From positions 1 through 43,866 of the forward strand of contig CAIJUJ010000033.1 in assembly GCA_903823865.1 (NCBI GenBank): a stretch of 43,866 nucleotides of DNA, read 5' to 3'. A program made the position numbers and the translations under genes. How positions within the stretch are numbered: position 1 is the first letter of the stretch; every line of letters begins with the position of its first letter. This document shows positions 1 through 43,866 of the stretch, piece by piece. The notes below the pieces were generated by a model that was given only the letters and a program-made list of their open reading frames with translations, had not been told where the DNA came from and made no database searches. The stretch comes from an uncultured bacterium (GTDB lineage Bacteria; Patescibacteriota; Minisyncoccia; Phycocordibacterales; GWA1-40-21).

Positions 1-162
1 AAGCTGCCTTACCAAAAGCATATCTGTTATTTCCTGTATGGGCACAAAGTAATGGGACAATATATCCTGATTGGTTTAGTAATACTGGCAGCAACTATCG
101 TGATATTAATTTTATTTATCACTAAAAAGAAATTTAATAATACTATTAAAAATAAGACCTGA
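1..162 (+). CDS. Partial CDS or small protein ending in a hydrophobic helix plus basic tail
   Basis: Frame 1 is open from the window edge to TGA 160-162 (…GQYILIGLVILAATIVILILFITKKKFNN…) and is followed by a terminator. The frame is uncertain because frame 3 is also open to about 125. Confidence 0.35.
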   Translation, partial: KLPYQKHICYFLYGHKVMGQYILIGLVILAATIVILILFITKKKFNNTIKNKT

Positions 163-190
163 CTGATATTGAAATTGGTCAGGTCTTTTA
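154..190. terminator. Bidirectional intrinsic terminator between convergent genes
   Basis: AAGACCTGAC…GTCAGGTCTT stem with A/T-rich flanks. Confidence 0.7.
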
Positions 191-197
191 ATTTTAA

Positions 198-1310
198 TTA
201 TTTCACAAAATTTAATCCCATCTTCTGATTCTTTGGTTCAAAAACGTTGATTTTGAAAGTGTAGCTTTTACCCAAACTTATTTTTTCTTTCATTTTTGCT
301 TCTGAGCCAAAATCTGAAATATGAACAAGTCCTGAAACTCCTTCTTCAATACTTGCAAGAGCCCCATATTTGTTAAATTTGATAATGACAGCTTCAATCT
401 CATCACCTTTTTTGTATTTCTTTTCTGCTTCTGTCCAAGGATTTGGTTTGAGTGCCTTTATAGAAAGTGAAACTTTTCCGTCTTTTACTTCTATAACTTT
501 TACATTTACTTTATCGCCAATTTTAAACATTGCTTTTGGATCTTCTACAAGTGCCCAGTCGATTTCTGAAATGTGAACAAGTCCCTCAAGTCCATCTTCA
601 AGTTTGACGAATACACCGAAGTCCACTGTTCCTGTAACTTCACCAATAAATATATCCCCGACTTTATATTTGTCGGCTTTCTTTTGATTTTCTTTTTTCT
701 CAAGATTTTTCTCAGAGAAAATAAGTTTACCTTCTTTTGGAACTGCTGTAATAATTGCAACTGATATTTTTTGTCCAACAAGTTTTTTTAATTCTTCGTG
801 AATCTTGTCTTTATCTCCATCCAAAACTTTTGGATAGTGTTCTGATTTTAATTGGGAAGCGGGAAGGAAACCGATAATACCTTGCCATGAAATAATAAGA
901 CCACCTTTATTTGCTTCCTGAATTGGAAGTTCAAAAGTTGTTTTATTTTTAATTGCTTTGTCTGCTTCATCCCAAATAAGAGCTTGTCTTGCTTCTTTTA
1001 ATGAGATTTCTATATAACCTTCTTTGTTTATATGGTCTACAATTTTTGCAGAAACAGTGTCGCCGATGTTTAATTTTTTAATTACATCTCTAGCTGTAAT
1101 AAATTCTTTTCCGTAAATAATACCTGTTCCGTATGGTTGTAAATCTACATAAACTCTAGACTTTTCTATTCCAATAACTTTTCCTTCAATAACTTCTCCA
1201 GCCATTGGCGGATTTTTTGTGTCATTGAAATACTTGGCCATCACACTGCTGTTTTTGGCTTTTGTTTTTTCGTCTTCTATTTTAACTGCCTTAATTTTTT
1301 CTTTTGCCAT
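198..1310 (-). CDS. rpsA: 30S ribosomal protein S1 (short, about 4 S1 domains)
   Basis: Repeated S1 motifs (FGVFVKL..GLEGLVHISEI, YGALASI..GVSGLVHISD). Start placed at MAKEK (1310); the upstream ORF extension covers the structured leader. Confidence 0.9.
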   Translation of the reverse strand: MAKEKIKAVKIEDEKTKAKNSSVMAKYFNDTKNPPMAGEVIEGKVIGIEKSRVYVDLQPYGTGIIYGKEFITARDVIKKLNIGDTVSAKIVDHINKEGYIEISLKEARQALIWDEADKAIKNKTTFELPIQEANKGGLIISWQGIIGFLPASQLKSEHYPKVLDGDKDKIHEELKKLVGQKISVAIITAVPKEGKLIFSEKNLEKKENQKKADKYKVGDIFIGEVTGTVDFGVFVKLEDGLEGLVHISEIDWALVEDPKAMFKIGDKVNVKVIEVKDGKVSLSIKALKPNPWTEAEKKYKKGDEIEAVIIKFNKYGALASIEEGVSGLVHISDFGSEAKMKEKISLGKSYTFKINVFEPKNQKMGLNFVK

Positions 1311-1327
1311 GTTTTTAAAAATGAAAA

Positions 1328-1411
1328 ATGCACCATCAAGGCGCATATGTTTTGACAAAAAGTTTCGCGTCATTTTACTCTTCCACGCGAGGTTAGCTTT
1401 CTGTGCAACCT
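1328..1411 (-). promoter_or_regulatory. Structured rpsA 5' leader (three hairpins)
   Basis: Stems AGGTT/AACCT, TCGCGT/ACGCGA and ATGCGCC/GGTGCAT lie between a TTGCAT-17-TATTGT promoter and the ATG. Confidence 0.5.
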
Positions 1412-1454
1412 TGTAATGTATAAACAATACATCAAATTAAAATTAAATGCAAAC

Positions 1455-1485
1455 GGGCGAATTTTCGCTCCGCGAAAATTCGCCC
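1455..1485. terminator. Perfect 14-bp hairpin (terminator or REP-like)
   Basis: GGGCGAATTTTCGC-TCC-GCGAAAATTCGCCC with A runs on both sides. Confidence 0.65.
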
Positions 1486-1548
1486 AAAAAATTGACAATA
1501 AAAAAAGAGAGCCGTTTCGTGGCTCTCGTTACGCTGCTTTCGCAGGAT

Positions 1549-1833
1549 TCATCTTTTATTCTTTTTCTTTCTTTTCTTTTTTCTTTCTTCCTCCCCTTTC
1601 TCTCTTTTCAACCTTTCCGCCCTTTCAATCTGAAGTGGTCTGATATAGGTCTCAAACCACTCCGCCGCCGCTCTCTGTTCTGCATTCATAAAACGGGGAC
1701 TTTTAGAACTTTTTTTACTAAGCTTTTTCAGCAAAGCTTTTTGTTGAGATTCTGATTCAATTTGAATCATTTTGTCAACGGCTTTCTTTTCTTTTTCATC
1801 TTTAACAATTACAAAAACAAACTTTTTTCTCAT
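1549..1833 (-). CDS. Small basic hypothetical protein (94 aa)
   Basis: Strong SD GGAGGAGG before the ATG; TTGACA-17-TAATCT promoter at 1922-1894; Lys/Glu/Arg-rich. Confidence 0.6.
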   Translation of the reverse strand: MRKKFVFVIVKDEKEKKAVDKMIQIESESQQKALLKKLSKKSSKSPRFMNAEQRAAAEWFETYIRPLQIERAERLKREKGEEERKKKRKKKNKR

Positions 1834-1991
1834 ACTAACCTCCTCCCCGATTTGGGGGACTTTGAATTTGTAACGAGAACTGCTTCCAAAGATAGATTAT
1901 TACCATTTATTGTATATGTCAAATATATATTTTGATAATTTATCTGAACATTTTTGGTTGATAATTTATTTAATTTTGCTATAATTAACCC

Positions 1992-2627
1992 ATGATAATA
2001 ACTTACCTAGGGGTGGAGTTTTTTAAAGTTCAATTTGGCGATACCACCATCGCTTTTAACCCTATTTCAAAAGATTCAAAATTTAAGCCAACCAGATTTT
2101 TTTCTGATATTGCGCTTGTTAGTATAAACAATCCAGATATGAATGGGACAGAAAATCTTTCCTACAACGGTAAAGATCCATTTGTTATTTCTGGTCCAGG
2201 AGAATATGAAGTTAAAGATATTTTTATAAAAGGTTTTGCTTCAAAATCTAATTATGGTGGAAAGGAAAGAATTAATACAATATATTCTGTAACATTAGAA
2301 AACATGAACTTGTGTTTTTTGGGTGCACTTTCTGATATTAATCTTTCAACTGAAGTAAAAGAAGCGCTCGGTGATGTTGATATTTTGTTTTTGCCAATCG
2401 GGGATGATAGTGTGCTTGATGCTGGAAAAGCAGAAAAGCTATCTGTTGAAATTGAGCCGAAAATAATCATTCCTATGCATTTTGGCGAAGTTGGAATAAA
2501 GGATGCGTTGAAGAAATATTTGAAGGAAGCTGGTGAAGATGCAGTAAAGCCGATAGATAAATTGACGATTAAACGAAAAGATTTGGAAGGGAAAATGGGC
2601 GAAGTGATAGTTCTTTCAGAAGCATAA
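1992..2627 (+). CDS. MBL-fold metallo-hydrolase-like protein (Lactamase_B_3 type), degenerate metal motif
   Basis: ITYLG…F start, GPGEYEV, DILFLPIG and IIPMHF motifs; the HxHxDH position reads SINNPDMN. Confidence 0.8.
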   Translation: MIITYLGVEFFKVQFGDTTIAFNPISKDSKFKPTRFFSDIALVSINNPDMNGTENLSYNGKDPFVISGPGEYEVKDIFIKGFASKSNYGGKERINTIYSVTLENMNLCFLGALSDINLSTEVKEALGDVDILFLPIGDDSVLDAGKAEKLSVEIEPKIIIPMHFGEVGIKDALKKYLKEAGEDAVKPIDKLTIKRKDLEGKMGEVIVLSEA

Positions 2628-2642
2628 AATTTTGTAATCAGA

Positions 2643-2978
2643 ATGAAATTGGTAAATCAGATAAAAAAATTATCTTTTGAACAAAAAAGAATTTTAGCAA
2701 TTTCGGTGGCAGTTTTGTTAACAGTTATTATCATTATTATTAATTCATTAATTAATTCAGTATGGAAAGACGATAGTGTCGGTGCAGTAAAAAGTAAAAA
2801 TGACCCAATAAAATCATTACAACAATCAGTGTCAGAAATTATTAATCAAGCAAAACCAATAATAGACCAAACATTCGGTAGTTCAACACAAAACACAGCA
2901 TCTGGAACAGAACAAATAATAGGTCAGAACAATTCAACAAGTTCCAGTGTCAGTTCAAGTTCAAATATAGTACAATAA
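2643..2978 (+). CDS. Hypothetical single-pass membrane protein
   Basis: One TM helix and Ser/Thr-rich tail; in operon between the MBL gene and gyrA. Confidence 0.7.
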   Translation: MKLVNQIKKLSFEQKRILAISVAVLLTVIIIIINSLINSVWKDDSVGAVKSKNDPIKSLQQSVSEIINQAKPIIDQTFGSSTQNTASGTEQIIGQNNSTSSSVSSSSNIVQ

Positions 2979-2984
2979 AAAATC

Positions 2985-5435
2985 ATGAGTAAAGAAAAAG
3001 AAAATAGCGGAGAACATAAAGCGCTCTCAAATAGAAATATCGTAACAGAGATGAAAGAATCTTATTTGGATTATGCTATGTCTGTTATTACACAGAGAGC
3101 TCTTCCAGATATTCGCGATGGTTTGAAGCCAGTTCACCGAAGAATACTTTATGCTATGCATCAGATGGGCATTACCGCTGGGGCAAAAACTAGAAAGTCC
3201 GCATCAGTCGTTGGAGAAGTTATGGGAAATTATCACCCACACGGAGATGCTGCCATTTATGAATCTATGGTCAAAATGTCTCAAGATTTTGCTACCAGAT
3301 ACCCACTTATTATTGGTCAAGGAAACTTTGGAAACATTGATGGAGATTCTGCTGCGGCTATGAGATATACGGAGGCAAAAATGTCCAAAATTTCCAGCGA
3401 AATGCTCAAAGACCTTGAAAAAGATACGGTTGAATGGAGACCAAACTATGACAACACGAAAAAAGAGCCATCAGTTCTTCCATCTGCCGTTCCGAATCTT
3501 CTATTAAATGGAACACTTGGTATTGCCGTTGGTATGGCAACAAATATTCCACCGCACAATTTGGGCGAAGTTGTTGATGCTACTTTGCACCTTGCCGATA
3601 ATCCAGATGCTTCAACAGAAGATTTATTACAATTTATAAAAGGTCCAGATTTTCCAACAGGCGGAACAATTTTTAATCAAACAGATATCAATCATGCTTA
3701 TGCTACCGGACGAGGCGGAGTTGTGACACGTGGCCATGCAGAAATTGTTGAAGATAAAAAAGGAACTTTCCAAATTATTATTACCTCTATTCCTTACAGA
3801 GTAAATAAATCCGAGCTTATCATTGCAATTGCAAATCTTGTTCGCGACAAAAAAATAGAAGGAATAAAAGGTTTGCGAGATGAATCTGCAAAAGATATTC
3901 GTATTGCAATTGATTTGAAAAATGGCGCTCAACCACAAAGTGTATTAAATTATTTATATAAACACAGTCAGCTTGAAGAAACTTTTCACTTCAATCTTGT
4001 CGCGCTTGTAAATGGTGTGCCAAAGACGCTTTCTCTAAAAACATTTTTGGATGAATTTATTGAACACAGAAAAATTGTTATAAAAAGAAGAACAGAATTT
4101 GATTTGAAAAAAGCGGAAGCGCGTGAGCATATTTTACTTGGTTTGAAAAAAGCGCTCGATCATATTGATGAAATAATTAAGCTCATAAAGAAATCTAAAG
4201 ATGTCGATGATGCACGAGCACAACTTATGAAATCATTTAAGTTTTCTGAAATTCAGGCAAATGCGATTCTTGAAATGAAATTGCAAAAACTTGCTGGACT
4301 TGAAAGAAAAAAAATTGAAGACGAGCTCAAAGCCGTGCAAACACTCATTGAAGACCTAAAAGATATTCTTTCTAAGACTAAGAGAATTTTAAAAATTGTA
4401 AAAGACGAGCTTATTGAAATTAAGGCTAAATATGGTGATGAAAGAAGAACAAAAATTGTAAAAGGCGGAATAAAGTCATTCTCCGAGGAGGATTTGATAG
4501 CCGATGAGCCAAGCATGCTTGTTCTCACAGCTGGCGGTTATGTTAAAAGAACAAATCCAGACGAATACAGAAAACAAAGAAGAGGCGGTGTAGGCGTGGT
4601 GGATCTTGATACAAAAGACGAAGATTTTATTACACACTTCCTTACAGCTACAACTCACAATGATATTTTATTCTTTACTGATAAAGGAAAAGCGTACCAA
4701 TTAAAAATGTATGAATTGCCAGAAGGAAAGAGAGCAACAAAAGGAAAAGCAATTGTAAATTATCTAGCAATTTCTGGTGAAGAGAAAATTACCTCCGTTC
4801 TAGCAATGCCAAAAGAATTAAAAAATCTAAAACTTTCACTTATTTTAGTTACAAAAAATGGAACAACAAAGAGAGTTGATGCGGATGCATTTAAAGATGT
4901 TAGAAGAAACGGTCTGATTGCGATTACTCTTGATAGTGGAGATGAATTGAGGTCAGCTTTGTTTATGTCAGAAGGCGATCAAGTAATTCTTTCAACAAAA
5001 GAAGGACAAGCAATAAGATTTAAAGATAAAGATGTAAGAGTTATGGGAAGAAATGCGTCTGGTGTTCGCGGAATGAAACTTGATAAAGGTGATTCTATTG
5101 TTGGTGCTGATGTTGTGAAGAAAGAAATGAAGAACCCAGAATTTTTGGTAATCAGTGCAAATGGTTATGGAAAGAAAACTCCGCTCGATGAATATAAAGT
5201 TCAAGGAAGAGGTGGTTCCGGAATTATTACAATGAAAGTTACTGACAAGACGGGGAAAATAATTACTTCAAAAGTTGTTACAGATGAAGAAGATGAGATT
5301 GCAGCCATTTCAAAAAAGAGTCAGGTCATCAGAGTTGAAGTAAAAGAAATTCCAAGTTTAGGAAGACAAACACAGGGTGTAAGAATTATGAAATTACGAG
5401 AAGGGGATTCGATTGCTTCGGTGACGTGCATATAA
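2985..5435 (+). CDS. gyrA: DNA gyrase subunit A
   Basis: [28 protein letters not shown] catalytic Tyr, GyrA-box QRRGGVG, C-terminal beta-pinwheel repeats. Confidence 0.98.
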
Positions 5436-5556
5436 AAGTAAAACATAATAAGGGCGGGTACTTCGCGGTCGCCCTATTATTATTGACACAATTATTTGTA
5501 TGTGTTAATTTTAAAAAAGGGTAGTACAAAATACATAATTGTCCAAAGGAGGACAC

Positions 5557-5862
5557 ATGATTGGTGATATGAAAGAAATTAGTGTTTTTTTTCTTTTTAG
5601 ACTTGTCAAAATAAAAAATAAGTTACGGAAAGTTCAAGGAAATATAAAAAAGAACATCTCAGATTCGATAGTAAAAAGAAAGTTGATAAACGATACAATG
5701 AAGGAAATACGGAAAGTCGAAGAAGAAATTGTAAATTTGTCAAAATCAGCTAATAAAGAAAAAAAGGAGTGGCTAAAAAAAATGAAGGAAGAGGCAGCAG
5801 TAAAAGAAAGCTGCCTTAAAGCAAAATTTTTGGCTGAGATAGGAGACAGAACAAAAAAATAG
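5557..5862 (+). CDS. Small basic coiled-coil hypothetical protein
   Basis: SD AAGGAGG 5546-5552; TTGACA(5483)-17-TAATTT promoter; GC hairpins on both sides. Confidence 0.6.
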   Translation: MIGDMKEISVFFLFRLVKIKNKLRKVQGNIKKNISDSIVKRKLINDTMKEIRKVEEEIVNLSKSANKEKKEWLKKMKEEAAVKESCLKAKFLAEIGDRTKK

Positions 5863-5952
5863 TTTTACGGGCGGTCAGCAATGGCCGCCCTTTTTCTTTA
5901 TTTATCCACTAGCAAGATTTTTATTGTAAGGTTATAATATAGACATAAAAAA

Positions 5953-6480
5953 ATGTTTTCAGACCCTCAAAAAAATATTGAGCAATTCGGTTTAGGAAAA
6001 GGAAATTTCGTGGCCGATTTTGGTGCTGGTTCTGGTTTTTATACTTTTTCAGCTGCCGAAGCTGTTGGTGTTTCTGGAAAAGTCTATGCTGTAGATGTAC
6101 AAAAAGATTTATTAGTTAGACTTAAAAGTGAAGCAGTTAATGTTAGACATCTTAATAATATCGAGATTATTTGGGCAGACCTTGAACATGTCGGTGGTAC
6201 TAAACTTAGAGAAAAATCGATGGATGCGGTTATTGTTGCAAACACATTTTTTCAATTAGAAAATAAGGACAGTGCTTGCCTTGAAGTTAAAAGAATTTTA
6301 AAACAAAACGGCAGAGTACTTTTCGTTGATTGGTCAAGTTCTTTTGGTGGTATCGGCCCCCAGCCACAGAACGTTTTTTACGAAGAACTGGCAAAAAAAC
6401 TTTTTGAAAAGAATGGTTTTAAAGTTGAAAGGGATATAAGTGCTGGTGCGCAACATTATGGTATAATATTTAGAAAATAA
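5953..6480 (+). CDS. Class I SAM-dependent methyltransferase
   Basis: VADFGAGSG motif I, KVYAVD, RILKQNGRVLFVDW. Confidence 0.9.
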   Translation: MFSDPQKNIEQFGLGKGNFVADFGAGSGFYTFSAAEAVGVSGKVYAVDVQKDLLVRLKSEAVNVRHLNNIEIIWADLEHVGGTKLREKSMDAVIVANTFFQLENKDSACLEVKRILKQNGRVLFVDWSSSFGGIGPQPQNVFYEELAKKLFEKNGFKVERDISAGAQHYGIIFRK

Positions 6481-6483
6481 TAT

Positions 6484-7785
6484 ATGAATCCAACATCAAG
6501 TAAGTTCAAATTAATTCTCATGTTAGCGTTTGGTTTTTTTATTGTTTTTGGAATGATAGCTTTTTCAAGTTACAAAGCAACAAATCAAGTTAACACGACA
6601 ACAGAAATTAAAGTTTGGGGTACTATTGATAAAACAATTTTCGACTCTTATATAAAAAAATACCAGGAAGATAACAATATTAAATTTAATTTAACATACT
6701 CGTATAAAAGTATAGACACAATTGATGGTTTGTTGGTTGAGGCAATTGCTATTGGTAATGGCCCAGATGCTATTTTAATTCCGCAATCTTTAGAAAAAAG
6801 ATATTTGGATAAAGTATTGTTAATTCCGTTTTCAAATTTTTCAGAAAGAACTTTTCGAGATACCTTTATTCAAGAATCTGATTTATATATTTATCCAAAC
6901 GGTATTTTTTCACTCCCATTTTTTGTTGACCCAATGTTGATGTATTGGAATAAAGATATGTTTGCAACTGCTGGAATAGCTTTACCACCAACAAAATGGA
7001 GTGAATTTCCACAATTAGCAAGTAAATTATCCCAAAGTGATAGTAATGCAAACATTATTTCAAGTGCTGCTTCTCTTGGCGAATATAGAAACGTTGATAA
7101 TGCAAAGGCTCTTATTAGTACATTAATAATGCAAGCAGGTAGCCCAATTGTCTCATTTGCAAATAGTTCATTCAGTGCAGAATTAAAATTCCAGTCATCA
7201 AATGATGTTTTGGTACCTACTGTTTCAGCTTTGCAGTTCTATACTGATTATTCTAATCCAAAAAAATCAATTTATTCATGGAACAGGTCATTACCTTCGT
7301 CAAAACAATCATTTTTAAGCGAAAATTTGGCTACATATTTTGGTTTTTCTTCAGAATACCAGGATATAAAAGATAAAAATCCAAATTTGAATTTTGATGT
7401 TGCGATGATGCCACAAGTATTGGGACAAAAATCCAGCACTACATTTGGAAATATTTATGGTTTCTCCATATTAAAAAGCTCAAAAAACCCCGCGCTTACT
7501 TTTAGCTTGCTATCATCTCTTGTAGATTCTAATGCCGTGTCAGTTTTCTTAGGACTAACAAACTACGCGCCAGCTAGAAAGGATTTAATTTCTGTTGGAT
7601 CAACAGACCCTATTAAAACAATTTTTTATAATTCAGCATTAATATCAAAGGCCTGGATAGACCCGGATTCAAAACAAACTGACAAAATATTTCAAAATAT
7701 GGTTGAAAATATTACGACGGGGCAATTAGATATATCTGGAGCAGTATCAAAAGCAAATGGAGAATTAGACATTTTATTGTTATAA
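6484..7785 (+). CDS. Extracellular solute-binding protein (sugar ABC-type fold), membrane-anchored
   Basis: N-terminal TM, IKVWG, GNGPD, LMYWNKDMF…PPTKWSE, NFDVAMMPQ. Confidence 0.85.
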   Translation: MNPTSSKFKLILMLAFGFFIVFGMIAFSSYKATNQVNTTTEIKVWGTIDKTIFDSYIKKYQEDNNIKFNLTYSYKSIDTIDGLLVEAIAIGNGPDAILIPQSLEKRYLDKVLLIPFSNFSERTFRDTFIQESDLYIYPNGIFSLPFFVDPMLMYWNKDMFATAGIALPPTKWSEFPQLASKLSQSDSNANIISSAASLGEYRNVDNAKALISTLIMQAGSPIVSFANSSFSAELKFQSSNDVLVPTVSALQFYTDYSNPKKSIYSWNRSLPSSKQSFLSENLATYFGFSSEYQDIKDKNPNLNFDVAMMPQVLGQKSSTTFGNIYGFSILKSSKNPALTFSLLSSLVDSNAVSVFLGLTNYAPARKDLISVGSTDPIKTIFYNSALISKAWIDPDSKQTDKIFQNMVENITTGQLDISGAVSKANGELDILLL

Positions 7786-7809
7786 TTGTATTTGTTTAAA
7801 ATTAAAAAT

Positions 7810-8238
7810 ATGAAATACAAAAAAATTATTATATCCGGATTATTACTACTAACAATTTTTCCTGTGTTTGCTTTTGCCGCAGGTTTAATTCCTTGCGGAA
7901 ATGTTACGGTTACTGGTGGAAAAGTTAGCAATGATATTAATTCAGATGCTCACATGTGTACATTTACAGATATCATGACTTTTGTAAATAAAGCAATTAC
8001 ATGGTTTCTTGATGCATCAGTGTTCATAGCTGCTATAACCTTCACAATAGCCGGAGTAGATATATTATTTAATCCTTCAAATCCTGAAAAAATTAAACAG
8101 GGTTGGAGCATGTTTAGAAAGACAGTAATTGGATTGATTATTGTGCTTGGCGCATGGTTGGTGATTCACACACTCATTACGACTTTTGTACCTGATAGTA
8201 ATGCACCTGGTGGAGCATTACAGTTTTTGACAAAATAA
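7810..8238 (+). CDS. VirB2/TrbC-like pilin
   Basis: Signal peptide (VFAFAA), GLIPC…C, two hydrophobic helices separated by the charged loop NPEKIKQG. Confidence 0.7.
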   Translation: MKYKKIIISGLLLLTIFPVFAFAAGLIPCGNVTVTGGKVSNDINSDAHMCTFTDIMTFVNKAITWFLDASVFIAAITFTIAGVDILFNPSNPEKIKQGWSMFRKTVIGLIIVLGAWLVIHTLITTFVPDSNAPGGALQFLTK

Positions 8239-8264
8239 TTTATTATTAATTTTTATAAATAAAT

Positions 8265-8621
8265 ATGAAAGCAAGTATAATTAAAATATCAGCTGCAGTT
8301 TCAGTGGCATGTTTAGTATCAATTCCATTAATTGTTATGGCTCAAACCGTTCAAACAATTAACAATCCTTTGGGTGATAAGTACAATAATTTATCTGCTT
8401 TTATACCGTACATATTAAATTATGTTGTTAAAATTGCCGGAATTATTGCGATTGGTGCATTCATGTATTCTGGCTTTCTTTTTGTTAAATCAAGGGGCAA
8501 TCCAGAAGGTATTAAGACAGCAAAAACTACTTTTATGAATACATGTATAGGAGTTGCGGTTCTCCTAGGTGCCCAATTAATAGCTAATATTATACAGGGA
8601 ACAATAAGTAGCTTAAAATAA
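8265..8621 (+). CDS. VirB2/TrbC-like pilin
   Basis: Signal peptide, INNPL, YSGFLFV..RGNPEGIKTAK…IG pattern. Confidence 0.75.
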   Translation: MKASIIKISAAVSVACLVSIPLIVMAQTVQTINNPLGDKYNNLSAFIPYILNYVVKIAGIIAIGAFMYSGFLFVKSRGNPEGIKTAKTTFMNTCIGVAVLLGAQLIANIIQGTISSLK

Positions 8622-8624
8622 TTT

Positions 8625-9086
8625 ATGAGAAAAATACTTAAAATTTCACTTCTTTCTTTTGTTTTGTATATGTTTGCACATGGTTTGGTTTTTGCCATTA
8701 CTCCATTTGAGGATCCTAATGCTAATATTAATCCAGCGGGCCCTGCTCCAGTAGAGCAAACATTACACCAAGTTGTTTGTAACAATATTAGTTTTGTTAA
8801 AAATTTTAGTGACCTCGCCTATACTGTTGTTTACTGTTTCTTTAACACTGCCGTAGAAATTATTTTGGCCTTATCTATAGTAGTTTTTCTTTGGGGTATT
8901 TTTAGATTTTTGTCTTCTGAAGAAAAAAAGGAGGAAGGTAAGCAATTTATGTTTTGGAGTATCATTGGTATTTTTGTTATGGTATCTCTTTGGGGTTTGG
9001 TCAGTATATTGAAAAGCACTATTACTGTTAATTATGATACTCTAAATAATATTCCAGCAATTAAAATCCCAGATGTATTGAAATAA
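8625..9086 (+). CDS. VirB2/TrbC-like pilin
   Basis: FLWGIFRF…EEGKQFMFWSIIGIFVMVSLWGLV. Confidence 0.75.
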   Translation: MRKILKISLLSFVLYMFAHGLVFAITPFEDPNANINPAGPAPVEQTLHQVVCNNISFVKNFSDLAYTVVYCFFNTAVEIILALSIVVFLWGIFRFLSSEEKKEEGKQFMFWSIIGIFVMVSLWGLVSILKSTITVNYDTLNNIPAIKIPDVLK

Positions 9087-9215
9087 CTGATGGCAAATTA
9101 AGTATAAAATATGTTGATTGTATACTTGCTTGTTCATTAATATGGTTATATAATTATAATGTAATTTATATTGGTCGTTATTAGTTTGATTATTAATTTA
9201 TTAAAATAATATTTT

Positions 9216-9587
9216 ATGAAAAGAAAAATTTTAGCTTTTGTCGTTGCGGGTTTGGTACCATCAGTGTCGTTTGCTGCTGTTGCTATTACCACATCAGTAA
9301 GTGGTGGAGTATATGGTTTGTTAAAATGGTTTGGTGATATGTTAAGTTTGGTTGTTCCGTTGATCATATCTTTAGCCGTCGTATATTTTATTTGGCAGGT
9401 ATTTCGATACGCTATCGCTGGTAATGAAGAAGATAAGGCAAAAGCAAAAACCCATATGATATGGGGTATTGTAGGAATCTTTGTTATGGTTTCTGTTTGG
9501 GGTCTGGTTGGAATACTTACAAGTACTTTTGGTACCGCTGGTCAGTCTGCAATGACAGGACCATCTATTAACGTAATAGGACAATAA
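9216..9587 (+). CDS. VirB2/TrbC-like pilin
   Basis: YFIWQVFRY…KAKAKTHMIWGIVGIFVMVSVWGLV; paralog of the previous gene. Confidence 0.75.
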   Translation: MKRKILAFVVAGLVPSVSFAAVAITTSVSGGVYGLLKWFGDMLSLVVPLIISLAVVYFIWQVFRYAIAGNEEDKAKAKTHMIWGIVGIFVMVSVWGLVGILTSTFGTAGQSAMTGPSINVIGQ

Positions 9588-9593
9588 TAAATA

Positions 9594-9884
9594 ATGAATT
9601 TTTTGGTCCAAACAGTATATGCTGCTGAAAATCTTACAAGTAGTTCATTTGATTCGCTATTCGGAAAGATAATAAACAATATTGTTAACCCCGGAATAAC
9701 ATTATTTTTGGGTTTGGCAGTAGTATTTTTTGTATGGGGGTTGTTTGAGTTTATATCGAATGCTGCCCAAACAGAAAAAAGGGACCAGGGATATCAACAT
9801 ATGTTGTGGGGAATTATCGGAATTTTTATTATGATAGCCGCAAAAGGAATAATTAATATCATTTTGGCAACGGTTGGAGCATAA
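9594..9884 (+). CDS. VirB2/TrbC-like pilin
   Basis: FFVWGLFEF…RDQGYQHMLWGIIGIFIM. Confidence 0.7.
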   Translation: MNFLVQTVYAAENLTSSSFDSLFGKIINNIVNPGITLFLGLAVVFFVWGLFEFISNAAQTEKRDQGYQHMLWGIIGIFIMIAAKGIINIILATVGA

Positions 9885-9907
9885 AGAAAGTTAAATAGTA
9901 ATTTATA

Positions 9908-9940
9908 AAAAACACCTAATTTACTATAGGTGTTTTTTAT
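9908..9940 (+). terminator. Intrinsic terminator of the pilin cluster
   Basis: AAAAAACACCTA…TAGGTGTTTTTT. Confidence 0.75.
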
Positions 9941-9953
9941 TTTATATATTAAT

Positions 9954-9982
9954 TTGCATAATATATAAAATTATTGTATAAT
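9954..9982 (+). promoter_or_regulatory. Sigma70 promoter of rnpB
   Basis: TTGCAT-17 nt-TATAAT, 6 nt upstream of P1. Confidence 0.8.
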
Positions 9983-9988
9983 TATTAT

Positions 9989-10326
9989 GCCTTTATATCG
10001 GATAACTACTCAAATAGTAATGTTTGGGAGGAAAGTCCGAACACTACCTAGATGTTAAAATTTAGGAGAAGGGTAGCGGGTAACGCCCGTCCATAGCAAT
10101 ATGAGAGGTGCGAACAGTGACGCCGATGCCGAAAGGCTAGGATTCCTTCGGGAATAATCTCATCGAGAGATGAGGGTGCAACGGCAAAATTCCTTACTTT
10201 AGTGCAAGGCCGTGCCTACCTCGTGTAGGAGCGCCGCTTGAGCCATTCAGTAATGTTTGGCCCAGATAGATGGTTATCTCGTTGTAGTAATACAGCGAAC
10301 AGAATTCGGCTTATAGGTATAGAGGT
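9989..10326 (+). ncRNA. rnpB: RNase P RNA
   Basis: GAGGAAAGTCCGAA and AACAGAATTCGGCTTA (P4 with compensatory changes); P1 CCTTTATATC/GGTATAGAGG; followed by hairpin terminator 10333-10360. Confidence 0.95.
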
Positions 10327-10367
10327 TATGGAGGGGGCGCACCGAAAGGTGCGCCCTTTTCTCATTA

Positions 10368-10505
10368 ACCCATTAAAGTTTTTGCCAATGTTTATTAAAA
10401 ATTTATTTATAAACACATCGTAAATATTTATGATTATGTTAAACTATCTGTACTGTTTATAATGTCAAAAATAAACAATTTTTATTGGCAAAAATTTTCT
10501 CGGGT
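10368..10505 (+). repeat. 138-bp inverted-arm promoter element, copy 1 (before murJ)
   Basis: ACCCATTAAAGTTTTTGCCAAT…ATTGGCAAAAATTTTCTCGGGT-AA-ATG. Confidence 0.9.
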
Positions 10506-10507
10506 AA

Positions 10508-12184
10508 ATGGTCAAAGGATTTTTTAAAATAATTAATAAAGAAGTTAGTGGTCTGCATCAGGCAGCTTATCTTTTGGCTTTTTTTGCAATATCATCACAA
10601 ATACTTGCGCTTATTAGAGATAGACTTTTAGCATCACACTTTGGTGCAGGTCACACTCTTGATCTTTATTATGCAGCGTTTAGAATTCCAGATTTTATTT
10701 TTATAACTGTTGGTTCAATGGTTTCAGTTTCAGTTCTTATTCCGTTTCTTGTTGAAAAAATGAAAGCTGGTTCAGAAGAGGGAAGAAAATTTATTGGAAA
10801 TATTTTTACTTTTTTCTTTTTATTAATTATTGTTATTAGTATAATCGCTTTTTTCTTTATCCCATCAATAAACAAATTACTTTTTACTGGTTTCAATAGT
10901 GCAGATTTAAGTATTGTAAATAACATGACAAGAATCTTGCTTTTGTCGCCTATTTTTCTTGGAATTTCCAACATTTTTGGTACTTTAACACAAACATACA
11001 AACGCTTTTTAATCTATTCTTTAAGCCCCATTTTGTACAATCTGGGCATTATTTTAGGAATTATTTTACTTTATCCAATGTTTGGTCTTGTTGGTTTGGT
11101 ACTTGGAGTAGTTGTTGGTGCTTTTTTACATTTTGCAATTCAGATCCCATTCATTGTTGAAAATAAATTTTTTCCAAAGCCAAAATTAAAATTTGATTTT
11201 GCTGAAATTAGAAAAGTTTTATTCGTTTCCATCCCAAGAACTTTTACTTTAGGTTCAGATAATATTTCAGTAATATTTTTACTTTCGTTTGCTTCATCAA
11301 TGGTAGCTGGCTCAATCGCAGTTTTTAACCTTTCATACAATATGCAATCCGTTTTACTTTCTGTTATTGGCGTAAGCTATTCTCTTGCAGCTTTTCCAAT
11401 ACTTGTTAGATTTTTTGCCGATGGAGAAAGGGGGAAATTTTTAGATCAAATTATTGTTTCAGCACAGCATATTATTTTTTGGTCGCTACCTTGTGTGGTT
11501 TTATTTATAACACTTCGTGCACAGATTGTCAGAACGATTTTGGGTGCAGGAGTATTTAATTGGACGCAGACACGTCTTACTGCTGCAGCACTTGCAGTGT
11601 TTGTTATTTCAATAATTTTTCAAAATCTTACTCTTTTATTTGTTCGAGCATATTATGCTGCTGGAAATACCAGGAAGCCATTTATAGCCAAATTTATCAA
11701 CGCCACTTCGACAGTAGCACTAGGTTTTGGCTTTATGATTTTATACAAAGTCTACCCACCATTTAAGGATTTACTTGAGAGTTTATTGAGAATAAAAGAT
11801 GTTCCTGGAACAATTATTTTAGCTTTGCCTTTAGGTTGGTCTGTCGGGGAAGTTTTAAATAGTTTAGTTTTATGGTTCATTTTTGAGAAAGATTTTAAAG
11901 GCTTTTCCAAACCAGTTTTAAAAACAGCACTCCAAGTTTTGTTGTCGTCACTTTCAATTGGTATTATAAGTTATTTTGCTTTGAATGTTTTTGCGCTCAT
12001 TTTTAATTTGGATACTGTTTTCGGTATATTTATGCAAGGATTTTTATCAGGGTTGCTAGGTATTTTAGTGGGTATAATTGTTTTAATTCTTTTGAAGAAC
12101 AAAGAAATTATTGATGTTCATAATACTTTAAAGAGCAAGATATCAAAAATTAAAATATTTGCACCAACACAAACTGGTCTATAA
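10508..12184 (+). CDS. murJ: Lipid II flippase MurJ
   Basis: SQILALIRDRLLASHFGAG…YYAAFRIPD, many TM helices, RAYYA…TRKP. Confidence 0.93.
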   Translation: MVKGFFKIINKEVSGLHQAAYLLAFFAISSQILALIRDRLLASHFGAGHTLDLYYAAFRIPDFIFITVGSMVSVSVLIPFLVEKMKAGSEEGRKFIGNIFTFFFLLIIVISIIAFFFIPSINKLLFTGFNSADLSIVNNMTRILLLSPIFLGISNIFGTLTQTYKRFLIYSLSPILYNLGIILGIILLYPMFGLVGLVLGVVVGAFLHFAIQIPFIVENKFFPKPKLKFDFAEIRKVLFVSIPRTFTLGSDNISVIFLLSFASSMVAGSIAVFNLSYNMQSVLLSVIGVSYSLAAFPILVRFFADGERGKFLDQIIVSAQHIIFWSLPCVVLFITLRAQIVRTILGAGVFNWTQTRLTAAALAVFVISIIFQNLTLLFVRAYYAAGNTRKPFIAKFINATSTVALGFGFMILYKVYPPFKDLLESLLRIKDVPGTIILALPLGWSVGEVLNSLVLWFIFEKDFKGFSKPVLKTALQVLLSSLSIGIISYFALNVFALIFNLDTVFGIFMQGFLSGLLGILVGIIVLILLKNKEIIDVHNTLKSKISKIKIFAPTQTGL

Positions 12185-12242
12185 TATGGTTGCTTTTTTT
12201 AAGTTTTTGATATATACTTTTTGAACTTAAATAAATAATACA

Positions 12243-12401
12243 ATGTCACAAGATCAATTAATCAAACTTGCCTGTAAAACTTGTAAAAGAGTCAATTACT
12301 GGACAAGAAAAAACAAAAAGAAAGTTGAGAGAAAAATAGAGCTCAATAAATTTTGTAAATGGTGCAAAAAGACCACACCGCATAAAGAAATCAAGAAATA
12401 A
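12243..12401 (+). CDS. rpmG: 50S ribosomal protein L33 (Zn-ribbon form), absent from the ORF track
   Basis: MSQDQLIKLACKTCKRVNYWTRKNKKKVERKIELNKFCKWCKKTTPHKEIKK. Confidence 0.95.
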   Translation: MSQDQLIKLACKTCKRVNYWTRKNKKKVERKIELNKFCKWCKKTTPHKEIKK

Positions 12402-12412
12402 AATAAGAAAAG

Positions 12413-12444
12413 TTTAAAAATCCGCTTGCAAGCGGATTTTTAAA
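12413..12444 (+). terminator. Terminator after rpmG
   Basis: TTTAAAAATCCGCTTGCAAGCGGATTTTTAAA palindrome. Confidence 0.7.
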
Positions 12445-12610
12445 CACCAGGTTTTCTTTACGTTATATGAGTCCGCCACCACGGACTTCAGAACACAACT
12501 CGCCTTGGCTCAGAAGATTACTTCTTCCCAAGTCGATCTACGTTAAAAACCGCCAGAGAAGCGGTTTTTGTTTTTCATTTTTGTATTTTATGTTATATTT
12601 ATAAAACCAC

Positions 12611-12681
12611 GGGAGATTAGTTAAGTGGTATAACTGCGGTCTCCAAAACCGCTGTCGGAGGTCCGATTCCTCCATCTCCCG
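12611..12681 (+). tRNA. tRNA-Trp(CCA), CCA end not encoded
   Basis: Acceptor GGGAGAT/ATCTCCC, anticodon arm GCGGT-CTCCAAA-ACCGC, T arm GGAGG-TCCGATT-CCTCC. Confidence 0.93.
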
Positions 12682-12863
12682 CAATGATTCGCAAGGACAG
12701 ATAGTCATCTGTCCAAGTGAATTATTAATGCGTGGCGATGGAGGAATCGGAAGACGGAGGCTGACGAGCCGAGTCCGGGTCGCGAGATTTTTCAGCAGAA
12801 AAATACTTGTGACCGATCCACATCTCCCGCAAAATATTTTTATATATATGTTATAATTTATTC

Positions 12864-13220
12864 ATGAATCTTTTAGAAATCAAAGAATTAATTGAAAATA
12901 ATGCTGTAGCTTTTGCTACAATTACAGAGAATAACAAACCTAATGTTATTGGGGTTGATGGGGTAAAAATTGTTTCCGATAATCAGGTTTTGATTTCAGA
13001 CAATTTTATGAATCAAACAATCAAAGATATAGCAAATAATAAAAACGTTTGTTTAGCGGTTTGGAATAAAGATTTAAAAAGATGTAAATTAATTGGAGAA
13101 GCAGAATATTTTACAGAAGGAAAATGGAAAAAATATGTAGAAGAAATAAAAGAAAATGAAGGTCTTCCAGCTAAAGGTGCTATTTTGATAACTGTAGAAA
13201 AGATTATTCCTTCAGCTTAG
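12864..13220 (+). CDS. Pyridoxamine 5'-phosphate oxidase-like FMN-binding protein
   Basis: FATITENNKPNV, DNFMNQTIKDI..NKNVCL, KGAILITVEKI. Confidence 0.8.
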   Translation: MNLLEIKELIENNAVAFATITENNKPNVIGVDGVKIVSDNQVLISDNFMNQTIKDIANNKNVCLAVWNKDLKRCKLIGEAEYFTEGKWKKYVEEIKENEGLPAKGAILITVEKIIPSA

Positions 13221-14097
13221 TTTGAACTAATTTTATTATTTGTGATACTTGTTGTGGTTTGAACCATAATATTTTTTTGTTTTTCTTAAACCATGTTCTT
13301 TGGCGTTTAACAAAATGCCAAATTTCTGATTTTAGATTTTTTATCATTTCATCCTTAGCAATTTTGCTTTGAAGATATAGTGCAGTTTGTCTGTATTCAA
13401 GACCAAAAGATTCTAATCTTTTCCAACTTACGCCTTGTCTATGGAGTTTAACAATTTCGTTTATCATTCCAATTTTTATACGTTTTAATAATCGTTTTTC
13501 TATTCTATCTTTCAATATATTATTATCAGTATCAAAACCAATGAATATAAAGTCATATTTACTTGGTTTTTCTACAATCTCTGGCACTTCACCAAGAGTC
13601 TTAGCTATTTCAATAGCTCGTATCAAACGAACTTTATTATTTTTATCGATATTTTTTGCACGAATTGGTGAAAGTTTTTTTAATATTTTGAAAAGTTTTT
13701 CGGCTGAATATTTTTCAAGTTTGCTACGCAATTTTTTATTAAGTCTTACTTCAGGTAATGTAATATTTTTTACAATACTATCAATATAAAAACCTGTCCC
13801 ACCACAAATTATTGGTGTTTTGTTTTTTGCGATTATTTTTTCAATAGCTTTTTCTGCAAGTTCTTTATACTTAACAACAGAAAAAAATGTTTTTGGGTTT
13901 GCTATATCAAGCAAGTAATGGCTAATCCCTAGCATTTCTTTTTTAGTGATTTTTCCACTACCCAAATCCATACCGCGGAATACTTGGCGCGAATCTGCGC
14001 TTATAATTTCGCCGTTGAATTTTTTGGCGATTTGAACTGCAATATCACTTTTACCAGTGGCTGTGGGGCCAAGAACTACTATGATTTTATGTTTCAT
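13204..14097 (-). CDS. miaA: tRNA dimethylallyltransferase
   Basis: GPTATGKS, EIISADSRQV, GGTGFY, KRQRTWF. Confidence 0.97.
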   Translation of the reverse strand: MKHKIIVVLGPTATGKSDIAVQIAKKFNGEIISADSRQVFRGMDLGSGKITKKEMLGISHYLLDIANPKTFFSVVKYKELAEKAIEKIIAKNKTPIICGGTGFYIDSIVKNITLPEVRLNKKLRSKLEKYSAEKLFKILKKLSPIRAKNIDKNNKVRLIRAIEIAKTLGEVPEIVEKPSKYDFIFIGFDTDNNILKDRIEKRLLKRIKIGMINEIVKLHRQGVSWKRLESFGLEYRQTALYLQSKIAKDEMIKNLKSEIWHFVKRQRTWFKKNKKILWFKPQQVSQIIKLVQTKLKE

Positions 14098-14119
14098 AGA
14101 TGAGATATTAGCATAATTT

Positions 14120-14479
14120 CTACAAAGGTGTTCCTTGGTGGAATATCATTCTCCATTTACTGTCCTCATTTTTCCAAATAGAACTACGTAAAGAAAAAGT
14201 TGTTTTATTTGTTACTTGATTAATTTTTTCTGTCTTAAATATAGATTGGATGATATTAGGACTAAGTATTACAATTCTAAAATCGGTCACAATAAACTTA
14301 ATTTTAGGAGAAGACGGAAGATTTTTTAAAACATTCTTTTTTGTGTAAATTTGCCCGGAACTACCAATTTCTATAAAGTCCTCCGAAATCATCTCATTAA
14401 GTTGAATTACAGATTTTCTTACATCAGGTTGCAGAAGTCTGTTTTCTAACCGAAATATTATTTCTTTGAGTTTTTTCAT
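14120..14479 (-). CDS. DUF4440 / NTF2-like protein
   Basis: DFIEIGSSG…RSSIW…WRMIFHQGT. Confidence 0.85.
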   Translation of the reverse strand: MKKLKEIIFRLENRLLQPDVRKSVIQLNEMISEDFIEIGSSGQIYTKKNVLKNLPSSPKIKFIVTDFRIVILSPNIIQSIFKTEKINQVTNKTTFSLRSSIWKNEDSKWRMIFHQGTPL

Positions 14480-14537
14480 AATAAAAGTATATCAAATATG
14501 AATTAGAAAGTCATATTTGAAAGAAAATATTAATTTG

Positions 14538-14621
14538 TGCCGGAAGAGGGAATCGAACCCTCATGACCTTGCGATCGATAGATTTTGAGTCTATTGCGTC
14601 TACCAATTCCGCCATCCCGGC
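14538..14621 (-). tRNA. tRNA-Leu(CAA)
   Basis: GCCGGGATGGCGGAATTGGTAGACGC…ATAGA-CTCAAAA-TCTAT, long variable arm, GGGTTCGATTCCC. Confidence 0.95.
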
Positions 14622-14720
14622 ATTATTAAGAAATATTACACAATTTATGAACAAAAATCAATTTTATTAGTATTTTTTGTATGATAGAATATATACATCA
14701 AATCTTAATTTTTTAAAAAA

Positions 14721-15722
14721 ATGACCCAATTTTTTAACGATTCCATATTCTGGATAGAGACAGAAAAAATAAAACCAAATCCTTTTCAACCAAGGAAAGA
14801 TTTTGACGAAGCAAGATTGAAAGACCTTGCAGAATCCATAAGACAATATGGAGTTCTTCAGCCTATTGTTGTTACAAGAACTGAAGTTCAAAAAGAAGAT
14901 GGTGGTATTGCTGTTGAATATGAATTGATTTCAGGAGAAAGAAGATTGCGTGCGTCAAAAATAGCCGGCATTCCACAAATTCCAGCAGTAATTCGTTCAA
15001 ATGATGAATCAAAGTTGATGAAGCTTGAGCTTGCCATCATTGAAAACTTACAAAGAGAAGATTTAAACTGCGTTGATAGAGCGAAGGCTTTTCAGCAGTT
15101 AGTTAATGAATTTGGCTTTAAACATACCCAAATTGCTATGAAAATGGGCAAGAGTAGGGAGTATGTTTCAAACAGCCTGAGAATACTTGCTCTTCCAGAA
15201 CATATGCTCCTAGCCCTTTCTGAAGGTAAGATTTCTGAAGGTCATTCAAGACCACTTCTCATGCTTACTGACAGAAAAGATGAGCAGGAAACTTTATTCA
15301 AGGAGATTATTTATAAGAAAATTACAGTTCGTGATGCAGAAATTATTGCCAGAAAAATTGCAACTGAAAGAGCAAGAAAGAAAGAAGTTGTTTTTGATCC
15401 TGAAATTACTGCCCTTGAAGAAAAATTTTCTGAATCTTTGGGAACAAGAGTTCATATTGAAAAAGGAGAGAAGGGTGGAAAGATTACAATAGATTTCTTT
15501 TCAAATGATGACGTTCGAGCGATTCTTGATTTACTTGCATCAAAAGATAAAAGAAAAGTTGATGAACTTTTAGACAAACATATAGAGACGTTGGGTGAAG
15601 TAGATAAATTACCAAAAATAACAGAAGATGAAGCTCCACTTATGGATGATAGAAGTCCAATCGAAAAGAAAGAAGATGAAGAAAGTGAAGATTTGTATTC
15701 TGTGAAGAATTTTAGTCTTTAG
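14721..15722 (+). CDS. parB: ParB/Spo0J partition protein
   Basis: PNPFQPRKDF, GVLQPIVV, GERRLRA, ENLQREDL, HTH; acidic C-terminal extension. Confidence 0.95.
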   Translation: MTQFFNDSIFWIETEKIKPNPFQPRKDFDEARLKDLAESIRQYGVLQPIVVTRTEVQKEDGGIAVEYELISGERRLRASKIAGIPQIPAVIRSNDESKLMKLELAIIENLQREDLNCVDRAKAFQQLVNEFGFKHTQIAMKMGKSREYVSNSLRILALPEHMLLALSEGKISEGHSRPLLMLTDRKDEQETLFKEIIYKKITVRDAEIIARKIATERARKKEVVFDPEITALEEKFSESLGTRVHIEKGEKGGKITIDFFSNDDVRAILDLLASKDKRKVDELLDKHIETLGEVDKLPKITEDEAPLMDDRSPIEKKEDEESEDLYSVKNFSL

Positions 15723-15726
15723 AATA

Positions 15727-15812
15727 TAGCTGATAGCTTTTAGGTGTTAGCTGTTAGAAAATGTATAAATGTATTGAATTTCTAAAAGCTAATAGCTACC
15801 AGCTAAAACCTA
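15727..15812. repeat. Inverted array of 7-nt repeats (TAGCTNN x4 / CTANNAG x4)
   Basis: TAGCTGA TAGCTTT TAGGTGT TAGCTGT … CTAAAAG CTAATAG CTACCAG CTAAAAC between convergent parB and rel. Confidence 0.75.
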
Positions 15813-15813
15813 G

Positions 15814-17349
15814 TTATTTCTGTCTTGGGATCTGATTTTTACTTTTATTTTTCTCTAAGTAACTTGCAATATGTCTTTTTGCCATACTCGTCTTTGCCAT
15901 TTCGAGCCATTTAGCTGATGGTTTACTTGATTCTTTGGTTATAATTTCAACTATATCTACATTTTTTAGAATTGTGTCTATTGAAACCATTTTGCCATTT
16001 ATCTTTGCCCCACTCATATGAGCCCCAATATCAGAATGAATTGCAAAAGCAAAATCAATAACACATGAACCTCTCGGTAGGTCTACAACATCTCCTTTTG
16101 GTGTAAGTATAAATATTCTTTCGTTAAAGAAATCAACTTTTAAATCCTCAACAAAATTATTTTTATCTTTCTCAGTTTTTAAGTTCTTCTGTGATTCTGC
16201 AAGTTCATTTATCCAATGTGGAGTTGCCTCATGACTATTTGTTGTTTTAAAATAATTCACAATTCTTGGTAGAAATTGTTTAAACCATCGAGTTTCAGAA
16301 TTTTCTTTTTGTTTAATTGAGCCTTTTTCTTTGTAAAAAAGATGTGATGCAATACCGAATTCAGACTCCTGCTGCATTTCTTTTGTACGAATTTGTACTT
16401 CAATAGTGGCACCATCTTTTGTAAGAACATTAGTGTGTAAGCTTTTATATCCATTTGGTTTTGGAAGTGCAATATAATCTTTGATTCTTCTAGGTATAGG
16501 TCTTGCGATGCTATGCATTATTCCAAGGACTTTATAGCAGTCTGAAATTGTATCTACAATTATACGAACAGCGAGAATATCGTATATATTATTTATATCA
16601 TTTTCGTGTCTTTGCATTTTTCTATAAAGGCTATAGATTCCTTTTTGCCTATAATCTGTTTTGAAATGGATTACACCTTCTGTTGCGAGTGCTTTTTTTA
16701 CAGATTTAATAAATTTGTTTAGTTCTGGTAATGCTTCTTTTTCTTTACTATTTAAAAGGTTTACAATTTTTTGGTACTCAGTAGGGTTTACATATTTAAA
16801 TGACAAATCTTCAAGCTCACGTGACAATACTCTTATAGAAAGCCTTTGGGCGAGAGGGGCATATATCTCTAATGTTTCGAGAGCAATTCTTTTTTGTTTT
16901 ACTAAAGGTATATATTGTAAAGTACGCATATTGTGTAGTCGGTCAGCGAGTTTAATAATTAGAACCCGTATATCCTGAGCCACAGCTACAAGGAATTTTC
17001 TAAGACTTTCAATATGTCTTTCTGCTCCTCTGTATTTAACTTTTCCTAGTTTTGTTACACCGTTTACTAAAAAATATACTTCATCACCAAATTCCTTTTT
17101 TATATAATCTTCAGTCGCAACACCGTCTTCTATTGAATCATGTAGAAGTCCAGCAACTATTGTAGTAGGACCCATCTGTAAGCTTGCAAGTATTTTTGCA
17201 GTTTCAAATACATGGTTGAAATATGGTTCACCTGATTTTCTAAGTTGTCCCTCGTGTGCTTTTATAGCAAAATCATAAGCTTTTTGTATAAACTCTTTGT
17301 CTTTTTGGGTTGGGGAATCTAATAATGAAATAATTTCTTCTGAAGCCAT
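15814..17349 (-). CDS. rel: RelA/SpoT (p)ppGpp synthetase/hydrolase with HD, SYNTH and TGS domains, no C-terminal ACT
   Basis: RKSGEPY, LHDSIED, KLADRLHNMRTL, NGYKSLHT, EVQIRT, DFAFAIHS; start MASEE follows TTGACT-17-TACACT. Confidence 0.93.
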   Translation of the reverse strand: MASEEIISLLDSPTQKDKEFIQKAYDFAIKAHEGQLRKSGEPYFNHVFETAKILASLQMGPTTIVAGLLHDSIEDGVATEDYIKKEFGDEVYFLVNGVTKLGKVKYRGAERHIESLRKFLVAVAQDIRVLIIKLADRLHNMRTLQYIPLVKQKRIALETLEIYAPLAQRLSIRVLSRELEDLSFKYVNPTEYQKIVNLLNSKEKEALPELNKFIKSVKKALATEGVIHFKTDYRQKGIYSLYRKMQRHENDINNIYDILAVRIIVDTISDCYKVLGIMHSIARPIPRRIKDYIALPKPNGYKSLHTNVLTKDGATIEVQIRTKEMQQESEFGIASHLFYKEKGSIKQKENSETRWFKQFLPRIVNYFKTTNSHEATPHWINELAESQKNLKTEKDKNNFVEDLKVDFFNERIFILTPKGDVVDLPRGSCVIDFAFAIHSDIGAHMSGAKINGKMVSIDTILKNVDIVEIITKESSKPSAKWLEMAKTSMAKRHIASYLEKNKSKNQIPRQK

Positions 17350-17423
17350 AATTAGTAGTGTAAAGGCAAAAGACAGGAAAGTCAAAAGGCCGGTTCGCTT
17401 CGCGAACCACCCTTTTAATTATT

Positions 17424-19616
17424 TTACTTTGATAACTTATCTGGTCTGTGATTAGGACATGTTTTGTCGGAGCAACGTTCTGGAATAGTTTTGGTGCCAA
17501 GCATCATCAAAGCTCCACAGGTAGGGCAAAGTTTGCCGGTTGGTTTCGCTTTAATTGCATATTTACATTTTGGGTAGTTTGTACAGCTGTAAAAAATTCC
17601 AAATCTACCTCTTCGTTCGGCCATTTCACCAGTTTTACATTTTGGACATTTTACGCCAGTTGAATTTACGGGAGCACCTTCACCCTTTTTAATATATTTA
17701 CATTTTGGATAATTTGAGCAGGAAATAAATCTTCCAAATTTTCCATCTCTTTCAACGAGTTTACCGTCTTTACATTCCGGACATTTTTCACCGGTTTCTT
17801 TTGGCCCTTCCATTTCTGTTCCATCCATTTTTCTGGCACCAGCACAATCTGGGTATTTTTTACAACTCAAGAATTTTCCATTTTTGGAAAGTTTAATAAT
17901 CATCGGTCCACCACAGACAGGACATTTTATACTTGGGTCTGCTTCACCAAGATTTGTAACTTTCTCAATTTTATTTTTTGCTTTCACTTCTTTTGTAAAT
18001 GGTCCATAAAAATCTTTTAAAGTTTTTTCATATTCTCTTTTTCCAGTGGCAATATCATCAAGCTCATCTTCCATTTCTGCTGTAAAAGTATCGCTTATAT
18101 AATTTGCAAAGTTTTTTTCCAAGAAATCACTGACAACTTCTCCAGTATCGGTAGGGAAAAGTGCCTTGTTTATCTTTTCAACATATTTTCTCTCTTCAAG
18201 AGTTTTCATAATAGAAGCATAAGTTGAAGGTCTTCCGATACCTCTTTTTTCTAGCTCTTTAATAAGACCCGCCTCGCTATATCTTCCTGGCGGTTCGGTA
18301 AATTTCTCAGTATTTCTTATTTCAATAAGTTTTAAAATATCGCCTTTTGCAACTTTTGGAAGTTCAACGTCCTCACCTCGAGCATCTGGGTCAGCTTTTA
18401 GCCAGCCATCAAAAAGCATTCGTGAACCATTGATTGAAAATGTTGGAACTTCGCCACGAGATGGTAATCCATTTTTCGTGGTCTCGCTTCCTATTTGAGC
18501 AGTAATTTTTGTTCTCAAAACTTTTGCATCAGACATTTGTGAAGCCAGTGTTCTTTGCCAAATAAGTCTGTAAAGTTCTTTTTGTTCATCTGTTAACCCA
18601 GCATTTTCTTTACTTGCATCTGTTGGGCGGATTGCCTCGTGTGCTTCCTGTGCATTTTTGCTTTTTGTTACATAAATATTTTTGTGCGCATAATTTGCAC
18701 CATATTTTTTATTTATAACTGCAGCCATTTGATCTTGCGCTGTTACGCTCAAGTTTGTGCTGTCGGTTCTCATATAAGTAATGAGACCAGCTTCGTAAAG
18801 TTTCTGGGCAATTCCCATAGTTCTTGAAGGAGCAAGTCCAAGACGGGTACTTGCTGTTTGTTGAAGTGTTGAAGTAGTGAATGGAGCTTTTGGACTTCTT
18901 TTTGTCTCAGTTTCCGTAACACTTTTTACTGACCATTCTTCTTTGTTTCCAATTTCTAGAATTTTTTCAACTTCTTTTATATCGCGAGGCTCTTTATCGC
19001 AACCAAGTGTGATTTTTATGCCACCGACAGTTTGTGTATCAGCTTCAATTGTCCAATATTGCTCAGGCTTGAATGCGCGGATTTCTCTTTCTCTTTCCAT
19101 TATTATACGGAGAGCGGGGGATTGAACGCGTCCAGCTGAAAGTCCATAACGAACTTTTTTCCAAATAAGTCCAGAAAGGTCATATCCTACGAGTCTGTCC
19201 AAAACTCTTCTTGCTTCTTGCGCGCGTCTTAAATTATCATCAATTTCTGTTGGATTTTGAATTGCTTCTTTGATTGCATCTTTTGTAATTTCATAAAAAC
19301 GAACACGCTTTGGATTTTTTAGCCCAACTGCTTCTTTAACATGCCATGCAATAGCTTCTCCTTCTCGGTCAGGGTCGGTGGCGAGCAGTACTTCGTCTGC
19401 TCGCTCCGCCAAACTTTTTATTTCAGAAACAACCTTTTCTTTTCCTGGGCTAATTTCATATTTAGGAATAAAACCGCCAGGAATATCTATTGCATCTTTA
19501 TTGCTTTTTGGTAAATCACGAATATGCCCAACGCTTGCTCGCACCGTGTATGCACCATCCAAATATTTTTCTATCGTCTTCGCTTTTGACGGAGACTCAA
19601 CGATTAATAATTTCAT
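17424..19616 (-). CDS. topA: DNA topoisomerase I
   Basis: LLIVESPSKAKTI, ATDPDREGE, ITYMRTDS, C-terminal Zn ribbons. Confidence 0.98.
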   Translation of the reverse strand: MKLLIVESPSKAKTIEKYLDGAYTVRASVGHIRDLPKSNKDAIDIPGGFIPKYEISPGKEKVVSEIKSLAERADEVLLATDPDREGEAIAWHVKEAVGLKNPKRVRFYEITKDAIKEAIQNPTEIDDNLRRAQEARRVLDRLVGYDLSGLIWKKVRYGLSAGRVQSPALRIIMEREREIRAFKPEQYWTIEADTQTVGGIKITLGCDKEPRDIKEVEKILEIGNKEEWSVKSVTETETKRSPKAPFTTSTLQQTASTRLGLAPSRTMGIAQKLYEAGLITYMRTDSTNLSVTAQDQMAAVINKKYGANYAHKNIYVTKSKNAQEAHEAIRPTDASKENAGLTDEQKELYRLIWQRTLASQMSDAKVLRTKITAQIGSETTKNGLPSRGEVPTFSINGSRMLFDGWLKADPDARGEDVELPKVAKGDILKLIEIRNTEKFTEPPGRYSEAGLIKELEKRGIGRPSTYASIMKTLEERKYVEKINKALFPTDTGEVVSDFLEKNFANYISDTFTAEMEDELDDIATGKREYEKTLKDFYGPFTKEVKAKNKIEKVTNLGEADPSIKCPVCGGPMIIKLSKNGKFLSCKKYPDCAGARKMDGTEMEGPKETGEKCPECKDGKLVERDGKFGRFISCSNYPKCKYIKKGEGAPVNSTGVKCPKCKTGEMAERRGRFGIFYSCTNYPKCKYAIKAKPTGKLCPTCGALMMLGTKTIPERCSDKTCPNHRPDKLSK

Positions 19617-19674
19617 CGATACATATTAATATACCATAATTTCAATTTGTGCAAACTTTTGATATAATTTGTAT

Positions 19675-20088
19675 ATGAAAATAATTAATAAATTTAGGTC
19701 AATATGGTGGTGTTGGATTATTGTTACTGTGATTTATATAATTTTCACTCTTCCATTGAGTGATTTGGTGCCAAGTCCAATTGTTGGCTTTGTTGGTCTA
19801 TTTGCACCTTATGGCTTCTTATCTATTTTGTATTTTGTTTTTAATATTTATTATAATATTGCAGCGCTATTTATTTTTATTGTTGGTATGGTTGTTACTC
19901 ATAAATATATTAATAACATAAATATAAGTTTAGGAAAAATGGTTATTATTAATTTATTAATTTTATGTATATTAACCGGACTTGTTGATATTATGCGCCT
20001 TACACCAGCTGCATCATGGAAGATTTTCATTTCTGGTGGTAATTTTAGTAAATATTTAGATGAAGTTGTACCAGGTAGAGTTAGATAA
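19675..20088 (+). CDS. Hypothetical multi-pass membrane protein
   Basis: Several hydrophobic helices; TGA-TATAAT 6 nt before the ATG. Confidence 0.65.
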   Translation: MKIINKFRSIWWCWIIVTVIYIIFTLPLSDLVPSPIVGFVGLFAPYGFLSILYFVFNIYYNIAALFIFIVGMVVTHKYINNINISLGKMVIINLLILCILTGLVDIMRLTPAASWKIFISGGNFSKYLDEVVPGRVR

Positions 20089-20125
20089 TAATAACCACGA
20101 GATTCAACCTTAAGAAAAACATAAT

Positions 20126-20638
20126 ATGTTCATACCAGGCGAATTAATAGCACTGCTAACTTTTCCGGGAGTAATATTACACGAGTGGGCACACAAGAAG
20201 TTTTGTGATTGGAGTAAGGTCACAGTTTTCAAAGTAAAATATTTTCAATTTTGGAATAGGGAAGCGGGTTTTGTATTGCATGAACAACCAACAAAATTGA
20301 GCCAGACTTTTTGGATTTCAGTTGGCCCTCTACTATTTAATTCAATTCTTGTAATCATACTTGGATATATTATTGTGCACATTGTTCCAAGCACTTTCAA
20401 ATATTATCTATTGCTATGGCTTGCATTTTCTACAGGTCTTCACGCTTTTCCAAGCAATCCAGACGCGCAGAATGTTTTGAGTGATAGTAAAGAATTATTA
20501 GCAAAACACAGATTTCGTTTTTGGTATTATTTTGCTTATCCATTTTTCGGTTTGATTTGGCTTGCAAATAGATTGAGAGTTTATTGGTTTGATGTTTTTT
20601 ACACCGTTTTTTTAATTTATATTGGAATGTCAATCTAA
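20126..20638 (+). CDS. Membrane zincin-like metalloprotease (DUF3267-like)
   Basis: FPGVILHEWAH (HExxH), ISVGPL, HAFPSNPD. Confidence 0.75.
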   Translation: MFIPGELIALLTFPGVILHEWAHKKFCDWSKVTVFKVKYFQFWNREAGFVLHEQPTKLSQTFWISVGPLLFNSILVIILGYIIVHIVPSTFKYYLLLWLAFSTGLHAFPSNPDAQNVLSDSKELLAKHRFRFWYYFAYPFFGLIWLANRLRVYWFDVFYTVFLIYIGMSI

Positions 20639-20668
20639 ATTAATCGTTCAATTCTTTTTCTATCCTAA

Positions 20669-20710
20669 TAAACTTATTCTCAAATTCTTAAGAATTTGAG
20701 AATAAGTTTA
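20669..20710. repeat. Perfect 42-bp palindrome, copy A
   Basis: TAAACTTATTCTCAAATTCTT|AAGAATTTGAGAATAAGTTTA. Confidence 0.9.
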
Positions 20711-21001
20711 GAAGTTTAAAATAATTTCAACTATCTTTTTCCCATAAGGGGATATGCTGTGCTCTACCGTATGACCATTGTATTTTTTATTAAGTAAACC
20801 AGCACCAACCAATCTTCTTGTATGCTCGGCTGTTGTTTTAATATTTGTTTTTAATCTTTCTGTAATTTCAATCAAAGTTATTGATGGATTATTTGCGACA
20901 AGTAAAATAATATCTATTCGTTTTGAATTAGCTACGCCCTTAAAATGTCTCTCAAGTTGTTTAGATGTTTTGGTAATTTTCTTTTCTTTATAATATTTCA
21001 T
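20708..21001 (-). CDS. ArsR-like winged-helix regulator
   Basis: FKGVANSKRIDII…EITERLKTNIKTTAEHTRRLVGAGLL. Confidence 0.8.
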   Translation of the reverse strand: MKYYKEKKITKTSKQLERHFKGVANSKRIDIILLVANNPSITLIEITERLKTNIKTTAEHTRRLVGAGLLNKKYNGHTVEHSISPYGKKIVEIILNF

Positions 21002-21034
21002 TTTGTTTATATATTTACGTTGTTATCTGATTTA

Positions 21035-21070
21035 TTATATTCTCAAATTCTTAAGAAATTGAGAATATAA
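21035..21070. repeat. 36-bp palindrome (1 mismatch), copy B
   Basis: TTATATTCTCAAATTCTT|AAGAAATTGAGAATATAA. Confidence 0.9.
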
Positions 21071-21099
21071 ATATTGTTAATAAATTATTACTTAATTTT

Positions 21100-21969
21100 T
21101 TAAGTTAAACGAATTTCTCCCATACTTTCTTTTATCAATCCTTTAATCTCCATTATTGAAAGGACGGTACTTGCTTTTGACACTGGCATTTTTAGTGCAC
21201 GGATTAATTCATCTTTTTCCATTGGCTCGGTGAGAATTTTTATTACAAGTAATTCTTCTTCTGAACAATCAGAATATTTAAGTTCTAAGTTTTGGGGTGT
21301 TTCATCTATTTTAAAACCAAGTGCTTCTAAAATATCCTCGCTACTTCTCACTGGTGTTGCACCAAGTCGTATTAGCATATTTGGTCCTTCAGAGTTTTTA
21401 GAAAATATTGAGCCGGGGACTGTGAGCACCTCTCTATTGTATTCGGTTGCAAATTTTGAAGTAATAAGTGTGCCTGATTTTATTTCCGCTTCTATGACAA
21501 GCACCGCATGAGAAAGCCCAGCCATTATTCTATTTCTTTGTGGAAAGCTATATGGTGTGGCTCGAAACTTTGGTTCAAATTCTGAAATAAGTGCACCACC
21601 TTTTTCTAAAATTTTCTCTGCAAGCTGTCTGTGTGAGCTTGGATAAAGAACTGATTCATGAAGTCCAGAGCCGGGCACAGCAACCGTCTTTAAACCAGCA
21701 TCCAAGGCTGATTTGTGGGCAATTCCATCAATACCAAGAGCAAGACCTGAAACTATACATATATTGTATCCGCGAAGGCCAGAAATAAGCTTCTCACAAA
21801 CATCTTTCCCATATTGAGTATATTTGCGGGAGCCAACAACGCAGAGAATTTTTGTGTCAGGTGAGGGAAGTTGTCCTTGGTAATATATTTTTTCTGGTGC
21901 GTCGGTAATTTCCTGCAGCATTTCTGGCAAATTTTTCTTTTCAAGTATTTTAATTTCAAAATCTTTCAT
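21100..21969 (-). CDS. dprA: DNA-processing protein DprA
   Basis: VVGSRK, VSGLALGIDG, FPQRNRI, SGTLIT. Confidence 0.96.
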   Translation of the reverse strand: MKDFEIKILEKKNLPEMLQEITDAPEKIYYQGQLPSPDTKILCVVGSRKYTQYGKDVCEKLISGLRGYNICIVSGLALGIDGIAHKSALDAGLKTVAVPGSGLHESVLYPSSHRQLAEKILEKGGALISEFEPKFRATPYSFPQRNRIMAGLSHAVLVIEAEIKSGTLITSKFATEYNREVLTVPGSIFSKNSEGPNMLIRLGATPVRSSEDILEALGFKIDETPQNLELKYSDCSEEELLVIKILTEPMEKDELIRALKMPVSKASTVLSIMEIKGLIKESMGEIRLT

Positions 21970-22008
21970 GTTGTTGTTAATTTTAACATTTATTGATAAT
22001 ATATTAAA

Positions 22009-22100
22009 TACGAATCAACGAATTATGCGAATAATACGAATGTCTACAAATAATTAATTATTCGTAACCATTCGTTTCATTCGTACATTTGTATATTCGT
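22009..22100. repeat. Inverted array of ACGAAT / ATTCGT motifs
   Basis: About 5 ACGAAT-like units then about 5 ATTCGT-like units, 8-10 nt period, between divergent dprA and serS. Confidence 0.75.
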
Positions 22101-22110
22101 AAACAAAATC

Positions 22111-23388
22111 ATGTTAGACATTAAATTCATCAGAGAAAATAAAGAACTCATAATTGAGGGTGCAAGAAAAAAGCATATCAAGTTTGACCCATCAGATTTG
22201 ATAAAAGTAGATGACAAGAGGAAAGAGCTGCTTTCAGAAATAGAAAAGATGCGAGCAGAGCAAAATGAGGTATCTGTTCGTCTTCCACAGCTCAAAGAAG
22301 CAGGCCAAAAAGCCGAGCTTATTGGTCAAATGAAAATTTTGAAAGAAAAGTTGCAGAAAGAAGAAGAAAAATTGAAAGAGGTAATGCAAGAATGGCAGAC
22401 ACTTATGCTCCAGGTTCCAAATGTTCCAGACGTCTCTGTTCCAGAAGGAAATGGTGAAGATGATAATGTTGAGGTAAAAGTTTGGGGTGAAATTCCTAAA
22501 ATGGATTTTAAGCCAAAAGACCATATTGAACTTATGGAAAAATTGGACCTAGCTGATTTTGAAGCTGGGACAAAAGTTGCAGGATTCCGTGGATATTTTT
22601 TGAAAAATGAAGCCGCCGAGCTCGAGTTTGCTATTTGGCAATTGACAATAGACTTGTTCAGAGAAAAACATCCAGATTATTCTTTAATGTTTGTTCCATC
22701 ACTTGTAAAGAGAGAAGCACTTCTAGGAACTGGTTATCTTCCACAAGGCGAAGAAGAAATTTATAAAACACAAGACAATGATTATTTGGCAGGTACTGCA
22801 GAAGTTGCCACAATGGGATTTTATTCTGACAAAACTTTGAAAAAAATAGACTTACCAAAAAAGACGATATCTTTTTCTCCATGTTTTAGAAGAGAGGCAG
22901 GAAGCTACAGTAAAGATACAAAAGGAATAATGCGAGTTCATGAATTTTATAAATTTGAGCAAGTTATTATTGGTGAAGCAAGCCACGAGACATCTGTAAA
23001 ATATCATGAGGAATTACTTTTAAATGCAGAAGAAATTTTACAAGCTATGGGCATTCCATATCATGTAGTTGTTTGTTGTGGAGCCGAAATAGGGCTTGGA
23101 CATGTTAAAAAATATGATATTGAAGTTTGGGTACCATCTCAAAATAAGTACAGAGAATCACATTCATGCTCATATTTTCATGATTTTCAGACAAGAAGAT
23201 TAAATATTAGATACAAAGATACAGATGGTAAAACAAAGTTTACACACTCATTAAACAATACAGCTATCGCAACACCAAGAATTATTATTGCAATACTTGA
23301 GAACAATCAACAAGCAGATGGCTCAATAAAAATTCCTGAAGGATTGAGGAAGTATATGGGAGGGAAGGAGTACATAGGCATAAAATAG
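22111..23388 (+). CDS. serS: Serine--tRNA ligase
   Basis: MLDIKFIRE, GTAEV, CFRREAGS, RVHEFYKFEQ, LNNTAIATPR. Confidence 0.98.
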   Translation: MLDIKFIRENKELIIEGARKKHIKFDPSDLIKVDDKRKELLSEIEKMRAEQNEVSVRLPQLKEAGQKAELIGQMKILKEKLQKEEEKLKEVMQEWQTLMLQVPNVPDVSVPEGNGEDDNVEVKVWGEIPKMDFKPKDHIELMEKLDLADFEAGTKVAGFRGYFLKNEAAELEFAIWQLTIDLFREKHPDYSLMFVPSLVKREALLGTGYLPQGEEEIYKTQDNDYLAGTAEVATMGFYSDKTLKKIDLPKKTISFSPCFRREAGSYSKDTKGIMRVHEFYKFEQVIIGEASHETSVKYHEELLLNAEEILQAMGIPYHVVVCCGAEIGLGHVKKYDIEVWVPSQNKYRESHSCSYFHDFQTRRLNIRYKDTDGKTKFTHSLNNTAIATPRIIIAILENNQQADGSIKIPEGLRKYMGGKEYIGIK

Positions 23389-23418
23389 TTTCAAGTTTAA
23401 AAGTTAAAAGCAAATACA

Positions 23419-23452
23419 AAAAAGGACGGCTCGCAAGCGAGCCGTCCTTTTT
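23419..23452. terminator. Bidirectional terminator
   Basis: AAAAAGGACGGCTCGC-AA-GCGAGCCGTCCTTTTT. Confidence 0.75.
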
Positions 23453-23494
23453 TCCAAAAGTAAAGCCCCGCAAATTAATGCGGGGCCCAGAACG

Positions 23495-23650
23495 TTAATA
23501 TTGGCCATAGGGGTGATGAGCAACCGCAACTGATAAATCTGATTGAGACATGGAGTTCTCCAACCCCATTTCCCAATAAGCGAGTATTACATCTTGAAGC
23601 CAATTATTTTTTTCTTGCTTCACCACTTTTAAGTTAGTTTTATCTTCCAT
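23495..23650 (-). CDS. Small hypothetical protein (51 aa, MEDKTNLK…)
   Basis: SD AGGAGGAG; TTGACA-17-TACCAT promoter (23731-23703); flanked by GC hairpins. Confidence 0.5.
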   Translation of the reverse strand: MEDKTNLKVVKQEKNNWLQDVILAYWEMGLENSMSQSDLSVAVAHHPYGQY

Positions 23651-23799
23651 TGCTCCTCCTAGGTTTTGACAGTAAAAAAATGAAGCTTGTACATCTGAAT
23701 AAATGGTATAATTATCAAATAAGTTTGTCAAACAATAAGGCGGGCGCTTCGCGCCCGCCTTTTTACTGTTTAGTTTTTTCATTCAATAGGTGAATATTC

Positions 23800-23937
23800 A
23801 CCCGCTAAAGTTTTTGCCAATGTTTGTTAAAAATTGCTTTTAAAAACATAATCATAATTTATATATTTATATGCTATAATTTTCTTAATCATAAGGTCGG
23901 AACAAACAATTTTTATTGGCAAAAATTTTTCTCGGGT
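23800..23937 (+). repeat. 138-bp inverted-arm promoter element, copy 2 (before ftsQ)
   Basis: ACCCGCTAAAGTTTTTGCCAATGTTTGTTAAAAATT…TGCTATAAT…AACAAACAATTTTTATTGGCAAAAATTTTTCTCGGGT-AA-ATG. Confidence 0.9.
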
Positions 23938-23939
23938 AA

Positions 23940-24764
23940 ATGTCATACCAAAGATCAAATATAAGCACATCTTTACGCAGAAAGAGGCAAATGAGTCTTT
24001 TAAAAAAGATTGGAGTTTATTTTATTTTTATTTTATTTTTTATTTGTTCAGCAAATTATGGTTTGACTGCAAATGCGGTTCGTATTAAAAATGTTGTTGT
24101 TTCTGGAAATAATTCTGTTGCAACTGAAGATATTTTAAAAATTGTAAATACTGAACTCGACGAAGTTTATCTTAAAGTTACACCTACCGACAATATTCTT
24201 TTGCTTAGAAGTTCAACGATTGAAAATAAAGTTTTGAACACTTATAAAAAAATAGGAAAGGTTGATGTTATCATTCGTGGAATTACCAGTATTGAGATTG
24301 TGGTCACAGAAAGAAAATCTGATAATTTATGGTGTAAAGGTACACCGGCAGAAAGTAAAGGTTGTTATTTTATGGACTCGAGTGGATTTATTTTTGAAGA
24401 TGCTCCGATTTTTTCAAACAATAGTTTCCCAGAATATTTTGGTTTAATTTCAGACACAAACCCAATAGGCCAAATATATTTTGGTGATAATTTTAAAAAT
24501 ATTTCGAATTTATACAATGCGCTAAAAACAATGTCGTTTCAGCCACAGTATTTTAATGCTTTAAATGAACATGAATATGAGGTTTATATTTTGGGTGGAG
24601 GCAAAATTTTGATAAATGACAAAAAATCTTTTGAATCATCACTGACAAATCTTCAAGCTTTGGTTGATAACAAATACATTGCAAATGATAGTGCATCATT
24701 AAAGAAAATTAAATATGTTGATTTGAGATTTGGAAATAAAGTGAATTTTGAGTTGAATAAATAG
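23940..24764 (+). CDS. ftsQ: Cell division protein FtsQ/DivIB
   Basis: Basic N-terminus, one TM, POTRA (IKNVVVSGN), C-terminal YVDLRFGNKV. Confidence 0.8.
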   Translation: MSYQRSNISTSLRRKRQMSLLKKIGVYFIFILFFICSANYGLTANAVRIKNVVVSGNNSVATEDILKIVNTELDEVYLKVTPTDNILLLRSSTIENKVLNTYKKIGKVDVIIRGITSIEIVVTERKSDNLWCKGTPAESKGCYFMDSSGFIFEDAPIFSNNSFPEYFGLISDTNPIGQIYFGDNFKNISNLYNALKTMSFQPQYFNALNEHEYEVYILGGGKILINDKKSFESSLTNLQALVDNKYIANDSASLKKIKYVDLRFGNKVNFELNK

Positions 24765-24765
24765 G

Positions 24766-24838
24766 TGTCATTCCCGCGTAGGCGGGAATCTAGGTTGTCT
24801 TGTATTAATTATGGATTCCCGCCTACGCGGGAATGACA
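24766..24838. repeat. 73-bp dRS3/REP-like double palindrome, copy 1
   Basis: TGTCATTCCCGCGTAGGCGGGAATC…GATTCCCGCCTACGCGGGAATGACA. Confidence 0.85.
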
Positions 24839-24841
24839 ATA

Positions 24842-26740
24842 CTAAATCAACGAATCTGGATCAACATTTACCAGCACATCCATAGGCAAGTTTTTTAATT
24901 TCTCATACAAATCTTTTTCTGGCCATTTACTAGATACGATTTTAATTATTCCATTTACACCAAATTTTCCCTTTGATTGAGGAATAAAAGCTGGGAATAT
25001 ATCAATTTCAAATGGCTCAATCATTCTTTGAATATCTTGCACTAGTCCGAGCACCTCGTTTCTATTACCAATAATTGAAATTTTTATGAGTGTAGTAAAA
25101 GGTGGAAAATGTAATTTTTCTCTATCGTCAATTTCGTCTCTATAAAAATCTACAAGATTTCCTTTCACCGCATAATCAAAAACTTTCTGCGTTATATCTC
25201 TTGTTTGAATAATAAAATGTTTGTCAGTAATTGAACGGATTTTTAAAAGTATATTCAAAATTCTTTCATTGATTCTAAAATCAGGGATTGAAAAGAATGA
25301 ATCTATTGAAACAACCGCAGTGTTTTCTATTTTTTCTGTCAGATATAAAAGCGCCATTTCTGTTCCTACTAAAATTCCTTGTGGTGAATTATAAAATTTC
25401 TCTGCAACTTCCTCAGCTTTCTTGTGTGTTTTTGTTGCATCAGCATCAATTCTAAAAATGTTTGCTTTTGGATAAAGCTCTTTAACTTTTTCTTCCACAA
25501 GTTCAGAACCAATACCAAGTGTCGCAAGTCTCCATCCTCCACAATAAGAACATTTTTCTACAGCACTTCTTCTTTCTCCACATTTATGACAAAGAAAGAA
25601 ATTTTCTGCTGTAGATCTATGAAGTACCGTATGCGCTCCACAAGAATTACATTTTACGACATTTCCACAGTCTGCACATACAGTAGAAGGGGAAAGTCCT
25701 CTTCTTCCGGAAAAAATAAACATGTGTTCATTGTTTTCTATATTATCTTGTATTTTTTTTATGAACTCTTCACTTAAAACTGAAAAATATGTTTTCGTAT
25801 CATTTTTTTTGATAGTTCTCATATCTATGATTTCCTGCGTTGAGGTTGTCAGTGAGCGAAATTTTAAAGACATAAGTTCAACAAGCTCTCCTTTTTTTTG
25901 TCTCCAAATAGTATCTGTTCGCAAAAGCAAGTCCCCAAAAATTATTTTTGAATTTGTTTTTGTGGCAAACATTTCGGCAAACTTTCTGATATCTATATAA
26001 GGTCTCGTTTGCATTTTATAAGACCTAGAATTTTCTTTGTCCAAAATTATCGTTCCAATATTACTTTTTGGAATTGAAAGAAAACTTCCGGTGCCAATAA
26101 TAAGTAAAGGATGTTTTTCAGCTAGAATTTTATTTATAGTGTTTAAAATTTCTTTTTTACCCATTGAACCATGAAGAATATATGTGTATTGTTCAATTCC
26201 TTTGCAAAGGGATTCTTTTGCTTTTTTTATATCTTGGATGGTTGGTAAACAAAAAAATATTGAAGAGTTTTTTGCAAATTCCTCTCTTATGATACTTTTA
26301 TATTGAGCGTATCTATCCTCGTCAGTTGATTGAATTACAAATTTTTCTGCTTTTGTCGTTTTTTTGTGCTCCTCAATTTTGTGCGTTCCAAGTTTTATTT
26401 TTTCAGTATTTTCGAGTAAAACTTTTGGAACAAGAGAATTGAGTACAGAGCCTATCGAGCCAACATAATAGTTTGCAACTGTTTCAGCGGTTTCAATAAA
26501 AATTTTACTCAATAAATGAGAACATTTTGTTTTTGATATTTTTTTGAGAGCAAAAGAAGAATTTTTAATTTCTGTTTTTGATTCTCCAACATCTTTAGAA
26601 CTAATTACTAATGCTGGAATAATTCTCTTTCTCAATGGAACTTTTATTATTGAACCAACAGAAACATCACTTCCAGAAAAATATGAAAGCGTATCGTTTT
26701 TTATGCCTCTTGCTATAGGTATTACTTCAAGTATTTTCAT
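24842..26740 (-). CDS. priA: Primosomal protein N' (PriA) with degenerate helicase motifs
   Basis: N-terminal 3'-binding domain (LSY…GSIIKVPL), RRG + four CxxC, GIGSE, ILVGT, FPPF. Confidence 0.9.
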   Translation of the reverse strand: MKILEVIPIARGIKNDTLSYFSGSDVSVGSIIKVPLRKRIIPALVISSKDVGESKTEIKNSSFALKKISKTKCSHLLSKIFIETAETVANYYVGSIGSVLNSLVPKVLLENTEKIKLGTHKIEEHKKTTKAEKFVIQSTDEDRYAQYKSIIREEFAKNSSIFFCLPTIQDIKKAKESLCKGIEQYTYILHGSMGKKEILNTINKILAEKHPLLIIGTGSFLSIPKSNIGTIILDKENSRSYKMQTRPYIDIRKFAEMFATKTNSKIIFGDLLLRTDTIWRQKKGELVELMSLKFRSLTTSTQEIIDMRTIKKNDTKTYFSVLSEEFIKKIQDNIENNEHMFIFSGRRGLSPSTVCADCGNVVKCNSCGAHTVLHRSTAENFFLCHKCGERRSAVEKCSYCGGWRLATLGIGSELVEEKVKELYPKANIFRIDADATKTHKKAEEVAEKFYNSPQGILVGTEMALLYLTEKIENTAVVSIDSFFSIPDFRINERILNILLKIRSITDKHFIIQTRDITQKVFDYAVKGNLVDFYRDEIDDREKLHFPPFTTLIKISIIGNRNEVLGLVQDIQRMIEPFEIDIFPAFIPQSKGKFGVNGIIKIVSSKWPEKDLYEKLKNLPMDVLVNVDPDSLI

Positions 26741-26742
26741 TT

Positions 26743-26878
26743 ACCCGAGAAAATTTTTGCCAATAAAAATTGTTTGTTCGACTATATAATACAGTGAAAT
26801 TGTATCACAAAATCACCTTATCATGATATTGCCAAATTATTCAATTTTTAACAAATATTGGCAAAAACTTTAACGGGT
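26743..26878 (-). repeat. 136-bp inverted-arm promoter element, copy 3 (before priA)
   Basis: Reverse complement reads ACCCGTTAAAGTTTTTGCCAAT…TGATACAAT…ATTGGCAAAAATTTTCTCGGGT-AA-ATG. Confidence 0.9.
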
Positions 26879-26941
26879 GAATAATGACAGAAAATAGGTA
26901 TTTTTCAACCACTTAATATAAAAATTTGATATAATCTAAAT

Positions 26942-27559
26942 ATGCTTAAAATTTACATTGCGCGCCATGGTCAAAACGTAGATAACAAAAATGGTATTTT
27001 AAATGGTCATCGAGATGAACCACTTACTACTTTAGGTGAGAAACAGGCACAAGAAGTAGCTGAAGAAATCAAGAAAGATAATTTGTATTTTGATGTTGTT
27101 TACTCATCACCCCTTCAAAGAGCATATAAAACTGCAAAAATTATTTCTGATATATCAAATCAGTCACAACCTGTCGTATTAAATGAACTTATTGAAAGGG
27201 ATTTCGGAGTAATGACTGGAATTGAAGCTAAGAGAATTGAAGAATTGTGTGCACCTGAAATTATAAAATCAAAAACTATTACTTATTTTTTAAATCCAAA
27301 AGGTGCTGAAACTTTTGAAGATCTTCTAGAACGTGCTAAAAAACTTCTTAATTTTATTAAGAAAAATCATAATGATAAGTCAGTTCTTTTAGTTACCCAC
27401 GGAGATTTTGGAAAAATGATTTATGCTGAGTTTTATAAATTACCTTGGAAAAAAGTTCTTACAGATTTTCATTTTGGAAACTCTGAGATCCTGTATCTTT
27501 GTGAAAATTGTGATTTAAACAAAACACGCCTCTTCACCAGCAAACAATATAATCATTAA
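26942..27559 (+). CDS. Histidine phosphatase family protein
   Basis: RHG, SSPLQRA, ERDFG, VTHG. Confidence 0.92.
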   Translation: MLKIYIARHGQNVDNKNGILNGHRDEPLTTLGEKQAQEVAEEIKKDNLYFDVVYSSPLQRAYKTAKIISDISNQSQPVVLNELIERDFGVMTGIEAKRIEELCAPEIIKSKTITYFLNPKGAETFEDLLERAKKLLNFIKKNHNDKSVLLVTHGDFGKMIYAEFYKLPWKKVLTDFHFGNSEILYLCENCDLNKTRLFTSKQYNH

Positions 27560-27581
27560 TCTCTAAGCATTTTAATCTTAG
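27560..27581 (-). repeat. 22-bp duplicate of the murA 3' end
   Basis: TCTCTAAGCATTTTAATCTTAG is identical to 28377-28398. Confidence 0.85.
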
Positions 27582-27612
27582 TCACAAGCTATTTCAATCC
27601 ACTAGGTATTAT

Positions 27613-27642
27613 TTGACTTTTTTCTGGGGGGGGGGCTACAAT
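27613..27642 (+). promoter_or_regulatory. Sigma70 promoter with a G10 tract in the spacer
   Basis: TTGACT-TTTTTCT-G10-C-TACAAT (18-nt spacer). Confidence 0.7.
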
Positions 27643-27678
27643 TATAGTGTTAGATTTATTAATTAATATTATAAAAAA

Positions 27679-28317
27679 ATGAAGAATGGACCAGAAAGTT
27701 ATTCACCAGAAGAAATATTAAAAATTGAGAAAAAAAGAACTATATCTGATAGTGATTTGCTTCAAGATGGAGCGGAGTATGTTTTTGATAACAAAAAAAG
27801 TGACAAAAGATTAAAACTATCTGAAACACAATTAAATGATATAACTCCTGATGGTTCAAAGATACAGAAAGAAATTATGGAAGGTAACTTTGAAAATGTA
27901 GAGAAACTAACAGAAATTAATAAAGAAATTGCTAAAATATTATCTTCCTACACTTATCCTGAAAATCACAGAAGGCTTTCTCTAGAAAATTTAAGTTATT
28001 TATCTGATGAATGCGCAGATATATTATTTTCTAATCTCAAAGCCGACGAGGTCCACCTTTCAGGTTTAAAAACTATATCTGATAATGTGGCTAAGAGTAT
28101 AGCAAATTGGTCATATAAAAATAGTCGAAACTTTATTGATCTAGATGGTTTAAATTCAATTTCAGATTCTACAGCAGAAATATTATCGCACCATCATGGG
28201 AATCTCACTCTTAAGGGTTTAACCTCTTTATCTGATAAATCGGGTAGTCTTTTAGCAAGACATTTTGGAGGTGAGCTTCTTATTCCCCAGAGATTTAAGT
28301 CAAAATTAAAAAGATAA
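27679..28317 (+). CDS. Hypothetical protein with 4 LRR-like repeats
   Basis: LSLENLSYLSDECA / LSGLKTISDNVA / LDGLNSISDSTA / LKGLTSLSDKSG. Confidence 0.7.
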   Translation: MKNGPESYSPEEILKIEKKRTISDSDLLQDGAEYVFDNKKSDKRLKLSETQLNDITPDGSKIQKEIMEGNFENVEKLTEINKEIAKILSSYTYPENHRRLSLENLSYLSDECADILFSNLKADEVHLSGLKTISDNVAKSIANWSYKNSRNFIDLDGLNSISDSTAEILSHHHGNLTLKGLTSLSDKSGSLLARHFGGELLIPQRFKSKLKR

Positions 28318-28372
28318 ATAATAATACAAAAGGCTGTTCGCAAAGCGAACCGCCTTTTGTATTTAAAATATT

Positions 28373-29911
28373 TCAGTCTCTAAGCATTTTAATCTTAGCC
28401 CCCAAATTATTTAACCTTTTTGCTATATCTTCATAACCACGATTGATACTATATACATTTCTTAAAATTGATTTTCCTTCGGCGCCGAGCATTCCTATCA
28501 AAATAATTGCAGCTGGGCGAAGAGCTGGAGGACAGATAATTTCTGCTGGTTTTAGCTTAGTTTTTCCATTTACGTAAAATCTATGCTGGTCTGCCAAGAT
28601 GGTGTCTGCGCCAAGTTTGTCGAGCTCCTTATAATGAATTGCACGATTTTCATAAACCCAGTCATGAATCAATGTTTGCCCTTCTGCTTGTGTGGCAATA
28701 AGCGCAAAGAAGGGAAGATTGTCTATATTTAATCCTGGATAAGGTCTAGATTCAATTTTGTCGTGAAGTGCTTTGAGCGTGGAAGGAAAAGTTTTGATAT
28801 CAACAAGGTCTGTTTTACCATTCAAAGCTTTATACTTTTTTGAGATTTTAAATTTAAAACCCATTTTTTTGAGTTTAAGTAATTCTATTTCAAGAAAATC
28901 AATTGGACATCTTTCAATTGTAATACCAGATTTTGTAACAGCAGCAACTGCAATAAAAAACATTGTATCAATAGGGTCTTCCGCGAGATAGTAAGTAATA
29001 TTTTTATTTATTTCTTTTACTCCATGTATTGTAATTGTCGTGGTACCAACTCCATCAATCTGAATTCCAAGTTCTTGCAAAAAGAAACACAAATCTTGTA
29101 CTTGATAGTTTGATGAAGCAAATTTAATTGTCGTTTTTCCAGGAATAAGTGCTGCAGCCATAATAGCGTTTTCTGTCACTGTATCTCCAGATTCATATAA
29201 TGCAAATTCTGCAGGCTTGAGTTTTTCTCTCGTGATTTCATAACTAAAATTTTTTGTTTTAATATTAACGCCAAAATTTTCAAGTGCAAAAAAATGTGGA
29301 GTAACAGTCCTATTTCCTAGCTTGCATCCACCTGAGTGGGGAAGAGAAAATTTTTTGTACATATGAATCAGCGGGCCAATAAACATAATGACACTGCGAG
29401 TTCTCTGTGCCGACTCTTTATTTATTTTTTTAATATCAATTTTTTTAGCTTCAATTTCCAAATCATTACCAACCCATTTGATTGAAACGCCAATGCTAGA
29501 CAGCGCTTCTATTATTCTATAAACCTCTTCAATTTTTGGAACATTTTTTAGGTTTGTTTTTCCTTTATTCATAAGTGATGCGGAAATAATTCCCATTGCA
29601 CCGTTTTTTGATGTTTTTGTAATAATGTTCCCAAAAAGTTTATGTCCGCCATCTATTTCAAAGTTGATTGCGCCAGTAGAGAGACTCATTATTTCGCTAC
29701 CAAGTACTTCACTGATTTTTGTTATCATTTCTGTTGTGAGATTTTGTTCACCACTTTCGATTCTGGCTATAACACTTTGTGTTGTACCAAGCTTTTCTGC
29801 GAATGCTGTTTGTGTAAAACCTTTTCTTTCGCGAATCTCTGCTATTAAATTTCCTATTTGAGATAATTTGCTTGCCCCGTTTGAATTTTCACTTGGTTTT
29901 AAATTTGACAT
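28373..29911 (-). CDS. murA: UDP-N-acetylglucosamine 1-carboxyvinyltransferase with N-terminal XRE HTH
   Basis: IRERKGFTQTAFAEKLGTTQSVIARIESG HTH; SKNG, GGCKLGNR catalytic Cys loop, PYPG, INRGYE. Confidence 0.93.
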   Translation of the reverse strand: MSNLKPSENSNGASKLSQIGNLIAEIRERKGFTQTAFAEKLGTTQSVIARIESGEQNLTTEMITKISEVLGSEIMSLSTGAINFEIDGGHKLFGNIITKTSKNGAMGIISASLMNKGKTNLKNVPKIEEVYRIIEALSSIGVSIKWVGNDLEIEAKKIDIKKINKESAQRTRSVIMFIGPLIHMYKKFSLPHSGGCKLGNRTVTPHFFALENFGVNIKTKNFSYEITREKLKPAEFALYESGDTVTENAIMAAALIPGKTTIKFASSNYQVQDLCFFLQELGIQIDGVGTTTITIHGVKEINKNITYYLAEDPIDTMFFIAVAAVTKSGITIERCPIDFLEIELLKLKKMGFKFKISKKYKALNGKTDLVDIKTFPSTLKALHDKIESRPYPGLNIDNLPFFALIATQAEGQTLIHDWVYENRAIHYKELDKLGADTILADQHRFYVNGKTKLKPAEIICPPALRPAAIILIGMLGAEGKSILRNVYSINRGYEDIAKRLNNLGAKIKMLRD

Positions 29912-29988
29912 GACGTTGGTATTTATTAAATATAAGTTATTAAAAAATATTGATAATTGTTAAAAAATTCTTTACGGGGTTTGACATT

Positions 29989-30121
29989 GACCGAGAAAAT
30001 TTTTGCTGATGAAAATGTGTTGATATTAAATGATTAGTAAATTTTTATTAATATTATGTTTATCAAAAGGTATGTCTGTAGGCTATTCATTTTCAACACA
30101 TCAGCAAAAACTTTAACGGGT
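29989..30121 (-). repeat. 133-bp inverted-arm element, divergent copy 4 (upstream of murA)
   Basis: Reverse complement reads ACCCGTTAAAGTTTTTGCTGATGTGTTGAAAAT…CAACACATTTTCATCAGCAAAAATTTTCTCGGTC, with compensatory changes in both arms. Confidence 0.85.
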
Positions 30122-30343
30122 AAATTATAGCATATCGGCTATAAAATAGAATAGTTTAAAAGTAGCAAGTTGTAAGTTAAAAAGTAAATTTATAATTTCC
30201 AATCTACGCCATGGCGTAGATTAGAATTAATACATTTTTGGTGAGTTTGCAATTAATCAAAAAAAAGCTAATATATGTTTATAAGATTTCAGTTGCATTT
30301 TACAACTTTCAACTTAGAACTTTTAACTTTAAAACTTAATCAT

Positions 30344-31357
30344 ATGTCATTTTTTGTTAGAAAACTTGGAATAGATTTGGGAACTGCAAATACACTTGTG
30401 TTTGTGCCTGGCAAAGGAGTCGTTCTTTTTGAACCTTCTGTTGTTGCTATTTCAGAACAAGATAACAAAATTCTCGCTGTTGGTGTGGAGGCAAAAAATA
30501 TGATTGGAAAAACTCCAGACAGCATCATTGCTTATAGACCAATGAAAGATGGTGTTATTGCTGACTATCGTGTCACCGAAGCTATGCTCCGCTATTTTAT
30601 GGATAAAGCTTTAGGGAAGTGGAATATTTTTAAACCAGAAGTGATGGTGTCAGTTCCAGCTGGAGTTTCTTCCACAGAAAGAAGAGCTGTTGTTGAAGCT
30701 GCTATTCGTGCTGGTGCAAAAAATGCTTATGTTGTGAAAGAGCCGATTCTTGCTGCTATCGGTGCAGGAATCCCTATTTATGAACCAATGGGTCACATGA
30801 TTGTGGATATTGGAGGAGGAACAACTGATGTTGCCGTTATTTCACTTGGTGGAATTGTTGCTTCAACTTCTGTAAAATGTGCCGGAAATAAAATTGATGC
30901 TGCGATTGCCGATTATATTAAAAAAACTTTTAATCTTGCGATTGGAGATAAAACCGCCGAACAAATTAAAATCACAATTGGAAGTGCTGTGCCGATGGAA
31001 GAAGAATTGTCAGTGATTATAAAAGGAAGAGATTTTTTGACAGGCCTTCCTCGCTCAACTGAAATTAAAACAAATGAAATTGTAAAAGGAATTTCAAAAG
31101 AGCTTAAAGATATGATAAAAGCGATTAAAGATGTTTTACAGGAAACTCCGCCAGAGCTTGCCGCAGATATTATTGACAATGGAATTATTATGACAGGTGG
31201 ATCTTCTCAGCTTAGAAATCTTACAGAACTTGTTTTTAGAAGAGTTGGGGTAAAAGCTGTTGTTGCAAAAGACCCGCTTTACTGTGTTGCAAAGGGGACT
31301 GGTGTTGCACTTGAGCATTTAGATACTTATAAAAAATCTATCATAGCTAAAAGATAA
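30344..31357 (+). CDS. mreB: Rod-shape actin MreB/Mbl paralog 1
   Basis: LGIDLGTANT, RPMKDGVIAD, DIGGGTTD, TGG. Confidence 0.95.
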   Translation: MSFFVRKLGIDLGTANTLVFVPGKGVVLFEPSVVAISEQDNKILAVGVEAKNMIGKTPDSIIAYRPMKDGVIADYRVTEAMLRYFMDKALGKWNIFKPEVMVSVPAGVSSTERRAVVEAAIRAGAKNAYVVKEPILAAIGAGIPIYEPMGHMIVDIGGGTTDVAVISLGGIVASTSVKCAGNKIDAAIADYIKKTFNLAIGDKTAEQIKITIGSAVPMEEELSVIIKGRDFLTGLPRSTEIKTNEIVKGISKELKDMIKAIKDVLQETPPELAADIIDNGIIMTGGSSQLRNLTELVFRRVGVKAVVAKDPLYCVAKGTGVALEHLDTYKKSIIAKR

Positions 31358-31374
31358 TAAAATAATGACCTCCT

Positions 31375-31960
31375 CCCCGGGTTCCGCTACGCTGCGCCCG
31401 GGGTTTCCTTTTCAAGCATGAGGATTCTAGTTGAACAATCTGAGTTTTTGTGGCACATCTTTCTTGCCCTGCCATTTTATATATTTTCGTACTTGAGTTT
31501 CGTTCAATCCTATTGTTGATGAAAAATATCCAACACTCCAGATGCCGTCTTTTTCGAGGTATATCTCGCGTATAAATTTAAATTTTGAACGCAAATATCT
31601 ACTTGATATTGCTTTCAGTTTTCCGACAGCATCTGAGATTGTGATATTTGGTGGTACTTCAATCTGCATGTGAACATGATCCTCATCAGTATTCAAGGTT
31701 TCAATCCAGAGTGTTGGATATTTTTTCACAGTCGCGTACAATATTTTCTTCAACTCTATTAGTACATATGGCTTCAGTATTTTTCTTCTATACTTTGTAC
31801 CCCATATTACGTGGTATTGATGTTGATATGTGGAGTGATTTAGATTACGAATCCTCATGGAAACAGCATATCACGTTTAGTGAACATGGTGGTACTTTCT
31901 ACCCCCGCCCTCCGGAGTTCAAACAAATACCCTTATCTTGGGGATGTTCCGGGCGGGGTT
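31375..31960 (-). mobile_element. IS200/IS605-family element (tnpA only) with subterminal hairpins
   Basis: tnpA flanked by CCCCGGG…CCCGGGG (31375-31403) and ACCCCGCCC…GGGCGGGGT (31901-31959); exact ends not determined. Confidence 0.7.
31427..31858 (-). CDS. tnpA: IS200-type Y1 HUH transposase
   Basis: YHVIWGTKYRR, DHVHM (HUH), WSVGYF, KYIKWQ (catalytic Tyr). Confidence 0.95.
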   Translation of the reverse strand: MRIRNLNHSTYQHQYHVIWGTKYRRKILKPYVLIELKKILYATVKKYPTLWIETLNTDEDHVHMQIEVPPNITISDAVGKLKAISSRYLRSKFKFIREIYLEKDGIWSVGYFSSTIGLNETQVRKYIKWQGKKDVPQKLRLFN

Positions 31961-31969
31961 CTGGGAAAG

Positions 31970-32005
31970 AAAAGGTGGGGCGACCTTCGGTCGCCCCACC
32001 TTTTT
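31970..32005. terminator. Bidirectional GC hairpin
   Basis: AAAAGGTGGGGCGACC-TTC-GGTCGCCCCACCTTTT. Confidence 0.7.
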
Positions 32006-32027
32006 AATTTGTCTATTTCTGCTATTT

Positions 32028-32167
32028 ACCCGATAAAGTTTTTGCCAATGTTTATCAAAAATTTCTTACTCTAAACTAAATTACAGTTAATATTATTTTG
32101 TGCTACAATTTTGATATCATCACGCGAGCAGAATAAACAATTTTTATTGGCAAAAATTTTCTCGGGT
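32028..32167 (+). repeat. 140-bp inverted-arm promoter element, copy 5 (before holB)
   Basis: ACCCGATAAAGTTTTTGCCAAT…TGCTACAAT…ATTGGCAAAAATTTTCTCGGGT; ATG 12 nt later. Confidence 0.9.
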
Positions 32168-32179
32168 GAATAAATAGTA

Positions 32180-32908
32180 ATGAAAAGCTTAAACTTATCA
32201 ATAAAAAACAACAACTTACACCACGCCTATTGTATTTTGGGTGATTCTACTGATGTTATAAATGAACTAAAAACATTCTTTTTGAAAGAACTAAATTTTT
32301 CTGTGGCAGACAACCCAGATTATTGGTACGGAAAATTTGATGTCATGGATATTGAAGATGGCAGAGCAATAAAAAACTCACACCAAAATAAGCCAATCGA
32401 AGGAGATAAAAAAATATTTGTAGTTTCAGCAAATTTTATTACCGAAAAAGCTCAAAATGCAATGTTAAAACTTTTTGAAGAACCAAGAGGCGATACGCAT
32501 TTCTTTTTGGTATTGCCGTCGTTAAGTAATATTATTCCAACTTTCCGCTCAAGGTTTTTTGTTATTGATGCAAATGAGTCCAACGATTCAATAATAAATC
32601 CAAAAGAATTTTTACAAATGTCTTTAGGAAAGAGAATGGATTCTGTGAAAAAGATTTGCGGGAATGTTTTCCACGAAAAGTCTAGAGACCTCGTGGCAAG
32701 CGATGATGAAAAAAGTAAAATCGAAATCATTAAATTTATCAATGCGCTCGAAGTTGAACTTAAGGAAAGAATTGATTTTTTGAAAACCAGCAAGGGTGAA
32801 ATAAAAGTTTTTGAAGAAATTGAGAAAGTGCGACAATATGCTGGTGAGCAATCTCCATCATTAAAAATGTTATTAGAACATTTATCATTAGTTTTACCTG
32901 TATCTTGA
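32180..32908 (+). CDS. holB: DNA polymerase III delta'-like clamp-loader subunit (short)
   Basis: HHAY, NPD, AQNAMLKLFEEP, PTFRSR. Confidence 0.8.
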   Translation: MKSLNLSIKNNNLHHAYCILGDSTDVINELKTFFLKELNFSVADNPDYWYGKFDVMDIEDGRAIKNSHQNKPIEGDKKIFVVSANFITEKAQNAMLKLFEEPRGDTHFFLVLPSLSNIIPTFRSRFFVIDANESNDSIINPKEFLQMSLGKRMDSVKKICGNVFHEKSRDLVASDDEKSKIEIIKFINALEVELKERIDFLKTSKGEIKVFEEIEKVRQYAGEQSPSLKMLLEHLSLVLPVS

Positions 32909-32910
32909 AT

Positions 32911-32983
32911 TGTCATTCCCGCGAAGGCGGGAATCTAGGTTGTATTTAATTAGTTTTGGATTCCCGCCTTCGCGAGAATGATA
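32911..32983. repeat. 73-bp dRS3/REP-like double palindrome, copy 2
   Basis: TGTCATTCCCGCGAAGGCGGGAATC…GATTCCCGCCTTCGCGAGAATGATA. Confidence 0.85.
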
Positions 32984-33029
32984 CAAAAACTATTTTGTTT
33001 TTATATTTATTTTAAGTTATAATATTCAT

Positions 33030-33581
33030 ATGTCATACGATTTTAAAAAATTAAAAGATAGTATTAAAGGTTCGGAAGAATGGTTGAAAAAAGAATATTC
33101 TGGTCTAAGAACTGGTATTGCGAGTCCATCTATTTTAGATGGTGTGCAAGTTGAGGTTTATGGTTCAAGAATGCCGATAAACCAAGTTGCAAATATTGGT
33201 ATTGAAGATGCACGAGTTATCAGAATTACTCCTTGGGATAAATCACAATCAAAAGCAATTGAAAAAGCCATCACAGTTGCCAATCTTGGTGTGTCTGTTG
33301 GTATCGATGATAAAGGTGTCAGAATATTTTTCCCGGAATTAACGGGTGACAGAAGGGCACTACTCATAAAAACAGCAAAAGCTAAACTTGAAGATGCAAA
33401 AGTAAATATTAGGGGTTTTAGAGACATCGCTTCTACAGAAATAGATACACAAGAGAAAAAAGGCGGAATGGGAGAAGACGATAAATTTAGATACAAAAAA
33501 GAAATGCAAAAAATTGTTGATGAAGGAAATGCATCCCTTGAAGCACTGCTTGTTAAAAAAGAGAAAGAAATTAATTCCTAG
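33030..33581 (+). CDS. frr: Ribosome recycling factor
   Basis: LRTGIASPSILD, YGSRMPINQVA, PWDK, PELT..RR, KEKEI. Confidence 0.96.
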   Translation: MSYDFKKLKDSIKGSEEWLKKEYSGLRTGIASPSILDGVQVEVYGSRMPINQVANIGIEDARVIRITPWDKSQSKAIEKAITVANLGVSVGIDDKGVRIFFPELTGDRRALLIKTAKAKLEDAKVNIRGFRDIASTEIDTQEKKGGMGEDDKFRYKKEMQKIVDEGNASLEALLVKKEKEINS

Positions 33582-33716
33582 CCCGTTAAAGTTTTTGCCA
33601 ATGTTTGTTAAAAATTGGTCATATACACCAAAACATGATTTTGTATAAAAGTAATTTAAAACAGTTGATTGTAACGTCGAGACAAACAATTTTTATTGGC
33701 AAAAATTTTCTCGGGT
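33581..33716 (+). repeat. 136-bp inverted-arm element, copy 6 (before the peptidase-rseP operon)
   Basis: GCCCGTTAAAGTTTTTGCCAATGTTTGTTAAAAATT…GACAAACAATTTTTATTGGCAAAAATTTTCTCGGGT-AA-ATG. Confidence 0.9.
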
Positions 33717-33718
33717 AA

Positions 33719-34357
33719 ATGATTTATAAAATTAAAGAGTATAAAAATAAGCTAATTGAAAAAGCTTATCGTGATGGGATGAAGGAATCTAATGCCTTTT
33801 TTGGCACCAACTGGGTTTATGGTTTACCAAATGTTCTTATTTTGAATAATAGGAAAGAAATAGATAACTTTATGGGTCAGAAAAGTATGGGAAGAAGCGT
33901 TGGTTTTTCTGGTCACAGAATTGTATACATACTTGATAATAATAATATGGAAAAAGAAAGTATTCACAAAAAACTTTCTGATGCAGATTATTATACTCTG
34001 ATCAAACATGAGATTTGTCATTTGTTTTATTATAAGTATTCTCATAATTGTATAAAACCCAAATGGCTTTGGGAGGGGGTATCAATATATTTGTCAAAAC
34101 AAACTGTGTATACAAAACCAAAATCATTTTTGATGTTCATTGATTCGGATACAAAAAATGTTGACAGTGCTTTTTATGAAGGTGGTTTTGCTGTCAAATT
34201 GCTAATTGAAAATTTTGGTAAGAAAAAAATACTTAAACTCATTTCTCGTTCCAGCGAGGTAAAAAATAAAAATGAATTTTCAAAATTGTTTAAAAAAATA
34301 TACAATTTTGATTTAAATTACAAAAATTTTAATAATTTGTTAAAAAAAAATAAATAA
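33719..34357 (+). CDS. Peptidase MA-like (gluzincin) protein
   Basis: HEICH…PKWLWEGVSIY. Confidence 0.75.
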   Translation: MIYKIKEYKNKLIEKAYRDGMKESNAFFGTNWVYGLPNVLILNNRKEIDNFMGQKSMGRSVGFSGHRIVYILDNNNMEKESIHKKLSDADYYTLIKHEICHLFYYKYSHNCIKPKWLWEGVSIYLSKQTVYTKPKSFLMFIDSDTKNVDSAFYEGGFAVKLLIENFGKKKILKLISRSSEVKNKNEFSKLFKKIYNFDLNYKNFNNLLKKNK

Positions 34358-35451
34358 TGACTATTGTCCTATTTTTAATTATACTTGCAGCTCTTGTTTT
34401 TGTGCATGAGCTCGGGCATTTTGTTATGGCCAAACTTTTTGGTATACGAGTTGATGAATTTGCTATTGGTTTCCCCCCTAAAATTTTTGGTTGGAAATCT
34501 GGCGAGACACAGTATAGTTTGAATTTGATTCCACTTGGTGGGTATGTCAAAATTTTTGGTGAAGATCCAAACGACGAGTCAATTTCTGGCCCTGACAGTA
34601 CACGAAGTTTTGTAAATGCAAAAAAATGGAAACAGATTGTTGTGTTGCTCTCTGGTATTTTTATGAACTTAGTTTTTGCATGGCTTTTAATTTCCGCTTC
34701 ATTTAATTTTGGTTTGCTTACATCTATTGAAGACCAATATACAAATAACGCAAAAAATATTTCTGTGGTTGTTTTGTCTGTTTTAAAGAATTCTCCAAGT
34801 GAAATTGCGGGACTAAAAGAAGGAGATAAAATTTTGAGTATAGAAGCAGGAAATAAAAAAATTATTACTCCGCTTGTTGCAGATATTCAAAATATTATTG
34901 CAGAAAGTAAAGACAAAATTAATATTGAATATCAAAGAATGAACGCAACTGGCACAGTAAGTATTTTGGCTAAGGACGGAGTTGTGGATGGAAGAAAAGC
35001 GATTGGAATTTCTATGGCTTTGGTGGGAACAGTTCGTTATGGTTTTTTTCAATCTTTTTATGAAGGAGCAAAACTAACCGCAATTGAAACTTCAAATATT
35101 GCCACAGGAATTTTTGATTTTATTGTCGGTGCATTTAAAGGCCAAAGCGGTTTGCTTTCGCAAATTACAGGGCCGGTGGGAATTGCAGGGATGGTGGGGC
35201 AGGCAAGTAGTATGGGGCTTTCATATTTGTTTGGTTTTATTGCTATGATTTCAATAAATTTAGCGATGTTAAATCTTGTTCCATTTCCTGCCCTTGATGG
35301 CGGAAGAGTTTTTTTTGTTTTAATTGAGACGGTGATAAGAAGAAAAATTAAACCCGCAATTGCAAATTGGACAAACATGATTGGTTTTGGACTTCTGATT
35401 GCACTCATGCTTTTTATAACTTACAAAGATATTTTGAAGTTGTTTAAGTAA
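34357..35451 (+). CDS. rseP: RIP metalloprotease RseP (M50, PDZ)
   Basis: HELGH, PLGGYV, PDZ (SPSEIAGLKEGD), NLVPFPALDGG. Confidence 0.95.
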   Translation: MTIVLFLIILAALVFVHELGHFVMAKLFGIRVDEFAIGFPPKIFGWKSGETQYSLNLIPLGGYVKIFGEDPNDESISGPDSTRSFVNAKKWKQIVVLLSGIFMNLVFAWLLISASFNFGLLTSIEDQYTNNAKNISVVVLSVLKNSPSEIAGLKEGDKILSIEAGNKKIITPLVADIQNIIAESKDKINIEYQRMNATGTVSILAKDGVVDGRKAIGISMALVGTVRYGFFQSFYEGAKLTAIETSNIATGIFDFIVGAFKGQSGLLSQITGPVGIAGMVGQASSMGLSYLFGFIAMISINLAMLNLVPFPALDGGRVFFVLIETVIRRKIKPAIANWTNMIGFGLLIALMLFITYKDILKLFK

Positions 35452-35500
35452 TTTTTTTGTATTTGCACACAGTAATCATTTAATGTAATATATAAATAAC

Positions 35501-36979
35501 ATGAAAGAAAAAACTGAAAATTTAAAAATTACTACTAGAGAAAATGATTTTTCACAATGGTATCTAGATGTTATCAGAGAAGCAGATTTGGCTGAAAATT
35601 CTCCTGTTCGTGGATGTATGGTTATTAAGCCATGTGGTTATGCAATATGGGAAAATATTCAAAAAGTTCTTGATAGTGAATTTAAAAAACTTGGTACACA
35701 AAATGCATATTTTCCATTACTGATACCAAAAAGTTTTTTAGAGAAGGAGGCAGAACACGTTGAAGGTTTTGCAAAAGAATGCGCAGTTGTTACTCACCAT
35801 AGGTTAGAAGAAAAAAACGGTAAACTTGTACCCGCAGGTGAGCTTGAGGAACCTTTCATAATTAGACCAACATCAGAAACTATTATGTACGATTCATTTT
35901 CAAGATGGATCCACTCATATAGAGATTTGCCTTTGCTTATAAACCAATGGTGTAACATCATGCGTTGGGAGATGAGGCCAAGGCTTCTGCTTCGTACTTC
36001 AGAATTTCTTTGGCAAGAAGGTCATACTGCTCACGCAACCAAAGAGGAGGCTAATGCAAAAACATTAGAAATGATAGAAGTTTACAAGAAGTTTTTTGAA
36101 GAATACTTGGCAATTTCACTAGTTGTTGGTAAAAAGACAGATACAGAAAAATTTCCTGGTGCAGATTATACTGCGACAATAGAAGCAATGATGCAAGACG
36201 GAAAAGCATTACAGGCTGGAACTTCACATATGCTTGGACAAAATTTTTCCAAATCTTTTGATGTATCATTTTTGGATGAAAATCAACAAAAACAATATGT
36301 TTGGCAAACGAGTTGGGGAGTTTCTACAAGAATTCTTGGTGCTCTTGTCATGGCTCACTCTGACGATAAAGGTTTTATAATACCACCTAAAATAGCGCAA
36401 TTTCAGGTAGTTATCATACCTATTTGGACAACTGACGAGGAAAAGAAAGTTGTTTTTGCTGAAGTAGAAAAAATTAAAATAGAATTGGAAAAAGAAGGTA
36501 TCAGATGTAAAGCTGATGCTAGGGAAGGCAGACCCGGTTTTAAATATTTTGAATGGGAAAGAAAAGGTGTTCCATTGAGATTAGAAATTGGTCCAAAAGA
36601 TATTCAGAAAAATTCTGTCGTAATCGTAGACAGGCTTCAGGGCAAAAAAGAATTTGTTTCAAATGAAAAAAGAACGCAGTATGTAAAAGTTGTTTTAGAA
36701 AATATTCAAAAAACTTTACTTAAAAATTCCAAAAAATTAAGAGAAGAAAATACTCGTGAGGTTTCGAATTATGAAGAGTTCAAAGAAACTGTTAAAAGCA
36801 AAAAAGGATTTATCTATACTCACTTATGTAAAGATAACAAATGTGTAGAGACAATCAAAGAAGATACAGGTGCAACTGCTAGATGCATCCCTATGGATGA
36901 TGGTGAAGGTAATAAAGGAAAATGTATTTATTGTAATAAAAATGCAGATAATAAAGTTTTGTTTGCTGTCTCATATTAG
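35501..36979 (+). CDS. proS: Proline--tRNA ligase (archaeal/eukaryotic-like type)
   Basis: DFSQWY, RPTSET, EFLWQEGHT, QAGTSH, SWGVSTR, C-terminal Zn domain ending SY. Confidence 0.97.
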   Translation: MKEKTENLKITTRENDFSQWYLDVIREADLAENSPVRGCMVIKPCGYAIWENIQKVLDSEFKKLGTQNAYFPLLIPKSFLEKEAEHVEGFAKECAVVTHHRLEEKNGKLVPAGELEEPFIIRPTSETIMYDSFSRWIHSYRDLPLLINQWCNIMRWEMRPRLLLRTSEFLWQEGHTAHATKEEANAKTLEMIEVYKKFFEEYLAISLVVGKKTDTEKFPGADYTATIEAMMQDGKALQAGTSHMLGQNFSKSFDVSFLDENQQKQYVWQTSWGVSTRILGALVMAHSDDKGFIIPPKIAQFQVVIIPIWTTDEEKKVVFAEVEKIKIELEKEGIRCKADAREGRPGFKYFEWERKGVPLRLEIGPKDIQKNSVVIVDRLQGKKEFVSNEKRTQYVKVVLENIQKTLLKNSKKLREENTREVSNYEEFKETVKSKKGFIYTHLCKDNKCVETIKEDTGATARCIPMDDGEGNKGKCIYCNKNADNKVLFAVSY

Positions 36980-37091
36980 TGGTTAAATTTTTACTATTAT
37001 TTGAGTTGTTAAACGCAATTTAGACAAATTGTCGAATTGTATTAAAAGTGCTATATTTGAGTCAATAATCTGTAATAATTATTGTTGCATC

Positions 37092-38153
37092 ATGTTTGAT
37101 AATTTAAAAGCAAAAATATATAAGCGTTTATCTAATGATATCGGAATCGACCTCGGTACGGCTAATACTCTTGTTTATGTTTCTGGAAAAGGAATTATTA
37201 TTAATGAACCATCAGTTGTCGCACTAAATCAAAAAACGGGAAGAGTTGTTGCTGTTGGTACTCAAGCAAAAGAAATGCTTGGCAGAACTCCACCACACAT
37301 TGTTGCAATAAGACCACTTGTTGACGGAGTCATTTTTGATTTTGAAGTTACGGAAGAAATGATTGCGTATTTAATTAAAAAAGCGGAAGAACTTTCTCCC
37401 AAGATGCTTGGACCAAGGGTTGTTGTAGGAGTTCCATCTGGTGTTACAAACGTAGAAATCCGTGCAGTGCGAGATGCCACAAGAAATGCCGGTGCAAGGG
37501 AAGTTCATATTGTCGAAGAGCCAATGGCTGGAGCAATCGGTATTCGTTTGCCTATAAATGATCCTATTGGAAGTATGGTAATTGACATTGGCGGTGGAAC
37601 AACAGATATCGCAGTCATATCGCTCGGTGGAATTGTAAAATCAAAAAATTTAAGAGTCGCTGGAGATAAACTGAATAATGACATTATCAGTTATATTAGA
37701 AGTGAATTTAAAATTTTAATCGGAGAAAAAACTGCAGAAAATATTAAAATTGCGATTGGGAATGTCGTTGCCGGTGAGCATATGGAGGCTCCAATAAAAG
37801 GACGAGATTTAATTACCGGTTTGCCAAGAGAAGTTATTTTGACAGATTCTGATGTTAGAGAAGCTATGGCACTTTCAATTGAAAGTTTGGTAGATGCCAC
37901 AAAAGAAGTTCTTGAAACAACTCCGCCAGAAATTCTTTCGGACATTATGAAAAGGGGGATTTATCTTTTTGGTGGTGGTGCCCTTATAAAAGGTTTAGAT
38001 GTTTTGCTCAGTGATTATTTAAAAATCCCAGTTCATTTTGTTGATGATCCATTGACAGCTGTAGCTCGAGGGACCGGTGTGATACTTGAAAATATGGAGC
38101 TTTATAGAGATGCGTTAATTCAAAACGAAGATGAACTTCCACCAAAGAAATAA
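37092..38153 (+). CDS. mreB: Rod-shape actin MreB paralog 2 (in the mreBCD-pbp2 operon)
   Basis: IGIDLGTANT, DIGGGTTD, GGGALI. Confidence 0.95.
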   Translation: MFDNLKAKIYKRLSNDIGIDLGTANTLVYVSGKGIIINEPSVVALNQKTGRVVAVGTQAKEMLGRTPPHIVAIRPLVDGVIFDFEVTEEMIAYLIKKAEELSPKMLGPRVVVGVPSGVTNVEIRAVRDATRNAGAREVHIVEEPMAGAIGIRLPINDPIGSMVIDIGGGTTDIAVISLGGIVKSKNLRVAGDKLNNDIISYIRSEFKILIGEKTAENIKIAIGNVVAGEHMEAPIKGRDLITGLPREVILTDSDVREAMALSIESLVDATKEVLETTPPEILSDIMKRGIYLFGGGALIKGLDVLLSDYLKIPVHFVDDPLTAVARGTGVILENMELYRDALIQNEDELPPKK

Positions 38154-38937
38154 TAATTTTTTAATTAGAGAAAATGGTAAAAAAAATCATGTTTTTTATA
38201 TAATTGCTGTAATATTTTTTATTTTAATTTTTTCTTTACCTTGGACCAGAAATTTACTTTTTAGTGCCGGTTCTCCTTTGTGGTCTTTTAAAAATAGTGT
38301 TGTCTCTTTTTTTTCAAATAATATTGCCGTATTAAATTCAAAAACTAATTTATTAAAAGATAATAGTATTCTTAAACAACAAGTTTTAACGAATGATCGA
38401 GAGCAAGCATTGCTTGGATTATTGAAAAAGGAAAATGAGGATCTAAAAAACATTTTAAATCGAAGTAATTTTGGTCAGAGATTATTATTGGCAACTGTAC
38501 TTGTAAAACCTTTTTTGTCTGCCTATGACACGCTTATTATAGATGTCGGTTCAGTAAATGGCGTTGCGGTTGGGAACAAAGTCTTAGCAGATGGAAATAC
38601 ATACATTGGTTATATCTCTGAGGTTTATAATGATACGTCAAAAGTTATTTTGTATTCATCTTCTGGTGAGCAAGTAAAAGTTTTAATAGGAAACAATAAT
38701 GTTGAGAAAAATGCCACAGGACTGGGTGGTGGTAATTTTTCTGCACAAGTTCCAAAAGAAATTGATGTAAATGAAGGTGATAATATAGTCATTCCATCAA
38801 TTTCAGCAAATGTTTTTGGTGTAGTAGAAAAAATTGAATATAAGGAAACGGATTCATACCAAAATATATTGTTTAAAAGTCCAGTTAATATTTCAGAATT
38901 AAAGTGGGTTGAGGTTTTGTTATCTAATAAAAAATAG
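38131..38937 (+). CDS. mreC: Rod shape-determining protein MreC
   Basis: TM, coiled coil (ENEDLK), IIDVGS..GV..G; position after mreB. Confidence 0.88.
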   Translation: MNFHQRNNNFLIRENGKKNHVFYIIAVIFFILIFSLPWTRNLLFSAGSPLWSFKNSVVSFFSNNIAVLNSKTNLLKDNSILKQQVLTNDREQALLGLLKKENEDLKNILNRSNFGQRLLLATVLVKPFLSAYDTLIIDVGSVNGVAVGNKVLADGNTYIGYISEVYNDTSKVILYSSSGEQVKVLIGNNNVEKNATGLGGGNFSAQVPKEIDVNEGDNIVIPSISANVFGVVEKIEYKETDSYQNILFKSPVNISELKWVEVLLSNKK

Positions 38938-38938
38938 A

Positions 38939-39214
38939 ATGTTAGGCAAAAACAATATTTACAGAATAATAGTGGATATTATTTTAATTATTTCTGCTTT
39001 TTTGTTGCCGAACTATGTTTCAGTTATTTTAATATTTGTTTCAGTATTAATTTTTAACAATTTTATTGAGTCAATAATTTTTGGTTTTATTCTCGATATG
39101 CTATATGGAAGCGGTAGAATTTTTGGATATAATTTCGCATATTTTTTTACTTTAATTTCTGTAATTTTTTATGTAATTTCATTTAAAATTAAGGAAATGG
39201 TGCGAGTTTCATAA
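38939..39214 (+). CDS. Small membrane protein, MreD-like by position
   Basis: Hydrophobic, GFILDMLYG; lies between mreC and PBP2. Confidence 0.6.
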   Translation: MLGKNNIYRIIVDIILIISAFLLPNYVSVILIFVSVLIFNNFIESIIFGFILDMLYGSGRIFGYNFAYFFTLISVIFYVISFKIKEMVRVS

Positions 39215-39218
39215 AAAT

Positions 39219-40922
39219 ATGTTTAATAAAGTAAAAAAAAAGATTAAAGGTAATTCATATAAAGAAAGAATAAAAGATATCGATCCAGATGAAATTTTCT
39301 TGGACTCTGAAAATTTACCTAAATTCAACGTCGATCAATTTGAAGGTAGAATAGAAAAACCTATTTCTAGCAGAACTTTTGTTTTTTTTGGCATAGCTTG
39401 TTTTTTGATTTTTGTTGGTTTTATCATTCGCTCAATAAATTTACAAGTAACAAATGGTCCTTATTATTTACAAAAAAGTGAAAATAACCGATTACGAAAT
39501 ACATTGGTATTTGCAAACAGAGGTGTGATTTATGACAGAAATGACAATAAACTCGCATGGAATGTTGAAAGCGAGAGTAGCCCAGAGTTTGCCTTGAGAA
39601 AATACAGTAGCCTTTCTGGTTTGTCGCATGTTTTGGGATATATTAAATATCCGTCAAAAGACAGCTCGGGTTTTTATTATAGTGAAGATTTTGTTGGGAA
39701 AGATGGAGCCGAAAAATATTACAGTGATATTTTGTCCAGTAAAAATGGTTTAAGAATTGTTGAGGTTGATGCACATGGAGCTATTCAATCACAAAGCGTC
39801 GTTCGCCCTGCAACTGATGGTCAAGATATTAAACTTTCAATTGATTCCAATTTGCAAAGTGAAATTTACAAAATTATTTCTGATTTAGCTAACAGAGTTG
39901 GTTTTACTGGTGGAGCTGGGGTTATTATGGATGTAAATACAGGTGAGGTTCTTGCCATGACAAGTTATCCAGAATATGATTCACAGATATTAACAGATGG
40001 AGCAAATTCACAAGCTATAAATCAATTGTTAAAGAATAAAAATAATCCTTTTTTGGATAGAGCAATAAACGGACTTTATACTCCCGGTTCTATAGTAAAA
40101 CCATATATGTCAATTGCTGCATTAAATGAAAATATTATTGATCCTAATACAAAAATTTTGAGTACCGGCTCTATTTCTATCCCAAATGTTTATGATCCAC
40201 TTCATCCATCGGTTTTCAAAGATTGGCGCGCTCAAGGTTGGGTGGATATGAGACATGCGATAGCGGTTTCTTCAGACGTTTATTTTTATGAAGTTGGTGG
40301 TGGATATGAAAACCAAAAAGGGCTTGGTATTTCTCTTATTGATAAATATATGCATTTGTTTGGTTTTGGTTTGGATATACCAAATGGTTTTTTTACAGGA
40401 ACTAGCGGGATAATTCCTGATCCACAGTGGAAGGCTGAAAATTTTGGTGGAGAAAAATGGAACATCGGAGACACCTATCATACTTCAATTGGGCAATATG
40501 GTTTTCAAGTTACCCCAATTCAAACAGTAAGAGCCGTTGCTAGTATTGCAAATGGAGGAAAACTATTAGAGCCATCAATATTGTTGGGTGGCAATCCTGA
40601 TAAATTTACACAATTGAATCTAGACCCAGCAGATTATAAAGTTGTTAGGGAGGGAATGAAGCTTGGCGTGGAAGAAGGAGTGGCTGTTGGTTTAAACACA
40701 GGATATTTATCTTTGGGAGCTAAAACTGGGACTGCCGAACTTGGTTCAAAAAAACAATTCGTGAACTCATGGGTTACTGGTTTTTTCCCGTATGATAATC
40801 CTAAATACGCTTTTGCAGTAATCATGGAAAAAGGACCAGTTGCAAATACTATGGGGGGCGTTTATGTTATGCGCCAGGTTCTTGATTGGATGCATGCAAA
40901 TACACCACAGTACTTAAAATAG
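39219..40922 (+). CDS. mrdA: Penicillin-binding protein 2 (class B)
   Basis: RGVIYDRN, PGSIVK (SxxK), SSD, KTGTAE. Confidence 0.92.
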   Translation: MFNKVKKKIKGNSYKERIKDIDPDEIFLDSENLPKFNVDQFEGRIEKPISSRTFVFFGIACFLIFVGFIIRSINLQVTNGPYYLQKSENNRLRNTLVFANRGVIYDRNDNKLAWNVESESSPEFALRKYSSLSGLSHVLGYIKYPSKDSSGFYYSEDFVGKDGAEKYYSDILSSKNGLRIVEVDAHGAIQSQSVVRPATDGQDIKLSIDSNLQSEIYKIISDLANRVGFTGGAGVIMDVNTGEVLAMTSYPEYDSQILTDGANSQAINQLLKNKNNPFLDRAINGLYTPGSIVKPYMSIAALNENIIDPNTKILSTGSISIPNVYDPLHPSVFKDWRAQGWVDMRHAIAVSSDVYFYEVGGGYENQKGLGISLIDKYMHLFGFGLDIPNGFFTGTSGIIPDPQWKAENFGGEKWNIGDTYHTSIGQYGFQVTPIQTVRAVASIANGGKLLEPSILLGGNPDKFTQLNLDPADYKVVREGMKLGVEEGVAVGLNTGYLSLGAKTGTAELGSKKQFVNSWVTGFFPYDNPKYAFAVIMEKGPVANTMGGVYVMRQVLDWMHANTPQYLK

Positions 40923-40995
40923 GCTTATTTCTTTGACTAAATAACAATTTATTGCTAAAATACACACAACTTTAATAATTTAAATCATCAAAAAA

Positions 40996-41463
40996 ATGGA
41001 AGAAAGAAGAGAATATTTAACAAAAGAGAAGTACAATCAATTAGTAGTTGAGCTCAATGATTTAAAGAACGTAAAAAGAAAGGAAGTCGCGGAAGCTCTT
41101 GATTATGCTAGAGGTTTGGGAGATTTATCAGAAAATGCTGAATATCATGAAGCAAGGACAAAACAAGCTGATGTTGAAGAAAGAATCAAAAAGATAGATG
41201 ATATTTTAAAAAACACAACAGTTGTTGAGGATAAACATGGAGATCACGCTGTAATAGGTAGTACTGTAGTTGTAGAAAAAGCAGATGGGACCAAAAAAAT
41301 GACACTTATGATTGTTGGTTCAGCTGAATCTGATATTGCAACAGGAAAAATCTCAAATAGATCACCGATTGGTTCTGCGGTTTTGGGAAAAAAGAAGGGG
41401 GATGTGTTTCATTTCAATTCTCCAAGTGGAAAAATGGAATACAAACTTCTTGAAGTCAAATAA
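40996..41463 (+). CDS. greA: Transcription elongation factor GreA
   Basis: GDLSENAEY, ISNRSPIG. Confidence 0.97.
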   Translation: MEERREYLTKEKYNQLVVELNDLKNVKRKEVAEALDYARGLGDLSENAEYHEARTKQADVEERIKKIDDILKNTTVVEDKHGDHAVIGSTVVVEKADGTKKMTLMIVGSAESDIATGKISNRSPIGSAVLGKKKGDVFHFNSPSGKMEYKLLEVK

Positions 41464-41479
41464 GTTATTTTTTAAACAA

Positions 41480-42937
41480 ATGTCTTCTTTTGAAGAATTA
41501 AGAAAAACAAGAATTGAAAAAATAAAACTGCTTGAAAAAGCAGGAATGGAACCATATCCATCAATTTCAAAAAAGGATTACTCAATTTCCGAAGCAGTTT
41601 CTGATTTTGAAGTGCTAACAAAAAAGAAAAATATTTCACTCGTCGGAAGAATTATGGCTATTCGTGGTCAGGGTGGTCTGATATTTTTAAATATAAATGA
41701 TGGCACAGGAGTTTTTCAAGGATTGCTCAAAAAAGATGAAATGGATGAAAAAGTTTTTGACCTTTTTCAAAACACAATTGATATTGGAGATTTTATAGAA
41801 GTAAATGGAAAACTTTTTATTACGAAAAGGGGAGAGAAAACTCTTCAGGTTGTAGATTGGAAAATTTTAACTAAAAGTTTGAGACCACTTCCTGAAAAGT
41901 GGCACGGCATTGCTGATGTTGAAGAAAAATTAAGAAAAAGATACTTAGATATTATTTGTAATCCAGAAATAAAAGAAATGGTTGAAAAGAGGGCAAAATT
42001 TTTTAGCTCCATGAGGAATTTTTTAGTCAGTAAAGGTTTTATGGAAGTTGACACGCCAATCTTGGAAAATACTGCAGGTGGAGCTGAAGCAAAACCTTTC
42101 GTTACTCATTATAATGCTTACGATGCCGATGTTTACTTAAGAATTTCTCCGGAACTTTGGTTAAAAAGGCTTATGGTTGCTGGTTTTTCTAAGGTTTATG
42201 AAATTGGAAGAGTTTTTAGAAATGAAGGTGCCGATTCAGAACATTTACAAGATTATACTCATATGGAATTTTATTGGGCATACGCTGATTACAACATGGG
42301 TATGGAGCTTGTTGAAGAAATGTATAAATATATCGCGAAAGAAACTTTTGGGACATTGAAATTTAAAATAAAAGGTTTTGATGTTGATCTTGGAAGTAAA
42401 TGGAAAAAATATGATTATACAGAAATTATAAAAGAAAAAACTGGTATAGATATTTTTAAAACAGATATTAAAGAAGTTGAGAAAAAACTTCAAAATCTAA
42501 AAGTAGAATATGATAAGAAAGGTTTTAACTTAAATAGAGCGGTAGATTCTTTGTGGAAATATTGTAGGAAACAAATTGGTGGTCCAGGTTTTCTTGTTAA
42601 TGTTCCGGTCATGATGGAACCACTTGCAAAAAGAATGAGCAAGAATAAAAATTTGGTCGAAAGGTTTCAAGTAATACTTGCTGGTTCTGAAAACGGGAAA
42701 GGTTTTAGTGAACTCAATGACCCAATTGATCAAATGGAAAGATTTGTTGAACAAGCCAAACTAAGAGAAGAAGGGGATGAAGAAGCTCAAATGATGGACG
42801 GTGAATTCGTTGAAGCACTTGAATATGGTATGCCTCCAACTTTTGGTTTTGGTTTGTCTGAAAGGTTGTTCAGTTTTTTGATGGACAAGCCAGTGAGAGA
42901 ATCTCAAATATTTCCGTTTATGAGGCCAAAAGGATAA
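41480..42937 (+). CDS. lysS: Lysine--tRNA ligase (class II)
   Basis: GGAEAKPF, YLRISPELWLK, FRNEG, FSELNDP, YGMPP; start MSSFEE. Confidence 0.97.
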   Translation: MSSFEELRKTRIEKIKLLEKAGMEPYPSISKKDYSISEAVSDFEVLTKKKNISLVGRIMAIRGQGGLIFLNINDGTGVFQGLLKKDEMDEKVFDLFQNTIDIGDFIEVNGKLFITKRGEKTLQVVDWKILTKSLRPLPEKWHGIADVEEKLRKRYLDIICNPEIKEMVEKRAKFFSSMRNFLVSKGFMEVDTPILENTAGGAEAKPFVTHYNAYDADVYLRISPELWLKRLMVAGFSKVYEIGRVFRNEGADSEHLQDYTHMEFYWAYADYNMGMELVEEMYKYIAKETFGTLKFKIKGFDVDLGSKWKKYDYTEIIKEKTGIDIFKTDIKEVEKKLQNLKVEYDKKGFNLNRAVDSLWKYCRKQIGGPGFLVNVPVMMEPLAKRMSKNKNLVERFQVILAGSENGKGFSELNDPIDQMERFVEQAKLREEGDEEAQMMDGEFVEALEYGMPPTFGFGLSERLFSFLMDKPVRESQIFPFMRPKG

Positions 42938-42949
42938 TTTATTAAAAAA

Positions 42950-43528
42950 ATGAAAAAAGAAAAATATTTTATAATCGTTTCTATAATTGCGTTTGCCAGT
43001 TTGGGGTATATCGTTTTAAATAATAGTGGGTTAATATCATCAAAATATATTAATAACCAATATGGGGCTGTGTTGATGGCTTCATCGACACAAAATTCAA
43101 CTTCTATCAATGCTGACTTTAGTTTACCACCAGAATCACCGGTTAATTATGCTGATAATAATAATGGTACGATTACAGATAATTATACTGGATTAATTTG
43201 GAAAAAGTGTCCGCAAGGAATATCTGGTAGTGATTGTAAGGCAGGAAGTCCATCACTTCGTGCGTGGTCAAAAGCAAGAGTGGAGTGTGAAAACCTAAAT
43301 TTTGCTGGGAAATCTGGGTGGAGAATGCCAACACTTAAAGAACTTCAATCGATTGTAGATTCTGGTTCGTTTGATCCAGCAATAAACAAGAAGTTTTTTA
43401 TTGCTACAGATGATCCATACTGGACGCTTACCTCACCAGCAGAATACCCCGCTAGTAAATTTACAGTTTTGTTTACTGATGGTAGCGTTTATTATCGAGA
43501 TAGCAATAATTTTGCTGCTACGCGATGT
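42950..43528 (+). CDS. DUF1566 (Lcl C-terminal) domain protein, truncated at a junction
   Basis: DNNNGTITDNYTGLIW, GWRMPTLKEL, YWT…TRC; the sequence after about 43528 is antisense surA. Confidence 0.8.
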
Positions 43529-43866
43529 GAGGTTAGCCCTGGGACTATATCCAACTTCTCCACCATTTTTAGCAGATCCTTCATCTTCGGAATACAGTAT
43601 TGCTTCAACGCTAAAACTCTTTCCTCCAAGTATTTCACTCCTGATGTCGAGTAATTTTTGGCGGGCTTCTGCTTTATTTTCTTCATTTGAGGGAGGATCA
43701 AGCTGGATAATACTTAACTCATACTTCGCAGGAATAACAGGAAGACTATCCTTAGGGAGTGAGGAATAATATCTTTTTAAAGCAGCAGGACTTACGGTAA
43801 TATTTTTAGAAATTTTATTCTGGACTTCTCTAACAATTTCCTGTTCCAGCATTGTTTTTTTGATAT
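43529..43866 (-). CDS. Fragment of a SurA-type peptidyl-prolyl isomerase (looks Bacteroidota-like)
   Basis: LPKDSLP, GKSFSVEAILYSEDEGSAKNGGEVG parvulin motif; homology breaks off after PRANL. Confidence 0.75.

Follow-up and report, generated by a model that had tools for sequence, protein, structure and literature searches.

Repeats of the REP/REPIN type occur as many short hairpins together with a few repeat-flanked small genes of the nuclease type, those for the Y1/HUH enzymes known as RAYTs, and REPINs are usually located downstream of genes. The seg genes of T-even phages and the intron-borne gene for I-TevI are small intergenic GIY-YIG genes at sites that are empty in relatives, and their enzymes combine the nuclease with a DNA-binding domain and have one cognate site each. 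In invertible promoters, such as fimS of E. coli and those of Bacteroides, inverted repeats bracket a promoter. For the CREE of Neisseria, we know of no cognate enzyme. These elements, according to PMC2649163, are ~100-150 bp long, have terminal inverted repeats and many gene-adjacent copies, can supply promoters to neighboring genes and, when co-transcribed, form hairpins that bind RNase III. In the papers covered by a literature search, we found neither bacterial GIY-YIG cassettes that have given rise to miniature derivatives nor any report of UPF0213 genes that are mobile or flanked by complementary arms; the one GIY-YIG passage of PMC12455944 lists such a protein only among transferred genes.

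The stretch of DNA analyzed here (43,866 nt, hereinafter the window) is contig C33 of a 677-kb genome (G000; 33% G+C, 96.8% complete) in which domain searches detected a T4SS-type pilin and other CPR/Patescibacteria traits. The preliminary description of the window had drawn attention to an extended -10 motif at 23872-23880, at a fixed offset inside the variable core of a repeated element with complementary arms, and had proposed that transcription starts between the arms and that the core might be inverted. On balance, we favor the view that this motif is the -10 (TGnTAnnnT) of an outward promoter on a miniature mobile element derived from a GIY-YIG nuclease cassette, and the element is not a phase-variable inversion switch.

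The element in the window and in the genome

As the preliminary description had it, the arms are arranged in the same way in all six window copies, which are listed here with the one host promoter that adjoins copy 3:

10366..10507, plus strand: short copy 1, between the RNase P RNA gene (9990-10329), which it directly follows, and the murJ ATG at 10508
23798..23939, plus strand: short copy 2, from TCA + CCCG to CTCGGGTAA, directly before an ftsQ-type gene with its ATG at 23940
26741..26880, minus strand: short copy 3, before priA, with its ATG at 26740 (minus strand)
26881..26908, minus strand: host priA promoter, TTGAAA-16 nt-(TG)CATTAT, adjoining the left arm of copy 3
29987..30123, minus strand: degenerate short copy 4, of the GCTGAT/ATCAGC arm subfamily
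32026..32169, plus strand: short copy 5, before a holB-type gene with the host ATG at 32180
33579..33718, plus strand: short copy 6, before a Peptidase_MA-like gene with its ATG at 33719

Domain searches identified an FtsQ POTRA domain in the product of the gene after copy 2 and a priA 3'BD domain in that of the gene after copy 3. The left arm of copy 4 adjoins a host extended -10 (TGCTATAAT, 30124-30132, minus strand); the ATG of copy 5 itself is mutated (GGGTGAATA); and copy 6 contains a 27-codon mini-ORF (33635-33718) whose terminal TAA touches the host ATG. An older arm-like remnant was also observed between copy 4 and the start of an HTH-MurA gene at 29911.

Exact 11-bp cores of the arms (TTTTTGCCAAT) form inverted pairs at 10379/10484, 23811/23915, 26754/26857, 32039/32146 and 33592/33705. 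When up to one mismatch is allowed, the window contains 16 matches to the core against 6.2 +/- 2.5 expected, and none of 100 shuffles reached 16. At the Rfam gathering thresholds, the only matches in the window were the RNase P RNA and two tRNAs, with none at the elements.

A profile built from ten copies retrieved 21 full-length copies from the genome (nhmmer), and parsing with a regular expression for both arms yielded 26, which fall into size classes of 133-141 nt (19 copies), 161 nt, 208-233 nt (4 copies) and 296 nt (2 copies). Each of the 79 parsed copies immediately precedes a gene and is oriented towards it, and in 20 of the 26 copies of this genome an ATG directly follows the terminal TAA (CTCGGGTAA). 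The target genes in the window (murJ, ftsQ, priA, holB and a peptidase gene) have unrelated housekeeping functions, and those elsewhere include dnaE, holA, xth, an RNase H-like exonuclease gene, comEC, comM, pheS and a release factor gene, as well as the genes for RNase J (rnj), clpB, rnpA, rsmE and rpiB. In a check for target-site duplications, T(A/C)A before CCCG and TAA after CGGG proved to be constant triplets of the element; the left junction varies, being located after the -10 box at priA and after the RNase P RNA gene at murJ.

The outer 15 bp of the arms are almost invariant, and the next 5-6 bp are variable yet complementary. The inner pairs encountered include:

GCCAA/TTGGC, GCTGA/TCAGC, GTTGA/TCAAC and ACTAA/TTAGT
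GCTAA/TTAGC, GCGAA/TTCGC, ACGAA/TTCGT and GTCGA/TCGAC, among others

The 10 variants of the inner 5-mers are 98.7% paired, compared with a mean of 84.6% and a maximum of 88.1% when the partners are shuffled; such covariation shows that pairing is under selection. Folded as RNA, the whole element forms one long hairpin (-27.4 kcal/mol, z -3.0). Wobble and A.C combinations are equally frequent at the variable positions (8 versus 8), hence no strand preference is apparent, and the arms have a fixed G.U at positions 10 and 22 and a fixed C.A at position 21. The paired form could be RNA, single-stranded DNA or cruciform DNA; pairing at the RNA level would require transcription of the left arm from an upstream start. 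Two further readings were set aside: protein looping with helically phased arms, against which the covariation pattern argues, and a sigma-54-like TGGCA-N-TTTC in the right arm, which on inspection lacks the GC of the -12 box.

Descent from a GIY-YIG nuclease cassette

Both 296-nt copies, one located before pheS (C15) and the other before the gene for a small secreted-type protein (C29), contain an 89-codon ORF. Its 89-aa product matches the GIY-YIG catalytic domain (PF01541) with scores of 53.4 and 53.7 bits (cut-off 22.6); among solved structures, it is most similar to the UPF0213 proteins 1zg2 (E 4e-4) and 1ywl (E 9e-3), and the alignment with 1zg2 includes the Y-x-Y, Y-x-G, Arg and Glu positions. 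The outer arms of the 296-nt copies are the same as those of the short copies (CCCGTTAAAGTTTTT / AAAAATTTTCTCGGGTAA). The nuclease ORF starts inside an inner hairpin (GCATTATGCAAT...ATTGCATAATGC) and ends, within the right arm, with ...FFISKNFLG followed by the TAA of CTCGGGTAA; therefore, the right arm of the short copies corresponds to the last nuclease codons. The nuclease frame is preserved by the 4-T form of this arm (GGC AAA AAT TTT CTC GGG TAA).

Intact 296-nt copies with the same ends are present in three related genomes as well (G022, G017 and G007), and in other Paceibacteria-type records with the cassette the order is always -10 box, arm, ORF, arm-TAA and ATG. Values of dN/dS between 0.044 and 0.179 in 30 of 36 pairs (those with unsaturated dS) indicate purifying selection on the nuclease ORF. 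The 89-aa protein consists of a single domain, homologues are almost all 82-92 aa long, and relatives of this small nuclease are labelled Candidatus Taylorbacteria or Paceibacterota. Copies of 148-233 nt display a stepwise loss of the nuclease ORF, and the 19 short copies of this genome either lack an ORF or contain only mini-ORFs of 14-28 codons, in keeping with the small size and the lack of a mobility-enzyme ORF in prokaryotic MITEs (non-autonomous miniature elements). As is characteristic of MITEs, moreover, the short copies share terminal inverted repeats with the enzyme-encoding 296-nt parent, are multicopy and vary in presence or absence at orthologous sites. The short elements are ORF-less derivatives of the 296-bp GIY-YIG nuclease cassette.

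Distribution and mobility

Matches to the right arm were found in 15 of the 24 other genomes of the genus, at 0-27 per genome; the 16 other families searched within the order yielded none. The presence of the element at a given site is patchy: it occurs at priA in 6 of the 24 relatives and at ftsQ in 2 of 20 readable loci. Lake-metagenome contigs without the ftsQ, holB and peptidase copies were recovered from assembled Logan contigs (85% likeness), some of which may come from sister species. A search for sequencing runs that contain 23750-33740 returned 11, all of them DNA metagenomes, and no RNA run. In a related population sampled by run X5, positions 23792-23938 (copy 2) are missing, with 13 other bases instead, one contig skips 32027-32169 (copy 5), and in another 37 other bases replace 33543-33717 (copy 6). 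Two 296-nt copies at separate loci of G017 are identical, and five copies of G000 that precede unrelated genes are 88-96% identical, core included; such near-identity at different loci points to what would be recent copying or gene conversion.

The element follows the nuclease gene across the genus. An intact nuclease (at least 72% identity) is encoded in 8 genomes, all of which have at least 10 arm matches, and in 0 of 9 genomes without arm matches; a close nuclease gene is absent from G002 (16 arm matches) and G001 (11). In a search of element-poor genomes for excision footprints, solo GGGTAAATG occurred 3-7 times per genome and the reversed control 0-4 times, no clear excess over chance.

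The priA site of G003, CATTAT-AGGGTAA-ATG, is a single suggestive case of an excision footprint.

The window also encodes an IS200-type Y1 transposase (31427-31858, minus strand; PF01797, E 1.4e-28), which we rejected as the mobilizer of the element: it is the only copy in the genome, has GC-rich ends unlike the arms and behaves, in the metagenome contigs, as a separate 606-bp insertion.

Start signals of the host genome

A survey of the 584 ORFs of at least 90 aa in this genome revealed that the distance from the end of TAnnnT to the first ATG is 6 nt in 92 ORFs and 7 nt in 54, compared with counts of ~18-34 at distant offsets; SD-like tetramers ending 4-8 nt upstream of the ATG precede just 74 of the 584. 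Because of this spacing of the motif before the ATG, we infer that many transcription units of this genome lack a leader and follow the grammar (TGn)TATAAT + 6-7 nt + ATG. Examples in the window with TGnTATAAT + 6 nt + ATG are:

1977-1985, with the ATG at 1992
12849-12857, with the ATG at 12864
26927-26935, with the ATG at 26942

Our literature search found no paper on leaderless genes in CPR, and passages of PMC12641178 mention leaderless translation solely in relation to YchF.

The extended -10 motif

The four TGnTAnnnT motifs of the preliminary description match the window sequence exactly:

10437-10445, plus strand: TGTTAAACT, copy 1
23872-23880, plus strand: TGCTATAAT, copy 2, before ftsQ; the motif that is the subject of this work
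26799-26807, minus strand: TGATACAAT, copy 3
32101-32109, plus strand: TGCTACAAT, copy 5

Across the whole window, TGNTANNNT occurs at chance level (136 matches versus 138.5 +/- 13.3 expected). Placement within the element is non-random, which bears out the fixed offset: in a set of 52 short copies of 125-145 nt from G000, G022, G017 and G007, the hexamer of TGnTAnnnT ends 48-64 nt before the host ATG in 19 copies, 15 of which have it at 57-60 nt, whereas 2.4 were expected (1000 core shuffles: mean 2.41 +/- 1.54, largest 9). This genome alone contributes 10 such copies out of its 19 short ones. Plain TAnnnT shows no enrichment over the same 48-64 nt span (37 versus 33.8). The motif is absent from the remaining 33 copies, among them window copies 4 and 6, for which the preliminary description had likewise given only weak matches. 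A single arm subfamily, GCCAAT/GCCAAC (ACCAAC in one copy), accounts for nearly all of the 19 motif-bearing copies; sharing common descent, they are not independent, and the count of 19 overstates the independent support for an internal promoter.

A second line of evidence comes from orthologous copies, in five of six pairs of which TG, T1, A2 and T6 are kept amid a diverging core:

ftsQ: G000/G003
murJ: G000/G007
priA: G000/G007 and G007/G022
a further gene: G022/G017

The changes are confined to the 'n' positions (TGCTATAAT/TGTTATAAT, TGTTAAACT/TGCTAAAAT and TGATACAAT/TGCTATAAT), and the ftsQ orthologue of G003 retains TGTTATAAT within a diverged core. In the sixth pair, at a holA-type gene (C23-9620/L071), the motif is lost by a single base (TGATACAAT versus TGATAAGCT); a seventh pair, C9-4799/L066, has different downstream genes and keeps the motif. 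As in sigma-70 promoters of the extended -10 type, TG is located one base upstream of TAnnnT at a conserved position. Furthermore, mini-ORFs of 14-17 codons are located after the internal -10, and in three copies (both C23 copies and L053) the motif ends exactly 6 nt before the mini-ORF ATG, as it does at the leaderless genes.

The internal extended -10 is thus a candidate that probably functions as an outward promoter. For copy 2, transcription is predicted to start near 23887, leaving 52-53 nt to the ftsQ ATG at 23940, and a transcript from the internal -10 would have an SD-less leader of ~50 nt that appears unstructured on RNA folding (-6.3 kcal/mol, z 0.13).

Host promoters and the expression of downstream genes

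In 31 of the 79 parsed copies, exactly 3 nt separate the end of a host TAnnnT from CCCG, compared with 1-8 copies at each of the other offsets, and TG is present with 14 of these 31 hexamers; the host promoter thus usually adjoins the left arm, and its start site would fall on the first bases of the element. The proposal that transcription starts between the arms therefore stands only in part. The conserved, outward-facing internal extended -10, although nearly confined to one subfamily, matches the promoter grammar of the genome; the restriction of starts to the region between the arms is not supported, since with a host -10 so close to the left arm in 31 of the 79 copies, start sites outside the element are likely, too, and many copies probably have their left arm transcribed.

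The priA and murJ loci illustrate two different situations. Where priA lacks the element, its upstream region reads TTGAAAAA-N-TTTCTG(T/A)CATTAT + 6-9 nt + ATG; where the element is present, the same promoter is kept and the element lies exactly between CATTAT and the ATG. The murJ gene of G003, which has no element, is preceded by its own promoter, TTGAAA...TGTATAAT + 17 nt + ATG. The element stands in for this native promoter in G000 and G007, directly after the RNase P RNA gene, and the internal extended -10 is the sole promoter-like site seen upstream of this essential gene. Many of the motif-bearing copies also have a good host -10 next to the left arm, and the internal promoter may therefore be redundant. 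A mini-ORF of 27-28 codons in the nuclease frame, starting at a conserved ATCATGA, is found in 11 copies, including window copy 6.

Alternative explanations

The main alternative, which we regard as rather unlikely, is that TGnTAnnnT is an inherited, non-functional relic, that only the host promoter fires and that the whole element serves as a 5' UTR folded into a hairpin, which RNase III might cleave or ribosomes translating a mini-ORF might open. The precise position of the host TAnnnT hexamers, the conservation of the priA promoter with and without the element, the covariation and stable folding of the arms, and the presence of an RNase III gene in the genome (G000:C22:18795-19187) all agree with this reading, as do the shared descent of the motif-bearing copies and the loss of the motif in one orthologous pair. 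It is at odds with the murJ copies of G000 and G007, which adjoin the RNase P RNA gene with no upstream -10 and with the G003-type promoter gone, with the preservation of the motif amid diverging core bases in five of six orthologous pairs, and with its placement 6 nt before an ATG in three copies.

It is very improbable that the arms are the signal of a replication and division regulon, acting as paired operators (looping, ~104 bp centre to centre) or as a shared riboregulator. The core-to-core spacing of 102-107 bp in the window and the targets dnaE, holA, holB, priA, ftsQ and murJ could be read in this manner. However, pheS, rpiB, clpB and the release factor gene are targets as well, and the gene set differs among close species, as the figures for priA and ftsQ given above attest. 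Moreover, the 10 inner-arm variants are free to change so long as they pair, unlike protein operators in evolution, and the right arm is what is left of a coding sequence.

Finally, we give almost no credence to an invertible promoter, in which a recombinase would flip the segment between the 11-bp cores and turn the internal promoter towards or away from the gene: among 26 genomes of the genus, 65 junctions are forward and 1 is inverted. As in fimS and the Bacteroides switches, inverted repeats do surround a promoter-like motif, and G012 contains one copy (C95:5650-5675) whose junction is that predicted for the inverted state. Even in this copy, the core still faces the gene, which fits selection on core direction rather than a switch. 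All 79 parsed copies have one orientation relative to the gene; as a weaker point, no opposite-strand joint within one element is present among the metagenome contig joints listed, although contigs would hardly reveal rare inversions. The genome does encode three large serine recombinases and one tyrosine recombinase, all outside the window. Unlike the fimS-type systems, however, the window copies have no dedicated recombinase next to them, and serine recombinases (by domain search) do not track the element, given that G007 has 18 arm matches and no serine recombinase and that 6 of the 9 arm-less genomes carry 1-6, and it is the GIY-YIG gene that does. The preliminary remark that the window contains no recombinase is accurate in that none lies next to a window copy, and has to be amended for the Y1 transposase. 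Its notion of the arms as recombination sites gives way to their identity as the complementary ends of the GIY-YIG cassette.

A model for the origin and persistence of the element

The following scenario accommodates these observations. The 296-bp parent cassette, with its 89-aa stand-alone GIY-YIG nuclease, is located between a host promoter and the ATG; its first ~22 nt are complementary to its last ~25 nt, and its stop TAA touches the host ATG (TAAATG). Internal deletions stripped off the nuclease ORF and produced the 133-141-bp copies, in which the arms would be kept as needed for copying, RNA folding or both, and the core would be free to change. With many host genes apparently leaderless and having the -10 box 6-7 nt before the ATG, an insertion at this position would cut such a gene off from its promoter, and copies would therefore persist where expression is restored. 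Three recurrent devices may preserve host expression: the internal extended -10 promoter, in the GCCAAT/GCCAAC subfamily; a mini-ORF that ends at TAA-ATG and could allow coupling by termination and reinitiation; and a retained host promoter that would read across the element.

A bolder reading, which we consider less likely than not, is that UPF0213-type 89-aa nucleases are the enzymes that mobilize a previously undescribed class of 0.3-kb mini-transposons, which would have self-complementary ends and target leaderless start codons precisely. If so, the host gene would be expressed from a promoter of the element itself or through stop-start coupling, by way of TAAATG or, in a second family, ATGA, and the cassettes would spawn MITE-like offspring. 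In that case, the predominant repeats of these ultra-small genomes would come from at least three families: the present one, CCCGTTAGAG...CTAACGGGATGA and the ATTCCCGCGnAGGCGGGAAT doublets.

In this genome of ~600 genes, an element separates the promoter from the start codon in ~26 genes, including dnaE, holA, holB, priA, ftsQ, murJ and pheS, and these uncultivated bacteria may thus rely on sequences of a selfish element to express core genes. Mobility would be a testable role for the widespread tiny GIY-YIG proteins of unknown function. Conceivably, the element also represents a natural example of harmless insertion at a leaderless start, by virtue of a carried-in promoter, stop-start coupling or a hairpin that joins the ends. 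With regard to annotation, the element accounts for a recurrent 'conserved 5' region' and for spurious small ORFs in Paceibacteria-type genomes.

Comparison with known systems

The element resembles CREE in its size, terminal inverted repeats and many gene-adjacent copies, and in the apparent supply of a promoter to the neighboring gene and the formation of a hairpin when co-transcribed. The two are unrelated in sequence, and the present element differs from CREE in the presence of a parent that shares its ends and has kept the nuclease ORF intact, in the fixation of both its site, directly 5' of the start codon, and its orientation, and in the location of its putative promoter in the core, whereas CREE promoters arise at the ends. 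With the seg genes and I-TevI, the cassette has in common an intergenic GIY-YIG gene that is absent from the site in relatives and a start codon inside a hairpin. Unlike those homing enzymes, with their fused DNA-binding domain and single cognate site, the 89-aa protein is a bare catalytic domain, and the element is further set apart by at least 26 sites per genome, complementary termini and ORF-less miniatures.

The parallel with REP/REPIN and RAYT consists in a non-autonomous population that is maintained beside an enzyme gene. The enzyme here is of the GIY-YIG rather than the HUH type, the only Y1 transposase of this genome has unrelated ends, and the elements are located at the start codon, unlike REPINs with their usual position downstream of genes. 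To UPF0213 (YhbQ-type) proteins such as 1zg2 and 1ywl, the nuclease is similar in size class and domain, at a weak level of similarity. Taken together, what sets this element apart from CREE, homing genes and REPIN/RAYT is the combination of a bare GIY-YIG enzyme, a fixed site and orientation at the start codon, and direct contact between its stop codon and the start codon of the host gene.

Further GIY-YIG cassettes and their derivatives

The hairpin ATTCCCGCGnAGGCGGGAAT is represented by 28 units in the source genome, arranged as 71-nt doublets that are located downstream (3') of genes. The doublets of the window are listed below with two GIY-YIG loci on another contig of the same genome (C8).

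24766-24836, window: 71-nt doublet of hairpin ATTCCCGCGnAGGCGGGAAT
32911-32981, window: 71-nt doublet of hairpin ATTCCCGCGnAGGCGGGAAT
37405-37617, C8 (within 37360-37830): GIY-YIG ORF flanked by inverted ATTCCCGCGnAGGCGGGAAT units
9561-9837 (-), C8: cassette of a second GIY-YIG family, with the ends ATGAATCCCGTTAGAGATA...TATCTCTAACGGGATGA

Given that inverted ATTCCCGCGnAGGCGGGAAT units flank another GIY-YIG ORF, the doublets look like miniatures of such a cassette, representing a further family. The doublet at 24766-24836 is absent from contigs of three runs, which skip from 24752 to 24842. In the ATGAATCCCGTTAGAGATA...TATCTCTAACGGGATGA cassette, the ORF has an apparently leaderless ATG start, with TGATATAAT plus 7 nt upstream; at its other end, the stop codon TGA shares bases with the ATG of the host gene (ATGA). 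The cassette's right end is found at about eight places in the source genome, and a short derivative is present at the priA start of another genome of the genus (G009, locus L012, the priA upstream region).

An IS200-type insertion and a possible small mobile element in the window

Two additional stretches are missing from contigs assembled from lake DNA metagenomes.

31364-31969: IS200-type insertion, 606 bp, with a Y1 transposase ORF at 31427-31858 (-)
20632-21098: 467-bp stretch delimited by two 30-nt inverted repeats, at 20675-20704 and 21038-21067

The transposase ORF, the only one of its kind in the source genome, lies between GC-rich hairpins, and a contig of run X5 joins 31363 to 31970. 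In runs X5 and X6, contigs carry TA in place of the 467-bp stretch, which holds a 97-aa ORF (20708-21001, -) and is possibly a further mobile element of small size.

Surroundings and variant arrangements of the element

9990-10329: RNase P RNA gene (RF00010, 104.8 bits)
28373-29911 (-): HTH-MurA, 512-aa ORF, MurA (EPSP_synthase fold) with an N-terminal HTH_3 (XRE-type) domain
29912-29990 (-): older arm-like remnant CCCCGTAAAGAATTTTTT, in the interval that separates copy 4 from the start of HTH-MurA
12132-12692, contig C10: Xer-like tyrosine recombinase match in a 318-aa frame, the only one in the source genome

The RNase P RNA gene ends about 36 nt upstream of copy 1; thus, murJ comes after this RNA gene, and nothing but the element separates the two. 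The recombinase match lies about 50 nt upstream of the copy that precedes the exonuclease III gene (C10:12743-12896), an adjacency that is probably coincidental.

The combination of HTH_3 and MurA in one ORF is an unusual fusion. The start region of this ORF is the same in G003, where the element is absent. The segment at 29912-29990, which also holds a 15-codon ORF starting at the ATG of the element, resembles an earlier insertion that has decayed. G017 (locus L078) shows a clear tandem, with CCCG immediately after the arm end CTCGGGTGAA.

In a single copy among those found (G012, locus L119, C95:5450-5950), the outer arm parts are swapped relative to the core. The junction is the one expected from inversion between the 11-bp cores, and the core with its TATAAT still points to the gene.

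Follow-up and report, generated by a model that had tools for sequence, protein, structure and literature searches.

The inverted-arm element described here, of which copy 4 is the copy under study, carries in its two arms a pair of short blocks, A and B, whose order is permuted from one arm to the other while each remains complementary to its own partner. Comparison among copies and genomes supports the view that both pairings have been maintained beyond shared descent. By its sequence, copy 4 is a non-autonomous, MITE-like deletion derivative of a 295-nt cassette with a GIY-YIG gene and, judging from filled and empty orthologous sites, the element is mobile. Our preferred reading, held with somewhat less than even confidence, is that of a mobile MITE-like cassette whose fold is selected mainly as single-stranded DNA (ssDNA), as the substrate of a structure-specific nuclease.

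The element and its copies

The window, i.e., the whole stretch of 43,866 nt that was analysed, is one whole contig of a 677-kb genome with 33% G+C. Repeat finding and direct reading gave six copies in it of an inverted-arm element of about 135 nt. The two ends are unlike and are called distal (D) and proximal (P); the D-to-P direction is that of the plus strand in copies 1, 2, 5, and 6 and that of the minus strand in copies 3 and 4:

10368-10505, plus strand, copy 1, upstream of murJ
23800-23937, plus strand, copy 2, upstream of an ftsQ-like gene
26743-26878, minus strand, copy 3, upstream of priA
29989-30121, minus strand, copy 4, 133 nt, xxTGAY-like subfamily, D end at 30121 and P end at 29989
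32028-32167, plus strand, copy 5, upstream of a holB-like gene
33581-33716, plus strand, copy 6, upstream of a peptidase-like gene

From the D end the order is ACCCG-TT-AAAG-TTTTT, the 6-nt block S, then A, then B; on the same strand the P end reads A'-B'-S'-AAAAATTTT-CT-CGGGT. In copy 4 the 5' half is accordingly ACCCG, TT, AAAGTTTTT, GCTGAT (S), GTGTT(G) (A), and GAAAAT (B), and the 3' half CAACAC (A'), ATTTTC (B'), ATCAGC (S'), AAAAATTTT, CT, and CGGTC. Its parts are placed as follows:

30117-30121, minus strand, a, the 5' strand of the outer helix (ACCCG), with its partner at 29989-29993 (CGGTC, degenerate in copy 4)
30106-30114, minus strand, b (AAAGTTTTT), holding the G of an invariant G.U/G.T with b'
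30100-30105, minus strand, S (GCTGAT), covarying stem block
30094-30099, minus strand, A (GTGTTG), its final G common to B
30089-30094, minus strand, B (GAAAAT)
30017-30022, minus strand, A' (CAACAC), paired with A in the minimum free energy (MFE) fold
30011-30016, minus strand, B' (ATTTTC), complement of B and a 6-nt bulge in the MFE fold
30005-30010, minus strand, S' (ATCAGC)
29996-30004, minus strand, b' (AAAAATTTT)

The aligned rows show no variation in the outer 16 nt, a fixed 2x2 mismatch included, and the G.U/G.T between b and b' is found in 74/74 of them. Helix S covaries heavily in the sub-alignments described below. The outer helix (a and b) is probably the part recognised by a protein.

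In the genome as a whole 28 paired copies were counted, spread over at least 15 contigs, after 3 of 31 raw arm pairs were discarded as overlapping or unorientable; copy 4, which has a degenerate P end, escaped the arm pattern search and was entered by hand. A 20-mer from the P arm, with one mismatch allowed, matched 25 times in the host genome (0 for the reversed control) and was present in 15/25 other genomes of the genus, in 5/11 genomes from other genera of the family, and in 0/24 genomes from outside the family; the reversed pattern matched 0-1 times across the genomes searched. From the flanks of the P-arm matches, 149 distinct elements were collected from the host genome and its relatives. 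Since these elements were picked by their conserved outer arms alone, the inner blocks are unbiased. The related genomes are non-independent samples. Five copies in the host genome form one sublineage and are near-identical, interior included, which points to a recent burst.

Order and covariation of the inner blocks

All six copies of the window have the order S-A-B in the D arm and S-B-A in the reverse complement of the P arm. This swapped order had been claimed in a first-pass annotation of the sequence, and it was confirmed by direct reading together with the variants that had been listed for it: GTTTAT(T/C) goes with AATAAAC in copies 1 and 5, (G/A)TTTGTT with (A/G)ACAAAC in copies 2, 3, and 6, and AAAAATT with AATTTTT and GCCAAT with ATTGGC in copies 1, 2, 3, 5, and 6. 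Copy 4 differs jointly in S (GCTGAT), A (GTGTT(G)), and B (GAAAAT), all three with exact partners and with the swapped order kept. Of the 149 elements, 97 fall in the length class of 125-142 nt. A and B are rotated in 92 of these (at most two non-identical positions), or in 85 by a stricter score, while the nested register matches just 2-8 of 13 positions and a simply nested arm occurs in 0/97. Among the 12 weaker rows are four "mini-hairpin" types that keep B:B' but pair A locally; one further row is flipped, and two carry an additional insert. Among all length classes the permuted layout is limited to this one, and in these short elements A is 5-8 nt and B 6-7 nt long.

All 97 short elements were parsed by an anchored block parse. 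One MAFFT alignment of all 97 puts the subfamilies 1-2 columns out of register and is unsuitable for column-wise pair counts. The counts were taken from three length-homogeneous sub-alignments of 29, 22, and 23 rows (74/97), with the 23 rows whose block lengths were off register excluded; the G000 copy at C29:43079-43212 is missing from alignments A1 and A4. In the three sub-alignments A:A' is paired in 98.0, 100, and 99.1% and B:B' in 99.5, 100, and 100% (overall range 96-100%), with both sides changing. Sliding the 3' partner by 1-3 columns, as a control over the whole structure, reduced pairing to 41-62%. Double changes in A:A' affect three of seven pairs in one subset (GC to AU in four rows, UA to CG twice) and one of five in another; in B:B', AU became GC at two pairs (in four and three sequences), all within the single A background GTTATT. 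Such sequence counts overstate the number of independent change events. Across the subfamilies there are at least eight A types and at least six B types, each with its own partner, and four B types occur inside one A background. At the orthologous murJ locus, GTTTATT/AATAAAC in two species corresponds to GCTTATT/AATAAGC in a third, a double change that, by comparison of the three loci, arose in place. With changes on both sides, the murJ change in place, and pairing beyond what shared descent would give, the earlier suggestion of selection on both pairings is supported by the larger sample.

Several variants of S, A, and B coexist within one genome, each matching its own partner, which argues against a plain protein operator. 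Two other explanations of the blocks were tried and rejected. Local hairpins in each arm (B' with b', and b with B) suit the GCCAAY-like copies and fail in the GAAGAT, GAAAGT, and GAAGGT variants. As for A or B being guides to flanking host sequence, A was seen on inspection to stay constant though the flanks are unrelated.

Predicted folds

As RNA, copy 4 folds at -31.6 kcal/mol (z -5.9, with 0/200 shuffles as good), and as DNA at -20.0 kcal/mol (z -4.8). The predicted fold is alike in both, with A:A' formed and B' left as a 6-nt bulge. Not a single nucleotide separates A from B or A' from B', and all four blocks lie inside helix S. With no linker, and given standard helix geometry, we infer that A:A' and B:B' are mutually exclusive and form alternative registers on one closing stem. 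The first-pass annotation had offered a pseudoknot or two slipped registers; on this geometric reasoning a true pseudoknot would have to be given up, and two slipped registers fit.

In the predicted RNA MFE folds of the 97 elements, A:A' is formed in 65, B:B' in 15, the nested register in three, and none of these in 14, and constrained folding of 85 elements favours A:A' by a median of 3.4 kcal/mol (range -6.8 to +10). The predicted ground state is therefore A:A' with B' bulged; B:B' is all A/U in most copies. Wobble pairs in A comprise seven G.U and six A.C, those in B eleven G.U (all at one position) and no A.C, and S6 is C.A in 39/85. This asymmetry is equivocal and selects neither strand. 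Rfam gave no match at gathering score over the whole window, and over 23700-33800 none of the copies matched a family even at E up to 5.

Coding relatives

The 149 elements form length classes of 75-95, 125-142, 143-260, and 295 nt, with termini common to all. The 295-nt form has two copies in the host genome and six in relatives. Its ORF starts just past S and stops at the TAA of CGGGTAAATG, and the product of 89 aa matches Pfam GIY-YIG (PF01541, E 3e-14), with UPF0213 proteins as the closest solved structures (E about 0.01). In comparison with a homing endonuclease, the GIY-YIG catalytic domain is present and a separate DNA-binding domain is absent from the 89-aa protein, its other Pfam matches all overlapping the same residues. 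In a 2006 survey (PMC1564403), prokaryotic stand-alone Slx1-like domains are given as the minimal GIY-YIG form.

The P arm is the C-terminal coding end of this ORF (..ISKNFLG*). Short elements retain the reading frame ..IFIGKNFLG* at their P arm, and relics of the ORF persist in the intermediates of 143-260 nt. As in a MITE, the termini (the a-b-S ends) are thus common with those of a coding element, the one with the 89-aa ORF. The 143-260-nt and 295-nt forms have a nested three-way junction composed of S, a hairpin H1, and then X:X', where X' is the identical A'-B' stretch; H1 followed by X:X' was found in 15/19 and 7/8 long elements, and H1 covaries strongly. In the 75-95-nt class two small hairpins lie within the closing stem. 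In five elements (L117, L037, L211, L213, and L214) the interior is inverted relative to the outer-arm marks. A close GIY-YIG ORF occurs in 10/17 genomes with at least four elements vs 0/44 with at most one, a partly circular association given that an arm forms part of the ORF, and it is missing from 7/17 of the element-rich genomes.

Gain and loss at orthologous sites

Presence and absence at orthologous sites, which is also characteristic of MITEs, was observed at several loci. The ftsQ site is filled in 2/25 loci, namely in the host genome and its sister G003 only; the empty loci consist of a terminator, TAGTATAAT, a short spacer, and the ATG. The priA site is filled in 7/25 species, by elements of various subfamilies and always between TGTCATTAT and the ATG. 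One species has a different inverted-repeat family at the same spot, and in the remaining priA loci the -10 box lies 6-9 nt from the ATG. Sister G003, with a protein identity of 86-94%, is empty at xth, holA, rsmE, and priA, where its flanks are otherwise near-identical. For example, TAGTATAAT-AAAAAG-ATG at an empty site corresponds to TAGTATAAT-TC[element]AA-ATG at the filled one; insertion replaces the 2-7-nt spacer between the -10 box and the ATG. No direct repeat that could be a target-site duplication was found at the four clean filled/empty pairs (xth, holA, rsmE, and priA), and 8-nt repeats were seen only at a degenerate extra segment beside copy 4. At priA of G003, GGGTAA remains before the ATG and may be an excision scar. 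The murJ element is common to three species, and G003 has an ordinary 54-nt promoter there.

Placement at start codons

Copy 4 is situated between a -10 box and a gene:

30124-30132, minus strand, host extended -10 box (TGCTATAAT), 2 nt upstream of the D end of copy 4
28373-29911, minus strand, gene downstream of copy 4, of HTH plus EPSP-synthase/MurA type, 77 nt from the P end

In the sister genome the TGCTATAAT box also stands 6 nt before the murA ATG, there without the element. At 19/28 copies of the host genome a long ORF (104-891 aa) has its ATG 2 nt past CGGGT, and at most of the others 4-30 nt past it. Over 146 flanked elements this distance is 2 nt in 88 and 4 nt in 13 more, and the P-type end points towards the ATG in 101. 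In 60/146, of which 38 have an upstream TG, exactly 2 nt separate the end of a -10-like hexamer from ACCCG, the figure for an 8-position control window being 22. Genome-wide, -10-like hexamers peak 6-7 nt before the ATG (88/457 long ORFs) and SD-like words are rare. To judge from the spacing only, operon-first genes look leaderless. The genes downstream of the elements include dnaE, priA, holA, holB, uvrA, xth, comEC, a comM-like gene, and pheS, as well as a release factor gene (prfA-type), clpB, RNase J, rnpA, murA, murJ, ftsQ, and others.

There are two element subfamilies and two promoter ARRANGEMENTS. Copies of the xxTGAY-like type, copy 4 among them, have the host -10 box at the D end in 33/41 cases and an internal -10 in 1/41. 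Copies of the GCCAAY-like type have an internal extended -10 (TGnTAnAAT) facing the gene in 31/56, at 19-24 nt before the P arm, and the host -10 box in 18/56; controls for the internal box gave 3/97 on the antisense strand and a mean of 3.2 in shuffles. A -35-like TTGAAA at the A|B junction was rejected as a promoter, with no -10 at the right spacing.

What the fold may be selected for

Under the preferred ssDNA reading, the element is a MITE-like cassette of Patescibacteria (Paceibacterota-type) genomes, and its full-length form is the 295-nt element, with a stand-alone Slx1/UPF0213-like GIY-YIG gene and no other. The cassette would insert downstream of the -10 box of a leaderless gene and ahead of its start codon, swapping out the spacer, and would then be carried as the 5' leader of that gene. 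Its single strand would fold in three layers, i.e., the invariant a/b helix, the freely covarying S, and the permuted A:A' and B:B' helices of 6-7 nt, of which only one would form at a time, A:A' leaving B' bulged and B:B' leaving A bulged. The folded ssDNA would be recognised, cut, and copied or excised in trans by the family's own GIY-YIG nuclease, the two registers being alternative conformers of that substrate, and leader-RNA folding would be a secondary constraint. We lean to ssDNA because the family is mobile, because the nuclease it encodes is of a structure-specific type, because the outer arms are invariant like protein-recognised ends, and because pairing is kept where the main transcript should lack the D arm, as in the 31/56 GCCAAY-like copies with an internal promoter; the flipped interiors in five elements were also counted for a DNA-level reading. 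Counted against it were the lack of a target-site duplication, the 7/17 genomes orphaned of a GIY-YIG ORF, the equivocal wobbles, and the rarity of B:B' in the MFE folds. Also counted against it was that the 89-aa GIY-YIG protein, at most a candidate mover of the element, lacks a DNA-binding domain.

A more far-reaching version of the ssDNA reading, which we consider rather improbable, is that the family is an undescribed class of bacterial mobile element, a GIY-YIG hairpin cassette with a bistable ssDNA substrate, a leaderless-promoter target, and leader-forming offspring. Its sole gene would be the minimal structure-specific GIY-YIG nuclease and its target the melted DNA from the -10 box to +1 of leaderless promoters. 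The permuted A/B blocks would provide two conformers, e.g., a "cut" form and a "resting" form. The non-coding offspring would have come to serve as the standard 5' leaders of about a tenth of operons in these reduced genomes and, in one subfamily, as promoters too.

A close rival to the ssDNA reading keeps the same element and the same origin and has the fold selected as RNA, in the 5' leader that the cassette gives to an essential gene which would otherwise be leaderless. We give it a definite minority chance overall, and for copy 4 itself it is the better of the two. The closing helix could pack the insert beside the AUG, or could be an RNase III substrate through which a short leader is regenerated, and A:A' vs B:B' could act as a switch between two states, or mark steps in co-transcriptional folding, and could thereby tune translation or processing. 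The host -10 box 2 nt before the D end in 33/41 xxTGAY-like copies puts the whole element into the mRNA and, with the ATG 2 nt after it, makes it the entire 5' UTR, which favours RNA, as do the orientation of the P-type end towards the ATG in 101/146, the invariant G.U and 2x2 internal loop in the sense strand, the presence of G.U and never A.C in B:B', the z of -5.9 for copy 4, and a genome that encodes RNase III; moreover the downstream genes are housekeeping genes, so leader properties must be under selection. However, the internal promoter in 31/56 GCCAAY-like copies would drop the D arm from the main transcript, and the murJ copy with the double change in place directly follows the rnpB terminator. 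A helix that reaches to 3 nt from the AUG should as a rule hinder initiation and not help it, the start region is equally paired in both registers so that a switch would be without obvious output, and no Rfam family matches. The covariation could also be functionless, a product of co-inherited arms in subfamily lineages and of arm-to-arm or copy-to-copy gene conversion. Many rows are indeed close kin, such as the five near-identical host-genome copies, the cell counts overstate events, and the flipped interiors indicate that arms do recombine. Conversion across the long a-b-S homology would, by our reasoning, yield nested rather than permuted blocks, the homology in register for A or B being 6-7 nt only, and none of the 97 elements has drifted to a nested arm; the at least eight A and six B types with matching partners, the four B types in one A background, and the double change at the single murJ locus also speak against it, and we find it unlikely.

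The remaining two rivals correspond to the first-pass annotation's comparison with HUH substrates and integron attC sites. Its inference of a structure rather than an operator is supported by the matched S, A, and B variants, but membership in either group is not supported, on boxes, position, and arrangement for attC and on element ends and co-occurrence for HUH. A REPIN- or PATE-type element moved by an HUH Y1 transposase (IS200/IS605 TnpA or RAYT) is suggested by one Y1_Tnp gene in the window (31427-31858, 143 aa, E 1.4e-28), 170 nt from copy 5, and by the two inverted arms, long ssDNA hairpin, and compensatory changes, which make up the REPIN pattern as reportedly described by Bertels and Rainey in 2011. 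Yet that gene has GC-rich hairpin ends of its own, unlike the AT-rich arms of the element. Over 61 genomes, Y1_Tnp occurs in 14/17 element-rich vs 27/44 element-poor ones and does not track the element; it is absent from G002 and G010, which have 18 and 17 arm matches and are 95% and 97% complete. With the longer family members coding for GIY-YIG and not Y1, this origin is very unlikely. Still less probable is a double-stranded operator pair for a promoter-looping regulator, or attC-like recombination sites. The arms do flank promoters, with centres about 95 bp apart in the 135-nt class, and their outer 16 nt are sequence-invariant; but S, A, and B vary among copies in one genome while always matching their own partners, lengths of 75-295 nt would disrupt any fixed helical phasing, and the copies are dispersed upstream of housekeeping start codons without cassette arrays. 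Compared with the consensus of the attC R''/R' box pair, the two ends gave one near-match (GTTAAAG) at the 5' end and no 3' partner.

Relation to known elements

Searches of the full-text literature found no description of such cassettes. What appears to be new is that hairpin ends and permuted covarying blocks occur together with a minimal GIY-YIG gene and with a position exactly at the start site of leaderless genes. Among known elements, REPINs/PATEs, transcribed MITEs of the Correia type, and GIY-YIG homing genes of the free-standing sort come closest. With REPINs/RAYT and the PATEs of IS200/IS605 the element shares inverted arms, a variable spacer, a size of about 100-140 nt, tens of copies, long persistence in a lineage, an ssDNA hairpin with compensatory changes, and non-autonomy. 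However, its family has GIY-YIG and not Y1 HUH, its arms are not short GC-rich palindromes, it stands at a fixed place between -10 and ATG, and the order of its inner blocks is permuted.

Correia elements (CREE) of Neisseria, ERIC, RUP, and BOX are transcribed MITEs, those of the CREE type being TIR elements of 100-155 bp, and Correia-type hairpin RNAs are processed by RNase III. Like these, the element has TIRs near gene starts, would be co-transcribed, and may supply promoters; unlike them, it has no TA duplication, an autonomous-looking relative, an insertion point that is exact relative to transcription start, and permuted A/B blocks. Phages have free-standing homing endonuclease genes of the GIY-YIG type (seg/mob), small genes slotted between host genes. 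The element resembles them in its minimal disturbance and in the stop/start overlap with the next gene, but it consists of an 89-aa catalytic domain only, bracketed by long inverted arms, and has many non-coding derivatives at many loci in one genome. If the reading is right, it would tie the large, unexplained stand-alone Slx1/UPF0213-type GIY-YIG family to a mobile hairpin-bounded cassette with MITE-like offspring, and these stand-alone proteins would gain a candidate substrate. In the ultra-small Patescibacteria, whose genes are apparently mostly leaderless, a selfish insertion can evidently take the place of the transcription-start region of essential genes (dnaE, priA, murA, pheS, and others) and be tolerated there, which bears on transcription and translation initiation and on small-genome change in this group.

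An attC site, too, is built of imperfect inverted arms around a variable centre and is marked by unpaired bases, and recognition of the element would similarly be by fold and not by sequence; the element differs in lying upstream and not downstream of ORFs and in having no cassette array. The A:A' and B:B' pairings would be a clear natural example of two covarying short pairings in a mutually forbidding order, a two-state nucleic-acid fold that is thereby directly testable by mutate-and-rescue. In group II introns, IBS2-IBS1 and EBS2-EBS1 follow an A-B...A'-B' order with the partners in separate loops, and both pair simultaneously. The blocks of the element abut without a linker and match no Rfam intron or ribozyme, but the element has in common with IBS/EBS two covarying pairings of 6-7 nt in the A-B...A'-B' order.

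Start region of murA

Copy 4 of the mobile inverted-arm cassette lies upstream of murA, and an extra segment intervenes between it and the murA ATG:

28373-29911 (-), ORF that encodes a MurA-type enolpyruvyl transferase and, at its N-terminal end, an HTH_3 domain
29904-29987, interval that includes the 68 nt of the extra segment, at the end of which is a solo D-like arm (D, distal), CCCCGTAAAGAATTTTTT (minus strand)
29904-29911 and 29980-29987, 8-nt direct repeats TTTGACAT, bracketing the extra segment

The repeats represent a start-codon region that has been duplicated. Throughout the genome, Shine-Dalgarno-like words were rare and 88 of 457 long ORFs had a -10-like hexamer at 6-7 nt before the start codon, the peak position for this motif; many genes thus look as if they have leaderless starts.

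Transposase gene beside copy 5

The only Y1_Tnp match in the whole genome (Pfam) was found 170 nt from copy 5 of the element, and GC-rich imperfect palindromes were present on either side of it:

31427-31858 (-), IS200-type Y1 (HUH) transposase gene, 143 aa, Pfam E 1.4e-28
about 31365-31420 and 31890-31975, the palindromes

Other forms of the element and similar hairpins

A two-hairpin family member of 88 nt was located on another contig of this genome (C10:6624-6711). It has no ORF behind it and a terminator-like hairpin comes after it, so that it may either function on its own as a small RNA or be a copy left stranded. At C10:6540-6576, C9 near 2258, C22 near 26676 and C24 near 266 of this genome, as well as in relatives (L032, L064), there were short hairpins CCCGAAGAAAATTTT..AAAATTTTGACGGG with T runs after them. 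Their stems were similar to the outer arm of the element and, in relatives, these hairpins were also found within elements. In arrays at three loci of relatives (L109, L114, L118), elements were arranged head-to-tail and nested, one P end abutting the next D end (..CTCGGGT-GA/TC-ACCCG..).

GIY-YIG paralogues and palindrome doublets

Further small GIY-YIG paralogues (40-47% identical) were present at C8:9565-9810 and C4:4841-5089 of this genome, bracketed by different inverted repeats of their own. One such inverted-repeat family, CCCGTTAGA../..TCTAACGGG, was found immediately 5' of the priA ATG in another species (L187, the priA locus of G009).

Directly past gene ends in the window were two GC-rich palindrome doublets (..TCATTCCCGCG.AGGCGGGAATC..):

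24766-24836, doublet
32911-32981, doublet

Their doublet arrangement is REPIN-like, and they gave weak, sub-threshold Rfam matches to a Wolbachia sRNA family. Similar palindromes flanked a GIY-YIG paralogue at C8:37408-37602.
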